Part shown: positions 1 through 64,000 of the stretch, piece after piece
Layout of the letters: each line of letters begins with the position of its first letter
How positions within the stretch are numbered: the first letter of the stretch is position 1
Virus record (IMG/VR): IMGVR_UViG_3300025133_000063
Location: 1-64,000 of that record
Source: a virus
DNA: 64,000 nt
Strand: one strand, 5' to 3'
Position numbers and translations under genes: made by a program
Notes under the pieces: model-generated
Told to the model about the DNA's origin: nothing
Database searches by the model: none
What the model saw: only the letters and a program-made list of their open reading frames with translations

Positions 1-1
1 A

Positions 2-3000
2 GAAGGGGCAAACACTACAACAAGATTGGTAAAACCAGAAGTTGGAACCACACCGACGAGAGTGACTGACCCGCCGAAACTCCCACAGTTATTTCAATTT
101 GCCGTAAATGGTATAACAACACCCATAAAGTCTAGCGCTTTTGGAAGCGTTAAATTTATCCCGACAGTAGAGTCAGAGGAAGCAACAAACGCAGTAGAAG
201 ATCTGCTGATAAGCGGAACACCGGCTGAAGGTAATGTAAGCACGATCGCAAATGGCTCTTTGATGCTTGTAAAAGTAGAGAATAATGAGGTTCATCCAGC
301 ATATCATTCTACTGAAGCATCTGAGGTATTTTTAAACTACATACCAACAATAGAAAGATCAAGGTGTACACCTGAGCTTACAGTAAACGTGTTTACAAGA
401 GGCGTGTTCGATGGAATAACAACAACAGCCAGTAGTGCAACTCCCAGCGCTAATGGGGCCTCCGTCTTTAGCACATTCAACCCTCAGGAAAATAAGCAAT
501 CAACTCTCACGACGGCGCCAAACCTTATAGCTCTACGTTTTTTAAACGATTATAACACAGTAGGAGCAACTCAGAAAGATTCAGACGAAAATTCACTGCC
601 TTCGATGCCATATAAATCAGCAGACGGGTTAATGACGATGGCGTCAACTACTATGCATGAAAGCACATCAACGCCTCAATTGGACAGCGAAGGTGAACCC
701 GCAAGATATCAACCACCAGAGGGATCAGCTGAAGGAACTGAGGGAGGGCTTAAGGACAATATAGTAAAACCTGGTTATACTATGCAAAAAAATGGTATGG
801 AAATGTTCACAATGCCTCAATCGTTAATTTCTAAGAAAAAAGGAGTGAACATAGATCCATTTAGACCCTTTATGTCAATAAAGAGTGTAACTATAAATAC
901 ACAATCAGCAGGCCAAGGTCTGATTGCATGGAATACAGCAGAGCTTGTATTAGAAGTATACGATAGACACAGATTAAATGATATAGCCTTTTTACTAGAC
1001 CCAGGCAAGTATGGGTTTACAAAGTTCGAAATTTCAGCAGGATGGAGACATCAAGATCCGACTTCTCCTTATGGAAAATATTTAAATAGACTCAAGACAA
1101 AAGAAGTATATGCCCTAAAATCGAGCTCTTACAGCTTCAACGATGCAGGAGTCGTAACTGTGAACCTCAGCCTTGCAATGTCGGGTCAAAGAGAGATGTC
1201 AAACACTTCAATGTTTTCTTCTTCACCAGGTGGTGCCGGAATACGAGAGCTTCATGAATCGTTGATACAAGATTTGCAGACTGTTCGTGCAGGGACAACG
1301 GCTATAAACTCACGAAGGACTACGGGTAATCTTTTACCTACAAGTATAGTAACGCAAGCGGACTCAGATAGTGCTATGATTCTTGACAATAATGCACTTC
1401 AAAGAGTAAAAAATGCAAGAGGGCAAGGAGGCATGTCAGAAGAAGAGCAAGCGGAGTTCAACACCGCTTTAAGCAGTCTCACTTCTAGCAGATTCACAGA
1501 ATACTATACAATGCTTGATACATATGTTGGAAATTTTCTAGAGCAGTGTGGATTATCTGGGCAGAAAATAAATCTGGATTTTACAAGAGCAGGAGATGAG
1601 TACACGTACAGGTGGACAGTAGACGATACGTGGAAATACAAAGGCCCTGAAAACGATGATTTTGTTCCTATGACAGGAGGAATCGAAGACATCGAAGCTG
1701 AATTTAGAAGTCGAATCGACGAGCAAAGATCTACGATCGCATCAGGAAATGATATAACGTTTGACAAGCTTTTTATAAATGCAATAGTAAAAAGATTATT
1801 GTTAGGAGATACACCACCTGCTGACGAAATTCATGTGTTCATATACCAGTTTAACAGAAAATGCCCTGGTCTAGCTGACCAATATATTGGCAACTTTCGA
1901 ATAAACAATAATACTGTGCGTGAAAAATTAAAAAAATCAATAAGAGAGACACAAAATTTAACAGTCGCTACCTTTACTAGTGTTATACGTTCTGAGATGA
2001 AAGATAAGTTTAATACACAGTTCAGTATAGTAACTACAACACAATTAACTGAAATAGAAGGTTATAGAACACAAATTGATCAAGAAAGAGACACACTACG
2101 ACAAAAAACGGCAACTAGAGAAGACAAGACTACAAGACAGTCACAAGCTACAAGTGAAACAACGAGAGCATCACTTCAGACTGAAATCGATGCCCTAGAT
2201 ACCGAGATCGCCGCATTAGAAAGCAAAATTGCAGATCTTCAAGATAAAATTGATGACTTGGTTGAAGCCGGAGAAACGGAACAACAAAGAACATTAAGTA
2301 CAAGTAAAGTTGAAATGCCAGATTTAAAAATATTGGTACAATCAAAAAGATCTCAAGATGGAAAAAATATTTTGAGAATGCATGTATACGACGGAAAATC
2401 AAAACCAAATGAATTACAAACATTTTTGTCAAATCTAAACAATGGATTTTCTATCGATGCTAGAGATTTAAATCTAAGCAGAGGAGACACAGAAGAAGAA
2501 GTCATCACCAACAGAGATGCTCGTACTGCGTTAATAGAAAAACTTAAAGCAAAAGGCATTTTAATTAGTCGTGACACTATAGACGAATACGGAGTTCCAT
2601 CTCAAAAATATGTTGTAAATACACAATCACATAAGCTAAAACATACAATAAAGGATTCGATGCCGTCTATAACTTATGGCTTAGACGGAACGGCTATAAA
2701 TAAAATATCTATGAATATGCTTTCTGATGACAACATACAGGCTCACTTTTTATTGCAGACACAAAATGAAAACACTCCAAACACTAATAATTCACAAACA
2801 CCGGGAAGTCAGGAAGATGCACAAAAAATAATGCCAGCTAATCTCTCTATAGACCTAATGGGCTGCCCGTTATTAAGGTATGGACAAGAATATTTTGTTG
2901 ATTTTGACACAAACACAGACTTAGACAACGTGTACGCAATGACAAAAATAACTCATAAAATATCACCGGGAGTCTTCAAAACAACTGCACAACTAAAGCC

Positions 3001-3124
3001 AACGTTCAAGGGAAGCGTTTCATTCACAGGGTTAATAAGCGATGTACGTTTTTTAAACAGTCCTACGGGCGAAGAGACACCCGCCGCTACAGCAACAACA
3101 CCAACAACAGCAGCCGCTGAATAA
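2..3124 (+). CDS. Large probable tail/baseplate hub-like structural protein, 5'-truncated by the window edge
   Basis: The frame is open from position 2. The C-terminal 'LSIDLMGCPLLRYGQEYFVDF...YAMTKITHKISPGVFKTTAQL' resembles the terminal strands of gpD/gp27-type hub proteins. There is a central coiled coil. Confidence 0.5.
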   Translation, partial: EGANTTTRLVKPEVGTTPTRVTDPPKLPQLFQFAVNGITTPIKSSAFGSVKFIPTVESEEATNAVEDLLISGTPAEGNVSTIANGSLMLVKVENNEVHPAYHSTEASEVFLNYIPTIERSRCTPELTVNVFTRGVFDGITTTASSATPSANGASVFSTFNPQENKQSTLTTAPNLIALRFLNDYNTVGATQKDSDENSLPSMPYKSADGLMTMASTTMHESTSTPQLDSEGEPARYQPPEGSAEGTEGGLKDNIVKPGYTMQKNGMEMFTMPQSLISKKKGVNIDPFRPFMSIKSVTINTQSAGQGLIAWNTAELVLEVYDRHRLNDIAFLLDPGKYGFTKFEISAGWRHQDPTSPYGKYLNRLKTKEVYALKSSSYSFNDAGVVTVNLSLAMSGQREMSNTSMFSSSPGGAGIRELHESLIQDLQTVRAGTTAINSRRTTGNLLPTSIVTQADSDSAMILDNNALQRVKNARGQGGMSEEEQAEFNTALSSLTSSRFTEYYTMLDTYVGNFLEQCGLSGQKINLDFTRAGDEYTYRWTVDDTWKYKGPENDDFVPMTGGIEDIEAEFRSRIDEQRSTIASGNDITFDKLFINAIVKRLLLGDTPPADEIHVFIYQFNRKCPGLADQYIGNFRINNNTVREKLKKSIRETQNLTVATFTSVIRSEMKDKFNTQFSIVTTTQLTEIEGYRTQIDQERDTLRQKTATREDKTTRQSQATSETTRASLQTEIDALDTEIAALESKIADLQDKIDDLVEAGETEQQRTLSTSKVEMPDLKILVQSKRSQDGKNILRMHVYDGKSKPNELQTFLSNLNNGFSIDARDLNLSRGDTEEEVITNRDARTALIEKLKAKGILISRDTIDEYGVPSQKYVVNTQSHKLKHTIKDSMPSITYGLDGTAINKISMNMLSDDNIQAHFLLQTQNENTPNTNNSQTPGSQEDAQKIMPANLSIDLMGCPLLRYGQEYFVDFDTNTDLDNVYAMTKITHKISPGVFKTTAQLKPTFKGSVSFTGLISDVRFLNSPTGEETPAATATTPTTAAAE

Positions 3125-3152
3125 TGAACAATTTAAAACTCTTCGTTATAAT
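3125..3152 (+). promoter_or_regulatory. TGAA-N18-TATAAT promoter
   Basis: TGAAC at 3125 and TATAAT at 3147. The same spacing recurs at six other sites. Confidence 0.7.
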
Positions 3153-3157
3153 AAAAC

Positions 3158-4369
3158 GTGGAATTTGTAATATCAAAAAATATTCTTGGAACCAAAAAAG
3201 ACTTCATTATACAAGATGATACATTTACTGTAACTTCTGAGTACACTGATGAATGGGCTGTCGACGGCTGCAGTACATTAAAGAGTTTAGATGTGGTTTC
3301 CATCATAAACAAACGCAGTGCCCCTGTGATTACAAGCGAGATACACGCAAATGCATACTCCCAATTAGGCGTAAACAAAATCAACTGGGTTCATGCCTTA
3401 GGTTTAAATCATTTCAAAAGATTCGTAGATACGGCTCGTGAGTATGCAGAAAAGGAGCAAAGTTTTATAAAAGAAAACAACTACTATTCTGATGAATTCT
3501 TAACAGGTCGGTCAGTTCTCTTTGATCTAGAGGATTATTCAATAGACACGCTTGCACTAAGAAATCATATAAAAAACACAGATGTCAGAAATCTAAAACT
3601 TCTCAACGAGTTCAGAAGACAAGAAAAAATAAAATATACACAAACTGCAAGTGTAACAGGAAGACTATCTGTAAAATCAGGACCAAACATTCTTCATCTA
3701 AAGAGAGAGCACAGAGATATACTTAAATCAAAGCACGGATCAGACGGAGCAATAATACAGCTGGACTTTAAGTCACTAGAACCAAGAATCTTAGCACTCG
3801 TAAAACAGGACAATGTACCTGACGATCTTTACACTGATATATCTGATATGTGTAATAACAGCATAGATCGTGAGCTAGCAAAGAAAGCAACTCTTGCAAT
3901 CATATACGGAATGTCAAGAGGTAACTTAAACAATCTCATCAGGGTGAACAATTCAGACGAGATATTCAACCACATATCAGACTACTTTGGGATCAGAAAT
4001 CTACATGATGCACTTGTGAACTCTATTGATGACAACGGCGTCATTCAAAATTTATACGGGCGTAACATCTATACGAGTGCCAACAATGATCATCTTTTTG
4101 TAAACTACTTCACGCAGTCAACAGGAGTAGATGTCTCACTGTTAGGATTCAGACAAATAATCGACAACATAAAAAAAGAAGAACTAACAATAAGCCCGCT
4201 TTTCGTATTACACGATGCACTAATTCTTGATGTACATAAAAATAGTATAAAACAGTTGAAAAATATAACAAAAGATGGTATAATAATACCAGGGTTTAAA
4301 CAAAACAGATTTCCGCTCGATTTGAGCTTATTTTACAAAAGGACAAAAAATGACACAGCACCTACATGA
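3158..4369 (+). CDS. polA: Family A DNA polymerase, polymerase domain only
   Basis: TGRLS..PN, motif A 'LDFKSLEPRIL', motif B 'RELAKKATLAIIYG', 'NYFTQSTGVD', motif C 'LHDAL'. No intact exonuclease domains recognised. Confidence 0.85.
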   Translation: MEFVISKNILGTKKDFIIQDDTFTVTSEYTDEWAVDGCSTLKSLDVVSIINKRSAPVITSEIHANAYSQLGVNKINWVHALGLNHFKRFVDTAREYAEKEQSFIKENNYYSDEFLTGRSVLFDLEDYSIDTLALRNHIKNTDVRNLKLLNEFRRQEKIKYTQTASVTGRLSVKSGPNILHLKREHRDILKSKHGSDGAIIQLDFKSLEPRILALVKQDNVPDDLYTDISDMCNNSIDRELAKKATLAIIYGMSRGNLNNLIRVNNSDEIFNHISDYFGIRNLHDALVNSIDDNGVIQNLYGRNIYTSANNDHLFVNYFTQSTGVDVSLLGFRQIIDNIKKEELTISPLFVLHDALILDVHKNSIKQLKNITKDGIIIPGFKQNRFPLDLSLFYKRTKNDTAPT

Positions 4370-4952
4370 TATCGACACTCTTACAAGCAATTATGCACTC
4401 TTTTTAAAGATGTGCTCTAAGTTAGGAGATCGATCTGAATCAGTAACAACAATGGTAGAACATATGGGTGAGAGGCTTCTAATGGCCCCAGCTTCTACGA
4501 AATTATCTTTTCATTGTGCACACCCAGGCGGGCTCGTCGAACACTCACTGAATGTTCTGCGCAACTTAAAAAAATTAATACAAGTTTACGATGTAACAGT
4601 ACCTGCTGAATCGATGATTATATCGGCTCTATTTCATGACTGGGGAAAGGTCGGCGATCTAGAAGAAGCATATTACTTAGAGCAGGACAGCGATTGGCAT
4701 CGTGAAAAGCTCGGTCAAATGTACAAAGTAAATGAAGACATGCAGTCAATGCCAAACGCCGAACGTGGACTTTGGATGCTCCAACACTTTGGAGTACAGC
4801 TAACATTAGACGAGTGGATCGCTATACGCACAAATGACGGCCCTGGAGTAGACGAGAACAAGCCTTATTTCGGAAGAGAGCCAACACTAGCACTTTTATT
4901 ACAGCACGCTGATCAAATGGCAACAAAACAAGAAAAAGAGCGCTACTCGTAA
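4350..4952 (+). CDS. HD-domain phosphohydrolase (YhaM-like)
   Basis: 'APAS...H.A..GGLVEHSL', 'ALFHDWGK', 'LLQHAD'. Confidence 0.85.
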   Translation: MTQHLHDIDTLTSNYALFLKMCSKLGDRSESVTTMVEHMGERLLMAPASTKLSFHCAHPGGLVEHSLNVLRNLKKLIQVYDVTVPAESMIISALFHDWGKVGDLEEAYYLEQDSDWHREKLGQMYKVNEDMQSMPNAERGLWMLQHFGVQLTLDEWIAIRTNDGPGVDENKPYFGREPTLALLLQHADQMATKQEKERYS

Positions 4953-4963
4953 TATTTATATGT

Positions 4964-6331
4964 ATGAAGAAGAAATTAAATGAAAGAGGACTCCCGTCTG
5001 TAGGAGGAGTACCTCATACAGACACATCGGGTCAGCTTGGACAAGCACGCAGACCCTGGAGTCTAACAGGCGCCTCGGGCGGACATTCACAATCAGCAGA
5101 TAGCAATTTTTCATCTAGGCTTAGTCGTGTCAATAAAGGGCGCGATGACGACAAGTATGCATATCGCGATATGTTTCCAGAGAACGAAGAAGAAGAAACA
5201 GAAGAAGATACGTATGATAAATCAATACGAGCGAAGATTTCAATTGATCTTAGAGGTAGAAAACCAATGCCAGAAAGAAAACTAACAGATGACATAGACA
5301 CGTTAATTGAAAACAACGAAGAGTTTCAAGCTATGCTTGAAGATGACCGACGTGGTATGTGGGGAAATGCTTTGAAGTCTTTAAAGACAGGAGCCCTCGC
5401 AATAGGAAGAGATTTATTAGTGTCATTTATGGCCGCAATACCAATAGCTGGATTAACAGCTTCAGTTTCAAGTATGGTATTGGCTGTTAGAAATATGTCA
5501 AAAAAAGGTGAAGAATCAGTTCATTGGATAACAAGATATAATACAGATAGACTTTCTATAACGGGACCTGAGATAGATGAGATGAACGACGCAGTCGACA
5601 ACATCGTAAACGAGATAGTTCATTTTACTACTGCGGGAATAACACTTTTACCAGACGGAGAGACGCCTGTAGGAGAAGTAGCAGGATTCTTCGGCTCAGT
5701 AGTAAAACGTATACACGGTTTTTCATCTGTTTTTACTAAAGGAAGTTTAGTCGGTAGAGGGATTAGAAGAAAGATATTAATAGAGGCACTAGAGCTTATA
5801 GGCGATGATAAGTTTGATACATTTAATTCTGCTCTACCTGACGGAGGAATTAATATTGACAGTGCTGTTACATCAATAAACATTGCGGAATCACTATTAG
5901 ACATTGTAGAAAATTTTGAAATAGTTTATTCAAGAGCAAATTCAGAGCTTAATCAAGATTATAATATGTTAAGTCGTGAACAAAAAGAGCAATTGTGGAT
6001 AACACTAGAGTCAGGAGAGGCTGTAAATCAACAATTTGATAGCGAAGTATCTCATGAACAGTCAGACATACCTGTCTCAGAGTCTAAAATACGCGCTTTA
6101 GTTGTTCAGATTCTCAACGAAGAATCAAATCCTCATGACTGTGATGAAGACCATCCTGGGAAGACTTGTGCCGAATGGGAAGAAGACAAACCAGATTTTG
6201 AAGAACACTCAATAGGTGGTTACACGGGTCCCATGGCTTCTCCAGCTAACCCAAAGAAATTTTATAAAGGAATGCTTGATGCATATCCTGGATCACATTA
6301 TGTCGACGACATGCCAAAGTCGAAGGCATAA
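4964..6331 (+). CDS. Hypothetical protein, possibly virion-associated
   Basis: 455-aa ORF preceded by ATATTTA. It has hydrophobic helical segments and an internal 'ESKIRALVVQILNEE' tag-like motif. Confidence 0.55.
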   Translation: MKKKLNERGLPSVGGVPHTDTSGQLGQARRPWSLTGASGGHSQSADSNFSSRLSRVNKGRDDDKYAYRDMFPENEEEETEEDTYDKSIRAKISIDLRGRKPMPERKLTDDIDTLIENNEEFQAMLEDDRRGMWGNALKSLKTGALAIGRDLLVSFMAAIPIAGLTASVSSMVLAVRNMSKKGEESVHWITRYNTDRLSITGPEIDEMNDAVDNIVNEIVHFTTAGITLLPDGETPVGEVAGFFGSVVKRIHGFSSVFTKGSLVGRGIRRKILIEALELIGDDKFDTFNSALPDGGINIDSAVTSINIAESLLDIVENFEIVYSRANSELNQDYNMLSREQKEQLWITLESGEAVNQQFDSEVSHEQSDIPVSESKIRALVVQILNEESNPHDCDEDHPGKTCAEWEEDKPDFEEHSIGGYTGPMASPANPKKFYKGMLDAYPGSHYVDDMPKSKA

Positions 6332-6349
6332 AAATAGTTGAAAAACTAT

Positions 6350-6380
6350 TGAACAACACAAAATATCACGTTATTATAAT
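6350..6380 (+). promoter_or_regulatory. TGAA-N18-TATTAT promoter of the SSB gene
   Basis: TGAAC at 6350 and TATTAT at 6372 (TATAAT at 6375). A GGAG RBS precedes 6466. Confidence 0.6.
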
Positions 6381-6465
6381 AAGGTGATTTGGCACAAACT
6401 AAACAATTAAACAATTAAAAAATCACATTTTTAAAAACTAAATATTACATAAGGAGTAATAAAAA

Positions 6466-7257
6466 ATGGCTATTGACTTAGACGCTATTAGAGCAAAACT
6501 TAATCAACTATCTGGTAAGAACAGACGAAGCAACGTAATGTGGCGCCCAACCGAGGGTGAAACAGCAACAATTAGGCTTCTTTCGTTTCCAGACAACGAT
6601 GGACAACCGTGGAAGGACATGTACTTCTACTACAACATCGGAAACAACCCAGGACTATTGGCACCATACCAATATGATCAACCTGATCCCGTTCAAGAGC
6701 TTATTACTAAGCTACGTGACGACAGCAGCAAGGAGTCTTATGAATTGGCTAAGAAGCTATATCCTAAGATGAGAACATTCGCTCCTGTTGTTGTTCGAGG
6801 AGAAGAAGACAAGGGTGTCCGCCTTTGGTCTTTCGGCAAGATGGTATACCAAGATCTTCTCAATCTTATGCTTGATGAAGACTATGGTGACATTACAGAC
6901 CCAGAAAATGGTCGTGACATCCGTGTTGTTTGCGAAAAGCCACCAGGACGTCAGTTTGCAACAACGTCTGTTACACCGCGCGGTTCAGTAACTGCTCTTA
7001 CAACAGACACTGACCAGCTTACCAGCTGGACAGAAAACATTCCATCTCCAACTGATCTTTATGAGTTAAAAACTTATGATGCTCTTGAGAAGATAGTAAA
7101 TGACTGGCTGAATGGTGACGACACTGAGAGCACTGGTACCGAAAGAGGTAGAACTACGACTACAACATCTGATACATCTACTACAGAGACAACTACTGCT
7201 GCAACTACAACAACTAAGTCACTAGACGATGCATTCGCGGATCTAGAAGATCTATAG
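6466..7257 (+). CDS. Single-stranded DNA-binding protein, T4 gp32-like
   Basis: 'W.P..G...IRLL', 'VVRGEEDKGVRLW.FGK.VY', 'DITDP..GRD'. It has a Thr-rich linker and acidic tail 'DDAFADLEDL', and lies next to recA. Confidence 0.8.
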   Translation: MAIDLDAIRAKLNQLSGKNRRSNVMWRPTEGETATIRLLSFPDNDGQPWKDMYFYYNIGNNPGLLAPYQYDQPDPVQELITKLRDDSSKESYELAKKLYPKMRTFAPVVVRGEEDKGVRLWSFGKMVYQDLLNLMLDEDYGDITDPENGRDIRVVCEKPPGRQFATTSVTPRGSVTALTTDTDQLTSWTENIPSPTDLYELKTYDALEKIVNDWLNGDDTESTGTERGRTTTTTSDTSTTETTTAATTTTKSLDDAFADLEDL

Positions 7258-7277
7258 AATCTAGTTGTATATAATCT

Positions 7278-7314
7278 AATGGACGGTAACTTGAGAATAG
7301 TTACCGTCCATTTT
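7278..7314 (+). terminator. Intrinsic terminator
   Basis: Perfect 14-bp inverted repeat AATGGACGGTAACT / AGTTACCGTCCATT with a 7-nt loop, followed by T residues, just after the SSB stop. Confidence 0.85.
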
Positions 7315-7323
7315 AGTATTCTA

Positions 7324-7351
7324 TGAACAAGATCAAAAAATAAGGTAGTAT
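7324..7351 (+). promoter_or_regulatory. TGAA-N18-TAGTAT promoter of the recA operon
   Basis: TGAAC at 7324 and TAGTAT at 7346. Confidence 0.6.
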
Positions 7352-7374
7352 AAAAATACTCATAGAGGAATAAT

Positions 7375-8589
7375 ATGGCTAGAAAGAAGAAAGTAAAAGA
7401 GACTGAAACCAAAGTAGATTTAGACGATTTCGCAAGTGATCTAATTAAATCATTGAATAAAGAGCAAGGCAGTAGAGTAGCTTATAATTTAAGCGCCGAT
7501 GACTCACCTACACATGTAAAACGCTGGATTTCAACAGGATCAAGGCTTCTTGATTACATTTGCTCTAACAGGCGAAACGGCGGTCTCCCAGAGGGAAGAA
7601 TAATAGAGATGTTCGGTCCTCCTTCAATTGGTAAAAGTCATATCGCAACTCAGATTGCAGCATCAACTCAAAGAATGGGTGGAATAGTTGTTTATATCGA
7701 CACAGAGAATGCTACAAGTCCTGAAAACCTTGCCAATCTAGGCGTTGATGTTTCATCAAGATTCGTTTATGTTGACGAACACTGTACAGAAAACGTCTTT
7801 GCAATTGCAGAGTCAACTATTCTTAAAGCAAAGGCCATGAATAAAGATGTTCCAATTACTATTATTTGGGACAGTGTAGCTGCTACATCACCAAAAGCAG
7901 AGCTTGACGGTGATTATGATCAAAACAGTATTGCCCTAAACGCTAGAACTATCTCAAAAGGCATGCGTAAGATCACAGGAATCATAGGTCAGACAAATAC
8001 ATTGATGGTCTGTCTAAATCAGATCAGGGTAAACGTAGGCGTTATGTACGGAGACAATACAACTACGCCAGGGGGAAAAGCTATACCTTTCCACGCATCA
8101 ACACGCATTAAGCTCGGAGCCGGACAACAGATAAAGAATGGAGAAGATGTAATTGGTATCAACGTTTCGGCAAAAACAATAAAAAACAAGGTAGCAGCAC
8201 CTTTCAGAACAGTAAAATTCCAGATTCATTTCGGCAAAGGAATAGTTGAACACGAAGAAATGTTTGACATTCTCAGAAAGCATGGTGAAGAAGTAATAAA
8301 CGGAAATGTAATCTCACTATCAGGTACTGGAGCTTGGAAAGTATTAAATGTTACAAACGAAAAAACGGGCGAAGTAGTAATTGAAAAGAAATTCTATAAA
8401 GCAGATTTTGATAAAATTATAGCAGATCCACAGTATACTGAGTATATTGATGACTTACTAGAAAAGACAATGGTAAAAGTAATGGGAAACTCAGACAATA
8501 TGGATATAGATGCTGAGTCATACGAGGAGATGAAAGCTGTCGCACTAGAAATAGAAGATACATCTGACGGATATGATGAACTTATATGA
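7375..8589 (+). CDS. recA: RecA/UvsX recombinase
   Basis: 'ISTGS..LD', 'GGLPEGRIIEMFGPPSIGKS', 'YIDTE', 'WDSVAA', 'NQIR', 'TTPGGKA'. Confidence 0.95.
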   Translation: MARKKKVKETETKVDLDDFASDLIKSLNKEQGSRVAYNLSADDSPTHVKRWISTGSRLLDYICSNRRNGGLPEGRIIEMFGPPSIGKSHIATQIAASTQRMGGIVVYIDTENATSPENLANLGVDVSSRFVYVDEHCTENVFAIAESTILKAKAMNKDVPITIIWDSVAATSPKAELDGDYDQNSIALNARTISKGMRKITGIIGQTNTLMVCLNQIRVNVGVMYGDNTTTPGGKAIPFHASTRIKLGAGQQIKNGEDVIGINVSAKTIKNKVAAPFRTVKFQIHFGKGIVEHEEMFDILRKHGEEVINGNVISLSGTGAWKVLNVTNEKTGEVVIEKKFYKADFDKIIADPQYTEYIDDLLEKTMVKVMGNSDNMDIDAESYEEMKAVALEIEDTSDGYDELI

Positions 8590-9554
8590 AAAAGAAAAAT
8601 CAGCCAATATTAATAATTGATTTTCTTAATATATTCACACGTCATTTTACGATAAATCCAACCCTTAATAAAGACGGCATTCCTGTCGGCGGAGTTGTTG
8701 GGTTTTTAAATAATTTCAAATATATTCTGGAAGAAATTTATCCAAAAAAGGTTGTAATCGTATTCGAATCAGGAGGCTCTCCGAGAAGAAGATCGCTATT
8801 CAAAGATTATAAGTCCAATAGAAAGCCAATAAAATTAAATAGAACGTACGACGAGAATGCAACAAGCACCGATGAAGTAGAAAACAGAATGTATCAGATC
8901 AATTTATTGATGGAGATGTTAAGAAGACTTCCAGTGACTCAAATGTACGTTAAAGACTGTGAAGCAGATGATGTAATAGGTTATCTAACGAAATATAAGT
9001 TCCCGGAAGATGATTGCGTAATACTGTCTTCAGATAAAGACTTTTATCAACTTCTAGATGAAAAGACAACAATTTATTCACCTACTTCAAAAAAGTTTAT
9101 AAAAAGCGAAGATGTATTTGAAAGATTCGGAATACACCCTATCAACTTCTGTCTAGCTCGAACACTCCAGGGCGACCCTGCAGACAATATTGATGGCGTT
9201 AAAGGAGCTGGATTCAAAACAATAGTGAAAAGGTTTCCAAAGTTTTCACATGACAGCGAAATAGATATTGATATGGTCTTAGCAGTTAGCAAACAGCAAT
9301 CTGAAATAAGCAAACTAAAAATATACAAAGAAATAAACGAAAATCACGTAAAGATTCGTCGTAACTGGAAGCTAATGTATCTTGATACGCAAAATTTATC
9401 TGCAGATCAAATTAAAAAAATAAACTATGCTATTGATACATTTGAACCAAAAAAAGATAAAATAGGAATGTTCAGGTTATTAGTCAAACAAGGTCTTAAC
9501 AGATTCGATATCGAAAGACTTTTCTTTGTTATTGACTTCACACTAAAGAATTAA
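8586..9554 (+). CDS. 5'-3' exonuclease / flap endonuclease (PolI N-terminal or T4 RNase H-like)
   Basis: 'IIDFLN', 'YKSNR', 'EADDVIG', 'SSDKDFYQ', 'GDPADNIDGVKGAG'. Confidence 0.9.
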   Translation: MKKKNQPILIIDFLNIFTRHFTINPTLNKDGIPVGGVVGFLNNFKYILEEIYPKKVVIVFESGGSPRRRSLFKDYKSNRKPIKLNRTYDENATSTDEVENRMYQINLLMEMLRRLPVTQMYVKDCEADDVIGYLTKYKFPEDDCVILSSDKDFYQLLDEKTTIYSPTSKKFIKSEDVFERFGIHPINFCLARTLQGDPADNIDGVKGAGFKTIVKRFPKFSHDSEIDIDMVLAVSKQQSEISKLKIYKEINENHVKIRRNWKLMYLDTQNLSADQIKKINYAIDTFEPKKDKIGMFRLLVKQGLNRFDIERLFFVIDFTLKN

Positions 9555-9564
9555 ATTATTCACA

Positions 9565-10995
9565 ATGGAAAAGGAAGATAAATTGTCACAGGCAACAGCT
9601 CAAGTATATCAGTTCGACGAGTCCGCAACACAGCACTTCAGACAATACGGAAAATCGTTTCAAGAGAAGATATTTCAGTGTCTTCTTCATGATAATCCTT
9701 GGGCATCCCAGATGTCAGAAGTCATGGAGCCTGATTATTTTGAGCTTCGCTATCTAGCGTATTTAACTGACAGATATTTCGCATACTTTCAAAAATACAA
9801 GACATGGCCAACATTACAGCTCTTGATAACAATAATCAAAGATGATCTTTCATCTGGAACGGATGTTCTATTACGTGATCAGATTATTGAGTATCTTGTA
9901 AGAGTAAAAAGTAACCCTAATGTAGGAGATCTTCAGTTTGTAAAAGACAAGACACTGGATTTCTGCCGTCGACAAGCATTTAAAGAGGCACTAGAAGAGG
10001 CAGTGACAATGGTTTCTGACGATAACTTCGATAGTGTTGTAGGACTTATGAAAAATGCAGTATCAGTCGGCATCCCAGTTTCAACTGGTCACGATTTTTT
10101 CGAAGACATAGAGGCAAGATTCGTTAAGATAGACAGACAAGTGTGTCCAACAGGTATTAAACAAATAGATGCTAAAGATATTTTAAATGGTGGGTTAGGA
10201 AGAGGAGAGCTCGCATGTATTGTTGCAAATACAGGCGTCGGAAAAAGTCACTTTTTAGTCGAGATGGGCGCGGCTGCATTGAAACTAGGAAAAAATGTAA
10301 TACATTACACGTTTGAACTTACAGAGACCGCTGTTGGTCTGAGATATGATTCTAATTTGTGTGGAATTCCGAGCAATGAAGTACAAGACAACAAAGAAAT
10401 AGTAATGAAGCGTTATTCAGATAAAGATTTGGGGAGACTAATAATAAAAGAATACCCAACAGGTTCTTGTACGATAAATATGATGAGAAATCATATTGAA
10501 AAGCTATCTCTAAAAGACTTCAAACCAAGTTTAATTGTTGTAGATTATGCAGATATTATGAAAAGCTCTAAAGCGTATGACTCGTTGAGGCATGAACTAA
10601 AACTAGTCTACGAAGAATTAAGAAACCTTGCTATGGAACTGAATGTTCCAGTTTGGACGGCATCACAAAGCAACAAAGACGGATCAAATTCAAATGTAGT
10701 CGGGCTAGAAAATATGGGTGAAGCATATGCAAAAGCACAGATCTGTGACGTCGTTCTTACTATCTCACGCAAACCAGAAGAAAAAGAGAGCGGGCAGGCA
10801 AGATTATTTGTTGCCAAAAATAGAGCCGGTAGAGACGGTATGCTATTTCCAATCAATATAGACACAGCTTGTTCAAAATTTAAGGTACTAACTGATACTT
10901 CTATGACATTTGACGAAGTCAATAAAAACGACAATCAGAAGATGAAAGACCTCCTGAAACAAAAATGGCATGAAGTTAGCGGAAGCAAACAATAA
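9565..10995 (+). CDS. dnaB: Replicative helicase, DnaB/gp41 family
   Basis: Walker A 'ANTGVGKS', 'FEL', 'IVVDYAD', 'VWTASQSN', 'KNRAG'. Confidence 0.9.
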   Translation: MEKEDKLSQATAQVYQFDESATQHFRQYGKSFQEKIFQCLLHDNPWASQMSEVMEPDYFELRYLAYLTDRYFAYFQKYKTWPTLQLLITIIKDDLSSGTDVLLRDQIIEYLVRVKSNPNVGDLQFVKDKTLDFCRRQAFKEALEEAVTMVSDDNFDSVVGLMKNAVSVGIPVSTGHDFFEDIEARFVKIDRQVCPTGIKQIDAKDILNGGLGRGELACIVANTGVGKSHFLVEMGAAALKLGKNVIHYTFELTETAVGLRYDSNLCGIPSNEVQDNKEIVMKRYSDKDLGRLIIKEYPTGSCTINMMRNHIEKLSLKDFKPSLIVVDYADIMKSSKAYDSLRHELKLVYEELRNLAMELNVPVWTASQSNKDGSNSNVVGLENMGEAYAKAQICDVVLTISRKPEEKESGQARLFVAKNRAGRDGMLFPINIDTACSKFKVLTDTSMTFDEVNKNDNQKMKDLLKQKWHEVSGSKQ

Positions 10996-11055
10996 AATCA
11001 TTAATCAAATACAAAAAACAAGATAATATAAAATAACACTATACAAAGGTAGCAC

Positions 11056-13521
11056 ATGAAAAAAGCCATCACAATAGAAAGTGCAATTGAAAAATCAAAA
11101 CAATATTTCAAAGGCGACGAATTAGCCGCATCAGTTTTTCCTACAAAATACGCTCTTACAGACAAAGAAGGAAACCTCCACGAGGAAACGCCTGATGATA
11201 TGCACCGAAGAATGGCTAAGGAATTTGCAAGAATTGAGGCAAATTATAAAAACCCGTTAACAGAAACAGAAATTTATAATCTATTCTCATCATGGGAGGT
11301 AGTACCACAAGGCTCACCGATGTCAGGAGTTGGAAACCCATTTCAGGTTCAATCACTTTCTAATTGTTTTGTAATTGATAGTCCAGAAGATAGCTACGCT
11401 GGTATTCTACATACCGATCAACAACAGGTTCAAATCATGAAACGCCGAGGAGGCGTAGGATTTGATATCTCTAATATTCGCCCAAAAGGTCTTGCTACAT
11501 CAAATGCAGCTCGCACAACTGATGGCCTTGGTATCTTTATGGAACGCTTCTCTAATTCTACAAGAGAGGTTGCCCAAGGCGGCCGCCGCGGTGCATTAAT
11601 GATCTCAATTGATATTCGCCATCCAGAAATTGAAACATTCATTAATATCAAGCGCGATCTTACAAAAGTAACAGGCGCAAACATTTCCATCAGATTAAAC
11701 GATGAGTTTATGAATGCCGTAAAGAATGATGAAGAATTTCATTTACAATGGCCCGTGGAATCTGATAATCCTACAGTAACAAAGGTAGTAAGAGCTACAG
11801 AAATATGGGATCAAATAATAGATTCAGCTCATCAAATGGCAGAGCCTGGAATATTCTTTTGGGATAATGTACTCGATAATTCTATTCCAGATTGCTATGC
11901 TGATCTTGGATTTAAAACAGTAAGTAGTAATCCTTGCGGTGAAATTGTACTCTCACCAAAAGACAGTTGTCGACTTATGGTTGTCAACCTTGCAAAGTTT
12001 ATTCAAAAACCTTTTACCCAACAAGCTCGCTTTAATTGGCAAAAATTCTCAGATATAGTGCAAAAAGCCCAAAGATTAATGGACGATCTTATTGATCTAG
12101 AAGTTGAACAGGTAGATAAAATAATAAACAAAATACAAAGTGATCCAGAATCACAAAGTGTTAAAAGAATCGAGCTTGTTTTGTGGGAGGGAATTAAAGA
12201 GCAAGCGCTAAAAGGTAGAAGGACTGGCCTGGGTGTAACAGCAGTCGGCGATGCACTTGCAATGCTTAATCAGCAATATGGGTCAGATAAATCAATAAAA
12301 ACAATTGAAAAAATCTACAAACATCTTGGAATTAACTCACATATTTCATCATGTATAATGGCTGCTGAGAGAGGTCCCTTCCCTGTATTTTCACATGTAA
12401 GGGAGGCTGGTAACCAACACCTTGAAAAAATAATATCAGCAAGTGACGAATTGGCACACCTATATTCAAAGCATGGTCGTAGAAATATTGCACTTACAAC
12501 AACAGCACCAGCCGGATCGGTTTCAACCCTTACTCAAACAACTTCAGGTATCGAGCCTGCATTTATGCTCAAATATACTCGCCGCCGCAAAATTACTCAC
12601 AATGAAAATGTTGAAGCAAATTTTATAGATGCCATGGGCGATAAATGGGTAGAGTATGATGTATATCACCATGGTCTTAAGAAATGGATGGAAGTAACAG
12701 GAAACAACAATATAGAAGAATCTCCATATTGGGGATCAACTGCAAATGATCTTGACTGGAAACAAAGAGTAAAAATACAAGCAGTTGCCCAGAAATGGAT
12801 CGATCATAGTATTTCATCGACCTGTAATTTACCAGAAGATGCAACACCGGAAGACGTTAGAGAAATATATGAGGCCGCATGGAAATCAGGATGTAAAGGG
12901 TTTACTGTGTATAGGGAAGGCTCAAGATCAGGTGTATTGATTAATAAGTCAAAACAAAAAGAAAAACACCAATTTCAGACACATAGTGCACCAAAGCGCC
13001 CAGATATTCTTGAATGCGATATTCAACATGCATCAATCCAGGGTGAACAGTGGACAATATTGGTTGGTCTATTTGATGATAAGCCATATGAACTTCTTGG
13101 CGGCCTATCGGAATTTGTGACAATACCCTCAAAATATAAAAAAGGTAAAATTGTAAAACACCCTCGTAAAACAATGAATAGTATTTATGATCTTCATTTT
13201 GGCGAAAATGGTAATGAGGTAATAATCAAAAATATTGTAAGGGTGTTCAACAATCCAAACTACGCATCGTTTACCCGAGTCATCTCGCTTGGCCTTCGTC
13301 ATGGAACACCTGTAAACTATATGGTTGAACAATTACAAAAGGACAGAGAGGCTGACATGTTTTCATTTTCAAAGGTCATTGCTCGAGCCCTTAAAAAATA
13401 TATACAAAATGGAACAAAATCATCTGATAAAAAGTGTGGTAACTGCAGCGCTGTCGATACACTAATGTTTCAAGAAGGGTGTGTTACATGTAGCGCGTGT
13501 GCTGCATCTAAATGTTCATAA
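11056..13521 (+). CDS. nrdJ: Adenosylcobalamin-dependent (class II) ribonucleotide reductase
   Basis: 'SLSNCFV', 'GGVG', 'SSNPCGE', 'APAGS', 'TSGIEP', 'KGFTVYREGSR' and a C-terminal Cys4 cluster. No nrdB is adjacent. Confidence 0.88.
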   Translation: MKKAITIESAIEKSKQYFKGDELAASVFPTKYALTDKEGNLHEETPDDMHRRMAKEFARIEANYKNPLTETEIYNLFSSWEVVPQGSPMSGVGNPFQVQSLSNCFVIDSPEDSYAGILHTDQQQVQIMKRRGGVGFDISNIRPKGLATSNAARTTDGLGIFMERFSNSTREVAQGGRRGALMISIDIRHPEIETFINIKRDLTKVTGANISIRLNDEFMNAVKNDEEFHLQWPVESDNPTVTKVVRATEIWDQIIDSAHQMAEPGIFFWDNVLDNSIPDCYADLGFKTVSSNPCGEIVLSPKDSCRLMVVNLAKFIQKPFTQQARFNWQKFSDIVQKAQRLMDDLIDLEVEQVDKIINKIQSDPESQSVKRIELVLWEGIKEQALKGRRTGLGVTAVGDALAMLNQQYGSDKSIKTIEKIYKHLGINSHISSCIMAAERGPFPVFSHVREAGNQHLEKIISASDELAHLYSKHGRRNIALTTTAPAGSVSTLTQTTSGIEPAFMLKYTRRRKITHNENVEANFIDAMGDKWVEYDVYHHGLKKWMEVTGNNNIEESPYWGSTANDLDWKQRVKIQAVAQKWIDHSISSTCNLPEDATPEDVREIYEAAWKSGCKGFTVYREGSRSGVLINKSKQKEKHQFQTHSAPKRPDILECDIQHASIQGEQWTILVGLFDDKPYELLGGLSEFVTIPSKYKKGKIVKHPRKTMNSIYDLHFGENGNEVIIKNIVRVFNNPNYASFTRVISLGLRHGTPVNYMVEQLQKDREADMFSFSKVIARALKKYIQNGTKSSDKKCGNCSAVDTLMFQEGCVTCSACAASKCS

Positions 13522-13564
13522 AATATTTGAAAAGATACTTAAATAACAAGAGGTTTATTAGTAA

Positions 13565-14167
13565 ATGAAGTGGACGACAACAATATCGCCTTTAATCAAA
13601 GAGATAGAATTACGAAAATCTCCAATTATAATTCGGGTGAATAGTTTTGATGAAAAATCAGCAAAAGAATTTCAAGAACAAGTCGCTCTAGCTCATAATA
13701 CAGGTCAAAAAGTAATTCCTGTCGTAATTGATTCATATGGTGGCCAGGTGTATTCTTTAATGACAATGATTTCAGCCATAAAACATTCAGAATTACCAGT
13801 CGCAACAATAGTAGAAGGTAAAGCAATGTCTTGTGGCGCCGTCTTACTTACGTTTGGCGAAGAAGGAATGAGATTTGCAGATCCTGATGCGACCATAATG
13901 ATCCATGACGTTAGTTCTGGTGGATATGGTAAAATTGAAGAGCTTAAGGCTGATGTTAAAGAAGCAGATCGTTTAGACGAGAAAATATATGTTATGATGG
14001 CAAGAAACTGTGGTAAAAAAGACGATTATTTCAAAAAGAAAGTTTTTACAAAAAAGCATGCTGATTGGTTTATGGACTCAAAAGAGGCTAAGAAACATAA
14101 CATAGTTAATCATCTTCGAGTACCAAAAATTGGTATAAGTGTATCCGTAGATATAGATTTTGAGTAA
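13565..14167 (+). CDS. clpP: ClpP-like serine protease
   Basis: 'IDSYGG', 'GKAMSCG' (Ser), 'IMIHD' (His), 'DWFM..KEA'. Confidence 0.85.
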   Translation: MKWTTTISPLIKEIELRKSPIIIRVNSFDEKSAKEFQEQVALAHNTGQKVIPVVIDSYGGQVYSLMTMISAIKHSELPVATIVEGKAMSCGAVLLTFGEEGMRFADPDATIMIHDVSSGGYGKIEELKADVKEADRLDEKIYVMMARNCGKKDDYFKKKVFTKKHADWFMDSKEAKKHNIVNHLRVPKIGISVSVDIDFE

Positions 14168-14172
14168 TTTAA

Positions 14173-14967
14173 GTGCTTAATTTTTTTTGCTTATCGAATA
14201 AAATAGAAGATAATATTTATGCTGCAGCAATTACTTCTGCAATTGCTAAAAAAGGTTTTAAGTGTACTCTTTTTGTTCGTGAAATTCCATATTTTGCTGA
14301 AAGATATGACAATATTAAAATAACGGCAGATTTACCAAAGGCTTTGTTACGAACTCGAAGATCAATTCATGATGATGTAGTTTATGATCGATATGATGAA
14401 AATAAACAATACATAAATGTGTGGTTAAATCAACTTCATGGTTCATTTATTTACGAGTCTATTAATAAAACTTTGTTATCTATTACAAAACATATAATAA
14501 GTACGTTAGGTATTAGGAAACGAATAACGATAGGTAATATACTATCTTCATCTTCGTCAAAATATATTGACGTTAAAACAAAACATCAAGCAACAGGCTT
14601 AATAAAGGTTTGTATACCACCCCAGACAATTACTAAACTTGAAAACGAGATTTCTATTTCGCTATCACAAATTTTTAGTGGATGCTCTAGAACCACATTT
14701 TATATTTTTGACGATAATCAAAAGTACAGATCGGGTAATTGTAAATCATTTACAGAAATAAACACCCTTATTAGTGCTATGATAGAGTCCGATGTTATAA
14801 TACTTTCTTCACCAGCATTTATTTTGCCATATACTAATATTATTAAGAAGCAAAAATTATTGTTTTTATCAAATATAGATAAGAATAGTAAAATAAAAAA
14901 CAAGACTGTTTTTTTGCCCAATCCAACATCAAACGATGTTATTAGATATTTGAGAACGCTATACTAA
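14173..14967 (+). CDS. Hypothetical protein
   Basis: Very AT-rich 264-aa ORF filling the intergenic gap. No motif recognised. Confidence 0.5.
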   Translation: MLNFFCLSNKIEDNIYAAAITSAIAKKGFKCTLFVREIPYFAERYDNIKITADLPKALLRTRRSIHDDVVYDRYDENKQYINVWLNQLHGSFIYESINKTLLSITKHIISTLGIRKRITIGNILSSSSSKYIDVKTKHQATGLIKVCIPPQTITKLENEISISLSQIFSGCSRTTFYIFDDNQKYRSGNCKSFTEINTLISAMIESDVIILSSPAFILPYTNIIKKQKLLFLSNIDKNSKIKNKTVFLPNPTSNDVIRYLRTLY

Positions 14968-15005
14968 ATTTTACTCTTGTTATATTTAAAAACAAGGGTT
15001 AATAT

Positions 15006-15599
15006 ATGTTATATGCTATTTTATTTGCTGCGTTCCTCACCGGCTGTTGTCCATCTGCTGTAAAAAATGTTGACACAAACACAAGTGATAATTCTGGTTT
15101 AACACTAGAATTTGATAGCTGTTCTCAAAATATAGGTGATAATCCATGTGATTTCTCGCTTGTCAATCAGCACGGTACAACAATTAATTTGTATGATTTT
15201 TATGAAGAAATTATTATAGTTGATTTAAGCGTAATGTGGTGCGCGCCATGTCAACAAATGGCACAATCCGCGGACAGAATTGTTTTAGAGTATGGCGATG
15301 AGAATGTTGAATGGTTGACATTATTAATTGAAGATAATAGTGGTAATCCTCCAGATCAAGAAGATACAACATTATGGGCAACACAAAATAATATTACAGG
15401 TCATGTATTGGCAAGTGATAGAAGTATAATTGATAACACTCCCGAATTAATTACAGGTTATCCAGTTACCGGTTGGCCGACATTTGTTGTTATAGATGAT
15501 GAAATGGTTTTACGGTATGGTGTAACAGGGTGGAGTGAGGAAGTGCTTAAGCAAATGCTTGATGTACTTGTGTTGGAGAAACAAAGTAGAGATGGATAA
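15006..15599 (+). CDS. TlpA/redoxin-like thioredoxin, probable lipoprotein
   Basis: WCAPC active site, 'GWPT' cis-Pro loop, and a hydrophobic N-terminus with lipobox-like 'LTGC'. Confidence 0.8.
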   Translation: MLYAILFAAFLTGCCPSAVKNVDTNTSDNSGLTLEFDSCSQNIGDNPCDFSLVNQHGTTINLYDFYEEIIIVDLSVMWCAPCQQMAQSADRIVLEYGDENVEWLTLLIEDNSGNPPDQEDTTLWATQNNITGHVLASDRSIIDNTPELITGYPVTGWPTFVVIDDEMVLRYGVTGWSEEVLKQMLDVLVLEKQSRDG

Positions 15600-16494
15600 A
15601 GTATTTTATAATAAGGCATCCGCTGATTCTCTCGGCTGGACACCTCAGTGGTTTAATTCTAGCCATCATGATGATCTACTCGTTTCAGCAATTAAAAAAT
15701 GGCAAAAGAAAAATGGATTAAAAGATGATGGTCTTTGTGGACCGACAACATATAGAAGAATATGGACTGAACGTGAGGCGGATATTGGAAATTTTATTAA
15801 TAAGTGTCCACCAGAAAAAGAGCAGTCATTTATTATCTGTAATTCGAAGCCTATTGTTATTAATTGGCCAAGAGTTGTTTTGTGGGATGAGCCAAATGGT
15901 CTTAAGGCTAAGGCGAACACACATTATAACAATGCCGGGAAAGAACCTCGTGATGTAAGCATGTTTGTAAATCATTGGGACGTATGTTTAAGCTCCGAAT
16001 CTTGTGCAAAAGTGTTAAACAATAAAGGAATATCGGTTCATTTTTGTATTGATAATGATGGAACAATATATCAGATGCTTGATACTCAACACGGTGCATG
16101 GCATGCCGGTGTATCCAAGGTAAATAAAAAATCAGTTGGTGTTGAAATTTCAAATGCCTATTATACCAAATATCAGGATTGGTATGTTAAAAATGGTTTT
16201 GGTGAAAGACCATTAATCGAAGATGCCAAAGTTAACGGTAGAACACTTAAGCCATTTTTAGGTTTTTATGATATTCAACTTCAAGCGTTAAAAGAATTAT
16301 GGCGTGCATGTGCATTAGCTTATGATATTCCACTATCTACACTTGAATCATCATCAACTAATTTTAAAACTTCTACTACAACAGAGTCAAAAGCAAAAGA
16401 TGGTTCATTTAGTGGATTTGTTAGTCATTATCACGTTAGTAAAAGGAAAATTGATTGTGCTGGTTTAGATATTGCAAAATTACTTAATGAATAA
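15592..16494 (+). CDS. N-acetylmuramoyl-L-alanine amidase with PG-binding domain (endolysin)
   Basis: 'AIKKWQKKNGLKDDGLCGPTT' (PG_binding_1-like), 'VNHWD', 'SVHF.ID.DG', 'AWHAG', 'SVGVE', 'SHYH...KIDC'. Start re-assigned to ATG 15592. Confidence 0.88.
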   Translation: MDKVFYNKASADSLGWTPQWFNSSHHDDLLVSAIKKWQKKNGLKDDGLCGPTTYRRIWTEREADIGNFINKCPPEKEQSFIICNSKPIVINWPRVVLWDEPNGLKAKANTHYNNAGKEPRDVSMFVNHWDVCLSSESCAKVLNNKGISVHFCIDNDGTIYQMLDTQHGAWHAGVSKVNKKSVGVEISNAYYTKYQDWYVKNGFGERPLIEDAKVNGRTLKPFLGFYDIQLQALKELWRACALAYDIPLSTLESSSTNFKTSTTTESKAKDGSFSGFVSHYHVSKRKIDCAGLDIAKLLNE

Positions 16495-16544
16495 AAGCAT
16501 AAAAATGTAATATTTAGAAGTGTTACGTTTATGTCGAGGTCTTT

Positions 16545-17084
16545 ATGAGTGTACGCCTTCAGCGCCTTCGGGCACTTACGGATGAATTAGTCGTTCGTGA
16601 TCAAAAAAAGCTTAAACAGCTTGATTTATATCATGCGTTTTTTGATAACATTCCTGTAAATACGCTTACGTGGTCTATTGATTCAGAGTGTAATGTTACC
16701 ATAAAAAGTAAATCAACCTCAAGTGAATTAGGTGGTATTTTACCAAATGGAACAATTTATGATATGTATGCATGTGATAAAACAAACGAAACAAATGTTT
16801 ATTATCATAAAAAAGCCCTTACCGGTAATAAGCAGACGTATTTAGTGCAAGAGTGTAATGCTACATTTCTTACAACACTTGTTCCTGTTGAAAGTCAAGT
16901 AGAAAATAATATTGTTCATGGTTGTTTGTGGGATGTTACAAATTTAGTAAAACTTATTGAATCATATAAATTAGTTGAGTCAAATGTACCAGAACACAAT
17001 AAACAATTATTAGAACCGTTAAAGCAAGCTTTTAGGGAAAACAAACTTTTACAACTTGTAAAGGAAATGTTAAATGGGCGATAA
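16545..17084 (+). CDS. Hypothetical protein, possibly a degenerate PAS-like fold
   Basis: ORF with RBS and ATATTTA upstream. 'FFDNIP...WSID' and '..GCLWDVT' resemble PAS/PAC boundaries. Confidence 0.45.
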   Translation: MSVRLQRLRALTDELVVRDQKKLKQLDLYHAFFDNIPVNTLTWSIDSECNVTIKSKSTSSELGGILPNGTIYDMYACDKTNETNVYYHKKALTGNKQTYLVQECNATFLTTLVPVESQVENNIVHGCLWDVTNLVKLIESYKLVESNVPEHNKQLLEPLKQAFRENKLLQLVKEMLNGR

Positions 17085-17406
17085 CGGTTCACAAAATGGT
17101 TGGAATGAATATTCGAGGCTTGTCCTTAAAGAGCTTGAAACCCTTTCTGCGTCAATCGATGATCTCCGAGAAGATCTTCAAGGTGTTAAGCAAGAAATTA
17201 CGAAAATTCAAGTAAAAGAAGATAATATTAACCAAGTTAGAGAATGGAAAGCAAAAATTGACGAAATTTCGTCACCAACTCAATTAAAAGAATATTTACT
17301 AAAGGTAGATGAGCTTATACAATTTAAGACAAAGTCGGTGACCGTATTTATGGTTGTACAATTTATAATGGCTCTGGCAGTTACATTGACAAAGGTGTTT
17401 TCATAA
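17074..17406 (+). CDS. Coiled-coil protein with C-terminal TM helix (holin-like?)
   Basis: Heptad coiled coil followed by hydrophobic 'VTVFMVVQFIMALAVTL'. Lies near the endolysin. Confidence 0.45.
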   Translation: MGDNGSQNGWNEYSRLVLKELETLSASIDDLREDLQGVKQEITKIQVKEDNINQVREWKAKIDEISSPTQLKEYLLKVDELIQFKTKSVTVFMVVQFIMALAVTLTKVFS

Positions 17407-17738
17407 TGTTAAGTAAAAGATATGTTCGTAATTTAATACATTCGGCAATAATAAAAGAAAATATGCATATGACTATTGATGGTGATGTGGTTCCACATGA
17501 TTGTGAAGATTGTATTAACGATTTGGATTTTAGAATTAATGATATGGTGTCAAGTAGAAACAAATGCCCTTCTGGCTCTGCGGCCCGGGCCCATTATAGT
17601 GGCGTTTTAAATGATTTGCGTAAAAAGCGCAGGCGCGCTATCAAGCACAATGTTGCCAAAGCCCCAGTAGATAATCATAATGATGATAATGATGATTTAT
17701 TAAAAACTTTTGTTGAACATATTTTAAGCGTAAAATAA
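17406..17738 (+). CDS. Hypothetical protein with leader-like N-terminus
   Basis: 'MLSKRYVRNLIHSAIIKE' and a CxxC motif. Overlaps the upstream gene (TAATG). Confidence 0.6.
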   Translation: MLSKRYVRNLIHSAIIKENMHMTIDGDVVPHDCEDCINDLDFRINDMVSSRNKCPSGSAARAHYSGVLNDLRKKRRRAIKHNVAKAPVDNHNDDNDDLLKTFVEHILSVK

Positions 17739-17766
17739 ACTTATCATAATTGAGAGTTTAGACATT

Positions 17767-18552
17767 ATACTTGAAGGTCCACAATATCGACATATAGCGC
17801 ATAAACTAGCTAAAATTGTCTCTGGTAAAACGCTTGTATCAATTGATATACTGTCAGGTCGTTATAAAAAAAATGAATTAAGCGGACTGAAGAGGTTACG
17901 ATCGGATTTACCGTTAACTATAGCCGGTGCCGGCGTTCATGGTAGATTTATATACATAATATGTGATAATGAATTTGTGATTTGGAATACACTTGGTACA
18001 GCAGGTACATGGGTTACAGAAAAAACAGATACCTCGCGTTGTAAATTTACGTTTTCAGACAATTCAAGTTTATTTTTTACAGATTCAAGAAATTTTGGCA
18101 CATTAAAAATTGTTACTGGGCGCCATCAGACAATTGAAAAATTACAATCTTTAGGTATGGATTTACTTGCTAATGATCCAGGTGCTGGTTTGTTTTTAAC
18201 ACGTATTAGAAAGAAAAATTCTAGCAATATCTGTAAAGTACTAACAGATCAAAAAATAATTGCCGGAATTGGAAATTGTATAAAATCAGAAGTGTTGTGG
18301 CATGCAAAAATATATCCTTTTGCGATGGTTTCTGATTTATCTGATGCAGATATTGCTGAACTTTATAAAAGTATACGCGAAATCATGCATATAGGTTTTG
18401 AAACTAAAAATCAAAAAAATGATTACTTAGACAGTCTTTTTGTTTATAATAAGCAAGTGGATAAAACAGGAAATAATGTTATAAAAGGTATGACGCCTGA
18501 CAACAAAAACACCTATTGGGTTGAAAAGAAACAAATTCGAGGAAAAAAATGA
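17767..18552 (+). pseudogene. Degenerate Fpg/Nei DNA glycosylase
   Basis: The frame is open from 17767: ATA CTT GAA GGT CCA (I-L-E-G-P) stands where MPEGP is expected. 'F.D.RNFG' and 'DQKIIAGIGN' (H2TH) are retained. It may be an expressed but inactive CDS. Confidence 0.65.
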
Positions 18553-18749
18553 AACTAGACGATTCGGCTATTGCACAGATTGCCAAAAGCTTGCAGGTTG
18601 CAATGTTAACAGGAACAGATATTGTTGATAACTTACGGCAACTTGAGTTTATTTGTGAAGATAACACTTTACATGTAGATCCAGATTATGCTACCCGCTT
18701 TGAAGAAAATGTTGAAAAAATGTTGAGTGAAGTAAATCAAACCGTTTAA
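18549..18749 (+). CDS. Small hypothetical protein
   Basis: 66-aa ORF with ATGA overlap and a GAGG RBS. Confidence 0.65.
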   Translation: MKLDDSAIAQIAKSLQVAMLTGTDIVDNLRQLEFICEDNTLHVDPDYATRFEENVEKMLSEVNQTV

Positions 18750-18776
18750 TATCTTCATATTTAGATGAGGGGTTAA

Positions 18777-19580
18777 ATGACACCAAGAAGCGCGCGATCA
18801 AAAAGTATTGGTGTTGCGACCCTAAAGGCACTGGGTACGCAATATTCGATGTTTGATAATATGTTTGAGCAGGTAATGGTGCTTCACGTTGAATTTGAAC
18901 TTGAATTGATGGAGGTATTACAACTTGTAAGTACTAAAAGTCAAGAGTCTAAAAATTCAAATGCATCAACTGAAACAACTTTACAATCAGATATTAATAG
19001 TGATTCTAATTCTAAATCACAGGTTAATGGTTCTATCGATGAAGATTCTATAAGTAACGATCTATCTTTAGATGATCAACTTTCTACTAAAAATACCTGG
19101 ATGAGAAAATTGTTTAAACGTATAGCATTACAATGTCATCCTGATAAAGTGCTTACTAGCACTGACAACACTGAGATTAAACATCAAAAGCTTGTAATGT
19201 ACAATAAGGCCCGCAGGGCGCTTGATGATTCAAATGAGTCGTCAATGATTTCTATTGGCTTAAAATATGATGAAATACCTACAATTGGCATAAAAAAATC
19301 AAAAACTATTTTAGCCTCCGGGGTTAAAGAACTTGAAGTCGCAATAGCAACAAAACAAAAGAGCATTGCCTGGTTTTGGGGTATGTCAGAAGACGATTTT
19401 TCTACAAAGGCAAAATTGTTAATACAGGCTGTTGAACAGGTATATAATAAAAAAATAACCGATGATGAAGCGTTAAAAATTATTAAAACATTTTTTAATG
19501 TACATGAAAAAAAGAAACGGCGCAAGGTAGGTGAACACCCTGGGCCAAGATTAAGAGCATGCAAGAATAATGTTGATTGA
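18777..19580 (+). CDS. J-domain-containing protein
   Basis: 'KLFKRIALQCHPDKV' HPD motif. Confidence 0.7.
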   Translation: MTPRSARSKSIGVATLKALGTQYSMFDNMFEQVMVLHVEFELELMEVLQLVSTKSQESKNSNASTETTLQSDINSDSNSKSQVNGSIDEDSISNDLSLDDQLSTKNTWMRKLFKRIALQCHPDKVLTSTDNTEIKHQKLVMYNKARRALDDSNESSMISIGLKYDEIPTIGIKKSKTILASGVKELEVAIATKQKSIAWFWGMSEDDFSTKAKLLIQAVEQVYNKKITDDEALKIIKTFFNVHEKKKRRKVGEHPGPRLRACKNNVD

Positions 19581-19773
19581 ATTTATAGATGACTGCTATG
19601 TATATAAATACGACAAAAATCCTCAACGGCCCTTATTTTTAAAACCACTTAAAATTTCTTCTGGTAATGTTGGCTTAATTATTTCGGAAACATCTCATGA
19701 CGTTATGTTTTTGCTAGGCAATGTTTTATTATTTGTTAACAAGCAAGACTCATGTCATGCGTATGTAGCTTAA
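19570..19773 (+). CDS. Small hypothetical protein
   Basis: 67-aa ORF overlapping the upstream stop. Confidence 0.45.
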   Translation: MLIEFIDDCYVYKYDKNPQRPLFLKPLKISSGNVGLIISETSHDVMFLLGNVLLFVNKQDSCHAYVA

Positions 19774-20459
19774 CATTCTTTCATTTCACCTGGAAAACCT
19801 TGACTGACCTTATATGTTATAATATTTGGTCCACCTTTATATTCGTCACACAGTTGATGAATGGCTTCAACATTTAAATCATTGTCGTCATAAAAATATA
19901 CTGTTTTCGGATTTAGCGCGTCGATATATCGCCGAACAATTCTTGCTTTAGCAGCAGGATCACTATCACCAACAGGAAAAACTTGGCTTCCATCTATTTT
20001 GGCACCCGCAGATTTTAAAAAATCCGATATGTCATCCCTATTTGTTGGTGTAACTTTTCCAAAAGGCGATGTAAATTCACTATTACCTCTAGCGGTTACA
20101 ACAATTACTCGTGTGTTTTTAGTACTTTCGGCCTGTTTTAGAATTTTAATAATTTCTGGATTTTCTTTCGACGTCGATTGATTTACACCAGATGTATCTG
20201 AAAAGTCAAAATACTCAACTGTCTCATCACTTATTTCATCTGACGCAAATTTTTGGTATTTTGCGAAATCTTCCGACGTTAGATAATAATAAATTAAGTC
20301 ATCTGCTTTTTCTTCACTTACTGGAAATAAATCATGCTCAATTAGCCACTGTCGAAACAAAGTATCGTTTTGGTCTTTATGTGTTCTAGCTACACCAATT
20401 GTTGCAATTGTTTCAGCCAATGTATCGTCGAAATCAAAGACGAATAAGTAATCAGTCAT
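19770..20459 (-). CDS. HAD-superfamily hydrolase
   Basis: 'FDFDDTL', 'VVTAR', 'K', 'FYDD...N'. It is the only convincing minus-strand gene, with AAGGTG RBS and ATATTTA upstream on the minus strand. Confidence 0.85.
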   Translation of the reverse strand: MTDYLFVFDFDDTLAETIATIGVARTHKDQNDTLFRQWLIEHDLFPVSEEKADDLIYYYLTSEDFAKYQKFASDEISDETVEYFDFSDTSGVNQSTSKENPEIIKILKQAESTKNTRVIVVTARGNSEFTSPFGKVTPTNRDDISDFLKSAGAKIDGSQVFPVGDSDPAAKARIVRRYIDALNPKTVYFYDDNDLNVEAIHQLCDEYKGGPNIITYKVSQGFPGEMKEC

Positions 20460-20478
20460 ATGTACACCTTTTAATTAC

Positions 20479-20485
20479 TAAATAT
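20479..20485 (-). promoter_or_regulatory. ATATTTA motif, putative late promoter (representative minus-strand copy)
   Basis: Plus-strand copies lie in intergenic gaps at 4952, 14982, 16510, 18757, 35538, 46043, 47812, 50349 and 51520. Confidence 0.55.
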
Positions 20486-20504
20486 ATTATTCAAAGGAGA
20501 TATT

Positions 20505-20879
20505 ATGGATAACAAATTAGAAAATATGTTTATAACTCGTGAAGCTTTTATGCGAGCTATTTGTGATAAATACCCAAGCAGCTACCCTGATTGGCCTGTT
20601 GATGTAACAAAAAAGAGAAGCCAGAAGGCTCTGCGTGAAACTGCGCTAAAGGGCGTTGAAGAAATGTTTGAGGCATTACAGGAACTTAAAAACTGGAAAA
20701 CGCATAAAAAGAAAGGTTCATCAGATTTTAATCGCGATGATTTTTTAGAAGAGATGGTTGATGCGTTTAATTATTTTTTTGCGATGTTTATTATGCTTGG
20801 TGTAACACCTGACGAATTGTATGATGCTTATATGAATAAAAATAAGAAAATTCATTCAAGACTTATTGACGGTTATTAG
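20505..20879 (+). CDS. MazG-like all-alpha NTP pyrophosphatase (dUTPase/dCTPase)
   Basis: 'EEMFEA..ELKNWK', 'EEMVDAFNYF', 'Y..KNK..H.R...GY'. Confidence 0.8.
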   Translation: MDNKLENMFITREAFMRAICDKYPSSYPDWPVDVTKKRSQKALRETALKGVEEMFEALQELKNWKTHKKKGSSDFNRDDFLEEMVDAFNYFFAMFIMLGVTPDELYDAYMNKNKKIHSRLIDGY

Positions 20880-20890
20880 TAGATAAATTG

Positions 20891-20918
20891 TGAAAATACG
20901 TCATATACATGATATAAT
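20891..20918 (+). promoter_or_regulatory. TGAA-N18-TATAAT promoter of the dnaE operon
   Basis: TGAA at 20891 and TATAAT at 20913. Confidence 0.7.
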
Positions 20919-20955
20919 ATAAACATTGATAAACATAGTAGCTTAAAGGATATTC

Positions 20956-23900
20956 ATGGATATTAAGCCAGTCAAATTTGTAGGTCTTCATTCTCATTCG
21001 GGTTTTTCTACTTTCGATGGAATGGATCTACCTCAAAAGCATATTGATTTTGTTCGTTCAAATGGTATGAATGCCTGGGCGTTAACAGATCATGGTAACA
21101 TGAATGGTTATTGTCATGCGTACTTACATATGCAAAAAATTAATGCAGAAGATCCAGAGAATCAATTTAAGTTTATTCCTGGTTGTGAAATGTATGTTCA
21201 TCCAGATCTTGATGTTTGGAAACTTGATTACGAAATTCAACGTGCTATCAAGGCAAATGACGAAGAAAAACGCTTGCAATTAGTTTCTCAACGAGCCGAG
21301 ATTGCTGGTCCAGTTTTCGAAATTCAACGTGAGCATAAACAAGAACATGAAGTAAATGATGAAGATGCTTCAATGACTGTTGAAAATGAAGATGAAACAA
21401 AGTCATCAAAATTTTATAATCCGATTAAGCGCCGTCATCATATGGTTGTTTTACCCAAGACATCTGTCGGTCTTAAGAGACTTTTTGGACTTGTTTCAAA
21501 AGGCTATCTTGAAGGCTTTTATCGTTTTCCTCGTGTAGATTATAAAATGATAAAGGAAGCTGCCAAAGGTGGTCATATTATTGTGACATCTGCTTGTATT
21601 GGCGGCCCGTTGGCATATGAAATATTTAAACACTTTCAAGGTGTTGAATTTGAAGATTTAAAACCAGAGCTTTTAGATGATAGCGACGTTTTTAAGCGGG
21701 TGCTTCATAGTGTTGGTCTTGGATATTCTGCAATAGCAAATACTGTTGGTGAGGAAAATTTTTATCTTGAGCTACAATTTAATAAGTTAAACGCACAACA
21801 CTTAGTCAACCGCGTTCTTTTGGCATTTGCTGAACAGGAGGGTTTACAGAGTAAGCTAATTGTTACTACTGATTCTCATTATTCTCAACCAGAATTATGG
21901 CGTGAAAGAGAATTATATAAGAAGCTTGGGTGGCTAAATTATAAGGACTTTGATCCGGATAAATTGCCAAAATCAAAAGATGAACTTAAGTGTGAATTGT
22001 TTCCAAAAAATGCACAACAAGTTTGGAATACTTATCTTGACACAAAACAAACCCGATCTTTTTATAATGATCAAATTATTTGTGATGCAATTGAAAGAAC
22101 ATATGATATTGCACATGATGTAATTCAAGATATTAGGCCAGACACAACGATGAAGTTGCCATCGTATGTTTGTCCAGAGGGTAAAACAGACAATCAGGCG
22201 TTATTGGAATTATGCGTTAAAGGTCTTCATAGAAAAGGTTTGCTTAAAGATAAAGAATATGTCGATCGCCTAAAGTATGAATTAAAGGTAATTGCTGATA
22301 AGGATTTTTCTCGTTATTTCTTGACAATGTTTGCAGTTGTAGAAGTGGCTCGAAGAAAGATGACTGTTGGGGCCGGCCGTGGATCTGCTGCCGGTTCATT
22401 AGTTGCGTTTGTTCTTCGATTAACAAATATTGATCCACTAAAGTATGATTTAATGTTTGAGCGGTTTTTGAATCCGTCACGTAAAGGAGCACCAGATATC
22501 GATACTGACATTGCTGATCGTGATCTTCTGATAACAATGCTTAAAGAAGAATTTGGCGACTTAAATGTTATTCCAATTTCCAACTATAATACATTTAAAT
22601 TGAAGAGCTTGGTTAAAGATGTATCTCGTTTTTATGGAATCGACTACTCTGAGGTTAACGCTTCGTTAAAGACAGTTGAGAATGATGTTAAACGAAAGGT
22701 TATGAATCGAGGGCAAGATAAAAACCTGTTTGTACTAAAGTATTCTGACGCTATAAAACATAGTCCAACATTCAAAAAGTTTATCGATAAATATCCAGAT
22801 GTTGGTCAATCTATTGAAGGTTTGTTTCAGCAAAATAAAGCTCTTGGTAGACATGCTGGTGGTGTTATTGTCGCGGAAGATATTCCGGAACAAATGCCTG
22901 TTATTATGGCCCGTGGCGAGCCACAGACTCCTTGGGTCGAAGGTATGCAATATAAACATCTTGAAAGCTTTGGGTGGATCAAGCTTGATCTACTTGGTCT
23001 TGAGACACTCCGATTAATTGAACGAACTGCTGAATTGATCCTCAGGCGTCATCATGGAATTGAAAACCCGACATTTCCAGAAATTAGAGACTGGATTGAA
23101 GAAAATTTAGATCCAAGTATTCTTGATCTTGACGATCAAAAAGTATACAAGTATGTTTATGAAGACGGTCACTTTGCTGGTGTGTTTCAATTAACTTCTG
23201 GCGGTGCACAAAAATTGTTTAAAAAAGCAAAACCAAAGAGCATTATTGATATTGCAACATTGACATCAATTTATAGACCAGGTCCTTTAAGTGCAAAAGT
23301 TGATAAATTGTACGTTGAGGCAAAAAATAATCCTGAAGATATCGACTATGGTCATCCGCTAATAGAAAGCGTGTTAAAAGAAACATATGGTCTAATAGTA
23401 TTTCAGGAATCTATTATGAAATTATGCAGTGTTGTAGGTGGTTTTCCAGAAAAGGAAACCGATTCAATACGTCGTAATATTATGAAAAGAACCGGTGCAA
23501 AACAAGCCGAGACTTTGGCCGCGGCCGTCGCTGCTAAGAAAAGTTTCGTTGCTGGTGCCATGAAAAATGGTGTTGATAGACAATTGGCTGATGATCTTTA
23601 TGAAAAGGTCTTGTTCTTCTCTGGTTATGGCTTTAATAAGAGCCATGCGGTGTCATATGCCGTTGATTCATATCAATGTGCATGGTTACATACCTATTAT
23701 GAAGAAGAGTGGCTCTGCGCCTATCTTGAAGCTATGTCAAGTAATGATAAGAAGCGTGCCCGGGCTTTTGCCGACGTTAAAAAAATGGGATATACAATTG
23801 TTCCCTTAGACATAAATTACGCTGAGAAAACGTGGACAATTTTGCCAGGTAAAAAGTTTATGCCTTCGTTTTTATCGTGTAAAGGAATTGGTGAAGCCGC

Positions 23901-24615
23901 TATTGATGAGCTAATTAAAATTAGAAAAACAGCAGGAGCACCATTTAACACTATACAAGATATGCTTTGGAATGAAGATGGTGAATGGAGATTTTCAAAG
24001 TTTAATAAACGAGCTATAGAGGGATTAATATCTATTAAGGCATTTGCTTCGATGGACGTAGTTGGGCAAGATAAAACTTTTGCATCATACAAGCATATGC
24101 ATAATGTCTTGGTTGAAAATAATACACTCATTAAACGCCGCTTAAAGTCAAAGCCAAAAATTGGTCAACAAAATTTTCAAGAGTTATGTCAAGCAAAAAT
24201 GCTTATTGACGATGCCGATTCTATAACCCAACACGAATGGGACGAATGGACTCCTCGCGAAGTTGCTGAGCGTAGTGTTAAGTGTCTCGGATCATTTTCT
24301 GCACAACAACTACTTGATAGTAGTGAAATTGAATTTTTGGAAAAATCAGGTTATACACCTCTAGATGAAGTAAAAAAGAAAAGTAAATACTGGTTTATTG
24401 TTTGTGATACCGTGCCTAAGCTTACAAAGAATGGAAAACCTTATCTTATCGTCACGGCTACAGGCCTTTCCGGAGCTCGTCATCGAATGTTTTGCTGGGG
24501 TTGGAATGGTAGACAAAAAATAGAACCATATTCATTATGTGTTTCAAAGGTTGGTCCAAGTGATTTTGGGCTACAAACCTCAATGCGCGATTTTGAAAAT
24601 TTAAGTGAACAATAG
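20956..24615 (+). CDS. dnaE: DNA polymerase III alpha subunit
   Basis: PHP 'LHSHS.FS..DG', 'ALTDHG', 'TDSHY'; 'GRGSAAGS', 'PDIDTD', 'KLDLLGL', 'YGFNKSHA'. Confidence 0.95.
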   Translation: MDIKPVKFVGLHSHSGFSTFDGMDLPQKHIDFVRSNGMNAWALTDHGNMNGYCHAYLHMQKINAEDPENQFKFIPGCEMYVHPDLDVWKLDYEIQRAIKANDEEKRLQLVSQRAEIAGPVFEIQREHKQEHEVNDEDASMTVENEDETKSSKFYNPIKRRHHMVVLPKTSVGLKRLFGLVSKGYLEGFYRFPRVDYKMIKEAAKGGHIIVTSACIGGPLAYEIFKHFQGVEFEDLKPELLDDSDVFKRVLHSVGLGYSAIANTVGEENFYLELQFNKLNAQHLVNRVLLAFAEQEGLQSKLIVTTDSHYSQPELWRERELYKKLGWLNYKDFDPDKLPKSKDELKCELFPKNAQQVWNTYLDTKQTRSFYNDQIICDAIERTYDIAHDVIQDIRPDTTMKLPSYVCPEGKTDNQALLELCVKGLHRKGLLKDKEYVDRLKYELKVIADKDFSRYFLTMFAVVEVARRKMTVGAGRGSAAGSLVAFVLRLTNIDPLKYDLMFERFLNPSRKGAPDIDTDIADRDLLITMLKEEFGDLNVIPISNYNTFKLKSLVKDVSRFYGIDYSEVNASLKTVENDVKRKVMNRGQDKNLFVLKYSDAIKHSPTFKKFIDKYPDVGQSIEGLFQQNKALGRHAGGVIVAEDIPEQMPVIMARGEPQTPWVEGMQYKHLESFGWIKLDLLGLETLRLIERTAELILRRHHGIENPTFPEIRDWIEENLDPSILDLDDQKVYKYVYEDGHFAGVFQLTSGGAQKLFKKAKPKSIIDIATLTSIYRPGPLSAKVDKLYVEAKNNPEDIDYGHPLIESVLKETYGLIVFQESIMKLCSVVGGFPEKETDSIRRNIMKRTGAKQAETLAAAVAAKKSFVAGAMKNGVDRQLADDLYEKVLFFSGYGFNKSHAVSYAVDSYQCAWLHTYYEEEWLCAYLEAMSSNDKKRARAFADVKKMGYTIVPLDINYAEKTWTILPGKKFMPSFLSCKGIGEAAIDELIKIRKTAGAPFNTIQDMLWNEDGEWRFSKFNKRAIEGLISIKAFASMDVVGQDKTFASYKHMHNVLVENNTLIKRRLKSKPKIGQQNFQELCQAKMLIDDADSITQHEWDEWTPREVAERSVKCLGSFSAQQLLDSSEIEFLEKSGYTPLDEVKKKSKYWFIVCDTVPKLTKNGKPYLIVTATGLSGARHRMFCWGWNGRQKIEPYSLCVSKVGPSDFGLQTSMRDFENLSEQ

Positions 24616-24627
24616 GAAAAGTATTAA

Positions 24628-25656
24628 ATGCATATTGGAACATTTACAGATTTTACGACTTGTTACTTGTCGTTAATTAAAAGTGTATATAACAACCCAC
24701 AATATATTTCAGCACCTCGTGGTCAAAAAATTAAAGAGGTGTTAGGTGCAACGTTTACAATTAGTGATGCAAGACAACGGTTACCATATGTTGTTGGTAG
24801 AAAATTTTCATTAACGTATTTAATTGCTGAATTAACATGGTATCTATCAGGTAATGATAAAACTGAATGGATATCGAAATACTCATCATTTTGGAAAAGC
24901 ATATCTGATGATGGTGTAACAGCAAATTCAGCATATGGTGCAAGACTATTTCAGCCCCATGATTCAATTGCAGAATCAAGGTTTACACAATGGGATTATG
25001 TTGTTGAAGAATTGCGCAAGGATCCTGATTCACGAAGAGCAATTATGCATCTTAGGGTACCAGCAGATAGTATTGATGCCAGATTAGACGTACCTTGTAC
25101 GTTAGCGCTTCAATTTTTTATTCGTGATAATAAATTACATCAAATTGCAACAATGCGCAGTTCGGACGTTATTTTTGGTATAGCGTATGACGTTCCAGCA
25201 TTTACAATGTTTCAAGAGATACTGGCTGCCGAAGTTGGGGTCGACGTTGGTAGTTATACACACGTAAGCAATTCGCTTCATATCTATGAACGTCATTTTG
25301 ATATGGCTGCCAGAATATTAAAGAGAGAGAATGTTGAAAGTTCAATGGCTTGGTCATATCGTCATTTACCCAATAAGGGTTTACGTTGTATGACAAATGC
25401 TACAAATTCTTTAAGTGGTTTACGAAATACAATTATTAATGATTTAATTGAATTTGAGACAATAATAACTAGTGAGATTAATTGTGACAAAATATTAGAG
25501 GCCACATACAATTTCCAGGCCCCAGGTTTTTGGAGGGATTATGCAATTATATTTGCGGCTAAAAGACTTAAAGAACTTAATTTACCAACACAATATAAGA
25601 ATTTAATGAAAAATTTAAGTAATAGTGATTATGATTTTTATGTAAGGAGACTTTAA
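24628..25656 (+). CDS. Thymidylate-synthase-fold enzyme, probable dCMP hydroxymethylase or other dCMP C5-modifying enzyme
   Basis: 'DSRRA', 'PCT', 'MRSSD..FG.AYD', 'SLHIYERH'. Asp occupies the position of the dUMP-specifying Asn. Confidence 0.75.
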   Translation: MHIGTFTDFTTCYLSLIKSVYNNPQYISAPRGQKIKEVLGATFTISDARQRLPYVVGRKFSLTYLIAELTWYLSGNDKTEWISKYSSFWKSISDDGVTANSAYGARLFQPHDSIAESRFTQWDYVVEELRKDPDSRRAIMHLRVPADSIDARLDVPCTLALQFFIRDNKLHQIATMRSSDVIFGIAYDVPAFTMFQEILAAEVGVDVGSYTHVSNSLHIYERHFDMAARILKRENVESSMAWSYRHLPNKGLRCMTNATNSLSGLRNTIINDLIEFETIITSEINCDKILEATYNFQAPGFWRDYAIIFAAKRLKELNLPTQYKNLMKNLSNSDYDFYVRRL

Positions 25657-26162
25657 TGCAAAATTTAATTATTTGGGAAGGTTGTGACGGCTGTGGCAAA
25701 ACCAATATAGCAGCAGCTGTTTCTGAAAAATTGGGTATTCCGGTTTACAAAAGTGGGCTTGAAGATCAAATGTTTTACGACAAGGATTCGCAATATTTGG
25801 TTCTTAAGCACGGGAATTATGAAATGATTAAATTACTTGATGTGGCAAACTCAAATATAATGTTTGATAGGTTCTTCCCTTCAGAATGGGTTTATTCACA
25901 GGTTTTTAATCGTCAACAGGGACTAGACATAGTTTTAGCCCTTGACGAATATTGGTCACGATTAGGTGGAAAAATTATTTGGCTTGATAAACCAAATATT
26001 GAAGAAAGTGATGAACTAGTTCCTAAAAGCAAATATAATGAAATACGTCAGAAATATAAAGAATATATGAATTTAACAAAATGTGACGTATTATATCTTG
26101 ATACAACTGATCGTAACTTAGAAAAGCAAGTTAATTTAATTAGCAAATTTATTATGGAGTAA
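25656..26162 (+). CDS. dNMP kinase (thymidylate-kinase-like)
   Basis: P-loop 'EGCDGCGKT' and 'FDRF..SE'. Confidence 0.85.
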   Translation: MQNLIIWEGCDGCGKTNIAAAVSEKLGIPVYKSGLEDQMFYDKDSQYLVLKHGNYEMIKLLDVANSNIMFDRFFPSEWVYSQVFNRQQGLDIVLALDEYWSRLGGKIIWLDKPNIEESDELVPKSKYNEIRQKYKEYMNLTKCDVLYLDTTDRNLEKQVNLISKFIME

Positions 26163-26165
26163 AAA

Positions 26166-27308
26166 ATGAATAGAATTTATTATTATGGTGTCGGTTCACT
26201 ACACAACAACGAGAGTTCCGTCGACGGCGGAAAGCACATTCGGTTACCTTTGGTTGAGGCGTTTAAGAAAAATGGTTTCGATGTTACATGGCTTGGGTTT
26301 GAAACTTCTGGTAATGTAAAAAACCACTATCTTGATCTTATCGGTCTTTATGCAGATGATTTTAATCATGATGTACGAGATCAAGTTGACAATCATTCAA
26401 GTCAATTTATGAATAGCGAAAAGACAGGTATTACAGACAGCGCTAAAAATCATATTAAAAATAACCCCGGAGTACTATTGGTTGAATTACGACCAAAACT
26501 TGATAAGCCAGGTTATAATTTTATGAACGAATACAATGTACAAATGGAATACGTGTATGAATTTCTAAATAATAATCTTCCAGTATTTATTTGGGATCAA
26601 GATGGCTGGTGTGATATGCTTCCAGACGACATTAAAGATGACGTTGTACTACTGAAGCCTTATACGGAGATGCTTGATTCAAGCTTTCCAAAGCAAGAAG
26701 ATTTTTTGTTTGGTTGGTTTAAACCACAATTTGATAATAAGTTAGCAACATTGGCAAAAAACAAAAAGTTTGATGTTGGCTATTGTGGTAATGTTTATGG
26801 CCGTCGTGATGATTTTTATGAATATTTTGGCCGTTTTGCAAAGACAGATAGAGCCGTAAATATTCAAGGGAATTGGCTTCGCAAGAAGTATGGTGATAGA
26901 GACTTTTCGTTAGATAATTTTCCAAACTTCATGTTTTTTGGTAGAACACCACACTGGTCAACACTACCAACTATTGCAATGAGTAAATCTGTTTTTCATT
27001 TTTCAAATCCACACCAGCAAAATATTGGTATGCCAACCGCTCGAGTCTTTGAGGCACTGATGGGTAAATCAACGTTGTTTTGTTCATCAAAGATTAAAAA
27101 TATTGATAGGTTTGTACCAGAAGAATTAATTGTCGAAACCGGTGATGAATTGTTTGAAAAATGGAATGCTATTGAATGCGATGGAAATTGGGAGCACTAT
27201 CGACAATTATTCGTTGATAAGCTAGCTGTTTATGAACATACATATGATTATAGGGCAAAGCAGTTTATCTCATATATTAATAAATATTTTGGTGGTAGAC
27301 AACAATGA
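26166..27308 (+). CDS. GT-B glycosyltransferase, T4 beta-glucosyltransferase/CgeB-like
   Basis: C-terminal 'YCGN..GR', 'IQGNW', 'FFGRTP', 'PTARVFEAL', 'HTY..RA'. Confidence 0.7.
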   Translation: MNRIYYYGVGSLHNNESSVDGGKHIRLPLVEAFKKNGFDVTWLGFETSGNVKNHYLDLIGLYADDFNHDVRDQVDNHSSQFMNSEKTGITDSAKNHIKNNPGVLLVELRPKLDKPGYNFMNEYNVQMEYVYEFLNNNLPVFIWDQDGWCDMLPDDIKDDVVLLKPYTEMLDSSFPKQEDFLFGWFKPQFDNKLATLAKNKKFDVGYCGNVYGRRDDFYEYFGRFAKTDRAVNIQGNWLRKKYGDRDFSLDNFPNFMFFGRTPHWSTLPTIAMSKSVFHFSNPHQQNIGMPTARVFEALMGKSTLFCSSKIKNIDRFVPEELIVETGDELFEKWNAIECDGNWEHYRQLFVDKLAVYEHTYDYRAKQFISYINKYFGGRQQ

Positions 27309-28309
27309 TTGCTGCGCCAACAATACCTCAGCGTGTATTAGTTACAGGTTGCTGTGGTTTCATCGGCGCGCATGTAGTAACAGCCCTTCTTGATAAAGGG
27401 TATATTGTTGATGGCATTGATAATATGTCAACAGCAAATTATGACTTTTTTGTTACAGAGCATACTAAAAGGTCAATTAGGGTGTTACCTACTGAGATGG
27501 GTTTTATTTGGGAAACCACGGCTGAGGAGCATGATAAATCTGATATTATTGTATTTGAAGGTGATTTTGTAGATCCATTTATTTTAAGGCGTATTATAAG
27601 CGATAAGTACGATGCCGTAATTCACTTGGCTGCCGAACCTCGAATAGAATATTCAATTAAATATCCAGTTAGTACTTACGAAAATAATTGTCAAAAGACA
27701 ACAGAGCTATTTCATGTTTGTGCAAATACAAACACAAGGGTTGTGTTTGCCTCCTCTGCTGCGGTCTATGGTAATACACCAACACCGTCGTTAGAGGCAG
27801 GCCTGTTAAAACCAGCATCACCTTATGCCATTCAGAAAAAACATTCTGAAGAGATTGGATTACTTTTTTCCGATTTATATGATTTACAGTTTGTAGCACT
27901 TAGGTTTTTTAACGTATATGGTCGTGGACAACTTGGTAATTCTTCATATTCGACAGTTATTGCTTCATGGCTTGATAAGCTAAAAAATAAATCTCCTCTG
28001 CGATTAGATGGTGATGGAGAACAAACAAGGGATTATATTAATGTACTAGATGTAGCACAAGCTTGTCTGACTGCAGTACAATATGAGAAATCAGACATAT
28101 TTAATATTGCATCTGGTGTATCAATATCAAACAATGACGTGCTTAATATATTGGCAACATATGTTGATATTGTTACTAAAAATGCACCGCCACGAATAGG
28201 TGATATTAAACATAGTCTTGCCAACATAGAAAAAGCCAATAAATGTCTTAAATTTAATTCACGAATAGATATTAATGCTGGTTTAAAAGAGCTAATATTA
28301 GCAAAATAG
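27305..28309 (+). CDS. NAD-dependent nucleotide-sugar epimerase/dehydratase
   Basis: 'TGCCGFIG', 'HLAA', 'SSAAVYG', 'PYAIQK' (YxxxK), 'RFFNVYG', 'GDGEQTRDY'. Confidence 0.92.
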   Translation: MIAAPTIPQRVLVTGCCGFIGAHVVTALLDKGYIVDGIDNMSTANYDFFVTEHTKRSIRVLPTEMGFIWETTAEEHDKSDIIVFEGDFVDPFILRRIISDKYDAVIHLAAEPRIEYSIKYPVSTYENNCQKTTELFHVCANTNTRVVFASSAAVYGNTPTPSLEAGLLKPASPYAIQKKHSEEIGLLFSDLYDLQFVALRFFNVYGRGQLGNSSYSTVIASWLDKLKNKSPLRLDGDGEQTRDYINVLDVAQACLTAVQYEKSDIFNIASGVSISNNDVLNILATYVDIVTKNAPPRIGDIKHSLANIEKANKCLKFNSRIDINAGLKELILAK

Positions 28310-28317
28310 GAATTTAA

Positions 28318-28707
28318 ATGGGTGATGGGTATAAAACGGTTTGGAGTACTACCTCAGACAATGTAACTAAAGACTGGGGTTCTGAAACCACAATAGGAAC
28401 ATTAAATACCATTAGGGCTAAAGTAATTTATATTGATTCTGGAAAGCAAACATCGCTGAAGTATTATACGAATAAAGATGAAATACTTTTTGTTCGAACC
28501 GGTAAAATTCTTGTTGAATTTGATTCTGAAAAATATCATTTTCAAGATAGATCTAAGCAATTAAAGACAACAACATTAGTTGCAGGTGATGTTTTATATG
28601 TTCAATCAATGTGCCCATATAGAATCAGCGCAGTAGAATATTCCGAAATTATTGAAATAGGCTCTGGTGGAAATTCTGAGGCAATAAGGATTACAAGGGA
28701 ATTTTAA
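28318..28707 (+). CDS. Cupin-fold protein with degenerate metal site
   Basis: 'K.WG.E', 'SLKYY..KDE', 'L..GD', 'PYRISA', 'IIEI'. Confidence 0.65.
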   Translation: MGDGYKTVWSTTSDNVTKDWGSETTIGTLNTIRAKVIYIDSGKQTSLKYYTNKDEILFVRTGKILVEFDSEKYHFQDRSKQLKTTTLVAGDVLYVQSMCPYRISAVEYSEIIEIGSGGNSEAIRITREF

Positions 28708-29696
28708 TGGGAAGACCTAATCCGAATGAAGTCGAAATAGTTTTATATCATGCAAACTGTAGTGATGGCTTCGGCGCAGCCTGGGCTGCATGGAAACTTC
28801 TTGGCTCAAAGGCAAAATATATTGCATGTAAGCATGGTACCTCACCACCAGATGTAACTGGAAAAAATGTAGCAATATGTGATTTTAGTTTTGATAATGT
28901 AACAACAAAACAAATGATTGAAGATGCAAACTCGCTTGTTATACTTGATCATCATAAATCTGCAGTTGTAGAATTGCATGATATATCAGAAGCTATATTC
29001 GACATGAATCATTCAGGTGCTGTAATTACTTGGAAATTTTTCCACCCTGGAAAAGAACCTCCAAGACTTTTGAATCTAATTGAAGATCGAGATCTTTGGA
29101 AATGGAAGATCTCTTATTCAAAAGAGTTTAGTGCGTATTTCGACATGGTTCCGTTTGAATTCGAAGAGTTTTCAAAATTTGAAGATGAATCAGTAATAGA
29201 AGCTGCAATGAAACAGGGCGCAATTATTTTGGCCTATTCTAAGACGGTTGTCAAAAAAATCGCAGATAAAGCAAAAAAGAGAGTGTTTAAAGGCAAAAAC
29301 GCGTATGTTGTAAACTCATCTCACTGGATGTCTGAAATCGGCTCACGACTTGCACCTGATTGCGATGTAGCCGTTATATGGTATTATGATCACGAGCAGC
29401 GAAATATTAAGGTAAGCCTAAGGGCTCATCATGACAATATAGACGTTTCAGAATTTGCAAAAGAATTTGGCGGTGGTGGCCATCCTAAGGCTGCTGGTTT
29501 TACTTTACCTGGTGATACTGTTGTCGATGATTTATTTGATGTTGTAGAAGAAAAAGTAGACACATCTGCCGCAAAAGAAGAACTTGAAAAGATTAAGGCA
29601 CAACTCGAAGAAGCTGGAGATGTCGAAAAAGCCGCAGCTATTGAAGCGGCAACTGTACTGCTGACAGGCGTATCAACCACTGATAAAGAAGATTAA
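28707..29696 (+). CDS. DHH/DHHA1 phosphoesterase
   Basis: 'YHANCSDG', 'LDHH', 'DRDLW', 'SLR', 'GGGGHPKAAG'. Confidence 0.9.
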   Translation: MGRPNPNEVEIVLYHANCSDGFGAAWAAWKLLGSKAKYIACKHGTSPPDVTGKNVAICDFSFDNVTTKQMIEDANSLVILDHHKSAVVELHDISEAIFDMNHSGAVITWKFFHPGKEPPRLLNLIEDRDLWKWKISYSKEFSAYFDMVPFEFEEFSKFEDESVIEAAMKQGAIILAYSKTVVKKIADKAKKRVFKGKNAYVVNSSHWMSEIGSRLAPDCDVAVIWYYDHEQRNIKVSLRAHHDNIDVSEFAKEFGGGGHPKAAGFTLPGDTVVDDLFDVVEEKVDTSAAKEELEKIKAQLEEAGDVEKAAAIEAATVLLTGVSTTDKED

Positions 29697-29714
29697 TTGT
29701 AAGAAAGATATAAA

Positions 29715-30164
29715 ATGTTGGACCTAAATAATATCACTGACCGTGAACGACAAAAAATAAATGTTTTTAAGAATGTTTGCGTTGAAATATCAACATTGTC
29801 ACATGATCCAAAACTTAAAGTTGGTACAATTATTATTACCGATGATTTTAGAGATGTCTGCGCAATTGGGTTGAACGGAAATTATACCGGCGGCCCAAAT
29901 TCTCGTGATTCTAATGAGGTAGGAATGTCTGGTTTTTTACATTCTGAGGAAAATGCTCTTTTTCACTTAAGCAAGCCATATGAGCTTCGTGATAATTTAA
30001 TAATGATTTGCACACATAAGCCATGCCCAATGTGTGCAAAAAGAATAGTAAATTCAGGTATAAAACGAATACTATATATAAATGAATATAACGCTCTTGG
30101 AACAGCAACCGATATTATATTCAAGCACAGCAACGTTTTTTGTTCAAGTATACACGATATCTGA
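29715..30164 (+). CDS. dCMP deaminase
   Basis: 'KVG', 'HSEENAL', 'PCPMC'. Confidence 0.9.
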   Translation: MLDLNNITDRERQKINVFKNVCVEISTLSHDPKLKVGTIIITDDFRDVCAIGLNGNYTGGPNSRDSNEVGMSGFLHSEENALFHLSKPYELRDNLIMICTHKPCPMCAKRIVNSGIKRILYINEYNALGTATDIIFKHSNVFCSSIHDI

Positions 30165-30227
30165 ATATAATAAGGTTATTAAACCAATAATCATTATAAT
30201 TAAGATTGTTATTTTTTTTGGAGTTGA

Positions 30228-32321
30228 ATGATGTCAAACAAGTCTGCCCTTTTATTATATGAAGGACTGTTGGAAATATACGAACTTGCTTACGAAGCAA
30301 AAGCTGAAAAACCAATGTTGTATGAAGGTGTTGGATATTCACCTTTGCAAATTGTATTACAAGAAGCAGGTGCCGAAGCGAAAAGTAAAGGTAAGAAGAA
30401 AAAAGGTAAAGGTGGAAATTTTCTAGCTAGAACAACTGCAGCAGTAAAAAAAATAACTGCCGCCGGAGAGGCGGGTGTAAAAGAGCTTACTACTTTACGT
30501 GATAGTCTTCAAGCTACAGATCCACCAATGATAAATTCAGTTACTGCAGCAACTAAGGCAATAGACAAATTAAAAAAATCAATGCCTGGCTCTGGTTTTC
30601 TTGGAAAAATTTCTACATTAGGTTCTGCAATTTTTGGTAATGAAGATGATCCAATTGAGGCAATAACTGAAATTGTTGCAGATTCTGCAGCGTTCCAAAC
30701 AATGATATCAAATATAGTTAAGGCAGTGTTGGAAAAGCTGGACGAAATTAAACCAGAAGAGATTGTTGAGCAAGAAGCTGAAGATAACGAAGATGCTGCT
30801 CCAATTGATGATTCTCAAAAAAATGAATATATTAAACAAATAAAAGAAAAAATGCTTTCTGGAACCATTAATGATATATTAAGTTCTGATGATGAAATGT
30901 ATGTGGCAGTTAGGGAAGCAACAGGTTTTAATAGCGGCATAATTAAAAAGGCAATTAAGACATCTGCGAAACCAGCAAAATGGTTTTCAGGTTTAAAGAG
31001 CCTTGGAGGTGCCTTAGGTATTGGCCTTGGCGGCGATTTACCATTTAAGAAATTTGGATTAAAGATCGGAGGCTTGGAGCAAGATATTATACTTGTAAAA
31101 ATATCATCACTACGTGAATTAGCAGGTGGAGTAAAACCAGATAAAAAAGATGCAGCAGTAATAAAAACAACGACTGCTGCAATTGGTGATCTGGCTGATA
31201 TTAAGAACGATCAGCAAAACCAGCCAGAGGCACAGCCTGATGAAGGTACTACAACTCCTGGTTCTACTAGTGAAGACCCATCCGGAGATGTAGCCGACGA
31301 GCCCACCCCGGAGCAAGCAGAGGACAAAAGTAAGTACCTTAAAATTGTTAAGACCGTTCCAGGCCTTAATGATCCTGAAGGTGCTGCTACTAAATTGGCA
31401 TCGCTTCTAGCCGCTGATATTTCATTTTCTAGGGTGTCACTTCTTGATATATTGTCTGAGAAGGTATTGAGATATGACGACGTTGTTGCATCGATGAAAG
31501 ATCATTTACCAGAAAATGAAACAGAAATTCCAGCAGTTGTAAAGAAGCTTGCTGATGAAGTAAAAGTCGAGCTTGGTGCTGATTTTGATATAGTTGGAAT
31601 ACCGTCTGCATCGGAACAGCTTGAAAAATTACGTGCAGAGTTAGCTGCTTTACGTGATGAAATAAAATCTGCACCTGAAGATGATAGAGAAGCACTTGAA
31701 ACAGAGTTATCTTCTAGGCTTGAAGACGACGGGTTAGATTCAGCTGTTGCTGAAGACTTAGTTGATGTTAATACAGATCTTGATTCTGCCATTGAAGATT
31801 CAACAGCCGGTCTAGATGTTGAAGAGGAAGAGGACAAATTAGCACAAATGATAGATTTTATTCAGAAATTAAAATCATCATACGACAAAATCTATTCTGA
31901 CACAATTGAAGATACACCTGCAGTAGAAGATGAAGGCGAAGAATCTAAGGCTACAAAAACTACTAGAGAACCAGGCTCATATTGGAAAGTATCAGATGAA
32001 GCTTTGGCAAAGGATAGTAAAAAACGTCCATGGGCAGCAAAGGGTAAAGGGCCAAAGTCAAAGAAGCAACAGCGGTTTAAGAGTGAAGAATCTGCAAAAA
32101 AATACTCCCTTAAGACAGAGCGGATTGTACTTGCAAATATGCGTGCTTATATTTTAAATGAAACAAACAATTTTAGAAAAGTATCAAATATGCCTCCACG
32201 TGAAGTTATTGTTGAATATTATAGACTTGGTGGAACAAACAACAGAATAAAACAAGTGCTGACTGAATCTTCATTTGATTCTTCACGCTTAAGTCTTCTT
32301 GCTGGAATTACAAATGAATAA
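30228..32321 (+). CDS. Large acidic hypothetical protein, probably virion or prohead-associated
   Basis: 697 aa, E/D-rich, with many L/I-x-E sites and a C-terminal 'RLSLLAGI'. Confidence 0.6.
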   Translation: MMSNKSALLLYEGLLEIYELAYEAKAEKPMLYEGVGYSPLQIVLQEAGAEAKSKGKKKKGKGGNFLARTTAAVKKITAAGEAGVKELTTLRDSLQATDPPMINSVTAATKAIDKLKKSMPGSGFLGKISTLGSAIFGNEDDPIEAITEIVADSAAFQTMISNIVKAVLEKLDEIKPEEIVEQEAEDNEDAAPIDDSQKNEYIKQIKEKMLSGTINDILSSDDEMYVAVREATGFNSGIIKKAIKTSAKPAKWFSGLKSLGGALGIGLGGDLPFKKFGLKIGGLEQDIILVKISSLRELAGGVKPDKKDAAVIKTTTAAIGDLADIKNDQQNQPEAQPDEGTTTPGSTSEDPSGDVADEPTPEQAEDKSKYLKIVKTVPGLNDPEGAATKLASLLAADISFSRVSLLDILSEKVLRYDDVVASMKDHLPENETEIPAVVKKLADEVKVELGADFDIVGIPSASEQLEKLRAELAALRDEIKSAPEDDREALETELSSRLEDDGLDSAVAEDLVDVNTDLDSAIEDSTAGLDVEEEEDKLAQMIDFIQKLKSSYDKIYSDTIEDTPAVEDEGEESKATKTTREPGSYWKVSDEALAKDSKKRPWAAKGKGPKSKKQQRFKSEESAKKYSLKTERIVLANMRAYILNETNNFRKVSNMPPREVIVEYYRLGGTNNRIKQVLTESSFDSSRLSLLAGITNE

Positions 32322-32703
32322 AATTTTATCTGAACAATTACGCAAAGAATATGTTTCAAAATTACTTGAAGCCCTTAAAGAAGTTGACATTCTTGATAAA
32401 GAAGGAAACATTTTAATATCAAAAGATCTAAAGGTTTTTCATAAAAAGTCTGGATATGAATATACAGTTCATGATGTTGTTAATACACCAGAAGGTATTA
32501 AGGTTATGTTGCGGCTACCAGATTCACCACGTCCTATCCAGGGCAAAGCAACAAGACCGTTGGATGAAATATCCACCGATAACTTAGAAGTCCCAGAAAC
32601 AACTCATAATGATACTAATCCTTCAGCACTTTCTGATTTGGTCGATGATGACATATTTATTGTTGATGAAGAATTATTTGAAAAGGAATACGAGGTAAAA
32701 TGA
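32314..32703 (+). CDS. Hypothetical protein
   Basis: Start re-assigned to ATG 32314. N-terminus 'EQLRKEYVSKLLEALKE'. Confidence 0.65.
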   Translation: MNKILSEQLRKEYVSKLLEALKEVDILDKEGNILISKDLKVFHKKSGYEYTVHDVVNTPEGIKVMLRLPDSPRPIQGKATRPLDEISTDNLEVPETTHNDTNPSALSDLVDDDIFIVDEELFEKEYEVK

Positions 32704-33386
32704 AAATCACAGAAAAAGATATCGTTTCTGGAATTATTAACGATTTAAAAATAGATAAATTACGTAAAGTAAATGAAGCGTATGTAGTATCATCACAGAA
32801 ATTTGATTATAATGTTGATATTGTAGGTGATAAGACAAAGCTTGCACATCAAAAGTTACTTAACGATTACGTTGATTCACTAAATAAAATTGCCGCTGAA
32901 CTTGATACTGTAAATAGAGATGATGCAAATTCCACGAATTCTATTTATCGTTCATTTAAAATTGATGAAGTATATAATTTAAATGCTGCTTTTCTTCATG
33001 GAATGTTTTTTGAAAATATTACTGAAAGTTCGACTATTACAGTCGACTCTCTGGCATTTTTACGCTTAGAACGTGATTTTGGAAGTTTTGATAGCTGGCA
33101 AAAAGATTTTATAGCCACGGCTCAATCCGCTAGAAGCGGTTGGGCTGTTACTGTTTACAATACATTTTTGCGAAGATATATTAATGTTGTTGTTGATTCA
33201 CACGCAAATAATGTTCCATTTAGTTCTTATCCAGTTATAGTAATTGATATGTGGGAGCATGCATATTTTGATGATTATCTTAATGATAAAAAGAAATATA
33301 TATATGCAGTAATGAAACAGCTTGATTGGCAAAAAATCAATGAAAGATTTCAACGTGCCGAAGATATTGCCGAGGTTTTTAAATGA
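32700..33386 (+). CDS. Fe/Mn superoxide dismutase with N-terminal extension
   Basis: 'H' (LAHQKL), 'LHGMFF', 'DFGSFD.W', 'SGW', 'DMWEHAY'. Confidence 0.88.
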   Translation: MKITEKDIVSGIINDLKIDKLRKVNEAYVVSSQKFDYNVDIVGDKTKLAHQKLLNDYVDSLNKIAAELDTVNRDDANSTNSIYRSFKIDEVYNLNAAFLHGMFFENITESSTITVDSLAFLRLERDFGSFDSWQKDFIATAQSARSGWAVTVYNTFLRRYINVVVDSHANNVPFSSYPVIVIDMWEHAYFDDYLNDKKKYIYAVMKQLDWQKINERFQRAEDIAEVFK

Positions 33387-33967
33387 TTAAAACAGACAAA
33401 CTAAGTCTTAAAATGCTTTTAGAAGAAGAAGAACCTGTTGAAGATGATGCTGAAGTTGTTGATTCCGATGACGAGGATCTACTTGATACAGACGACGAAT
33501 CCACCGATACAGATACTGACACGGATACATCTACGGACGCTACTGAGGAAGAGGTTGATGTTTCTGCTGATGAGGAGGTGGAATTAAAGAAGCCGTTAGA
33601 AGCACAGGTTGATATGGTTTTAGGTGACTTTGAGATGGATGCCCTTAAGAGTGCAAAAGTTAATGAACATCTAACGTTTCGATCTATTCTAAATGAAGAT
33701 ACAAACAATTTCGATGTCCAGCATTTTGCCAATAATGTTGCAAGATTAATTGACAATTACACAACCTTGCTAGATATAGAGTCGGCAATTTATTATCGAG
33801 CTATAGCGATGTTGGAAAAAAATTATGGAGCGGACGTTGTTGATGCCTTCCGTGAAACATTACATAGCCGTCATGGTTTTGACTTTGGCGATGTTAGGAT
33901 CGATCCTATAGAAAATTCTGCTCCATTGGCACTTGGTTCCGGAGGCGAAGGCGGCGCCGGCGCATGA
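33383..33967 (+). CDS. Acidic hypothetical protein
   Basis: 'MLLEEEE', D/T-rich tract, ATGA overlaps. Confidence 0.65.
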   Translation: MIKTDKLSLKMLLEEEEPVEDDAEVVDSDDEDLLDTDDESTDTDTDTDTSTDATEEEVDVSADEEVELKKPLEAQVDMVLGDFEMDALKSAKVNEHLTFRSILNEDTNNFDVQHFANNVARLIDNYTTLLDIESAIYYRAIAMLEKNYGADVVDAFRETLHSRHGFDFGDVRIDPIENSAPLALGSGGEGGAGA

Positions 33968-34245
33968 GTCAATTTCAAACCCACAAGTCGGTCCATATTA
34001 AACTTACAACAAGTACTCACTATAATTTAAGAATGGAATTGTTTAGGCGAGGATTGTCAATGCAAGAGGTATTAGAAGCACTATCATGTGAGTTTGTCAA
34101 TGGAAATAAACATATTTGTAAAATTATAGACGAACTAGAATATAATAAAAAACACAAAATTAAGGTTAAGAAAGTTGCTAAAACGGATAATGAATCTATT
34201 TTTGATGCCATTGCGGTCGATGGGCCTTTTACGAAAGAAGGATGA
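33964..34245 (+). CDS. Small putative ribbon-helix-helix DNA-binding protein
   Basis: 'KSVHIKL...H..LR......GLSMQEVL' strand-helix-helix pattern. Confidence 0.5.
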   Translation: MSQFQTHKSVHIKLTTSTHYNLRMELFRRGLSMQEVLEALSCEFVNGNKHICKIIDELEYNKKHKIKVKKVAKTDNESIFDAIAVDGPFTKEG

Positions 34246-34246
34246 T

Positions 34247-34492
34247 ATGCTAGAAATAAATAGCACTATTTTACGTATTGAAACAAGCATCGCAAAGCTT
34301 AGCAACGATAATCGTATTATAAAGAAAAATATTGAATTAATTAACAAAAAGACGAAAGAACTTGGTGTTGTTAACGATATACTTTTAAGTGTTCAGCAAA
34401 GTATGCTTGATGAGTTTGTTGTTGAAAATCCTTCAAAACAAATAACGGTATTTCCATTGACATCAGATAATGATGATGATTTACCAAATTAA
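34247..34492 (+). CDS. Small coiled-coil protein
   Basis: Start re-assigned to ATG 34247, after AAGGA. Confidence 0.55.
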   Translation: MLEINSTILRIETSIAKLSNDNRIIKKNIELINKKTKELGVVNDILLSVQQSMLDEFVVENPSKQITVFPLTSDNDDDLPN

Positions 34493-34512
34493 AAACAGCA
34501 GGAGAAAATAAT

Positions 34513-34701
34513 ATGGCAAAAGCACTTTTAGATAAGATTATTGAGAAATTTATTTCTAGAAAATTTTTAGTATTTGCAACCGCAACTGGTTTGATGGCTT
34601 ATTCAAATTTAGATTCAGAGACCTGGGGCCTCATTGCAATTACATATATAGGTACTCAAGGTGCCGTTGACGCTATGAAAACTTGGAGACATGGAGGCTA
34701 A
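34513..34701 (+). CDS. Small two-TM membrane protein (holin-like)
   Basis: 'SRKFLVFATAT...WGLIAITYIGTQG..D' with a GGAG RBS. Confidence 0.55.
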   Translation: MAKALLDKIIEKFISRKFLVFATATGLMAYSNLDSETWGLIAITYIGTQGAVDAMKTWRHGG

Positions 34702-35114
34702 TGTTAAATTCTGCCCTTGCAAAAGCCTTATTTTCATTTGCTAAAACAAATTGGAAAGAAATTCTTTTAGTTGGGTTTCTTATTGCTGCGTTGGGTAAAA
34801 CCCGCGCTGACTATATGAGGTTAAAAGAAGCATATGCAACGACAGAGACGTCTTTAAGAAATCAACTGGATAGTCTTTCTGAACTACATGAAGAAGAATT
34901 ACGCCTTCGCGACGAAGCAATTGAAAATTATCAAAGAGATTTAGTTGCGTTGCAAAAACAGTATGATGACAATTTAAGACAGGCCGATACTGATCGAGCC
35001 GAGCATCATGAAGAAATTGTTAACGAGATAATAGACAATGATCAATTTTTTGAAAACAAGGATGAATTAGCGGAACGAATTAGTGATGCATTTGGATTTG
35101 AATATGTTCATTAA
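34701..35114 (+). CDS. N-terminal TM plus coiled-coil protein (i-spanin-like)
   Basis: Single N-terminal hydrophobic helix followed by a long coiled coil. Follows the holin-like gene. Confidence 0.45.
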   Translation: MLNSALAKALFSFAKTNWKEILLVGFLIAALGKTRADYMRLKEAYATTETSLRNQLDSLSELHEEELRLRDEAIENYQRDLVALQKQYDDNLRQADTDRAEHHEEIVNEIIDNDQFFENKDELAERISDAFGFEYVH

Positions 35115-35538
35115 ATTTTTAATTTTATTGTTATTATCACCGGCCCATGCTCAAGATACGCCTTTTGAACCTGGCTCTTTTACAATTTTGAGTCAAAGGC
35201 AGTGTGCACCATTTAATGGGGTCTTATTTGATATTAATGCCACAGCAACATTATTAACCTTACCTGATTATTATGTATCACAATGTAAAGCAAAAATTGA
35301 TTTTCAACTTGGTGAACAAGCTGCAGAACATCAACTTGAAATTACAAACCTGAATATTAGGCTTAATGCTTTAAGCGAACAATATACGACAACTATAACT
35401 CAAAAAGATTTTGAAATTGATGCACTTCAAGCAGCACTTACAAAAAATTCGTTTAGAAATCATTGGCTTTGGGCTCTTGGTGGTGTTGCTGTAGGGTCTG
35501 CGGCAACAATTGCTATAGTTGAAACGGTTAATAGATGA
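35104..35538 (+). CDS. Signal-peptide, coiled-coil protein with C-terminal TM
   Basis: 'MFIKFLILLLLSPAHA' signal and C-terminal 'WLWALGGVAVG'. Confidence 0.55.
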   Translation: MFIKFLILLLLSPAHAQDTPFEPGSFTILSQRQCAPFNGVLFDINATATLLTLPDYYVSQCKAKIDFQLGEQAAEHQLEITNLNIRLNALSEQYTTTITQKDFEIDALQAALTKNSFRNHWLWALGGVAVGSAATIAIVETVNR

Positions 35539-35562
35539 TATTTAAAACGTGAGGAATGAATA

Positions 35563-36567
35563 ATGTCACTTACTAAAAAAATTAAAAGTATTTTATTTGA
35601 AGATTCATACAATATGTATGGTTCTGAATATATGTCACACCCTGTAGCAGAAAAAGATCAATTAACGATTCATGCTGAACTACCGATAGCACCTTCTGCC
35701 CATGCAAATATGCAGCTAACAGATTCTGCCCCCCCTATAGATGATGAGGCATATGTTCCAGTAAACAATAAAGAATTGGGTTCGGCTTTAGCCGCTTTAG
35801 CATTAAAGGTTCCAGATAATTTTGTTGGCAATGTATATAGACAAATTAAAGCAGTAGTTTTATCCGCAGAACAATCCGATGCCACCATGGTTTCTCCCGA
35901 CGACGCAGAGTCGAAGCCTTCCACTCCTCCGGAAGAAGAAATGTCTGAACGTTTAAACAGGCTAGTCTCTAAAATGTCTAATAACGCTAACCTAACTGAG
36001 TCTGATTGGTCACAAATTAAATTTGGCGCTCAAGATGATGTTGAAGAGGAAGAGGAAGAGGAAATAGTTGATCGACCTCCTGATGTTGTGAAAGGTAAAT
36101 ACTTGGCACAATATTATAGAGACCGCCCTGGAAAAGATCCTTCAAAACATAAAGGTTCTGGTGAATCTACTATGGTTACTGGTACAGGTCGTTTATTACA
36201 GAATGTCGTAAGACCATTACTTGATGTTCCCAAAGATCAACTTCAAGATGCAGTTGAATATTTAAGATTACAATTCAGAATGCTTACACGTGACGTTGAG
36301 ACCCTACCTAAAGAAGCGCCAAAAACATTTTCTGGTATGTATTTAAAAAAATTAGTACCAAAATTAGACGATAATCAATTAGGTGCCAATTTTCTGACAA
36401 CGGTCGTTAGAGATTTTAAAGATAGGAACGATAAGTGGTTAAACGATTTAGCTCAAAAAGCACTTGCTGAAACAGAATCAGAAAGAAAAGCGTTTCAACG
36501 TCTCAAAGATACACTTGCAAAAGAAGATCCAGCCCAGGCTGAATTGGTAGACAATTTAATTAATTAA
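35563..36567 (+). CDS. Hypothetical protein, probably late/virion
   Basis: ATATTTA and GAGG upstream; N-terminus 'MSLTKKIKSILFE'. Confidence 0.65.
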   Translation: MSLTKKIKSILFEDSYNMYGSEYMSHPVAEKDQLTIHAELPIAPSAHANMQLTDSAPPIDDEAYVPVNNKELGSALAALALKVPDNFVGNVYRQIKAVVLSAEQSDATMVSPDDAESKPSTPPEEEMSERLNRLVSKMSNNANLTESDWSQIKFGAQDDVEEEEEEEIVDRPPDVVKGKYLAQYYRDRPGKDPSKHKGSGESTMVTGTGRLLQNVVRPLLDVPKDQLQDAVEYLRLQFRMLTRDVETLPKEAPKTFSGMYLKKLVPKLDDNQLGANFLTTVVRDFKDRNDKWLNDLAQKALAETESERKAFQRLKDTLAKEDPAQAELVDNLIN

Positions 36568-36581
36568 GCCGGATAGTATAA

Positions 36582-36923
36582 GTGCAGATAACAACATTAA
36601 TGGAGGGTTACTTTAGAGATCGCCAGCCACACTTATCTCTAACAACTGAAAATATTTCCAAATTTTCCAATTGGGAAATAATAGAATCACCCCAACGCTT
36701 AATAAAGGATTTTCAATTTGCTAATAGATCTTTGGCTTATGAATTTTTAAGACAAATTATGTTGTACGAAAACGAAGTATTACATTACGGTAAATTAACG
36801 CTTGAAGAACTAAATGTCAGAATTGAAGTATACACGTCAGATATTGACAGTATTACGAATCTTGATTATGAGTACGCGGAATTTATAGAACAAATATTTG
36901 TTGATGTGTGTGAATATGCCTGA
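36582..36923 (+). CDS. Pterin-4a-carbinolamine dehydratase-like protein, degenerate
   Basis: 'W......LIKDFQF....A..F', 'HYGKL', 'YTSDIDSITNLD...A'. Confidence 0.7.
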   Translation: MQITTLMEGYFRDRQPHLSLTTENISKFSNWEIIESPQRLIKDFQFANRSLAYEFLRQIMLYENEVLHYGKLTLEELNVRIEVYTSDIDSITNLDYEYAEFIEQIFVDVCEYA

Positions 36924-37272
36924 TAACGAATATTTAGCGCACCTGGAATCATCTTCGGCTTTTATGAGTGAAAATCTTAGACCACGTATTAATTCTGATC
37001 GACAAACATTATCAATAAATATGTTAATTACAAATACGACTGGTCTAAAATTACAAATACAAGATATTAAAAAGATAAAGTGTAGTGCTGATAATTTTGA
37101 GGTGTGTGCCCTTTTACCGCCATCTGCAATAGATAAAGTATTGCGGGTGTATCAAGAAACAAACAACATAGTGTATGGTTCAATAAGACATAATGATATT
37201 TTGTGTGATGAATACTCGATTGAATATTCATCATCTAATGCTATGATTGTAACATTACTGTTTTCTAAATAA
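36916..37272 (+). CDS. Hypothetical protein
   Basis: ORF in the operon; start re-assigned to ATG 36916. Confidence 0.5.
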   Translation: MPDNEYLAHLESSSAFMSENLRPRINSDRQTLSINMLITNTTGLKLQIQDIKKIKCSADNFEVCALLPPSAIDKVLRVYQETNNIVYGSIRHNDILCDEYSIEYSSSNAMIVTLLFSK

Positions 37273-37295
37273 TTAAAGTACACGGGAGGATTAAT

Positions 37296-37490
37296 ATGTC
37301 TAATAAAGCAAATAAAACAAAGAATTACTTTGACAAATTTATTGATGATCAAATACAGCGAGAGACAACAACTACACAGCGTAAAAGGCAACGAATTGTG
37401 CCAAATGACTTAGATGTAAAAAGAACACTACTTCGTCGATATAGGGAAAGTGTTTCACATTTAATAAAGCGAAATAAGAAAAATGCCTAA
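37296..37490 (+). CDS. Small basic hypothetical protein
   Basis: Strong GGGAGG RBS. Confidence 0.6.
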   Translation: MSNKANKTKNYFDKFIDDQIQRETTTTQRKRQRIVPNDLDVKRTLLRRYRESVSHLIKRNKKNA

Positions 37491-38076
37491 TTTATTATCA
37501 CAAATTGAAGAAATGATGAATAAAACAATCGAGGCCGCTCTATTAGAGGCGGCGGATGAGAAAGGTATTCAGTCAACACTTGTAAAGCGCATAAAGGCTG
37601 ATGGCAGAAAGCTTAAGGCAACTAATAATGATAAGAACGTCGACGAAGTTGAAGATACAGACACTCCCTCTGGAGAGGATAGTAAATCTTCAAAGTCAGG
37701 TGGCGATATGTCGAAACGTGATGTTATTGTTCCAGATGAGCTTCCTGCATCTATAACTGTAGATATGGTAATCGATTCTATCGACGCAATTAGATCTGCT
37801 AGATCACTTAAAAAACCTGAGGTTCGAGAAGAATTTGAAGAATACTTCAATTCACTAGATTCAGCTGAAAAAATAGCATTATTGGCATTTATGCATGGTG
37901 TTGCCCAAACACTCATTGGAAGTGATGAAGGCACTGAAGTTGATCCAGCATCAGCTCCATACAATGTTGATATGAAGGCTCGACCAGAACAATCGACCTC
38001 CCCATCAAAAACGTCACAGGCCAATGATTCAATTGAGAAACAAGATGCAAGTATGCCAATTGTTGTTGGTGGTTAA
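37483..38076 (+). CDS. Hypothetical protein
   Basis: 197 aa with 'IEAALLE' in the N-terminus. Confidence 0.65.
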   Translation: MPNLLSQIEEMMNKTIEAALLEAADEKGIQSTLVKRIKADGRKLKATNNDKNVDEVEDTDTPSGEDSKSSKSGGDMSKRDVIVPDELPASITVDMVIDSIDAIRSARSLKKPEVREEFEEYFNSLDSAEKIALLAFMHGVAQTLIGSDEGTEVDPASAPYNVDMKARPEQSTSPSKTSQANDSIEKQDASMPIVVGG

Positions 38077-38085
38077 TAAAAAATG

Positions 38086-38113
38086 TGAAGATCCTTCTAT
38101 TATGTGTTATAAT
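38086..38113 (+). promoter_or_regulatory. TGAA-N18-TATAAT promoter
   Basis: TGAA at 38086 and TATAAT at 38108. Confidence 0.7.
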
Positions 38114-38154
38114 ATATCTATAAAACGTTAATAATAACATAGGAGAGAATAGTC

Positions 38155-39411
38155 ATGGGAGGAAATGCTAAGCATATGCAGCATATTTGGGAACGTTACG
38201 ACGCAACGTTTTCTGATGTATTTAAGCTGCTTAATGATTTAACAACTGGATCGATTCAGGTAACTGAAAAATTTGATGGTGCAAATATTCACTTTCGAGT
38301 TGATAATGCTGGTACAGTTAAGTTTTCTAGAAATAAGGCTACGCTTACATCTGGTGGTTTTACGTTTCAAGATGCATTAACAATTTATCAAAATCATCCT
38401 GCAAGAGATTTGTTTGTCGAAGGTTGCCGCGTTTATGACGAGGTGTATACCGATAAGTGGTGGCCTTTCGGATATTCCGGCCGTGATTGGATTAATGCAG
38501 AAATTGTTTTTAAGGCACAGCCACAGTTGCTAAATTATTCTGAGAGTGCAATTGTATTACATCAGGTTGCAACATTTTTACCAAGCGGTGAGAAGTTTAT
38601 TGACCATGAAAAACAAGCTAAAATTGCTAACTTAACTGAAGCATCTCAATTTACTAGTAATACCGGTCATACATGGAAATTATTTGGCCCACAAGTTATA
38701 GAATTAACGAATGATTCTGGCACTGGATATTTAACTGAAGCGATAAGTAGGTTACGGCAATGCATGTACGCAGCTGGTCTTAGTGAACATAATACATTAC
38801 AAGATTTTCTACGTCATTCTATTTATGAAGGATTTGTGTCAAAAATTAGAACATCCCAACACGTTAAGTCAAAGCTTGCTGATAAAATTAGTGGTGTAGA
38901 TACATCTATTAGACTAGTTGATTTAAAACGTAATCAACCACCTGGAGTTATTAAGCAGATTAGTGAATATGGCCAGCGTAAAAATGAAGCTAAGTTACAA
39001 AAAGCTGCCATGCGCCCAATTATTAGTACATTGGACACCTTTGCGTCTGCTCGTCTTTCAAATGTAACCTCGGTACTAATCGATGATCCTATTTTTGAAC
39101 GTAATAGAATTATGCGAGAAATTACAGAGCTTGGTGTACTTGTTGATACATACCAAGATGCGTTTTCTGTAGAAAGAAAAGCCTTATTCAACGACTTGTT
39201 CAATGAATGGAACACCGTTGAAAGGCGCCCAGCTGCTATTGAAGGTGTTACATTTAACTTTCTTGGTACAACGACAAAAATAACAGGTGGCTTCGCAAGC
39301 TTAAACCAACTTCTTGGCTTAAGGAAATATGGACGAGGTAAAATTCCAGGTATGATAGAGCCAAGCTCTAAGCAAAATATTAACTTAACTGACTTTTTTG
39401 CGCTGGAGTGA
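38155..39411 (+). CDS. Ligase-like nucleotidyltransferase (KxDG) family protein
   Basis: 'VTEKFDGAN' motif I, 'NAEIV', 'EGV', 'KITG.F...N'. Confidence 0.6.
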   Translation: MGGNAKHMQHIWERYDATFSDVFKLLNDLTTGSIQVTEKFDGANIHFRVDNAGTVKFSRNKATLTSGGFTFQDALTIYQNHPARDLFVEGCRVYDEVYTDKWWPFGYSGRDWINAEIVFKAQPQLLNYSESAIVLHQVATFLPSGEKFIDHEKQAKIANLTEASQFTSNTGHTWKLFGPQVIELTNDSGTGYLTEAISRLRQCMYAAGLSEHNTLQDFLRHSIYEGFVSKIRTSQHVKSKLADKISGVDTSIRLVDLKRNQPPGVIKQISEYGQRKNEAKLQKAAMRPIISTLDTFASARLSNVTSVLIDDPIFERNRIMREITELGVLVDTYQDAFSVERKALFNDLFNEWNTVERRPAAIEGVTFNFLGTTTKITGGFASLNQLLGLRKYGRGKIPGMIEPSSKQNINLTDFFALE

Positions 39412-39432
39412 CATAGTTATATGATACGATAG

Positions 39433-40656
39433 GTGTTTAATATGAGTAAAGAAACGGAGGTTTTCCTTCGAGCCGAAATTAAGGATTGTCTTTATACAAA
39501 ATATTTTTATAAAAAGCAATTACACGAAAATTATGCTATAAATATGAGTTCAGATGAATTTGCAAAAATATTCATTAATCCATGGAAGAATGCAGTTAAA
39601 AATGCATTTAATGAATTAAAGAAAATTGCAAGTCAAGCAGTTACAACTGTTCGTCTCGCATTTACATTGAATCAGAAAAAAGCAGAAGAAATAGTAGCTC
39701 GTCAAAAAGATAGAATGAAGCATCTTGATGCAAAAACAAAAGATTTAATGGGTAAATTGGATGCTGACAATACGGATTTAAATATTTTATTTTTTGCAGC
39801 TTCTCCTGGTGCATTTGCAGCAAAGGCATTATTTCAAGGTGCCGAAGCAGTTGGCAAAGGGACTATTGATTTTGCAAAAGAGGTTGGTTTAAGCGACAAG
39901 TCAATTAAAACATTTAAGGGTGAGGAGACTGAGGAGGATGCTCTCGTCCGCCGGCGGAAAGAAGACGGTCCAGTAAAGAAAGCCCTCCGCGGATTGGAAC
40001 AAATATTTTTTTTAGCCCATGCAGCACCATCTGGTAATTTAATTGTAGAGTCAGCCTTGAGTCAAGAGGCAATCGAGAAGGAAATCATGGCCGGTCCTTA
40101 TGGTGATACTATAAGGGAATATCGGGAAGGTTTTGAGAGTGACATGAATACCTTTATGACACTTGTAAAGCAGGTTGCTGCCCAAAATGCATTTCTTTCA
40201 TCGATTGCTCGTATAGAAACAGCCGAAAATCCCTCAAAGGGACTTGCTCAAATGGATCTTGCTTTAAACGAACTTGCCAAAAATGATCCAGAAGCAGCTG
40301 CTAAGTTTAAAATATTGCCAGCAGAGATAAAGAAAGAAGCCCTTGCATTAGCAGACAGTAAGAAATTTCAAGATGAAGTAAAATCACAAAGTTCTGAAGA
40401 CGAAGAGCTTAGCAAAGAACAAATATCTGATAAGGCCCTCTTAGCTGTTATGGGCGCAACGTTTAAAGACAACATAAAGGAATACATTTCTGCAATTAAT
40501 GAAAATAATGGTCTTATTGACAAAACATTACAGAGTATGTTAAACGCTACAGAAATTAATAAAGATCTTGTCGCAAGTATTGATTTAATGATGCCTGGTT
40601 TTAAAAAATCAATAATGATTGCTGAAAAATTATTACAACGAAGAATTATTGTATAG
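39433..40656 (+). CDS. Helical hypothetical protein, probably late/virion
   Basis: 407 aa with ATAGTTA upstream. Confidence 0.65.
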   Translation: MFNMSKETEVFLRAEIKDCLYTKYFYKKQLHENYAINMSSDEFAKIFINPWKNAVKNAFNELKKIASQAVTTVRLAFTLNQKKAEEIVARQKDRMKHLDAKTKDLMGKLDADNTDLNILFFAASPGAFAAKALFQGAEAVGKGTIDFAKEVGLSDKSIKTFKGEETEEDALVRRRKEDGPVKKALRGLEQIFFLAHAAPSGNLIVESALSQEAIEKEIMAGPYGDTIREYREGFESDMNTFMTLVKQVAAQNAFLSSIARIETAENPSKGLAQMDLALNELAKNDPEAAAKFKILPAEIKKEALALADSKKFQDEVKSQSSEDEELSKEQISDKALLAVMGATFKDNIKEYISAINENNGLIDKTLQSMLNATEINKDLVASIDLMMPGFKKSIMIAEKLLQRRIIV

Positions 40657-40713
40657 TTTACATTTAAATTGTGAGCGTTATGTTTAATCATAAAAATATT
40701 AACGAGGTTTTTT

Positions 40714-41046
40714 ATGTCTAATAACAATTGGTATCCAGAAATTATGTACGAAGAAGATTCAAAAATCCCATTCGTTCCAGTCCCTGAGGGTGAAAAAATG
40801 CCCGATCTTTTATTTATGTTCGAAAGTCGTGAGACTGGAGAGTTTGAGCCAGATCAGGATGGAAATCCTTTACCAATAATTCAAATGGATTTGTATCAAT
40901 ATGCAAATATGTCAATTCTTAAAAGTGCTTTGACACCAAAGGCGTTTGATAAAGTTAGATCTGCTCTTGGTCTTGAATCATTACTAGAGGCTGCAGAGAA
41001 AGGAAATAAAATAACAAATAATATCAAAAATACATTAGAAAAATGA
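40714..41046 (+). CDS. Hypothetical protein
   Basis: 110 aa with a GAGG RBS. Confidence 0.65.
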   Translation: MSNNNWYPEIMYEEDSKIPFVPVPEGEKMPDLLFMFESRETGEFEPDQDGNPLPIIQMDLYQYANMSILKSALTPKAFDKVRSALGLESLLEAAEKGNKITNNIKNTLEK

Positions 41047-41071
41047 ACTCTTAACACAAACCTGTTATAAT
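41044..41071 (+). promoter_or_regulatory. TGAA-N18-TATAAT promoter
   Basis: TGAAC at 41044 and TATAAT at 41066; GGAGG RBS follows. Confidence 0.7.
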
Positions 41072-41094
41072 AAAAACAGCTTGGAGGAAGTATT

Positions 41095-41748
41095 TTGAAT
41101 TGTTACGTTACAAAAGAAATGACCGCAACTGCATTGGAAAATATGCAAAAATTTTATGGAGATCTTGTATCTCTTTATAAACAATATGGTATTAATGTCG
41201 AATCAGATTTAGGTCGCCGCAATATGCTTATGTCGTCTTTACAAGAAAAGATGTTTGCAGAGCAAATAAAGTTAACATATCCGAGTGCATACTCAGATGG
41301 TAAAACAGGTGAGCCAGATATTGTTATTCCAGAAATTGATTCTGAACTTGAATGTAAATTAACAAGTAAGGGAAAATCTGGTAGTTGGCAATTACAAACC
41401 GACTATGGCACTTTAAAAGTGAAAGGTTCGCTTGATTATCTGTATGTTTTGGCATCAAATGATTTTTCTGAATTTGCGGTATTATTTTTTAAACAATTGA
41501 CAAACGATGATTTTTATCCTCCCGCCCCCGGGAGTAGAGGTAAATCAAGAATGCGCCTATCTACTGCACTAAAGAAATGTACTATTCTTTGTGGAGATTA
41601 TACAGATAAGAGCCTTGCTTATTTAGCCGCTGCCCATGAAGTAATTGATAATAAAACAAGTTCAAATTACGAATTAAAAAAGGCGCTATCAAGAATCGAA
41701 CATTGGACAAACACGTCAAAGATTTCATTCGCGCTTGAGGCAGTATGA
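41095..41748 (+). CDS. PD-(D/E)xK restriction-endonuclease-like protein
   Basis: 'QE', 'GEPDIV.....ELECKLT'. Confidence 0.65.
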   Translation: MNCYVTKEMTATALENMQKFYGDLVSLYKQYGINVESDLGRRNMLMSSLQEKMFAEQIKLTYPSAYSDGKTGEPDIVIPEIDSELECKLTSKGKSGSWQLQTDYGTLKVKGSLDYLYVLASNDFSEFAVLFFKQLTNDDFYPPAPGSRGKSRMRLSTALKKCTILCGDYTDKSLAYLAAAHEVIDNKTSSNYELKKALSRIEHWTNTSKISFALEAV

Positions 41749-42161
41749 TGGCATTTGGTGTTGGTAAAATTTTATACTTGTTGTCAAACAAAAATCTAAA
41801 AATAGTTGCTGCAAGAGTTGAAGCGGTTACGACAGTTGAAAGTGTTGCTGGCAGTAAAACAACACATCAGGTTTCTGTTCTTGGATATGATGACAATATT
41901 GTTTTAGAGACTTTGGACGTAAAGCCCTTTGTGGATGTTGCGGTATTAAAAGAACATCTCTTAAAAGTAATTAGTGATAAAGTAAATTCAGAAGTGGCAG
42001 ATGTCGTTAATTTAGCCAGCACAGAATGGAATCTGACAGATGCTGATAAAGATTTATCAACAATTGGTGAAGTTGTTGGTTCCAGTGTTGATGACACCGT
42101 TCACGTTGAATTAGGCGATGGTGTACGAGCTCGAGTGCATATTCCAAAGGAACTACTATGA
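41745..42161 (+). CDS. Hypothetical protein
   Basis: ATGA overlaps on both sides. Confidence 0.6.
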   Translation: MMAFGVGKILYLLSNKNLKIVAARVEAVTTVESVAGSKTTHQVSVLGYDDNIVLETLDVKPFVDVAVLKEHLLKVISDKVNSEVADVVNLASTEWNLTDADKDLSTIGEVVGSSVDDTVHVELGDGVRARVHIPKELL

Positions 42162-42994
42162 ACGTTGTTTTTTATGATGCGTACAATTTAATTTATCGTG
42201 CAAAACATGCTCTTCCTCATCATATGCAGAAATCTAGCTTTGGTATTCTTTTTGCTTTTTTTCGATCATTCGCTGCAGTCAATAGAAAATTGCAGCCAGA
42301 TCTTGCGTATTTTGTAACTGAAGGTACACCGGTTGAGCGATTACAATTGTTACCAGAATATAAAGGAAATCGTGTTTATGAAAAAGATGATAATTTTATT
42401 TCTCAGCGTAGAAAGATAATTGAAATAATGGCAAGTGATATGCCTGTTGTTGTTGCAAATCACTTAAATCACGAATGTGATGATATTCTTGCTCACCTTG
42501 TAAAGAAACACGCCAAATTGGGAGATGACGTTACCGTTGTATCAACAGACACTGATTTTTTACAACTTGCAAATACGGTTGATGGTTATAAGCAATATGA
42601 TCCAATTAGAAAAGCGTATAAAATTTTACCAGAACACGACTATATATCATGGAAGGCCCTTGTTGGTGATTCAAGTGATAATATCTCGGGATTCAAAGGG
42701 ATTGGTAACAAGCGTGCCTTGGGTTTTTTAGATGATACCAAAAAATTAAACGATTTTTTATTACTCGATAATAACAGCGAGAAGTTTCTACTTAATAAAA
42801 AGCTAATTTCGTTTATCGATGTTACTAATACCGAACACATGATTACACTTAGTAAGTGCAGCCCAAATTGGGATACCTTATTTAAAACATTTTCAGATAT
42901 GAATCTTAAGTCAATTATTTCCAATAAAGGTTGGACAAATTTTATCGATGCTTTTGGAGGGTGTTGTGGAGCAAATGAAAACAGTAGACACTGA
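42158..42994 (+). CDS. Second 5'-3' exonuclease / flap endonuclease
   Basis: 'YDAYNLIYRA', 'YKGNR', 'ECDD', 'STDTDFLQ', 'GDSSDNISGFKGIG'. Confidence 0.9.
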   Translation: MNVVFYDAYNLIYRAKHALPHHMQKSSFGILFAFFRSFAAVNRKLQPDLAYFVTEGTPVERLQLLPEYKGNRVYEKDDNFISQRRKIIEIMASDMPVVVANHLNHECDDILAHLVKKHAKLGDDVTVVSTDTDFLQLANTVDGYKQYDPIRKAYKILPEHDYISWKALVGDSSDNISGFKGIGNKRALGFLDDTKKLNDFLLLDNNSEKFLLNKKLISFIDVTNTEHMITLSKCSPNWDTLFKTFSDMNLKSIISNKGWTNFIDAFGGCCGANENSRH

Positions 42995-43163
42995 AACTCA
43001 GGTACTACTTCGTACTAAAGGTTTAATTGGTGAACAAGAAGTTGTTCATATACAAGGTGATTTGCTTGTCGTAGTAAATGTTGTTGAGAATTCTCGACGT
43101 ATATTAGGGCCGGCAGCTAATTTTTTAAACGAGTCCGTAAATAAACGAATATTAAAAGGGTAA
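42975..43163 (+). CDS. Small hypothetical protein
   Basis: ATG 42975 after GGAG, immediately upstream of groEL. Not recognisably GroES. Confidence 0.55.
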   Translation: MKTVDTETQVLLRTKGLIGEQEVVHIQGDLLVVVNVVENSRRILGPAANFLNESVNKRILKG

Positions 43164-43168
43164 AGAGT

Positions 43169-44749
43169 ATGGACGTTGCCGCTAAAGAAGTTATATTTAA
43201 GGACGATTCACAGGAAAAATTGGCCAAAGGTGTTAATGTGCTTGCGGACGCAGTCCGTGTTACAATGGGCCCGGGTGGAGAAAATGTAATTATAGAAACT
43301 GAATCCGGTCCACCAATTTTAACGAAAGATGGTGTCACAGTTGCTAAAGCAATTGCTCTTTCGCTTCCATTTCAAAACATGGGTGTTCAGGCCGTTAAAG
43401 AAGCCGCGGCTAAAACTGCCGAAACGGCCGGCGATGGTACTACCACTGCAACTGTTTTAACTCAAGTACTTGTTAATAAAGGTCAAAAGCTTGTCGCTGC
43501 CGGTCATAATCCAGTAAAAATTAGAAAAGGTATTAAACTTGCAACAGCTGAGATTCTTAAAGAATTAAAAGAAAACTCATACCCTGTTGAAAGCGATGAT
43601 GAAATTATAAATGTTGGTGCAATTTCTGCGAATGGTGATAAGCAAATAGGTGTATTCCTTGCTGAGGCTATGTCTCATGTTGGTAGAGATGGCGTGATTA
43701 CCGTTGATGAAGCCCGAGGGTTTGATACCACACTCGAAATCGTAGATGGTTTTGAGTTAAACAGGGGATTTATATCACCATATTTTATTACCAATCAAGG
43801 CCGTGGTGTTGTTGAGTTTGATAACCCAAAGATTCTTTTAGCGAATAGACGAATATCAGCCGTTCAGGACTTAGTGCCGTTGTTAGAATCTGTCCGTCGC
43901 CAATCGGAAAATTTGCTTATTATTGCAGACGACGTCGATGGCGACGCACTCAAGGTTTGTGTTCTAAACAACTTAAAGTCAATTATCAAAATTTGTGTAA
44001 TTCGATCTCCTGGATTTGGAAATATGCGTGCTGAATCACTAAATGACTTGTCACTTCTATTTGATACAAAAGTATATACTCAAGGCGAAAATCTACCAGC
44101 AGACGTTTCAGAACTTGGTACATGTGAGAAGTTTACAAGTTATCGAAATTCGTCAATTTTTGTTGGCACGTCAACTAATAGTACAGATCAGATTGTCAAT
44201 CGACTCGACGCTGTAATAGAAATGTCAAACAATCCTGGAATTACACCACAGGAACATCAATACTTACAACGCCGGCAGGCTGTGCTAAGTGGTGGAATAG
44301 CAGTAATTAGAGTTGGTGGTTCAACTGATTTAGAGCTTCGAGAAAGAAAAGATAGAATTGACGATGCAGTTTGTGCCACCAGGGCAGCAGCAAGAAGCGG
44401 AATTGTTGAAGGTGGTGGTTTTGCATTAATTAGGGCAAGTAATAAAGTTGCTAAGCTTGATAATACTATCCTTGATAAGGATGTTCTGGCTGGTTGGAAT
44501 CTTCTATTATCAGCTGTGTCCGCACCAGCCCAGCAAATTGTTTCTAATGCTGGATATGTTCCTGAAATTATAATGGCAAAATTACTTGAAGATCCAACCA
44601 TTGGTTTTAATTCTAGAACGGGCGAATGGGTAAACCTTAGAGAGACAGGCGTAATCGATCCACTTCTTGTAGTAGAATCAGCACTAATTCATGCCTCATC
44701 TGCAGCAATGAACTTGTTATCAGTTGGTTGTGCAATTGCAAATGAATAA
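43169..44749 (+). CDS. groEL: Chaperonin GroEL
   Basis: 'AKEVIF', 'TMGPGG', 'TKDGVTVAK', 'AGDGTTTATVL', 'GG', 'DDAVCATRAA', 'GVIDP'. Confidence 0.95.
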   Translation: MDVAAKEVIFKDDSQEKLAKGVNVLADAVRVTMGPGGENVIIETESGPPILTKDGVTVAKAIALSLPFQNMGVQAVKEAAAKTAETAGDGTTTATVLTQVLVNKGQKLVAAGHNPVKIRKGIKLATAEILKELKENSYPVESDDEIINVGAISANGDKQIGVFLAEAMSHVGRDGVITVDEARGFDTTLEIVDGFELNRGFISPYFITNQGRGVVEFDNPKILLANRRISAVQDLVPLLESVRRQSENLLIIADDVDGDALKVCVLNNLKSIIKICVIRSPGFGNMRAESLNDLSLLFDTKVYTQGENLPADVSELGTCEKFTSYRNSSIFVGTSTNSTDQIVNRLDAVIEMSNNPGITPQEHQYLQRRQAVLSGGIAVIRVGGSTDLELRERKDRIDDAVCATRAAARSGIVEGGGFALIRASNKVAKLDNTILDKDVLAGWNLLLSAVSAPAQQIVSNAGYVPEIIMAKLLEDPTIGFNSRTGEWVNLRETGVIDPLLVVESALIHASSAAMNLLSVGCAIANE

Positions 44750-44764
44750 AAGTGAATGAAATTG

Positions 44765-44792
44765 TGAAAGTTTCCTTTACATGTGGTATAAT
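44765..44792 (+). promoter_or_regulatory. TGAA-N18-TATAAT promoter of the sigma-factor operon
   Basis: TGAA at 44765 and TATAAT at 44787. Confidence 0.7.
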
Positions 44793-44822
44793 ATAAACAT
44801 AACAAATGAGGCATGGTGATAA

Positions 44823-45014
44823 ATGTCTAAAGAGTTAACTGTTGATATGACTACATATGTAGAAATACAACGACTACGAAAACGAATAAGAATATTGTTA
44901 CAACTAATAAAAGACGGAAATTTGTCAAAGGAGAAAGAACTTGAATTGCAGTTAGAACATTGTTATTTACAACGTGAATTAGAAATTTTTGAAAAGGATT
45001 ATAGAAAAAAATGA
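44823..45014 (+). CDS. Small helical hypothetical protein
   Basis: 63 aa, translationally coupled to the sigma gene. Confidence 0.6.
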   Translation: MSKELTVDMTTYVEIQRLRKRIRILLQLIKDGNLSKEKELELQLEHCYLQRELEIFEKDYRKK

Positions 45015-45778
45015 ATTTAGACGCTTTCTTTAAAGAAGTAGGTCAACACAAATTGTTGACAAGAGAACAAGAGGTACAATTGGCACAAGCTATTGAGGGT
45101 GGTGATAAACTAGCTCGTGATAGAATGATTCAAAGCAATTTGCGCTTAGCCATTAGTATTGCAAAGCAGTATAATAAAAGTGGTTGTGCACTTGAAGATT
45201 TGATTCAAGAATCAACTGTTGGGTTGATGGAGGCTGTCGATCGATTTGATTGGCGTCGAGGCTTTAAGTTTTCCACCTATGCATGTTGGTGGATTAAACA
45301 GGCTGTGCGTAAGCATGTAACATCTCATTCATCAATGATTCGTCTACCTAATCATGCTAGAACAGTTTTGTGGCAAGCAGGACAGCTTAAGAAAGACTAC
45401 GTTAAATCTTTTGGTAAGGAGCCAACATTAGACGAGATCGCAGAGGCCCTTGGTCTTCCAACTAAATCTTTACGCTCATTATATCAAAGCGCTGGTACAA
45501 TGATGTCTTTAGATGCAACAGTTGGCTCAAAGGATGAGGGATCTCGAAAACTATATGAAGTGATTCCAGATGAAGGTGCAACAATTGTTGAAAAAATGGT
45601 TCGTCAAGATACACAAGATGTTATTCGTAAAGCGCTGGTGTCTTTATCTGCTCGCGAAGAAAAAGTTATTAGGCTTCGTTTTGGTATAACGGCCGATAGA
45701 AATGATTCAGATAATTTCCCAATTACTCAAAATGAGCTCAAAGAGCTTGAAGGAAGAATTAAAAATGCCAATGCCTAA
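45011..45778 (+). CDS. Sigma-70 family factor (regions 1.2 to 4.1), lacking the region 4.2 HTH
   Basis: 'LLTREQEVQLA', 'SNLRLAISIAKQY', 'DLIQE..GL..AV.RFD..RGFKFSTYA.WWI.QA', 'IRLP', 'PT..EIA', 'L..REEKVIRLRFG', then no HTH. Confidence 0.9.
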   Translation: MNLDAFFKEVGQHKLLTREQEVQLAQAIEGGDKLARDRMIQSNLRLAISIAKQYNKSGCALEDLIQESTVGLMEAVDRFDWRRGFKFSTYACWWIKQAVRKHVTSHSSMIRLPNHARTVLWQAGQLKKDYVKSFGKEPTLDEIAEALGLPTKSLRSLYQSAGTMMSLDATVGSKDEGSRKLYEVIPDEGATIVEKMVRQDTQDVIRKALVSLSAREEKVIRLRFGITADRNDSDNFPITQNELKELEGRIKNANA

Positions 45779-46043
45779 AGGATATACTAGTAAATTTGGT
45801 TATGCTTCAGTAGCATCAGATGATGATTGTTTGACCTACCGTGAAATCGCAGAAATTATGACCGCTGATGGTGATAAGATTAATCACAGTACTGCACGTA
45901 ACATTTTTCTTCGTGCAATGCGTAAAATTGCAAGCGAAGTTACATCGAGTTATGCAGTTGAAGATAGCTGTAATAGCAATGACATTGCGGAGGATCCACG
46001 GTTTCAGGCAGCAATTCAAGAGTTGGCAACTGAATTTTTGTAA
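45765..46043 (+). CDS. Stand-alone sigma region 4.2-like helix-turn-helix protein
   Basis: 'LTYREIAEIM......INHSTARNIFLRAMRKI'. Probable start ATG 45765 after AGGAAG. Confidence 0.7.
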   Translation: MPMPKGYTSKFGYASVASDDDCLTYREIAEIMTADGDKINHSTARNIFLRAMRKIASEVTSSYAVEDSCNSNDIAEDPRFQAAIQELATEFL

Positions 46044-46070
46044 TATTTATAAACATCAAGGAGATAAAAG

Positions 46071-46367
46071 ATGTCAATTTCATGGAATTTTTACGTTAAA
46101 CGTCGAAAGATAAATGTTGAAGAATTTGTTAGATCTAAAAAATGTAAGACTTATAATGAGTTTTGTAATGCCCTCAATCAGCATGATGTAATACCACCGC
46201 TTGAAAAAGAAGTGTCAGCGTATTTTGTTAAGTCTCCGCCCAAACCTCGGGTCCGGCCACCACAAAAAGCAAAACCATTAAAGAAGCCTTCGCCTAAAGA
46301 GCAGGTTAAAGATAGTGAATCTAAGCCTGAGCCTAAAGTGAAAAAAAGTTCAAAAAGCGCAACATAA
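46071..46367 (+). CDS. Basic, Lys/Pro-rich hypothetical protein
   Basis: ATATTTA and AGGAG upstream. Confidence 0.65.
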   Translation: MSISWNFYVKRRKINVEEFVRSKKCKTYNEFCNALNQHDVIPPLEKEVSAYFVKSPPKPRVRPPQKAKPLKKPSPKEQVKDSESKPEPKVKKSSKSAT

Positions 46368-46368
46368 A

Positions 46369-46614
46369 GTGTCTATTGTAGAACTTGCTCATGGTGCAAC
46401 AATAGATATAGACTCAGGTTTGATTAATTTGCCAATTGGTAATGTAACACTTAATTTTTCGCTTGAAGAATGGTTGGTGTTTGCAGGCGTTATTGACGAT
46501 ATAAATACGGTAATTCAAGTTAATACATTGGAGAATGTAATGAAATGTTCGACATGCAATACAATTACTTCGTATGTTCATTATGAGGAACCAGATGAAA
46601 ACGAAATTAATTAA
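46369..46614 (+). CDS. Small hypothetical protein with CxxC
   Basis: 81-aa ORF. Confidence 0.55.
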   Translation: MSIVELAHGATIDIDSGLINLPIGNVTLNFSLEEWLVFAGVIDDINTVIQVNTLENVMKCSTCNTITSYVHYEEPDENEIN

Positions 46615-46804
46615 AAATAGTTTAATAAATTTAAAGCCTGGTGAATATATTTGTTCTGCTGAAGGTGCTAATGCATTATTAAAAATACAGACAAGTACAC
46701 AAGGGTTGATTGTCGACATTGTTGGAGATTCTCATAGATGTGATAAGTTATTAACGGTTTTGGTCAATGGCAAATTAATTAATGTGTGGTCTGAGAAAGT
46801 GTGA
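46595..46804 (+). CDS. Small hypothetical protein
   Basis: ATG 46595 after GAGG. Confidence 0.5.
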   Translation: MKTKLIKNSLINLKPGEYICSAEGANALLKIQTSTQGLIVDIVGDSHRCDKLLTVLVNGKLINVWSEKV

Positions 46805-46971
46805 AGCGTTTAATATTACCAAGCTGGTTTTGGTTGGCGCTAATTATAGTAAATGTATTTGTGTTTACGGTTGGCTTCTTTGTCGCCGATAGAGGTTTGA
46901 TGGCCACAGCATTATTTAGTGGCTTATCATGTTATTGTGTTTTAAAATTAAATGGAGAAAAAAATGAATAA
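46801..46971 (+). CDS. 56-aa two-TM membrane protein (not in ORF track)
   Basis: GTG start overlapping the upstream stop (GTGA); reads MKRLILPSWFWLALIIVNVFVFTVGFF... Confidence 0.5.
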   Translation: MKRLILPSWFWLALIIVNVFVFTVGFFVADRGLMATALFSGLSCYCVLKLNGEKNE

Positions 46972-47200
46972 TAATAAGACGTTACTGGTTGAGTTTGTTG
47001 AAAAGTATACCAATATTGAGAATGAGCGCAAGCTTCTTGGTGAAGATAGAAAACTATTAATTTCGGATTATAAAGATAAGCTAGACGTTAAAGCAGTTCA
47101 AGCTGCGATGCGAATTGTAAAGATGCGTGCTAGTTTAGACATATCCGACACCGAATTTGACAATATGCTTCTTGCACTTGATCGTATTACAACGGTTTAA
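46964..47200 (+). CDS. GapR/DUF2312/T4 DsbA-like dsDNA-binding protein
   Basis: 'EFVEKY.NIENE.K.L.EDRK.L...YK...DVKA....RI.K'. Confidence 0.6.
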   Translation: MNNNKTLLVEFVEKYTNIENERKLLGEDRKLLISDYKDKLDVKAVQAAMRIVKMRASLDISDTEFDNMLLALDRITTV

Positions 47201-47203
47201 TAA

Positions 47204-47806
47204 ATGGCTTTTCGGAAAATTTTAAAATTTCCACATCAAGATTTATTAAAAAAGTCAGAATTGGTTTGTGATATAGATGACTCAATCGTTGCACTAATCA
47301 ATGATTTACGTGATACAGTTAATGTCGCTGGTGGGGTTGGATTATCTGCTCCACAGGTTGGTGTATTAAAACGAGTTATATATGTCGCATGTGATACTTT
47401 TTCTGATATATTAATAAATCCTGTTATTAAAGAAACCTATGATTTTGCTGGTGTACAAGAACAATGCCTTTCATTTCCAGGTGTATCAGAAATAGTTCCA
47501 AGATATTCTAGAATTACAGTAGAATATATAGATGAATTAGGTCAAAGTCAAATCTCAGATTTTGATGGTCTTGTATCACAAGTAATCCAACATGAAATTG
47601 ATCATTTAGATGGAAGGCTTATTATCCATCATCTTAGTAGATTAAAGCAGAGGATGATAAGAAAACGTGTCGAAAAGGTAAAGAATAAGGTAAAAAAAAT
47701 ATTGAAATCTTCAGATAATTCTAACATAGGTCGTAGTAAAAAAAATAATCATTTAAGTAGAAAAGAAGTAAAATTGCGTCGTAAACGCCGTAAACAAAGT
47801 CTTTAA
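47204..47806 (+). CDS. def: Peptide deformylase
   Basis: 'GVGLSAPQVG', 'INP', 'EQCLSFP', 'QHEIDHLDG', plus a long basic tail. Confidence 0.93.
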   Translation: MAFRKILKFPHQDLLKKSELVCDIDDSIVALINDLRDTVNVAGGVGLSAPQVGVLKRVIYVACDTFSDILINPVIKETYDFAGVQEQCLSFPGVSEIVPRYSRITVEYIDELGQSQISDFDGLVSQVIQHEIDHLDGRLIIHHLSRLKQRMIRKRVEKVKNKVKKILKSSDNSNIGRSKKNNHLSRKEVKLRRKRRKQSL

Positions 47807-47823
47807 ATTGAATATTTAAAGAT

Positions 47824-48075
47824 ATGGAGGTACTTAATATGACTGACATCGAGCGCGCCCGAATTCGTCAATACTCGTTTAGAAAATATAATCTAATGGG
47901 ACCAAAATCTTTAATGGTTGCAAGAAAAAAATTGTGCCAAAAGATAACAAATATGACAAATATTGATGAAGATGCATTAAACGAGATAATTAATGATACC
48001 ATTACAGAAAATGACTGGTCTGAACCAGAAGCACTAGCATACTTTGAATGTACAAGCATTGAGGATAGAATTTAG
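47824..48075 (+). CDS. Hypothetical protein
   Basis: ATATTTA upstream. The start may instead be the downstream ATG (MTDIE) after GGAGG. Confidence 0.55.
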   Translation: MEVLNMTDIERARIRQYSFRKYNLMGPKSLMVARKKLCQKITNMTNIDEDALNEIINDTITENDWSEPEALAYFECTSIEDRI

Positions 48076-48297
48076 ATGGAAATTGAAATAGATGAATTGT
48101 TAGGTATTGCAACAACATCGGAACTTGTCTCCGCAGATATTGCACAAGAAATATTAAGCTTAGGAATGTCAGAATTTTTAAGCCATGGCATAAGCTATGA
48201 TGAGGCTATTAACTTGATTACAAAGGCACAATTATCTGTTGCACATCAAGCACACCAAAAGTCATTACTTGTTGTCGACACCAGTGATAGTGAATAA
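48076..48297 (+). CDS. Hypothetical protein
   Basis: 73-aa ORF abutting the upstream stop. Confidence 0.55.
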   Translation: MEIEIDELLGIATTSELVSADIAQEILSLGMSEFLSHGISYDEAINLITKAQLSVAHQAHQKSLLVVDTSDSE

Positions 48298-48310
48298 GCG
48301 GTTGTTATAA

Positions 48311-48640
48311 ATGTCTGATTTATTACAAATTCGTGTCGACTTGTTACTTGAGTCATTAACAAAGACAGACAAGAAAGATATTGAAAAAATGATTAAAAAG
48401 ATTGTTGCTGACAACGACAAAACAAAAAAACAAGATTTTCAAGATTTTTTTAGTAAAGAAGTAAAAACTCAGAAATTTAAAAAAGCGTTAAATACAATGA
48501 TTCAAGATGAACTTAGCAAAGGTTTAAAGTCAAAACAGTCTAAAGATATTACTGTTGATATAGTAAAACGTGTAATGGTTAAGTTGTATCGAGAATTGGC
48601 ATATAATTATTCACCTGTTATTGATAGAATCAAAATTTAA
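48311..48640 (+). CDS. Hypothetical protein
   Basis: N-terminus 'RVDLLLE'. Confidence 0.6.
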   Translation: MSDLLQIRVDLLLESLTKTDKKDIEKMIKKIVADNDKTKKQDFQDFFSKEVKTQKFKKALNTMIQDELSKGLKSKQSKDITVDIVKRVMVKLYRELAYNYSPVIDRIKI

Positions 48641-48654
48641 ATACGAGAATTATT

Positions 48655-48897
48655 ATGGTTACTTTTTTTAAAATTATTTTAACATTGTCTTTTTTCTTTG
48701 TTATTACTTTACTTTTAATGGGTTCCAGTGATGAAAAAAGACAATCACAACCCGCGCTGGAACCAGCAATAGAAAATATGCGGTTTGAACATGTACCTGG
48801 TACGGTAAGAAGAGGAGTTAACAGTGAGAAAAAATTCAGTTGGAACATTGAGGCGCGACGTAGACGATATATGCAAAACCCAAGCCAGGCTAGATAG
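48655..48897 (+). CDS. Small membrane-anchored protein
   Basis: N-terminal TM helix. Confidence 0.5.
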   Translation: MVTFFKIILTLSFFFVITLLLMGSSDEKRQSQPALEPAIENMRFEHVPGTVRRGVNSEKKFSWNIEARRRRYMQNPSQAR

Positions 48898-48969
48898 AAG
48901 ACTAAAGTACATAAGCTGGGTAGTTGCTCTACTGTCGATATTAACAATATATAACATGTTGTAGTCTAT

Positions 48970-49182
48970 ATGCGCGAAGGTCAGCTTGTCAATATTAAGG
49001 TAGATACAAAGCTTCAAGGTGAAGGCCCTTATATAATTCTTAGAGGCCCATATGAATTTGCAAAGATCCTAAACATCGCCGGTAATAAAATTACCGAAAT
49101 TACAACGTGTGTTGATCTTCTATCATCAACTGGTGATATTTTTGAAGCAATTAAGTGCAAAACACTGGAAAGAATTAAATAA
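48970..49182 (+). CDS. Small SH3-like hypothetical protein
   Basis: 'GQLVNIK' beta-rich pattern. Confidence 0.5.
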   Translation: MREGQLVNIKVDTKLQGEGPYIILRGPYEFAKILNIAGNKITEITTCVDLLSSTGDIFEAIKCKTLERIK

Positions 49183-49526
49183 TGTCACAATTGATTACGG
49201 GCGTTTTTATGTTTGCTGTAATGCATTTTGGCATATGGTGGTCAGCAAACGCACAATTTATTGATGGTTGGGATAAGAAAACTGCTCTTACATTATCTAT
49301 ATTAATGTCTATTCCAATTACACTTTTGGCATTTTTTGCATCACGATATACATATTATGCGCTTGATGAAAAAATGTGGACTGTTCGCTTTTTAGCATTT
49401 GGAATGTCATACCTTATTTTTCCAGTATTAACATGGCTTTTTCTTAATGAAACACCATTTACGGCAAAAACAATTGTCTGTACAATATTATCCGTATTAA
49501 TTATTTTTGTACAATTGAGATATTAA
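49182..49526 (+). CDS. Four-TM membrane protein (SMR/EamA-like)
   Basis: Four hydrophobic helices and 'LTWLFLNETPFT.K'. Confidence 0.6.
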   Translation: MSQLITGVFMFAVMHFGIWWSANAQFIDGWDKKTALTLSILMSIPITLLAFFASRYTYYALDEKMWTVRFLAFGMSYLIFPVLTWLFLNETPFTAKTIVCTILSVLIIFVQLRY

Positions 49527-50338
49527 TGCCTTCCCGTATTCCAGACAAGTTTTATCGCCCTCTTAATATGGCTATACTTGAGTCAAATTTTTGGTTGGAG
49601 ACGAACGATCCAGATTCTGCAGATTATAATACGATTGAAGGTGAAAATGTAGATCAAACTCCAGCAGCTGAGGTTTTAGGTCATGCGCTTACTACATTTT
49701 TTAAAGAGTCCGGTTATTTAACGAATGTTCTTGTTCGATCGCCAGATCCAGAAAATAACCCAAATTCGACATTTGATAAAAGTCACACCAACTATCCAGA
49801 TAAGATTGTTATTGGTGGTGAGATGGGTTTATCCTCTAGAGGAAGAAGAATGCTTTACCTCAATCTTGCAACATATGCAGAAGATTTTGATGTTAATGAT
49901 ATTACACCACAAATTCTTGCAGCCGAGGCTGCTGAAACCATACGCCATGAGCTAATCCATTCAGGACAATACGATAAAAGATCGCAAGCTCAAAAAGTTT
50001 CTAGAGTAGCAGCTAAAGAAAGCTATTATGATGAAGGTCAAATATCAACGTCGAACAATCGCGAACAGTACCTTTCTGCATATATTGAAATAGATGCATA
50101 TGCTCATGAATTTGCCGAATACTTGTTACGAAATTACGGTAAGCAAAAGGCACTAAGCATTATTAAGAAACCTAAAGGTCTAAATAACGTCAAGCTGCCC
50201 GATCAAATGAAAGAGTATCTAGATGGTGTTTCAAGTAAAAAGGCGTATATAAACCTGTTGAAGAAGATATATTTTCATATTAACGATCTCTTTGACAGGA
50301 AATTAATAGAAAACGTGCTTAAGCGTCTAATATCTTAG
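49526..50338 (+). CDS. Zincin-like HExxH metallopeptidase
   Basis: 'TIRHELIHSGQ', 'Y.....EIDAYAHE'. Confidence 0.7.
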   Translation: MPSRIPDKFYRPLNMAILESNFWLETNDPDSADYNTIEGENVDQTPAAEVLGHALTTFFKESGYLTNVLVRSPDPENNPNSTFDKSHTNYPDKIVIGGEMGLSSRGRRMLYLNLATYAEDFDVNDITPQILAAEAAETIRHELIHSGQYDKRSQAQKVSRVAAKESYYDEGQISTSNNREQYLSAYIEIDAYAHEFAEYLLRNYGKQKALSIIKKPKGLNNVKLPDQMKEYLDGVSSKKAYINLLKKIYFHINDLFDRKLIENVLKRLIS

Positions 50339-50377
50339 TGCCAATATAATATTTAAAGCAGTATAAAGGAACCAACA

Positions 50378-50665
50378 GTGAAAATTACAAAAACACAAAT
50401 CAGAAGAATTATTAGTGAGAGTAGAATACTCCCCGGTGAGCGAGCCTTGGACTTATACGCAGATATGTCTTTGACCGCAGATATTAAATCGAATATGCTT
50501 AAGCTTATTGAACAAGTAGCAGACAACGCAAACCTTGATGGCTTGAATGACGATGAGGCTCTAGAATCTGCCCATGACGCATTTTGTTCACTAGTGTCGG
50601 AGATAGCCGACGCTGTTGGTTATCATCATGTCGCAAATCAAATGGACACATTTCAACGAAAGTAA
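50378..50665 (+). CDS. MKITK-leader protein
   Basis: Begins MKITKTQIRRIISE, with ATATTTA upstream. Confidence 0.7.
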   Translation: MKITKTQIRRIISESRILPGERALDLYADMSLTADIKSNMLKLIEQVADNANLDGLNDDEALESAHDAFCSLVSEIADAVGYHHVANQMDTFQRK

Positions 50666-50681
50666 GCTTTAGGGCTAATTT

Positions 50682-51515
50682 ATGTCATATGGTAATACAC
50701 CTCTTATAAAAATTTCTGATGGGATTTATGGAAAACTTGAAGCATATAATCCAACAGGTTCAGTTAAAGATAGACTGATCAAGTTTCTTATTGAAAAAGA
50801 AGTTTCTAATAAGAAAATAAATTCTGACACGGTGTTCTGTGAGGCTACATCTGGAAATACTGGAATAGCCCTTGCTTCGGCTGCTGCCTCCTTTGGTGTT
50901 ATTTGTAGGATATATATGCCTGCAAACATGTCAAAGGAACGTGTGGATATGATGAGTGCCTTCGGTGCTAAAATTATAAAGGTTCCTGATAATGATTTTG
51001 AAGAAGCCATACGACAACGCGATATATTTTTAAATAAAAACAAAAATTCTTGGTCGCCAATGCAGTTTAGCAATCCAAATAATATTGATTGTCATTTTTC
51101 TACTACTGCTCCAGAAATTCATAAACAAGTCGCTAAGAAATGGTCGGCATTTATTCATGGTTCTGGTACCGGTGGAACAATCGCCGGCGTTAAGAAATAT
51201 ATTGATAGCTTATCACTACCAACAAAGGTCTGTCTAGTTGTTCCTGCCGAGGAAAAACATGGAATTCAAGGAATTGGCGATGGTCAAGATTTTTTAGCAA
51301 CACCAAGTGAGTATGACGACATTTATATTATAAGAACTGAAGATGCAATTACACGATCAAAACAATTTGCAAAATCCAGCGGCTATTTAGTAGGCATCAG
51401 TTCAGGGGCAAATATACTTGCTGCTGAATTGTGGAAGAAAAAAAATAAACCTGATGGAGATATTATTACTATATTGGCCGATAGAGGTGAACGTTATATG
51501 TCAATTTATAGTTAA
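50682..51515 (+). CDS. Cysteine synthase (PLP-dependent, CysK/CysM-like)
   Basis: 'GNTPL', 'KLEAYNPTGSVKDR', 'EATSGNTG', 'GSGTGGT', 'IQGIG', 'GISSGA', 'DRGERY'. Confidence 0.92.
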   Translation: MSYGNTPLIKISDGIYGKLEAYNPTGSVKDRLIKFLIEKEVSNKKINSDTVFCEATSGNTGIALASAAASFGVICRIYMPANMSKERVDMMSAFGAKIIKVPDNDFEEAIRQRDIFLNKNKNSWSPMQFSNPNNIDCHFSTTAPEIHKQVAKKWSAFIHGSGTGGTIAGVKKYIDSLSLPTKVCLVVPAEEKHGIQGIGDGQDFLATPSEYDDIYIIRTEDAITRSKQFAKSSGYLVGISSGANILAAELWKKKNKPDGDIITILADRGERYMSIYS

Positions 51516-51541
51516 ATGAATATTTAAATACAGAGGTTTTT

Positions 51542-51910
51542 GTGTTAGAATATTCTATGCCATTTTTTTATGAAGACAGTAATGTTCCAGCCGTGCTGTC
51601 AAAAATCTCCCCAATTGAAATCGGCGCCATTACATTGGGGCCATTTGTTTTTTCTAGAGGGAAAATAAGTGAATCAACACGTATACACGAAACAATACAC
51701 TGGCAACAATATATTGAGACAGGGATAATTGGTTTTCTTGTCTTATATTTATTGTTTTGGATAATAGGTTTATTCAAATATCGGAGTGGTGTATTGGCTT
51801 ATCGTAATATGCCATTTGAGCATGAAGCATATAAACACCAAGATGATGTATCATATTTGTTTAACAGATCACGTTATGAGTGGTGTCGATTAGGATATTA
51901 CAATGAATGA
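51542..51910 (+). CDS. Small HExxH membrane-associated peptidase-like protein
   Basis: 'AITLGPFVF', 'IHETIHWQQ', a TM segment, 'PFEHEAY'. Confidence 0.65.
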   Translation: MLEYSMPFFYEDSNVPAVLSKISPIEIGAITLGPFVFSRGKISESTRIHETIHWQQYIETGIIGFLVLYLLFWIIGLFKYRSGVLAYRNMPFEHEAYKHQDDVSYLFNRSRYEWCRLGYYNE

Positions 51911-53354
51911 ATTAACGTTAAGACACTATATTAGAGAAGCTCTTGTATTAGATGCCGGTGCCGCTGGAACAGCCAGCTTAGACATACCAGATGGTATTAA
52001 AAATATAGATATAATGGATATAGTCACCGCAGAAATAGCCAAAGGTGATCCTACCGGTAAGAGAATGCAGCAAATTTTAGCATTTAATGAAATGGTTTAC
52101 AATATTGCTATGGAAGGTGGAAATAAAAATGCATGGCAAGCAATTGCCGAAAAAATGTTGGCTTATTGGGGTTATAATGTTGAAGACCAAACAGGCGCCG
52201 ATGCAACAGGAATAACTGTTTTTTACGATGTTGAGAAAGACAATATATACTATTCAGTAAAATCATCGTTTAAATCAGGTGCTAACAGCTATAGGGCTGC
52301 TACATCAAGCTCCAATGTTAAAATTCAGTCTATTTGTGCACTTATTATTAAGGAGCCTGAAAAGAACGTATTGGGTAATATTGGGTGTTTTTGTAACAAG
52401 AAGAACCCTATCATAGGGTGGGGACAAGTTACTGCTCCAATATCAAGAGAAGCAGTGATAAAGAATATTTTGTCTATTGTTTCTAGTGATAATGATTTAG
52501 CAAAAAGATTTATCGATGCAACAGAAAACAAACCATCTTCTTCCATTGCTGATAAAATTATTAGTGATATTAAAAATTATTTTGCCTCGGCCGGCTTAAC
52601 ACCAGCAGATGGTCGTATGGGCTTAAGCCCTATGGCTGCAGTTCTTGGTGATATAAATGAAAAAGAAATAGGATCTCTTACCCTTGTAGATCCAGTTGAG
52701 CTTTTTGAAAAAACATTGGGTTCAGGTATAAAAGATGGTGTTCGTTCAGATGGCACTAAGGTTGCTCCTGAAGAGGATAGATCTGACTTTTTAAGAAGAA
52801 TGAGATCTGTCGCTAGAACGTTAAGTAGCGTTGAGATGGAAGATGTTATAGCGGCGGCTATAGGAATGTTGACATCTGCTAAGCCTGATGCACCATTGGA
52901 GGAAACCTTAAGACAATTTACTCCTTCTACACAAGCTTATCTTAGAGAGCATTTTAAAATAAATGAATCAAGATTATTAAAAAAATATATCCGAAGTTTA
53001 CTTGAATGTGGTGAAGAACCAGGGCAAACTTTACAACCTCTTATGGATCCCTTATTTAATCTTCGCGAAATAGTAAAAGAGCTAACTCTTCTAGAAGATC
53101 ATATGAATAATCCGTCAAAACAATGTCCGGATTGTATTAACAAACATTTAATGAAGTGTGAGGCCTTGTCTGAAGAGGCTATTTCTTTAGATGGTGATAA
53201 CCAGTACCCATTTATTTCCAGTGTACCACAGGTTATTAGAGGGTGGCATAAGGCCGTATTAGATAACGATGTTATACCTCCAGCTGTTCCAGCTGAGATG
53301 AGAAGATTTAGAAAAATGATTATGCCACATGTGGCCAATAAATTTGAGGTTTAG
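51903..53354 (+). CDS. Leader-tagged multidomain protein (possible nuclease domain plus C-terminal Cys/His domain)
   Basis: N-terminal 'LRHYIREAL', 'YDV.....YSVKS', internal tag 'ESRLLKKYIRSLLE', then 'LLEDH.....CPDC..KH'. Confidence 0.65.
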   Translation: MNELTLRHYIREALVLDAGAAGTASLDIPDGIKNIDIMDIVTAEIAKGDPTGKRMQQILAFNEMVYNIAMEGGNKNAWQAIAEKMLAYWGYNVEDQTGADATGITVFYDVEKDNIYYSVKSSFKSGANSYRAATSSSNVKIQSICALIIKEPEKNVLGNIGCFCNKKNPIIGWGQVTAPISREAVIKNILSIVSSDNDLAKRFIDATENKPSSSIADKIISDIKNYFASAGLTPADGRMGLSPMAAVLGDINEKEIGSLTLVDPVELFEKTLGSGIKDGVRSDGTKVAPEEDRSDFLRRMRSVARTLSSVEMEDVIAAAIGMLTSAKPDAPLEETLRQFTPSTQAYLREHFKINESRLLKKYIRSLLECGEEPGQTLQPLMDPLFNLREIVKELTLLEDHMNNPSKQCPDCINKHLMKCEALSEEAISLDGDNQYPFISSVPQVIRGWHKAVLDNDVIPPAVPAEMRRFRKMIMPHVANKFEV

Positions 53355-53396
53355 TATAGCAATGAAAATTACTAAAACAAAAAAGAGGATTTTAAA

Positions 53397-53789
53397 ATGA
53401 AAATCACAAAGAGACAGCTACGAAGAATTATTAGAGAAGCTTTTACAACGGTGTCTGATGAAGAATTTGACAGGGACACCTTTGCAGACTATAGGGGTGG
53501 ACTACGAGATTTAGTTCCATCAGATCCAAAGCGCCCATGGGGATCATATGCTGGTGTTGGTGATGAGACATATTCTGATACTATTGTGATGAGTCCAAAT
53601 GGAGACTCAGTCTTGGTTGATGGTCTAGAAACTTATATACAAGATGTACCCTCACAATTACACCATACTTCAGGTTTTGAAATGAGTAAGACCGATGCAG
53701 ATAATTTAATATTCGCCCTTGAAACTCAGGAACAAGATGGTTATATAGAGCTTGGTGTCGAATACAAAAATGGAAAATGGAGTTGGTAA
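53397..53789 (+). CDS. MKITK-leader protein
   Basis: Begins MKITKRQLRRIIRE. Confidence 0.75.
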   Translation: MKITKRQLRRIIREAFTTVSDEEFDRDTFADYRGGLRDLVPSDPKRPWGSYAGVGDETYSDTIVMSPNGDSVLVDGLETYIQDVPSQLHHTSGFEMSKTDADNLIFALETQEQDGYIELGVEYKNGKWSW

Positions 53790-54166
53790 TGAGAATTACA
53801 AAGAGACAACTACGAAAAATTATTAGAGAAGTTAGCGACTGGTATGATGACGAAAACGAGACGCTTGCCGACAAAAAATTTCGTGACTCCTATGAGAGTG
53901 AAAAACGGCCCCGCGATGATTTACGAAATCGAGTACATCAATACTTGATTGATAAAAAGTTTTTCAAAGGACGTAATCTCAATGGCCGGCCACAGATCGA
54001 GATATTCTGGGGACCACCTGAAGGACCAGATGTCCCAAAAGGTGCAGGATATACAAATCCCGCCCATGATTTTCTAAAATCAGCAGTTGAATCCGGTGAC
54101 ATTGACTGGGCCACATGGGAAGAAATTGAGCCTATCTGGCGAGAAATTGACAGATCAATTAACTGA
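53789..54166 (+). CDS. MKITK-leader protein
   Basis: Start re-assigned to ATG 53789 (TAATG overlap); begins MRITKRQLRKIIRE. Confidence 0.75.
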   Translation: MRITKRQLRKIIREVSDWYDDENETLADKKFRDSYESEKRPRDDLRNRVHQYLIDKKFFKGRNLNGRPQIEIFWGPPEGPDVPKGAGYTNPAHDFLKSAVESGDIDWATWEEIEPIWREIDRSIN

Positions 54167-54186
54167 CATTTAAAAAGGAGATAACA

Positions 54187-55143
54187 ATGAAAATTACAAA
54201 AAGACAACTTAGAAGAATCATTAGAGAAACTGGCCGGCCCGAACACGATGCCGAAGCCCGCGGCATGGTGGCTTCATACCGTCAAGGTTACAATGATGCC
54301 TATCGCGGACCAGGATATAAAAAACGTGGCAATCGCGAATATCTTCGAGGGTACCAACAGGGTGTTGCTGACGTCGAACAAGGTAAGCCCCCACCGGACG
54401 GCTTCCGGCCAGCCCGGCGCATTAGGGAAGCCGAAGGCTCTACCAAGAAATACGATGATGACTCTGCGCTTAAGGGCGGGCAAAGCAAACTTCCTGATGC
54501 CCTTCAAAAAGGGATCATTGATAAGACAGTTGATGACCGTGAAGAGCGTGAAGAAGAAGAGAGAGAAGAGAAGAATGAATCCGTACAAATTATAAAGCGA
54601 CAGCTTAGAAGAACTATTCGCGAAATGATGAGGGGTCCAGCTGCTGAGATGGCTGCAGCCGCTGCAGAGACCGGTGCAGCCGGTATGGCACATCGCCGTG
54701 ATGGCCTCGGTAAAAATATCACCGACGTTGACTTTCCAATTATCGTAGGTTACGAAGGTAAGTCGGAGATTGCATATAATCAGGATGAGCTGGACGACAT
54801 ATTGGATTATGTTGCTCCTACCCATGGCAGTTCTGGAATTCCATACAGCTTAGATTCTATTTCTGATTTAGAACCACACTCTGTTCCTGTAGGTGTTGGA
54901 ATAGAGCAATTGTCTGCTGGAAAGAAAATAAAGATTACAAAAAGTCATTTAAAAAGAATTATTCAAGAAACAGTATTACGTGAAAATTTAAACAGTGCTA
55001 TTGAAAAAGCACTAACAATGTCAGACACTAAATCTATTAATGTTGTAATAGAAAAAGTAAAAGAGATTGTTGGTGATCAATATAATGATGAACAAATTGC
55101 AATTGCTGTTGAAGATAGCTTTGATAACGCCATGGGAATATAA
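54187..55143 (+). CDS. MKITK-leader modular protein with two internal tag copies
   Basis: MKITKRQLRRIIRE, internal 'VQIIKRQLRRTIRE' and 'IKITKSHLKRIIQE'. Confidence 0.75.
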   Translation: MKITKRQLRRIIRETGRPEHDAEARGMVASYRQGYNDAYRGPGYKKRGNREYLRGYQQGVADVEQGKPPPDGFRPARRIREAEGSTKKYDDDSALKGGQSKLPDALQKGIIDKTVDDREEREEEEREEKNESVQIIKRQLRRTIREMMRGPAAEMAAAAAETGAAGMAHRRDGLGKNITDVDFPIIVGYEGKSEIAYNQDELDDILDYVAPTHGSSGIPYSLDSISDLEPHSVPVGVGIEQLSAGKKIKITKSHLKRIIQETVLRENLNSAIEKALTMSDTKSINVVIEKVKEIVGDQYNDEQIAIAVEDSFDNAMGI

Positions 55144-55179
55144 AAAGTAAGATATATTTTGAACCTAACGGAAACTAAA

Positions 55180-55743
55180 GTGAACATTATTCGTGAATAT
55201 ATAAGAGAGCTTCTTGTTGAAGATTTAGCTAAGCGTCAAACTATGGTTATAGAACTGATAACTGAAGAAGACAATTCAGCAGGTCCAGGGTTTAAATACA
55301 TTCACCGTGGAATGAAGATTGATATAGGTAGTGCACCTCTCGCCTCACAGATAAGAAAAGTAGCACAAAAGAAATCAGCCGGTATAAGTGAGCGCGAAGC
55401 TGGTGCTTTTATTATGGCCAAGTTGAAAAACGAAGAAATCGGTGAATCTTGGACAACAAATAGAGATGTAGCTTCAAACTTTGCAGATGTTTGGGAGGCA
55501 ACCAATCGAGGCAGCACTCTTCACGTGATGTTTACTGGCAAGATTCCAAATAATTTTGGTTATGATCCAACAATAACTGGTGAAGAGCCTGCGATGTTTG
55601 ACGATGAAAGTGAGGTTCGAATTCCAAAAGGCGAAGAAATAGAAATCTCTTCTGTTTCTGTTTTTATTGCTAGTAAGGCCAGCGGCAAAAATTGGATGAA
55701 ATTTCGCCCAGTCGCATTTAGCTTAGGCAAGGTAAGAGCATGA
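55180..55743 (+). CDS. Leader-tagged R-S-E type ADP-ribosyltransferase-like protein
   Basis: GTG 55180 gives MNIIREYIRELLVE; 'YIHRG', 'GESWTT', 'DESEV'. Confidence 0.7.
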   Translation: MNIIREYIRELLVEDLAKRQTMVIELITEEDNSAGPGFKYIHRGMKIDIGSAPLASQIRKVAQKKSAGISEREAGAFIMAKLKNEEIGESWTTNRDVASNFADVWEATNRGSTLHVMFTGKIPNNFGYDPTITGEEPAMFDDESEVRIPKGEEIEISSVSVFIASKASGKNWMKFRPVAFSLGKVRA

Positions 55744-56531
55744 ACCTACTCCGCGAATACATAAGAGAGCTGCTAGCAGAAGACGCCATGGGCTTTGTCC
55801 ACGATCTTGCAGCTACATCAGAAGAGTTTGGTGAAGAAGGCGAAATGTTCTTTGGTGGTAATCCCGGAAAAGGCGGAGGCAAGGCAATTAAGCGCGCATT
55901 CAATGCAAATGCTGATCACCAATGGTTGGCAACACTAGACACTGTCCATTGGACCGGTGAGATTTACAATATGGAAGGGCTTGTTGGAAAAGGAAAGGAC
56001 GAACTTTCTGCAACAATGACGCTTCCAGGCGAAGATTTTGATTGGCAGCTTTATTATGGATTATGGATAAAGGGCCGCATAACCTTAGCAGCAAATGATC
56101 AAGACGCGTTATATACAGGTCACTATTCGACAGGTACTCCAGACGAGAAACAAGCACATATAGATAAATCTTCTGGAAGAAACAAGCTGCCATCCGTCTC
56201 AAAAGATTATAGTCGTTACGGACAACTTAAACGTGGGAACGAATATGCCGAAAGGACGGCGAAGAAAATTCCATATCTTTTAGACCAGTCTATGTGGAAT
56301 CCTTCTGGGAATAATAACGAAGCACTGGTCGACAATTGGAAACCTGTTGGAATAATCCTAACGAAATTCGACGAGATAGATATCGTTTCAGGATTGGGGT
56401 ATGTTGAGGGCACCAAAGAAGATATTGAAGAATTTACGCTTGGTGTGACGAAACAAATTCTATTAACGGCCCTTGCGTTTGGTGTACCAGTTTATGATAC
56501 AGAGCGAGAGTTATTATGGAGCCCGGAATGA
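55740..56531 (+). CDS. Leader-tagged protein, possibly ART-fold
   Basis: MNLLREYIRELLAE; 'TVHW', 'ELSAT', 'G..IKG.I..A..D', 'NNEALV'. Confidence 0.55.
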   Translation: MNLLREYIRELLAEDAMGFVHDLAATSEEFGEEGEMFFGGNPGKGGGKAIKRAFNANADHQWLATLDTVHWTGEIYNMEGLVGKGKDELSATMTLPGEDFDWQLYYGLWIKGRITLAANDQDALYTGHYSTGTPDEKQAHIDKSSGRNKLPSVSKDYSRYGQLKRGNEYAERTAKKIPYLLDQSMWNPSGNNNEALVDNWKPVGIILTKFDEIDIVSGLGYVEGTKEDIEEFTLGVTKQILLTALAFGVPVYDTERELLWSPE

Positions 56532-57037
56532 AATTCATGTCATTTCAGAGCTGGCTGGCACAAACAATAGCAGATGATGGTTGTTGTCAATCTGAAAACA
56601 TATCATATCTTTGGGCTGATCCGAATCAGGAAGATGTGCTGGATTATTTCGCCACTCAATATGATTTAAACACTATACGGATGGAAGACATTCAAGCTGC
56701 TGCCGATGAAATGTATCAGAAAACTCAGTCTGCCATAGCCTCTGATTTTCCAGATGAGATTCAAGTTTGGCGGTGTGGTGGATTAGCCGGTGATGTAACA
56801 TCGGTGACGACTAACAAGAGAGTTGCTGATGGTGGGTGTAGCGGTGGTTATTATGGTGGCAAGGATGCCACCGTCACATCATATATGGTAAATCGTTCTG
56901 ATGTTCTAGCTTCGGTTGAGCATCTCTGGCCCGCGGGCGATTTTGTGGAGGACGAACTCTTGGTCCGCCCCGGAGCACTCCGGCCAATGAAAGAATCTTT
57001 ACTCCGTGAATACATAAGAGGGCTCCTAGAGGTTTAG
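56528..57037 (+). CDS. R-S-E type ADP-ribosyltransferase-like protein with C-terminal tag
   Basis: Start 56528 (ATGA overlap); 'VWRCG', 'TSVTT', 'VEDELLV'; ends 'ESLLREYIRGLLEV'. Confidence 0.62.
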   Translation: MKFMSFQSWLAQTIADDGCCQSENISYLWADPNQEDVLDYFATQYDLNTIRMEDIQAAADEMYQKTQSAIASDFPDEIQVWRCGGLAGDVTSVTTNKRVADGGCSGGYYGGKDATVTSYMVNRSDVLASVEHLWPAGDFVEDELLVRPGALRPMKESLLREYIRGLLEV

Positions 57038-57038
57038 A

Positions 57039-57656
57039 ATGAAATTACTTAGAAAATATATAAAGCAACTTTTAAAAGAAGAATATAACATTGAAAAAAA
57101 CAAGTGGACACTTTTAGGACCTGACGATTTAAGACGTGATGACGTAATGCAACAATTATATGATATGACGTGTGAAACTTATGGTCCAATTGGTGGTCAC
57201 CCAAAAATATCATGTCCTTTAGCATTAAATAAATACATGTATTGGATTGTCGCAGATATCGATGATGATCCAGAAATTGATGTTGGAATGTATGGAAAGC
57301 CAACTGCTGCCGGCCATAAAATGGGTGGTGCAGCAAATGATGGTACTCCTCAAGCCGCACAGGCATATAAAGAAAAGTCCGCAGAATTACGTTCTGGTGG
57401 ATCAATAGATGGTGTTGGTAATTGGTATGGTGAAGTTTCCGGAAAGCCAGCGTACGCAATGTTATCAAGAGGGGCTCCGGCTATAGTAAATGAACAACAG
57501 GTCAAGGCACTATTAAAAGGCAAAGGTGTAATTTGGCATGGAATGCATCCTGATCCAGCTGCACCAGCTGTTTTTAAAAATAGCCCTGGATGGTATTCTA
57601 GAAACTTAGGTGGTGTTCTTCATACAAAAATAATTGTTGGCTCACCAAAGGTTTAA
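57039..57656 (+). CDS. Leader-tagged hypothetical protein
   Basis: MKLLRKYIKQLLKE. The fold is uncertain, possibly a divergent GNAT. Confidence 0.6.
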   Translation: MKLLRKYIKQLLKEEYNIEKNKWTLLGPDDLRRDDVMQQLYDMTCETYGPIGGHPKISCPLALNKYMYWIVADIDDDPEIDVGMYGKPTAAGHKMGGAANDGTPQAAQAYKEKSAELRSGGSIDGVGNWYGEVSGKPAYAMLSRGAPAIVNEQQVKALLKGKGVIWHGMHPDPAAPAVFKNSPGWYSRNLGGVLHTKIIVGSPKV

Positions 57657-57658
57657 CA

Positions 57659-58660
57659 GTGCACTCCATTCTTTTAAAAAGTTATATTAATGAAGTAGCA
57701 CTCATAGATTATAACCATAAACAGATCAATGAAGCTCTTGAAATTAAAGAGCTCTTGCGTGATGTGGTTCGTACCGCTCTTGACGCTGGTGCTATAACAT
57801 TGTCTGGAGGAATGGGTGGTGACACAGTTGTAGATATAATATTTGCCGTGGAGTCATCTAAAGAAATACTAAAGGCTGTTAATGATGCTATTAATTCGGC
57901 TAATGAAATTGCCCAAGCACTGAAAGCGGCCATGGCGGCAAATATAAGCTCTGGCCCCGATTCGATTTATGCAGCAGTGGAGAACGTTATAGAAACAATT
58001 GTTGAAAATTCTGATTCTGCTACTGATACCATAGAAAATATGTCTTCTAAGGTTGAAGATCTTTTAAGCCGTTTGGCTGCATCTGTTGGCGATTGGGTCG
58101 CGACTGTGTTACCTGATGATGCTGGACTTGGTGGTATATTAGTTCGCGAGACGCTTCAAGAAATTATAACAAAACTTGGTCAAAATGTTTTTGATTTTGC
58201 CAAAGGTGCATTTTCAAAATTACCTACACAAGCACAAAATTTTATAGCAAGTCCAGAAGCCATGGCTAATTTTCTTAATGAAATAGCAAATAAGATCGTT
58301 GTACATTTAAGTCCTGATGGTGAAAATAACGAGGCCAATGGTGGTTTTTTAGGAATGGCGTCAACAGCAACAAATATAGTTCAGGGTGATTATAGTAAGC
58401 TTGCAAAAGATAAAGCTGTATCATTTTTAAATGGTGATTTTAGAAAAATGATTCCTGTTGCAACACAAATTTTAAATAAACTTATTACGGCATTTTTTGG
58501 TGGTGTTGCCGTAGCACAAATATTGGCAAACTGGAATGAACGGGATGAAGATGAAGAGCAAAATGAAGAGCAAGAGAGCCAAGAAGAATCGCTAGTTCGT
58601 GACTGTATTAAACATATGCTTTATGAAAATGCAACATTAATAAATGGACATGTAAAGTGA
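57659..58660 (+). CDS. Helical, Ala/Gly-rich tagged protein
   Basis: N-terminal 'LLKSYINE', C-terminal 'ESLVRDCIKHMLYE', and amphipathic or hydrophobic helices. Confidence 0.6.
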   Translation: MHSILLKSYINEVALIDYNHKQINEALEIKELLRDVVRTALDAGAITLSGGMGGDTVVDIIFAVESSKEILKAVNDAINSANEIAQALKAAMAANISSGPDSIYAAVENVIETIVENSDSATDTIENMSSKVEDLLSRLAASVGDWVATVLPDDAGLGGILVRETLQEIITKLGQNVFDFAKGAFSKLPTQAQNFIASPEAMANFLNEIANKIVVHLSPDGENNEANGGFLGMASTATNIVQGDYSKLAKDKAVSFLNGDFRKMIPVATQILNKLITAFFGGVAVAQILANWNERDEDEEQNEEQESQEESLVRDCIKHMLYENATLINGHVK

Positions 58661-59520
58661 AGATATTATTTTTACATGGTTTAGAATCTCAGCCTGGAGG
58701 TTCAAAAGTTAAATATCTTCAAGGCTTAGGGCATACTGTTTTAAATCCTCTTTTACCAAAACATGATTTCGATGAGTCAGTTAAAATTGCACAAGCGCTT
58801 ATAGATAGCGAACATCCTGAAATTGTTGTTGGTTCTAGTCGAGGCGGCGCTGTAGCCATGAACATCAATGCTCAAGGTGCTAGACTAATCTTAATAGCTC
58901 CTGCATGGAAGCGTTTTGGAAATTCTTCATCTATTCCGGTAAATACAACAATATTACATTGTAGAGACGATAAAATTGTACCATATAAAGATAGCGCTGA
59001 ATTAGGTGTTAATTTAATGAGTTGTGGTGATGATCATAGAATGTCTGACAAATTGGCTTTGACGGCTCTTGGACAAGCAGTTGGCTTACAAAAAGATAAA
59101 AATATGAAAACAGAAAATTTTCTTCGTAAATATATAAGAGAAACGTTGTGTGAATTTATAAATCAGCCGATTGGAACAGTGGATGGCGACGACCCTCGTC
59201 CCACACCATCAGAAGAAGAATTTGTTACTGGGCAGGATATTTTGGCTGGTTATATTGTTGTAAGTGATTCTCACGATAATATCATAGTAGGATACGCTCC
59301 AATAACCCGTACTGATGGTCCTGATAGACCCTTCCTTGTAAGGACGACTGACACCAAATGGCTTATTCCCTTTGGTATGGTGAGGGCCTTATATCCTCAA
59401 GTGGAGGACACATTTAACTGGGTCGATTCAAAGGAAGACTGGCGAGATCTCGGTGTTGGATCTCGTGGAACGGTTGGAAATTTTTCATGGGAGTGGTTAG
59501 AAAATGAACCTACTCCATGA
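58657..59520 (+). CDS. Alpha/beta hydrolase (YqiA-like) fused to a tagged C-terminal module
   Basis: 'FLHGLES', 'GSSRGG', 'D..V', 'DDH'; internal 'MKTENFLRKYIRETLCE' at 59104. Confidence 0.75.
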   Translation: MKILFLHGLESQPGGSKVKYLQGLGHTVLNPLLPKHDFDESVKIAQALIDSEHPEIVVGSSRGGAVAMNINAQGARLILIAPAWKRFGNSSSIPVNTTILHCRDDKIVPYKDSAELGVNLMSCGDDHRMSDKLALTALGQAVGLQKDKNMKTENFLRKYIRETLCEFINQPIGTVDGDDPRPTPSEEEFVTGQDILAGYIVVSDSHDNIIVGYAPITRTDGPDRPFLVRTTDTKWLIPFGMVRALYPQVEDTFNWVDSKEDWRDLGVGSRGTVGNFSWEWLENEPTP

Positions 59521-60643
59521 ATACATAAGAGTTTTACTCGAGCAAGAGCAAGGATCGAAAGGCAGTCTTATTGTTGTCGACATTCAACCAGAGTACGAGA
59601 GCGGCACACTGTTCGATGTCGGTGATATGTTAAGAGCTGCAGCAGAAGATTATTCCAGAGTGTTATTCTTATTCAACGGTGAAGACACTCTTGGTATGGT
59701 TTCAGAATCTGCACTAAAGAACTTCTATTTTGAAAAGCTTGACTACGATGAAGAAGTGTTTGATGAATTACTATCTAAGTCAGAGTTTTTTGACAAAGGC
59801 TACGGCTTCTTTAGGGACGTCATGGATTCCGATGCTTGCTTTGACCGCAACCAGGTTGTGAAAATCGTCAAATATATGATCGATAAAGACATTCAAGATA
59901 TTCGTGATCTTGAAGAAGAAGACATTGAAGTTATTGGGGTTAGTGAGCTGTTATTTGATGATCTTGAAGACTACGGATTCTGGGTTCCTGAACTATCTGA
60001 TGAGTTGCCTAATTGGAACGGATCAGATCTTGTAGGTGGCGCCAGAAACGAATGTATGGCTGAAGTTGAGATACTCGGCGTAGCACAAGGGTTAAGCTTT
60101 AATCACGTTGACAAGTTCATATATGAGGGCGACAATAGATATATAGAAACCTTGACAGAGGCTGCTACGTTTAAGCATAAGGGATCTACGGTTTATGGAC
60201 ACAAGATAGAAGACTTGCTCCGTAATCTTAAGAGGGGCGAAGGCATATATGAAGACGAAGGACTTGAAATGATAGAATTCCAGAAAGATTATCTGGAAGG
60301 CATGTCGAAGAAGCCGTCAGTCGAACTATACAGAGTAGTGTTTGCAAAGTCGATTGATGATGTCGATAGAAGTAATCTCGGGCATCACTATACAGACGAC
60401 TATGATTCGTTCACTTTGCAGATGATGGAATCTTTGTTATCTCAGGCGAGGCAGGAAAACCCTTCGCTTGAGCTGGAGGACGCTCGGATAGTAAAAGTAA
60501 GCGCCCCGGCAAATGCGATAGATTACGAAGAAGTTATGAGGACATGGTCATTATTCCCATATGAATATGAGATCACTCTAGGCGACACTAGCGGCGTAGA
60601 GATACTTGACATAGACGATGCTTACGAAAGTAGCGAGAGATAA
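59504..60643 (+). CDS. Leader-tagged fusion: isochorismatase/nicotinamidase-like domain plus ART-like domain
   Basis: MNLLHEYIRVLLE; 'LIVVDIQ', 'DKGYG', 'GGARNEC'; C-terminal 'LYRV', 'LGHHYT', 'YEYEI'. Confidence 0.6.
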   Translation: MNLLHEYIRVLLEQEQGSKGSLIVVDIQPEYESGTLFDVGDMLRAAAEDYSRVLFLFNGEDTLGMVSESALKNFYFEKLDYDEEVFDELLSKSEFFDKGYGFFRDVMDSDACFDRNQVVKIVKYMIDKDIQDIRDLEEEDIEVIGVSELLFDDLEDYGFWVPELSDELPNWNGSDLVGGARNECMAEVEILGVAQGLSFNHVDKFIYEGDNRYIETLTEAATFKHKGSTVYGHKIEDLLRNLKRGEGIYEDEGLEMIEFQKDYLEGMSKKPSVELYRVVFAKSIDDVDRSNLGHHYTDDYDSFTLQMMESLLSQARQENPSLELEDARIVKVSAPANAIDYEEVMRTWSLFPYEYEITLGDTSGVEILDIDDAYESSER

Positions 60644-60645
60644 AT

Positions 60646-61224
60646 ATGAACCTACTCCGTGAATACATAAGAGAACTCCTCACTGAATCTGTCGATCCCA
60701 AAATCATGTCAATGATTGATAAACTCGAGGAACTAGAAGGTTTTGTTGAGATCATGCCAGACAGAGCAGTGATTATGATTAACAAAGTTGTTGGGGAAGA
60801 TCGCTATCCGGTTCCACTCGGCCATGTGGCGTGGGGAGAAGGAAGGCTCGATGGTCCATGCCTTGGAGCAAAAATAGTATCTTCATCCACTATGAAAATG
60901 GGTTTTGGTCCGCTTGCTTACGATGTTGCGATTGAGGTAACCGGCGGACTAACATCAGATCGAGATTCAGTTACGAAATATGCAAATGCTGTCTGGGATC
61001 GATATATGAATGGTCGTCCTGATGTCCAAGTGCTACAAATGGATAATGATCGAAATCACCTAACTCCTGAAGACGAAGATAATTGTGAACAACGTTCCGC
61101 CAGAGTCGATTCAGGAGGATGGTCACCACCAGGCAGCTTTTGGGATTCTTCTTTGAGTAAGGTTTACAAAAAATCAGGCACTCCAGTCATGGATGAGTTG
61201 CGCCGAAGAGGGATGTTAGACTAA
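60646..61224 (+). CDS. Leader-tagged GNAT-like acetyltransferase
   Basis: MNLLREYIRELLTE; 'GFGPLAYD', 'LTSDRDSV...ANAVW'. Confidence 0.6.
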   Translation: MNLLREYIRELLTESVDPKIMSMIDKLEELEGFVEIMPDRAVIMINKVVGEDRYPVPLGHVAWGEGRLDGPCLGAKIVSSSTMKMGFGPLAYDVAIEVTGGLTSDRDSVTKYANAVWDRYMNGRPDVQVLQMDNDRNHLTPEDEDNCEQRSARVDSGGWSPPGSFWDSSLSKVYKKSGTPVMDELRRRGMLD

Positions 61225-61583
61225 TGGAACTCATCCGCGAATACATAAGAGATTTGATAAAAGAATCGATAGCTATCGGCCAATGTTATCCTCACGCTGT
61301 TAATATGGCAAAAGATTCAAAAGTGTCAGATAGAAATGATCTGTCGAAATTCAAGGTAGTGCACGGTCGAGTTACAAACAAATGGAATGATAAGTCATTT
61401 GAACATGCATGGGTTGAAAAGGGTGATATGATATTTGATTGGCAAACCCATTCAACAAAACCAGACGGTGTTCCTCATGATGTATACTACGATATGTATC
61501 AGCCTGAGATCTACAAAGAATACACCGGTGCAGAAACAATAATGAACTGTGTCAATTCAGGACATGCAGGACCTTGGCGATGA
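61224..61583 (+). CDS. Leader-tagged transglutaminase/papain-like Cys-His-Asp protein
   Basis: MELIREYIRDLIKE; 'GQCY', 'VVHG', 'HAWVE', 'IFD'. Confidence 0.65.
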   Translation: MELIREYIRDLIKESIAIGQCYPHAVNMAKDSKVSDRNDLSKFKVVHGRVTNKWNDKSFEHAWVEKGDMIFDWQTHSTKPDGVPHDVYYDMYQPEIYKEYTGAETIMNCVNSGHAGPWR

Positions 61584-61894
61584 AACTGTTACGTGAATAC
61601 ATAAGAGAGATGCTTAATGAACAAATAGACCTGCAGGCTGTTATAAATGATTTGGATAATCTTACTGCAGATGAGATCATGAAGCTGTGGCGTGCTGTCG
61701 CTACTGCCAGTAGGAAGAAAGAAAAGGAGATAAAAGCCGACTTTAACAAAGGCGACAAAGTCGAATTCGACCACGATGGCGAGACAATCACTGGCACTGT
61801 CGCCCGGCGAGGTGGAAAGTTTGTGAGTGTTAATGTTCACGGGTACGGCTCGCCGTGGAAAAGAAATCCATCTAGCCTGAGAAAAATATCATGA
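61580..61894 (+). CDS. Leader-tagged small protein with SH3/KOW-like C-terminus
   Basis: Start 61580 (ATGA overlap), MKLLREYIREMLNE; 'FNKGDKVEF...G.V......V.V....W'. Confidence 0.65.
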   Translation: MKLLREYIREMLNEQIDLQAVINDLDNLTADEIMKLWRAVATASRKKEKEIKADFNKGDKVEFDHDGETITGTVARRGGKFVSVNVHGYGSPWKRNPSSLRKIS

Positions 61895-62397
61895 ACATTC
61901 TCCGCGAGTACATAAGAGAGCTATTGAGAGAAAAACGAAATACCGCCGGCACCTTTTATCACTTTAGTAATGAAAAGTTTGATGAATTTAGTCTCTCCAA
62001 CGCGTCGGATAGCGCAATATGGGGGAAGGGAATTTATCTTTCTGACGACCCTGACGATTTGAGCGGCTGGGGGAAAGAAGACAGAAACCGAGGCTTCTTG
62101 TACACAGTGGAGATAAAATCCGATCAGAAAAATATTATAGATATGACACAACCGATCCCTCCAGAAATATATGAAAGGATTGAGGCGCATCTTGAAAGAC
62201 CTCTGTCAGACATAACCAAAGAGGATGGGATATTCCCTTTTAATACTTTAGATCGAAAATCTGGATCTGTGGCAAACGCAATGCGAGAAATGGGCTTTGA
62301 AGTTTTAAAGCACCCACCACCGGGTAGCCATAAGGGAAGCCATTATTTAGTCACCGAACCATCAGTTATAGGCGTTTTAGAGGTTCAACAACAATGA
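61891..62397 (+). CDS. Leader-tagged H-Y type ADP-ribosyltransferase-like protein
   Basis: MNILREYIRELLRE; 'FYHFS...FDEF', 'WGKGIYLS', 'G.LY.V', 'GF', 'YLV..P..I'. Confidence 0.62.
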   Translation: MNILREYIRELLREKRNTAGTFYHFSNEKFDEFSLSNASDSAIWGKGIYLSDDPDDLSGWGKEDRNRGFLYTVEIKSDQKNIIDMTQPIPPEIYERIEAHLERPLSDITKEDGIFPFNTLDRKSGSVANAMREMGFEVLKHPPPGSHKGSHYLVTEPSVIGVLEVQQQ

Positions 62398-62933
62398 ACC
62401 TCCTACGCGAATACATAAGAGAGCTGCTAGCTGAGGCTCCCACCCTTAACCACAAGGGGGATGAGAATTATTTCCGAGTTGAACTGGGAAGAATTGGATA
62501 TGCCCAAGGTGCCCGACATCTTAGGTTCCAAGACTGTCAAGCTGACGTCGATAAAATCATGCAAACACCTGAGTACCTGGTTGCTAAAGAAAAATACGAA
62601 ACCACCAACACGACGAAGGACATGGTTGAAGATCCGGATTCTCCGAATGGGTTCAGGATGCAGAAAAAACCAGCAACATTCCGGCCACCGTTCTACGATG
62701 TAGCAAATGCATGGATCCACGATGAAGATAATCGTGGCAAAGGTCATGGTAAAGAAATCTATAAAGCATTCATAGACAAAGCCAGTGAGTATGCAAAAAG
62801 AAGCGGTGGTGTCTTTATCGGAGCACATCACTGCACAATAGGTTCAGGCACATCAGAAGCGGCAAAGCGGGTTTGGAAATCTATAACTAAAAACTACACA
62901 TCATCTGGTGATGTTATCTTTATAGGATTATGA
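62394..62933 (+). CDS. Leader-tagged GNAT acetyltransferase
   Basis: MNLLREYIRELLAE; acetyl-CoA loop 'NRGKGHGK.IY' and 'TSEAAKRVW'. Confidence 0.7.
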   Translation: MNLLREYIRELLAEAPTLNHKGDENYFRVELGRIGYAQGARHLRFQDCQADVDKIMQTPEYLVAKEKYETTNTTKDMVEDPDSPNGFRMQKKPATFRPPFYDVANAWIHDEDNRGKGHGKEIYKAFIDKASEYAKRSGGVFIGAHHCTIGSGTSEAAKRVWKSITKNYTSSGDVIFIGL

Positions 62934-62934
62934 A

Positions 62935-64000
62935 ATGAGCTTACTTCGTGAATACATAAGGTTGTTAAGTGAAAAACAAGTTCGTGATCAAAAAAAGAAA
63001 CGTGTTCTTTATCACATTGGTCCACGCCCTGCAAAGCCTATGCCAATGTCTCGCCCTTATGCACAGTCCTGGCGCCGGTACTGGCTCGATCAAGGTGTGG
63101 AATCTGGAGTATTTTTCTCACCCAACCCAATTGACATAGCCCAGTATCATGGAATTAGTGGTGATGTTTATGCCTACAAAATTCCAGAGTGGGTAATTGC
63201 AAAAGCAGGCGGAGTCCACAGATATGATCATGGCTCTGAAGTGTTGATTTCTGCCGATGTATGGCAAGAAGCTGGAGATGAAATAGAGTTTCTTGGAAAG
63301 AGCATGCCGGAAAAAGAGCTTTGGGAGAAGATTGAATCTCTTGGAGCTGAACCATTAAGAAGATCTGCCGGAAGCCGACCAGGCTGGATGAGTGATGACG
63401 AATGGGAAAAAGCAAGTATGAACAAAACCACACAGAGTCATATATCTGGACTAAGATCTACTAAGCATCTAAAAAACGCCATCCGCATGATGAAGCCCAA
63501 TGAGCGTGACGAAGCTCTTACCGCGTTTGAGACTATTGATGTCCTTAGAAAAAAAGATTATGAGATAATAGATATGATCAAGAGCTATATGAATGAGTCA
63601 TCTCTTCGGGGTTACATAAAAGAGGTGTTGGAAAGTCAACCTGAAGAGCCAGATATGACTCAATACGTTGACGATCTAGAAAATGAGATTTTTACGATGC
63701 TTTTTCAAAAGAGCACATATGACTATCTTCAGTCTCAGGATGAAGGTATAGAATCGACGATGATCATGAATACATCTCTGTTTGATGAATATAATAATAT
63801 AAACGAAGTACATTTAGGTATCCTGGTGAACGATTCAGAGTCCGCGGACGTCGAAGCTGCATATGTTTGTGCCCCAGAGGAGAGGAATAAGTCGAACCTT
63901 GTGTTGAGTATCAATATTCCTAGAAACTATCCCCAGGTTGAGGGTTTCCAAGATTGGCTCAGTGCGGAGCTAGCCGATAGTTTATCTCACGAAATCCAGC
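62935..64000 (+). CDS. Leader-tagged modular protein (ART-like plus probable HExxH domain), 3'-truncated and absent from the ORF track
   Basis: Translated by hand and open to the window end. MSLLREYIRLLSE; 'LYHIG', 'GVFFS', 'VYAY', 'SEVLI'; internal tag 'MNESSLRGYIKEVLE' at 63589; ends '...SLSHEIQ'. Confidence 0.7.
   Translation, partial: MSLLREYIRLLSEKQVRDQKKKRVLYHIGPRPAKPMPMSRPYAQSWRRYWLDQGVESGVFFSPNPIDIAQYHGISGDVYAYKIPEWVIAKAGGVHRYDHGSEVLISADVWQEAGDEIEFLGKSMPEKELWEKIESLGAEPLRRSAGSRPGWMSDDEWEKASMNKTTQSHISGLRSTKHLKNAIRMMKPNERDEALTAFETIDVLRKKDYEIIDMIKSYMNESSLRGYIKEVLESQPEEPDMTQYVDDLENEIFTMLFQKSTYDYLQSQDEGIESTMIMNTSLFDEYNNINEVHLGILVNDSESADVEAAYVCAPEERNKSNLVLSINIPRNYPQVEGFQDWLSAELADSLSHEIQ

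Follow-up and report, generated by a model that had tools for sequence, protein, structure and literature searches.

A marine phage gene block with a predicted T4-style pathway to sugar-modified hydroxymethylcytosine

Gene content and conservation of the block

The window analyzed here, a stretch of 64,000 nucleotides, comes from a record estimated to hold 27% of the genome of an uncultured, giant marine phage, and the sequence of the block under study is present solely in assembled contigs of marine metagenomes. The ORFs of the block have exactly the boundaries given in the initial annotation (20505-30164; Table 1). They overlap or are closely spaced, and around them lies a replication and nucleotide module with gp32-like, UvsX-like, DnaB, and RNR genes. 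Within 80 kb, no ThyX, second thymidylate synthase (TS), or DHFR was found, nor any further GT2/GT4 glycosyltransferase; a canonical TS, additional transferases, or other modifying enzymes may be encoded elsewhere in the genome, outside the record.

Table 1. Genes of the block and related features in the window
Feature	Coordinates	Strand	Supporting matches
Family A polymerase domain gene, upstream of block	3158-4369		
HAD-superfamily hydrolase	19770..20459	-	PF12710/PF00702 just under cut-off
All-alpha NTP pyrophosphatase, gp56-like	20505..20879	+	PF08761 E 1e-5; phrog_12184 E 4e-14
DnaE-type (family C) DNA polymerase alpha subunit	20956..24615	+	PF07733 E 1e-56, PF17657, PF02811, PF14579; phrog_405 E 2e-230
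TS homologue, TS-fold, MilA/gp42 type	24628..25656	+	PF00303 E 8.5e-36
Thymidylate-kinase-like P-loop nucleotide kinase	25656..26162	+	phrog_761 E 2.5e-15; under Pfam cut-offs
GT-B glycosyltransferase	26166..27308	+	PF13524
SDR, NAD-dependent nucleotide-sugar 4-epimerase (WbpP/WbgU/GalE-like)	27305..28309	+	PF01370 E 1.8e-50
Small cupin	28318..28707	+	weak PF00190 match; phrog_7851
DHH/DHHA1 phosphoesterase (RecJ/NrnA-like)	28707..29696	+	PF02272 E 3e-12; phrog_4771 E 9e-82
dCMP deaminase	29715..30164	+	PF00383 E 3.6e-14; phrog_174 E 3e-26

The entire block order is retained in relatives on marine contigs, the longest of which reach 202 and 269 kb. The DHH phosphoesterase is syntenic solely in the close clade, the pyrophosphatase gene still precedes DnaE in the distant clade, and the kinase adjoins the transferase in both. 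The sugar genes beside the kinase and transferase in the distant clade are GDP-mannose dehydratase-like and GDP-fucose synthase-like, and at most distant-clade loci no TS was found within 10 kb of the transferase. The HAD hydrolase gene, divergent in orientation from the block, is a conserved neighbor, with relatives keeping a homologue at the same place (51-63% identity). No similarity to the RB69 gp51 HAD protein was found, and the hydrolase is possibly a phosphatase with nucleotide or sugar substrates.

The TS homologue as a candidate dCMP hydroxymethylase

The initial annotation had pointed to an Asp in the TS homologue at the position of E. coli N177 and taken it as the cytosine determinant. 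The motif MRSSDVIFGIAYD is indeed present, and in an alignment with E. coli ThyA, T4 gp42, RB69 gp48, and SPO1 gp29, Asp188 of the window protein falls opposite N177. Beyond this residue, Cys157, Asp154, Ser178, Asp180, and Arg136 correspond to E. coli C146, L143, S167, D169, and R126, and the pattern is common to all of the TS homologues checked (120/120, at least 50% identity). Per published work, D177 denotes cytosine, D143 a non-methyl product, and D169 an enzyme that is not a 5-hydroxy-dCMP synthase (PMC13326640), while Ser167 and Arg126 are determinants on the deoxyribose side (PMC5175136). The TS homologue thus has every published dCMP hydroxymethylase determinant, and these residues support its reading as a candidate dCMP 5-hydroxymethylase.

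The best PDB matches of the 342 aa protein, which is extended at the C-terminus by about 100 aa, are to MilA (5jnh/5b6d, E 8e-46); T4 gp42 is also matched (E 2.6e-17). The phylogeny proposed earlier, set against gp42 and ThyA, lacks resolution at depth, and the protein, at 27% identity, is not a gp42 orthologue.

Nucleotide enzymes and polymerases

The flanking enzymes described earlier as a MazG-like pyrophosphatase and a dCMP deaminase were both recovered. A profile of the pyrophosphatase family (A4) aligned with T4 gp56 over the C-terminal 70 residues (hhalign 95%, E 3.9e-8), making this protein a candidate dCTPase that would clear dCTP from the pool; the deaminase is analogous to T4 cd. 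The start of the kinase gene overlaps the TS stop codon as TAATG, with AAGGAG shortly upstream, in agreement with the translational coupling originally proposed. The kinase is thymidylate-kinase-like and a candidate hm-dCMP kinase; in a pairwise comparison it shared 26% identity with the kinase of the RB69p045 cluster (E 5e-4). The DHH/DHHA1 phosphoesterase gene lies inside the block and had been omitted from the initial annotation; its product may feed in dNMPs from degraded nucleic acid.

The DnaE protein contains PHP, pol3 alpha, finger, and HHH domains. That a family C polymerase adjoins the block was correctly noted, but the accompanying opposition of family C to family B should be put more mildly, since the window has a gene for a family A polymerase domain as well and DnaE is not the sole polymerase.

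The glycosyltransferase and its sugar genes

A broadened profile of the transferase (A6, 48 family members) searched against the PDB returned T4 DNA beta-glucosyltransferase (BGT) as the sole significant match (E 4e-14, the next best being 0.025), and the family aligned with BGT at an hhalign probability of 96%. With a profile of the window's own clade only, the probability was just 7%, so the link to BGT rests on remote family members. BGT Arg195, Arg269, and Glu272 align with the family-conserved R213, R293, and E296, and the catalytic Asp100 of BGT falls opposite Glu107 solely in a low-confidence extended alignment. Four motifs had been said to parallel BGT, and all are present in the transferase; YCGN, IQGN, and TARVFEAL align with BGT, but FFGRTP lies opposite a gap and has no T4 counterpart. 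Family members matched none of the Pfam models of T4 beta-glucosyltransferase, PF13524 being the sole glycosyltransferase family retrieved. No match was found by tblastn in 50,697 phage records, and no sequence similarity to the RB69 arabinosyltransferase could be detected. The AF2 model (pLDDT 94) gave VIA Z scores of 25 against GT4 enzymes and 21.6 against T4 BGT. Judged by its profile matches, the transferase is a member of a small GT-B family without a name and a true but distant homologue of T4 BGT, which makes it a candidate hmC-DNA glycosyltransferase.

The transferase gene overlaps the epimerase gene by 4 nt. The nucleotide-sugar epimerase named in the initial annotation could be narrowed to a 4-epimerase: its closest PDB matches are the UDP-GlcNAc/GalNAc 4-epimerases 6dnt and 6wjb and WbgU, and its score against the GalE model (154.7 bits) is under the cut-off of 262.3. 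It is a candidate maker of the donor sugar, and phage DNA glycosyltransferases that need a partner epimerase have been shown experimentally (Pyle et al., 10.1101/2023.12.21.572611). Because the overlapping gene encodes a 4-epimerase, the donor would be a 4-epimer (for example a galacto-configured hexose, HexNAc, or hexuronate), and the attached sugar is probably not glucose. The cupin alignment (A3) contains no HxH motif, the usual His metal ligands being absent, and the structures closest to its AF2 model are generic cupins, the CapF C-domain being one of the top matches; the protein is possibly a sugar-nucleotide isomerase or epimerase.

Proposed pathway and alternative explanations

The earlier proposal of a sugar-hypermodified cytosine pathway held up on each point open to computational testing (the TS residues, the gp56-like pyrophosphatase, BGT homology, and the epimerase). 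We consider it likely, on sequence grounds, that this is a T4-style block in which cytosine is replaced by hmC before replication and a sugar is added to the DNA afterwards. The gp56-like pyrophosphatase would convert dCTP to dCMP, depleting the canonical precursor, with the DHH phosphoesterase possibly adding dNMPs derived from degraded nucleic acid. The TS-fold enzyme would then turn dCMP, methylene-tetrahydrofolate, and water into 5-hydroxymethyl-dCMP, which the translationally coupled kinase would phosphorylate, host NDP kinase completing hm-dCTP. A phage polymerase would insert hm-dCTP, most likely the adjacent DnaE, although the phage also has the family A polymerase domain. The dCMP deaminase, like T4 cd, would channel a share of dCMP into dUMP for thymidylate synthesis. 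After replication, the BGT-like enzyme would transfer a sugar from a UDP-sugar to the hydroxymethyl group in DNA, the 4-epimerase supplying the donor and the cupin perhaps contributing. DNA modified in this way would be expected to resist host restriction and CRISPR nucleases; replacement of cytosine by glycosyl-hmC is an already known anti-restriction strategy.

It is also conceivable, though unlikely, that hmC DNA is made but that the transferase, epimerase, and cupin glycosylate something that is not DNA, for instance virion proteins or a glycan on the host surface. The GT4 enzymes that score best structurally against the transferase act on small molecules, lipids, or polysaccharides; yet confirmed DNA arabinosyltransferases show the same generic GT4 structural matches (BshA, PimA, and sucrose-phosphate synthase; PMC13326640), and in the profile search the one solved structure matched significantly was that of a DNA-modifying enzyme, T4 BGT. 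The transferase is acidic and T4 BGT is not (pI 5.8 versus 9.05), GDP-fucose-type genes typical of glycan pathways lie beside the orthologue in distant relatives, and phage virion glycosylation is known from work cited in PMC12619734. Against this, the gene sits between a nucleotide kinase and the epimerase in a replication module, and it stays beside the kinase in both clades.

There is a slim chance that the TS homologue yields another C5 product (5-methyl-dCMP, 5-hydroxy-dCMP, or other), so that the DNA base would not be hmC. TS-fold enzymes have recently been found to carry out unexpected chemistry in the form of flavin-dependent 5-hydroxylation (PMC13326640), identity to gp42 is just 27%, and the C-terminal extension is uncharacterized. 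However, all 5-hydroxy-dCMP synthases tested have Asn at 169 and Leu143 is linked to methyl products (PMC13326640), whereas the window enzyme has Asp at both positions; moreover, its closest characterized relative, MilA, is a hydroxymethylase that also has a long C-terminal part (342 aa). We regard it as quite improbable that these are ordinary nucleotide-salvage or auxiliary metabolic genes, merely co-located in a phage with canonical or partly modified DNA. Synteny among close relatives may reflect only common descent, but thymidylate cannot come from an Asp177/Asp143 enzyme, neighboring genes overlap or lie close together, and six separate parts each have a counterpart among the functions of T4 (dCTPase, hydroxymethylase, kinase, deaminase, transferase, and polymerase neighborhood).

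Comparison with known systems

The T4 glucosyl-hmC system (gp56, gp42, gp1, cd, and the alpha- and beta-glucosyltransferases) has the same set of functions as the window, including a gp56-like pyrophosphatase, a TS homologue with the determinant pattern of gp42, a BGT homologue, and a dCMP deaminase. The window differs from T4 in having a MilA-like candidate hydroxymethylase (342 aa) and a kinase that resembles thymidylate kinase and not gp1. Its block encodes a single transferase, from a separate family, together with a 4-epimerase and a cupin, implying a sugar other than glucose. The neighboring polymerase is DnaE and not family B, and the host and lineage are marine, the phage being uncultured. 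Maribacter phage Molly_1, a cultured marine phage, encodes a BGT-like transferase annotated as “beta glucosyl transferase”, which profile A6 matches at an hhalign probability of 97%, in a cluster with a UDP-glucose dehydrogenase-like gene, an SDR, and a long TS homologue. This TS homologue has Asn at 177 (the uracil type), however, and the sugar enzymes and transferase (473 aa) are unlike those of the window.

In the glycosyl-5-hydroxycytosine systems of RB69, DLP3, HY126, and RL38J1, a TS homologue, a base-proximal GT-B transferase, and a thymidylate-kinase-like kinase cluster with phage donor-sugar genes as in the window, the trio having been described for RB69, DLP3, and RL38J1 (PMC13326640); the window kinase resembles RB69p045. 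Their TS homologues, however, have Asn169 and make 5-hydroxy-dCMP (PMC13326640), whereas the window enzyme keeps Asp, and their sugar comes via an arabinose-5-phosphate pathway rather than an epimerase. The metavirome clusters of Pyle et al. pair a phage DNA transferase with a donor-supplying sugar epimerase, like the window, and database mining in that study found GT-B transferases linked to thymidylate-synthase homologues and polymerase genes (10.1101/2023.12.21.572611). The clusters tested there make 5hmC after replication, by a methyltransferase and a TET-like dioxygenase, whereas the window system would do so before replication. The closest characterized relative of the TS homologue remains the CMP 5-hydroxymethylase MilA of Streptomyces rimofaciens, which is of equal length and likewise has Asp at 143 and 177. 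MilA carries Ala176 and Lys133 and prefers ribonucleotides, whereas the window enzyme has Ser and Arg at those positions, the very residues that switch MilA to dCMP (PMC5175136).

Gene block and surroundings

The open reading frames of the block lie exactly where the initial annotation had drawn their boundaries, with a DHH/DHHA1 phosphoesterase gene added that it did not contain (see the table). The translational coupling proposed for the thymidylate synthase (TS) homologue and the kinase fits the DNA, the TS stop and the kinase start overlapping in TAATG, with AAGGAG upstream. Only 3 bases separate the kinase from the transferase gene, whose last 4 nt are shared with the epimerase gene. At the end of the block, family searches return a plain dCMP deaminase, again as annotated. 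The G+C content is about 35%, and the + strand carries almost all genes. A HAD hydrolase gene in divergent orientation lies directly upstream of the block, which sits in a replication and nucleotide module encoding a gp32-like protein, a UvsX-like recombinase, an exonuclease, DnaB, ribonucleotide reductase, and a 5'-3' exonuclease. The 80-kb record was searched for ThyX, a second TS, and DHFR, and none was found; as the record is a fragment, this shows little.

Several neighboring genes are listed in the same table. The gene for a protein with an Fpg/Nei-type H2TH DNA glycosylase domain is found upstream of the block in relatives too, at 43-51% identity. Directly 3' of the deaminase gene lies a gene for a 697-aa protein that is kept in all close relatives (39-73% identity) and for which Pfam, PHROG, NCBIfam, and the atlas gave no match, its atlas model being poor. 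The superoxide dismutase, chaperonin, and protease genes are auxiliary genes.

Features of the window, with coordinates and the basis of each assignment
Feature	Coordinates	Strand	Basis
ClpP-like protease	13565-14167	+	
Family A DNA polymerase domain, 403-aa protein	3158-4369	+	PF00476 E 1.7e-20, profile positions 87-356 of 381
Fpg/Nei-type H2TH DNA glycosylase domain protein	17977-18552	+	PF06831 E 3e-15
All-alpha NTP pyrophosphatase	20505-20879		family searches
DnaE, four-domain	20956-24615		family searches
TS homologue	24628-25656		PF00303 E 8.5e-36
Thymidylate-kinase-like P-loop kinase	25656-26162		family searches
Glycosyltransferase	26166-27308		PF13524, marginal match
NAD-dependent epimerase	27305-28309		family searches
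Small cupin	28318-28707		family searches
DHH/DHHA1 phosphoesterase	28707-29696		family searches
dCMP deaminase	29715-30164		family searches
697-aa protein	30228-32321	+	
Fe/Mn superoxide dismutase	32700-33386	+	
GroEL-like chaperonin	43169-44749	+	phrog_5725 E 1e-136

The TS homologue is a predicted dCMP hydroxymethylase

The solved structures nearest to the TS homologue are two entries for the CMP 5-hydroxymethylase MilA (E 8e-46), which is of equal length at 342 aa; ordinary thymidylate synthases and T4 gp42 rank after MilA in the same PDB search, at about 1e-17 to 1e-24. Residues were mapped by alignment with E. coli ThyA, whose numbering is used for the reference positions, and with T4 gp42, RB69 gp48, and SPO1 gp29, the reference sequences coming from annotated records. 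The TS fold is present together with its catalytic cysteine, Cys157 (E. coli C146). Asp188 stands at the position of E. coli N177, the same residue as in gp42, and the alignment thus bears out what had been seen in the sequence by eye. Asn is retained at this position in SPO1 gp29 and in the Molly and Kuttervirus enzymes. N177D has been described as the mark of a dCMP substrate, and an acidic residue at 143 as that of a product other than methyl (PMC13326640, 2026). The window enzyme has Asp154 at the latter position (E. coli L143), as expected for a hydroxymethyl rather than a methyl product. Ser178 (S167) and Arg136 (R126) are the residues expected for a deoxyribonucleotide rather than a ribonucleotide substrate: MilA owes its ribonucleotide preference to Ala and Lys at these positions, and its A176S/K133R mutant turns to dCMP (PMC5175136).

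The residues do not fit a 5-hydroxy-dCMP synthase of the RB69 gp48 type. D169N marks these flavin-dependent enzymes, and every tested D169N variant gave 5-hydroxy-dC (PMC13326640); RB69 gp48 has Asn in this column, where the window enzyme keeps Asp180 (E. coli D169).

Taken together, D177, D143, D169, Ser, and Arg make up the gp42 pattern on a MilA-like scaffold, i.e., cytosine, hydroxymethyl, and deoxyribose, and on this sequence evidence the enzyme reads as a predicted dCMP hydroxymethylase that combines the determinants of gp42 with that scaffold. The pattern is unchanged in 120 of 120 homologues at 50% identity or more, many of them on contigs of 100-290 kb, and a more distant relative has it too, in a homologue of 38% identity. 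The window enzyme is not an orthologue of gp42. The phylogeny against reference enzymes proposed in the initial annotation gave it a firm place in a marine clade but did not settle the deep forks, the maximum-likelihood tree having long branches and showing neither a donor nor a sister group.

The transferase is related to T4 beta-glucosyltransferase

A single-sequence PDB search with the transferase gave no relative, tblastn against 50,697 phage records gave no match, and a viral contig scan gave no confirmed relative; megablast of the whole block against the same 50,697 records returned nothing. Homologues were retrieved from a 5.8-billion-protein collection (46 at E 1e-3 or better), all of them metagenomic. 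An AlphaFold (AF2) model built from 34 homologues has a pLDDT of 94 and the GT-B two-Rossmann fold. In a structure ranking with VIA, GT4 enzymes come first (Z 25.2 to 22), followed by T4 DNA beta-glucosyltransferase (BGT; 1c3j, Z 21.6 over 301 residues, rmsd 3.8) and the alpha enzyme (21.2). Applied to this predicted model, Foldseek and VIA assign the GT-B fold only and cannot part DNA transferases from others; generic structural top matches are identical for confirmed DNA arabinosyltransferases (PMC13326640).

Sequence profiles were more specific. Four C-terminal motifs had been proposed to parallel T4 BGT, of which YCGN, IQGN, and TARVFEAL do pair with T4 segments, but FFGRTP remains unpaired. 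At the level of the narrow clade these parallels are real but weak, its profile (A1) reaching only 7% against T4 BGT in hhalign. A search of 1.84 billion representative proteins with A1 gave a family of 292 matches at E 1e-3 and 27 at 1e-30, and a wider profile (A6) was built from 48 family members. The sole significant PDB match of A6 is T4 BGT (1nzd/1bgt, E 4e-14 and 1e-13; next best 0.025), and hhalign gives 96% to T4 BGT and 97% to a protein of Maribacter phage Molly annotated "beta glucosyl transferase". The match spans the C-terminal, nucleotide-binding half of the transferase. BGT Arg195, Arg269, and Glu272, which we take to be UDP-binding residues, align with R213, R293, and E296, conserved in 46/48, 47/48, and 43/48 family members, respectively. 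BGT Asp100, named as catalytic (10.1101/2023.12.21.572611), stands opposite Glu107 (37/48 members) only in a low-confidence extended alignment. At E 0.01, neither the window protein nor any of 47 relatives matched a Pfam model for T4 BGT; among glycosyltransferase families only PF13524 came up, in 23 of these 48 proteins. The window transferase is also acidic, with a pI of 5.8 versus 9.05 for BGT. From the profile comparisons we place the predicted transferase in the BGT lineage as a distant member and consider it a good candidate for a DNA transferase; we do not assign it to the curated T4 BGT family.

Sugar, nucleotide, and polymerase genes

The initial annotation of the next gene product as a nucleotide-sugar epimerase agrees with our searches. 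It is an SDR protein nearest to UDP-GlcNAc/GalNAc 4-epimerases (6dnt, 6wjb, WbgU, WbpP), with ASSAAVYG and YAIQK aligning with the catalytic Ser and YxxxK segments of 6dnt, 6wjb, and WbgU (E 1e-43 to 2e-34). Its score against the curated GalE equivalog, 154.7 bits, lies below the cut-off of 262.3, and we describe the protein as a putative nucleotide-sugar 4-epimerase below the level of a GalE equivalog. The cupin is without the usual His ligands, and its model matches generic cupins only, with the C-terminal domain of CapF, a capsule enzyme combining an SDR and a cupin part, of which this domain is the latter, among the best. Single-sequence PDB searches with the cupin and the pyrophosphatase returned nothing.

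The pyrophosphatase (124 aa) had been called MazG-like. An NTP pyrophosphatase is indeed found on this flank of the block, but it is better named gp56-like: a profile of the protein with its relatives matches the T4 gp56 dCTPase/dUTPase at 95% in hhalign (E 3.9e-8), with 36% identity across the last 70 residues and the same final Gly-Tyr, the N-terminal half being unaligned. We regard it as a candidate gp56-type dCTPase. The kinase is 26% identical (pairwise E 5e-4) to RB69p045, a thymidylate-kinase-like kinase whose gene, in RB69, DLP3, and RL38J1, neighbors those for the TS homologue and the first transferase (PMC13326640).

DnaE contains PHP, polymerase core, finger, and HhH in order, all four Pfam domains scoring above their cut-offs. 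Since its gene ends 12 nt before the TS gene, incorporation of the modified nucleotide by a family C polymerase, as initially suggested, is plausible, but not as an exclusive role: a family A polymerase domain, in a protein where no exonuclease domain was detected, means that the phage encodes a second polymerase besides DnaE.

Relatives and distribution

Neighborhoods of relatives were collected in one metagenome scan, yielding 26 loci. In the close clade, where the transferase is 74-92% identical, the order is constant wherever the contig reaches: HAD, pyrophosphatase, DnaE, TS, kinase, transferase, epimerase, cupin, DHH, deaminase, and then four genes. Shared ancestry can explain this synteny. 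In the distant clade (transferase 52-55% identical; some loci from groundwater), the pyrophosphatase and DnaE are upstream where the contig extends far enough, and the kinase lies shortly upstream of the transferase in every locus with an upstream flank. These loci are without the WbpP-like epimerase, cupin, and DHH, and only one of them has a TS homologue within 10 kb. In three of them, GDP-mannose 4,6-dehydratase-like and GDP-fucose-synthase-like genes flank the transferase (L016:775-2687; L021:9092-10000 and 11106-12125; both below equivalog cut-offs), which hints at a 6-deoxyhexose donor. The strongest case that gene order makes for a transferase working in nucleotide or DNA chemistry, with a donor supplied by its neighbors, is that kinase and transferase stay paired where the adjacent sugar-nucleotide genes change.

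Around the distant-clade kinase-transferase pair we also observed genes of the isocitrate-lyase family, truncated release-factor-like genes (PCRF/RF-1), and genes of the IMPDH/GMP-reductase family (L023:7230-8516, 9322-9990, and 13856-15019; L021:7242-8516 and 15294-16454). A protein of 327-335 aa is encoded 3' of the transferase, directly after it in two loci (L023:11142-12146; L018:11145-12152) and one gene further in a third (L016:4795-5778). Its N-terminus is weakly kinase-like (23-26% identity), and the 334-aa member that was checked showed no P-loop, family match, or TS likeness.

The sequence is present only in assembled marine metagenome contigs, and DNA nearly identical to it occurs in at least five additional marine metagenome studies. 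The window covers the first 64 kb of an IMG/VR virus record that totals 80,404 bp, is classed as linear, and has a CheckV completeness estimate of 27%; this estimate and the lengths of two close-clade contigs, 202 and 269 kb, make it probable that we are dealing with a "jumbo" phage of 200-300 kb.

Proposed pathway and alternatives

We infer the activities, the DNA substrate, and the sugar from the homologies and determinant residues found in the alignments, and the most likely reading, in which we have reasonable confidence, is a T4-style replacement of cytosine by hydroxymethylcytosine (hmC) followed by sugar transfer to DNA. The gp56-like enzyme would deplete dCTP, dCMP would be hydroxymethylated, and the product would be phosphorylated by the coupled kinase and then by the host NDP kinase. 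A phage polymerase would incorporate the modified nucleotide. The phage epimerase would make a UDP-sugar 4-epimer, whose sugar would be moved onto the DNA after replication.

It is unlikely that the transferase acts instead on virion or surface glycans, a role with which its GT4-led structural ranking, its acidic pI, and the GDP-fucose-type genes beside it in distant relatives would be compatible; the wider family profile picks out BGT in the PDB, and the pairing with the kinase speaks for DNA chemistry. C5 chemistry of another kind seems distinctly improbable to us, given Asp at positions 143 and 169. Lastly, the genes of the block might be mere neighbors in a phage with canonical DNA. Common descent of the close clade is consistent with this, and the overlaps and tight spacing of the genes point the other way; we give this explanation very little credence.

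Within the preferred reading of glycosylated hmC, a more specific picture can be put forward tentatively. This abundant marine lineage of giant phages may carry an undescribed cytosine base, namely hmC with a galacto-configured sugar (hexose, N-acetylhexosamine, or hexuronate), perhaps altered by the cupin and installed by an unnamed branch of the BGT family, with sister clades using GDP-fucose-type donors and a DnaE-type replicase accepting hm-dCTP. If sister clades do swap in GDP-fucose-type donors, a single family of transferases would be placing different sugars on DNA.

Glycosylated hmC is a classic phage shield against restriction and CRISPR nucleases, best known in T-even coliphages, and here the whole T4-style logic would recur in marine phages not yet cultured, whose genomes measure roughly 200-300 kb. 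A DNA sugar and a family of DNA glycosyltransferases would then both be new, the latter possibly useful for hmC labelling, and there would be a natural test of whether a family C polymerase handles hm-dCTP; ocean viral DNA may then be more heavily modified than sequence surveys assume. The concept itself is unchanged: glycosyl-hmC is known, and there are published examples both of DNA transferases coupled to an epimerase and of GT-B clusters linked to TS. New are the uncultured marine lineage, the unnamed branch of BGT that the transferase family forms, and, probably, a non-glucose sugar with a cupin alongside.

Comparison with known systems

Pyle et al. found several phage DNA transferases to be active on 5hmC only with a co-expressed partner epimerase, the adducts being Hex, HexNAc, or HexA, and their database mining linked many GT-B genes to TS homologues, polymerases, and epimerases (10.1101/2023.12.21.572611). 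The architecture of the block thus belongs to a published kind. Comparison with RB69 gave no likeness between the A1 profile and the halves of the arabinosyltransferase, or between the window HAD protein and gp51. The cultured marine Maribacter phage Molly_1 (MT732451, 69968-74727) encodes a UDP-glucose dehydrogenase-like protein, an SDR, the "beta glucosyl transferase", and a long TS homologue whose Asn at 177 suggests glycosylated hydroxymethyluracil rather than cytosine. In Bacillus phage G (228758-234494), gp319 is a TS homologue of the D177/D143 type and the best match to the window enzyme among phage records (35% identity), and it lies near gp317 (dCMP deaminase) and gp313 (annotated as an alpha glucosyl transferase). 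The parts in which the block is unlike that of T4 are its MilA-like hydroxymethylase, its thymidylate-kinase-like kinase, its unnamed BGT-like transferase family, its own epimerase, and the adjoining DnaE.

What the first reader, a model, noticed from the sequence alone, without database searches (positions are those of the whole stretch)
55740..62973. Leader is conserved at DNA level: possible recombination handle for cassette shuffling
The core GAATACATAAGAG recurs almost unchanged in about nine copies, for example atgaacctactccgcgaatacataagagagctgcta (55740), atgaacctactccgtgaatacataagagaactcctc (60646) and atgaacctcctacgcgaatacataagagagctgcta (62394). The synonymous codons TAC-ATA-AGA are kept, although the central part of the window appears to favour TAT/ATT. 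These cassettes also look more GC-rich than core genes. Inference: the repeats are homogenised and act as crossover points for gain, loss and reordering of whole genes. That would be an integron-like array with no integrase in the window, perhaps driven by the phage RecA.
Basis: partly seen in the sequence, partly recalled or inferred. Interest (0 to 1): 0.8.

Follow-up and report, generated by a model that had tools for sequence, protein, structure and literature searches.

The report
Shared leader on shuffled phage cargo genes
About twenty neighbouring genes of an uncultured marine giant phage begin with the same short leader, probably a tag that loads proteins into the phage head; these genes are reshuffled freely between related phages, mostly at the leader, but the leader copies are not kept alike by copying one another.

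Summary
GAATACATAAGAG occurs 7 times exactly and twice with one mismatch, always at codons 6-10 of consecutive + strand genes. Cassettes with this core are GC-richer than the rest of the contig.

It encodes part of an N-terminal peptide, MNLLREYIRELLxE. A second class, MKITKRQLRRIIKE, also occurs. Together they tag about 21 genes at 51.9-68 kb of an 80 kb contig, and more than 200 distinct genes in related marine jumbo phages of about 290 kb.

I read the peptide as a T4-type capsid-targeting leader. It matches T4's MKTYQEFIAE in length and register. Complete relatives carry gp21-type protease and gp23-type capsid genes. Small head-module proteins beside that protease carry the second leader.

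Shuffling is real: no two related loci share cassette order. Most junctions lie at the leader or at leader-like linkers; at least one lies outside.

Homogenisation is not supported. Among 28 orthologs, synonymous identity is 0.44 in the leader and 0.47 in the body. Leaders within the contig are no more alike than leaders between genomes.

Four codons (TAC, ATA, AGR, and CGN at the first Arg) are fixed across the clade, which is unexplained. No integrase or attC-like sites exist.

Other first-stage notes in this scan described the same array. Verdict: a new variant of T-even internal-protein locus shuffling.

The parts
55740..55781 (+). Canonical YIR-class leader (MNLLREYIRELLAE) of cassette 55740-56531
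   Evidence: It shares 38 of 42 nt, including a 26-nt exact run, with the leader at 62394.
60646..60687 (+). Canonical leader (MNLLREYIRELLTE) of cassette 60646-61224
   Evidence: In a related contig of run X4 this ATG directly follows the end of cassette 62394.
62394..62435 (+). Canonical leader (MNLLREYIRELLAE) of cassette 62394-62933
59504..59545 (+). Leader (MNLLHEYIRVLLEQ) of the widespread N-module, 59504-60136
61224..61265 (+). Leader (MELIREYIRDLIKE) of cassette 61224-61583
61580..61621 (+). Leader (MKLLREYIREMLNE) of cassette 61580-61894
61891..61932 (+). Leader (MNILREYIRELLRE; GAG-TAC-ATA-AGA) of cassette 61891-62397. The cargo gives a weak ART-PolyVal match.
62935..62976 (+). Leader (MSLLREYIRLLSEK) of cassette 62935-64296
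63589..63633 (+). Internal leader copy (MNESSLRGYIKEVLE) inside ORF 62935-64296
55180..55221 (+). Leader (V/M-NIIREYIRELLVE; TAT-ATA-AGA) of cassette 55159/55180-55743
56987..57037 (+). Orphan internal leader (MKESLLREYIRGLLEV, then a stop) at the end of ORF 56516-57037. The 91% homology to L022 ends at about 57024, right after the leader core. In L022 the ORF continues into a second domain.
57039..57080 (+). AT-type leader (MKLLRKYIKQLLKE; TAT-ATA-AAG) of the low-GC3 cassette 57039-57656
59104..59154 (+). Internal leader (MKTENFLRKYIRETLCE) inside ORF 58657-59520
60137..60163 (+). Leader-like linker (RYIETLTEAA) after the N-module. It is the junction at which at least 7 different C-modules are attached in relatives.
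60182..60651 (+). Captured C-module. In an unrelated, GC-richer and more abundant phage it is a stand-alone gene without a leader. The left junction lies in cargo; the right junction lies at the shared ATGAAC of the next leader.
51903..51944 (+). AT-type YIR leader (MNELTLRHYIREAL; TAT-ATT-AGA) of the first array gene, 51903-53354
53397..53438 (+). KRQ-class leader (MKITKRQLRRIIRE)
53789..53830 (+). KRQ-class leader (MRITKRQLRKIIRE)
54187..54228 (+). KRQ-class leader (MKITKRQLRRIIRE). Many different contigs of other marine runs match only this 42-nt stretch, at 90% likeness or more.
54583..54624 (+). Internal KRQ-like copy (VQIIKRQLRRTIRE) in ORF 54187-55143
54931..54969 (+). Internal KRQ-like copy (KITKSHLKRIIQE) in ORF 54187-55143
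7375..8589 (+). Its presence is shown; any role here is not tested.
   Evidence: PF00154, E 9.5e-63

Best explanation
The repeated DNA encodes an N-terminal leader peptide. It comes in two classes, MNLLREYIRELLxE and MKITKRQLRRIIKE. I read it as a T4-type capsid-targeting sequence: it loads otherwise unrelated cargo proteins into the prohead, and a gp21-type protease then removes it after an [L/I]-x-Glu site. The proteins would be injected with the DNA.

The DNA similarity has three sources:
(i) strong constraint on the peptide;
(ii) common descent of leader-plus-cargo units, which move laterally as whole cassettes between related jumbo phages. In this AT-rich contig the canonical-codon copies sit on compositionally foreign, GC-richer cassettes;
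(iii) a clade-wide preference for four codons (CGN at Arg1, TAC, ATA, AGR at Arg2) whose cause is unknown.

The copies are not homogenised within the genome.

The array is a hyperplastic region in which cassettes are gained, lost, reordered, fused and split. Junctions cluster at the leader and at leader-like linkers. That is the one place where an exchange still gives a packaged, cleavable product, and it also offers 13-26 nt of identity for short-homology recombination.

Shown: the peptide, its spread, the shuffling, the junction positions, and the absence of homogenisation. Inferred: capsid targeting and cleavage, and that crossovers occur inside the leader DNA.
For: Peptide, and register from the Met:
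- The leader sits at the N-terminus of about 21 consecutive genes.
- There are 213 distinct YIR-class and 86 KRQ-class leaders in this contig, two complete relatives and 80 metagenome loci. About 80% of the YIR leaders are N-terminal.
- T4's capsid-targeting sequence is MKTYQEFIAE (PMC8442874). MNLLREYIRE has the same 10-residue length, with Glu6, an aromatic at 7, Ile8 and Glu10.
- [LIVMA]-x-E follows in 151 of 213 YIR leaders. I-[KR]-E follows in 85 of 86 KRQ leaders.

Head machinery:
- G001, G002 and G003 each have a Peptidase_S77 (gp21) match above the curated cut-off. G001 and G003 have gp23-type capsid genes.
- The replication module of the contig is collinear with G001 at a mean of about 50% amino-acid identity.
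- In G001 and G003 a small protein two genes downstream of the protease gene starts M-A-KI[ST]K.MLKGIVKE, which is the KRQ leader.

Cargo: RNase_T exonuclease, Zeta_toxin-like kinase, and a weak ART-PolyVal match.

No homogenisation:
- Among orthologs, codon identity is 0.438 in the leader and 0.469 in the body; 12-codon body windows give 0.471 +/- 0.047.
- Within this contig leader identity is 0.431; against G001 it is 0.512 and against G003 0.422.

Lateral cassettes:
- The leader's canonical-codon score correlates with cargo GC3 (rho 0.67, p 0.003). Contig median GC3 is 0.253, G001 0.297, G003 0.346.
- Some cassettes are 85-95% identical to relatives whose core genes are 38-70% identical.

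Shuffling and junctions.

Codon fixation in 168 leaders sampled without regard to leader DNA: TAC 80% (background 38.5%), ATA 89% (26.6%), Arg1 CGN 91% (56%), Arg2 AGR 93% (44%). Glu and the last two Leu codons are random.
Against: - No virion proteomics and no cleavage data exist for any member of this clade.
- The window's own contig is only 27% complete and holds no head genes, so the protease is inferred from relatives.
- PHROGs recognise none of the cargo or head-core proteins.
- Neither peptide constraint nor recent descent explains the fixation of TAC, ATA and AGR. Neighbouring wobble sites are randomised, and internal leader copies keep the bias. A nucleotide-level function is therefore not excluded.
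- At 70-90% identity I cannot tell a crossover inside the leader from one at the start codon.
- One junction (60182-60185) is clearly outside a leader.
Confidence: 0.6

Rival explanations
1. The leader DNA is itself the recombination substrate. Copies are kept alike by gene conversion, and RecA-type crossovers between them excise, insert and reorder whole cassettes, like an integron without an integrase.
For: - Cassette order differs in every related locus, and in a contig 89-92% alike.
- Homology to L022 ends right after a leader core.
- At least 7 C-modules are joined at one leader-like linker.
- Fusions with partly deleted leaders exist, for example L072.
- The leaders at 55740 and 62394 share 38 of 42 nt, slightly more than either shares with any orthologous leader, where the best are 36 and 35.
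- RecA is present.
- Precedent: short conserved cassettes mediate shuffling and form mini-circles in T4-type phages (PMC2839356).
Against: - There is no excess synonymous identity in leaders.
- There is no within-genome homogenisation in this contig. Pooled over all contigs the excess is small: 0.481 against 0.447.
- Exact shared runs are at most 26 nt, with a median of 7.
- Synonymous conservation differs from site to site, which recent copying would not produce.
- A junction at 60182-60185 lies outside any leader.
- The orphan leader at 56987-57037 is followed by a second complete leader. A crossover within the leader would instead give one chimeric leader.
- There is no recombinase and no attC-like site.
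Confidence: 0.2
2. The fixed codons reflect selection on translation, not on DNA. A-rich or host-rare codons (ATA, AGA; AAA, ACA and AGA in the second leader class) early in the gene would favour initiation or tie expression to phage-encoded tRNAs. Shuffling would then be ordinary illegitimate recombination filtered by selection.
For: - The KRQ leader is also codon-biased towards AGA (85-88% of Arg against 27% background), GAA and AAA.
- G001 encodes tRNA-Arg(TCT), tRNA-Lys(TTT), tRNA-Thr(TGT), tRNA-Asn(GTT) and a tRNA with anticodon CAT.
- The contig has an ORF that I read as TilS-like from its sequence alone (78649-79269; no family search was run on it). TilS would be needed to read ATA through a CAT-anticodon tRNA-Ile.
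- N-terminal codon bias is a known phenomenon in bacteria (my own knowledge).
Against: - Arg1 is CGN and Tyr is TAC, which are not A-rich choices.
- Internal leader copies, far from any start codon, keep TAC 63%, ATA 79% and AGR 79%, not significantly less than N-terminal copies, though n is only 19.
- No tRNA-Tyr was found.
- In low-GC3 cassettes of this contig the codons have drifted to TAT and ATT.
Confidence: 0.15
3. The repeats, or the mosaic arrangement, are an artefact of metagenome assembly, with chimeric joins at repeated leaders.
For: The contig comes from a metagenome. Leaders are repeated. Region 60185-60651 is far more abundant than its flanks in other samples.
Against: - Exact repeats are at most 26 nt, shorter than the 31-letter words of the read index.
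- All fusions are in frame.
- The copy of the abundant segment in this contig differs from the abundant allele at 18 of 467 positions.
- Pieces with no differences recur in four other runs.
- The same architecture is seen in complete relatives of 284-293 kb, one with terminal repeats, and in more than 80 independent contigs.
Confidence: 0.03

Closest known systems
Internal-protein (IP) loci of T-even phages, with the capsid-targeting sequence (Repoila et al. 1994 as cited in PMC3012670, PMC12373910 and PMC2839356; CTS sequence from PMC8442874)
   Same: - Unrelated small proteins share only a leader of about 10-14 residues at the N-terminus.
- The leader ends in a Glu cleavage site for a gp21-type protease.
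- The loci are hypervariable between relatives in number, order and identity of genes.
- The head module is of the T4 type.
   Different: - The scale is about 21 tagged genes in 16 kb here, and dozens per genome in relatives, against 3 in T4.
- There are two leader classes.
- Leader-like linkers join several cargo domains into polyproteins.
- Genes abut, with no intergenic promoter or terminator blocks.
- The phage is otherwise not T4-like: it has a DnaE-type polymerase, bacterial-type RecA and GroEL.
- Packaging and cleavage are untested here.
PeSL (early-promoter stem-loop) cassettes that mediate modular shuffling in T4-type phages (Arbiol et al. 2010, PMC2839356; PMC4122927)
   Same: Short conserved DNA elements flank non-essential genes in hyperplastic regions. 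Differences between relatives are insertions, deletions and replacements bounded by those elements.
   Different: - Here the repeated element is coding (the leader), not an intergenic promoter-terminator.
- No excess of promoter-like or terminator-like sites is found.
- Mini-circles have not been looked for.
Propeptide-bearing ejection and inner-body proteins of giant phages phiKZ, 201phi2-1 and SPN3US (PMC5694885)
   Same: These are giant phages with many head-packaged, ejected proteins. A gp21-related protease processes them after Glu. Diverged paralogs can share an identical N-terminus (SPN3US gp53 and gp54).
   Different: - Their propeptides are mostly long (over 100 residues) and not one shared short leader.
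- Their cleavage motif is A/S/G-x-E rather than L/I-x-E.
- No arrays of leader-tagged single-domain cassettes have been reported for them.
Integrons
   Same: Arrays of co-directional, mostly promoterless cassettes of unrelated function, with variable content.
   Different: - There is no integrase.
- There are no attC-type imperfect inverted repeats.
- The repeat lies at the 5' coding end and is translated.

Membership tests
T4-type CTS-tagged internal (head-packaged, injected) proteins | A short N-terminal leader shared by otherwise unrelated proteins | tested here: met
   Cargo after the leader is unrelated, for example 55740 against 62394.
T4-type CTS-tagged internal (head-packaged, injected) proteins | The leader ends in the protease motif [L/I]-x-Glu | tested here: met
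   151 of 213 YIR leaders and 85 of 86 KRQ leaders. This is the sequence motif only. That T4's protease cleaves after Glu is cited from PMC5694885. The L/I-x-E form of the motif is from my own knowledge.
T4-type CTS-tagged internal (head-packaged, injected) proteins | A gp21-type prohead protease and a gp23-type capsid protein in the same genome | tested here: inconclusive
   Met in the relatives G001, G002 and G003 (protease) and G001 and G003 (capsid protein). The window's own contig is 27% complete and holds neither.
T4-type CTS-tagged internal (head-packaged, injected) proteins | Sequence relationship of the leader to the T4 CTS MKTYQEFIAE | tested here: inconclusive
   Same length, and identical residues at positions 1, 6, 8 and 10, with an aromatic at 7. 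The peptide is too short for a statistical test of homology.
T4-type CTS-tagged internal (head-packaged, injected) proteins | Proteins are physically inside the capsid, have the leader removed, and are injected | not testable with these tools
   Needs virion mass spectrometry and N-terminal mapping.
Integron | An IntI-type tyrosine recombinase next to the array | tested here: not met
   PF00589 gives no match in the contig, G001 or G003, while all 14 control genomes match. PF00239 also gives no match.
Integron | attC sites: imperfect inverted repeats at the 3' end of each cassette | tested here: not met
   no local inverted repeats at cassette ends. The only repeat families are the two leaders, and they are direct repeats.
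Repeat-mediated modular shuffling of T4-type hyperplastic regions (PeSL / IP-locus type) | Differences between relatives are gains, losses and replacements bounded by the repeated element | tested here: met
   One exception lies at 60182-60185.
Repeat-mediated modular shuffling of T4-type hyperplastic regions (PeSL / IP-locus type) | The repeated element is an intergenic promoter plus a stem-loop terminator | tested here: not met
   40 promoter-like sites against 43.3 +/- 6.8 expected, and 13 terminator-like sites against 10.3 +/- 3.0. Genes abut or overlap.
Repeat-mediated modular shuffling of T4-type hyperplastic regions (PeSL / IP-locus type) | Circular excision products with a chimeric repeat | not testable with these tools
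   Only assembled contigs of public runs were available. The 'goes back' joints lie in diverged contigs and are alternative gene orders, not circles of this phage.

The most novel reading that the evidence does not exclude
The clade-wide fixed core CGY-GAR-TAC-ATA-AGR is a nucleotide-level signal. It could be a preferred strand-exchange or nuclease site, or an RNA element. It would actively target exchange of leader-tagged cargo genes between co-infecting jumbo phages, making an integrase-free 'effector integron' whose attachment site is also the packaging signal of the protein. The evidence does not exclude this. The four codons are fixed while neighbouring wobble sites are random. Internal copies keep them. 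A divergent leader in an unrelated phage (MNLEELSKLIRE) also uses ATA-AGA-GAA.
Probability: 0.12. Interest if true: 0.85.

Novelty: new variant of a known kind. Interest (0 to 1): 0.5.

Why it matters
If the leader is a capsid-targeting tag, this clade of uncultured marine jumbo phages carries the largest known repertoire of head-packaged, injected proteins: dozens per genome and more than 200 distinct ones in the loci sampled here. The repertoire is organised as freely exchangeable modules.

That would turn a mass of unannotated genes into a defined catalogue of candidate first-minute effectors and anti-defence proteins.

It also gives a natural experiment on how short coding repeats shape modular evolution.

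For phage engineering, it would offer a second, portable packaging tag, with natural examples of multi-cargo polyproteins.

The specific claim that the DNA repeat is homogenised as a crossover handle does not survive the synonymous-site tests. The codon-level fixation is a small, real puzzle.

Tried and rejected
- Megablast of the array, and tblastn of cargo 55740, against isolated phage genomes found no match. The DnaE polymerase has only distant relatives, under 31% identity.
- PHROGs found nothing for five array proteins and five head-module proteins.
- Pfam gave nothing above its curated cut-off for 17 of the 20 array proteins scanned. The exceptions are RNase_T, Zeta_toxin and a borderline UPF0227 match.
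- Repoila et al. 1994 (PMC395341) is not held. It is cited only through later papers.
- A full-text search for the leader strings found no paper.
- The near-identical relatives G002, G004, L006 and L008 are collinear with a constant offset, so they hold no informative rearrangement.
- Read laying gave only assembled contigs. It offers no read-level variants, and parts without cover say nothing. Joints with short sides between KRQ leaders (53397-54228) are leader-only matches of other phages, not rearrangements of this one.
- No tRNA lies in the window.
- I considered and rejected: a promoter within the leader (it would lie downstream of its own start codon), an attC-like structure and an assembly artefact (see rivals).
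- Not run: RNA folding of the leader region (little discriminating power) and a complex prediction of leader with protease (enzyme-substrate pairs rarely pass).

Full report
1. THE OBSERVATION

The 13-mer GAATACATAAGAG occurs 7 times exactly and twice with one mismatch, all on the + strand between 55195 and 62409. With up to 2 mismatches there are 13 matches, against 2.87 +/- 1.52 in shuffles. Each copy lies at codons 6-10 of an ORF. These ORFs follow one another head to tail.

The repeat is therefore first of all a peptide: M-N-L-L-R-E-Y-I-R-E-L-L-x-E. I call it the YIR class. A second leader class, M-K-I-T-K-R-Q-L-R-R-I-I-R/K-E (the KRQ class), heads the genes at 53397, 53789, 54187 and 64964.

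The window is the first 64 kb of a single 80,404-nt virus contig. Tagged genes run without interruption from 51903 to 68066, about 21 genes. There are also internal leader copies at 54583, 54931, 59104, 63589 and 66059, and an orphan leader at 56987-57037.

- The 37 longest ORFs of the window at 1-51.5 kb (150 aa or more) use TAC for 22% of Tyr codons, ATA for 36% of Ile and AGA for 40% of Arg. Eleven leaders keep TAC-ATA-AG[AG].
- The array has GC 0.401 against 0.367, and GC3 0.312 against 0.259.

2. WHAT THE PHAGE IS

The contig encodes a DnaE-type polymerase, bacterial-type RecA, DnaB, ribonucleotide reductase and GroEL. It has no near relative among isolated phages.

A scan of IMG/VR with CTNCGNGAATACATAAGAG hit 22 loci in about 15 large viral contigs of 64-293 kb. 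Nearly all hits lie at true N-terminal leaders.

I fetched two complete relatives: G001 (293,409 nt, terminal repeats) and G003 (284,429 nt). The contig's replication module is collinear with G001 at a mean of about 50% amino-acid identity. CheckV rates the contig as 27% complete. It is thus a fragment of a jumbo phage of roughly 290 kb.

Public marine metagenome runs hold pieces identical to it.

By strict patterns, G001 has 22 leader genes and G003 has 38, in several arrays. Pooling the contig, these two genomes and 80 metagenome loci gives 213 distinct YIR leaders and 86 distinct KRQ leaders.

3. WHAT THE LEADER MOST LIKELY DOES

- T4's capsid-targeting sequence is MKTYQEFIAE. It directs the internal proteins, or any protein fused to it, into the prohead, and it is cut off once (PMC8442874; PMC3012670). 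MNLLREYIRE has the same length from the Met and the same Glu6, aromatic 7, Ile8 and Glu10.
- T4-family and giant-phage prohead proteases cleave after Glu (PMC5694885). [LIVMA]-x-E follows the YIR core in 151 of 213 leaders. I-[KR]-E ends 85 of 86 KRQ leaders.
- G001, G002 and G003 each have a Peptidase_S77 (gp21) match above the curated cut-off. G001 and G003 have gp23-type capsid genes 5-6 kb away.
- In both head modules a small protein two genes downstream of the protease gene begins M-A-K-I-[ST]-K-x-M-L-K-G-I-V-K-E, which is the KRQ leader. The next small protein is leader-like too. This ties the leader to the prohead core by position.
- Recognisable cargo fits injected effectors: an RNase_T exonuclease, a Zeta_toxin-like kinase and a weak ART-PolyVal match. 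Most cargo has no family.

None of this shows packaging or cleavage. That step is inferred.

4. IS THE DNA MORE CONSERVED THAN THE PEPTIDE REQUIRES?

I ran four tests.

(a) Orthologs. The N-terminal module of ORF 59504 has many orthologs in marine metagenomes. In 28 of them, codon identity at identical residues is 0.438 for leader codons 2-13 and 0.469 for the body. Twelve-codon windows of the body give 0.471 +/- 0.047. Overall the leader is not more conserved at synonymous sites.

(b) Homogenisation. Leader pairs within a contig score 0.481 and pairs between contigs 0.447 (permutation p 0.026, on a partly biased sample). For this contig the within-contig value is 0.431, against 0.512 versus G001 and 0.422 versus G003. 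There is no concerted evolution here.

(c) Site by site. I collected 168 leaders without reference to leader DNA (G001, G003 and the metagenome loci).
- Tyr is TAC in 80% (background 38.5%).
- Ile is ATA in 89% (background 26.6%).
- The first Arg is CGN in 91% (background 56%).
- The second Arg is AGR in 93% (background 44%).
- The Glu codons are 55:45, CGT and CGC are equal, and the last two Leu codons look like background.

This unevenness argues against simple recent copying. It points to selection, or to some bias, acting on particular codons. The binomial p-values ignore shared ancestry and should not be taken literally.

The KRQ leader is biased as well: AGA makes up 85-88% of Arg codons and GAA 91% of Glu codons.

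Internal leader copies keep the bias: TAC 63%, ATA 79%, AGR 79% (n = 19). This is not significantly less than N-terminal copies, so translation initiation alone is an unlikely cause.

(d) Composition. Within this contig, the number of canonical codons in a leader correlates with the GC3 of its cargo (rho 0.67, p 0.003). TAC leaders sit on cargo with GC3 0.31-0.48, with one exception. TAT leaders sit on cargo with GC3 0.23-0.33. Median GC3 is 0.253 for the contig, 0.297 for G001 and 0.346 for G003.

Resident cassettes have drifted to TAT, ATT and AGA.

In line with this, some cassettes are 85-95% identical to relatives whose core genes are 38-70% identical.

5. SHUFFLING

- Cargo-only blastp shows that G003, read in its direction of transcription, carries 62935-like, 61224-like, 60646-like and 59504-like cassettes in that order. 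This is the reverse of the order here, yet all genes stay co-directional, so it is not an inversion. G003 also has fused forms, such as 59504-N plus 62394 in one ORF.
- Across 13 related loci no two share cassette order. Copy number varies too: one locus has six 60646-family copies.
- A 3.6-kb contig of run X4 is 89-92% alike. It joins position 62934 directly to 60646: the end of cassette 62394 is followed by the ATG of cassette 60646. The joint is ambiguous by 4 nt and has 203 matching letters on its shorter side.

6. WHERE THE JUNCTIONS LIE

(i) Homology of 91% to L022 runs through ORF 56516 and stops at about 57024, just after the core of an internal leader. Here a stop codon follows and a second, complete, AT-type leader starts at 57039. 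In L022 the ORF goes on into another domain.

(ii) The 59504 N-module always ends in a leader-like linker..EGDNRY[IT]E.LTEAA. Relatives carry at least seven different C-modules after it, in frame. These include the cargo of our cassettes 60646, 61224 and 62394.

(iii) The 62394-type cargo is found behind a full leader, behind an internal leader, behind this linker, and fused to the end of a 61224-type protein with most of the leader deleted.

(iv) The C-module of our ORF 59504 (60182-60651) is a stand-alone gene without a leader in an unrelated, GC-richer phage, at 95% amino-acid identity. In four runs that version is 28-100x deep, with loose ends exactly at 60185 and 60651. Its left junction lies 7 codons past the linker, so outside any leader. 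Its right junction lies at the ATGAAC shared with the next gene's start.

Most junctions therefore sit at the leader or linker, but not all. The orphan-plus-complete leader pair at 56987-57080 is not what a crossover within the leader would leave behind.

Exact identity between leader pairs in the contig is at most 26 nt (55740 against 62394), then 21, 19 and 17 nt, with a median of 7 nt. From my own knowledge, this is at or below the length that RecA-type recombination uses efficiently. Crossovers within short conserved cassettes have, however, been demonstrated in T4-type phages (PMC2839356).

At 70-90% identity I cannot separate 'crossover inside the leader' from 'junction at the start codon, kept by selection'.

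7. WHAT IT IS NOT

- There is no tyrosine or serine recombinase in the contig or in the two complete relatives.
- There are no attC-like inverted repeats. The only repeat families are the two leaders.
- There is no excess of promoter-like or terminator-like sites. Genes abut. The array is neither integron-like nor PeSL-like in its parts.
- An assembly artefact is unlikely. Repeats are shorter than the 31-letter words of the read index, fusions are in frame, and the architecture recurs in complete genomes and in more than 80 independent contigs.

8. COMPARISON AND NOVELTY

The closest known system is the internal-protein loci of T-even phages. There, unrelated injected proteins share only a capsid-targeting leader, and the loci vary between relatives in number, order and identity of genes. 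This is as reported for Repoila et al. 1994 by PMC12373910, PMC3012670 and PMC2839356. I could not read the 1994 paper itself.

Four things are new here:
- the scale of the repertoire;
- the existence of two leader classes;
- the use of leader-like linkers to build polyproteins;
- the absence of intergenic regulatory repeats, so that the coding leader is the only repeated element.

A full-text search for the leader strings found no paper.

Other first-stage notes on this genome describe the same array as capsid-targeted cargo and note the internal copies. I had reached the same reading before seeing them, and I tested it in part.

9. VERDICT

Cassette shuffling with leader-associated junctions is real. 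Homogenisation and the integron analogy are not supported.

The best explanation is a capsid-targeting leader on laterally mobile cargo cassettes. The clade-wide fixation of four codons remains unexplained.

Noticed in passing
window 60182-60651: The C-terminal half of ORF 59504 is 95% identical (amino acids) to a stand-alone gene without a leader in an unrelated, GC-richer phage (43-46% GC). That gene is far more abundant in four marine runs (28-100x). It looks like a fresh capture of a foreign gene into a leader-tagged polyprotein.
   Followed up: yes
L115:1468-2573 and L103:2309-2660: The donor phage of that module carries a tandem series of small genes, each about 60-70 aa, that all start MKVGDLVR. 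This is another repeated N-terminal motif on consecutive genes, in a different phage type.
   Followed up: no
L032:12544-12975 (G001 172544-172975); G003 82035-81574: Small head-module proteins two genes downstream of the gp21-type protease gene start with the KRQ-type leader (MAKI[ST]K.MLKGIVKE). They are candidate prohead-core proteins that may show the leader's original role.
   Followed up: partly
L032:16269-18167 and L032:18261-20000 (G001 176269-178167 and 178261-180150): G001 has two tandem gp23-type capsid genes whose first 70 residues are identical.
   Followed up: no
L001:6252-6959, minus strand (contig 68252-68959): Directly after the array, on the opposite strand, lies an ORF with an N-terminal hydrophobic signal-like segment and a trypsin-like serine protease look (..TAAHV..GDSG-like..). 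I did not run a family search on it.
   Followed up: no
L001:7794-8036 (contig 69794-70036): A small ORF with a GIY-YIG-type N-terminus (YIVEC..YYCGIT..RL.QHN) lies 1.7 kb beyond the array end. A nuclease this close to a shuffled region may be worth a look.
   Followed up: no
L001:16649-17269 (contig 78649-79269); L037:14609-14686 and L037:19487-19563 (G001): The contig has an ORF that looks like a TilS-type PP-loop enzyme (SGGLDS motif); no family search was run on it. The relative G001 encodes a tRNA with anticodon CAT and a tRNA-Arg(TCT). Together these could serve the ATA and AGA codons that are fixed in the leader.
   Followed up: partly
L027:12354-12761 (G001): ARAGORN calls a tmRNA gene (tag ANNNYHFEADRLAA) in the complete relative G001.
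   Followed up: no
window 54187-55143: One ORF holds three KRQ-type leader copies, at 54187, 54583 and 54931, about 350-400 nt apart. It looks like three fused cassettes, that is, a polyprotein.
   Followed up: partly
window 52959-53000: The first array gene, 51903-53354, has an internal leader copy (NESRLLKKYIRSLLECGEE). Internal copies are typically preceded by x-E-S or N-E-S.
   Followed up: partly
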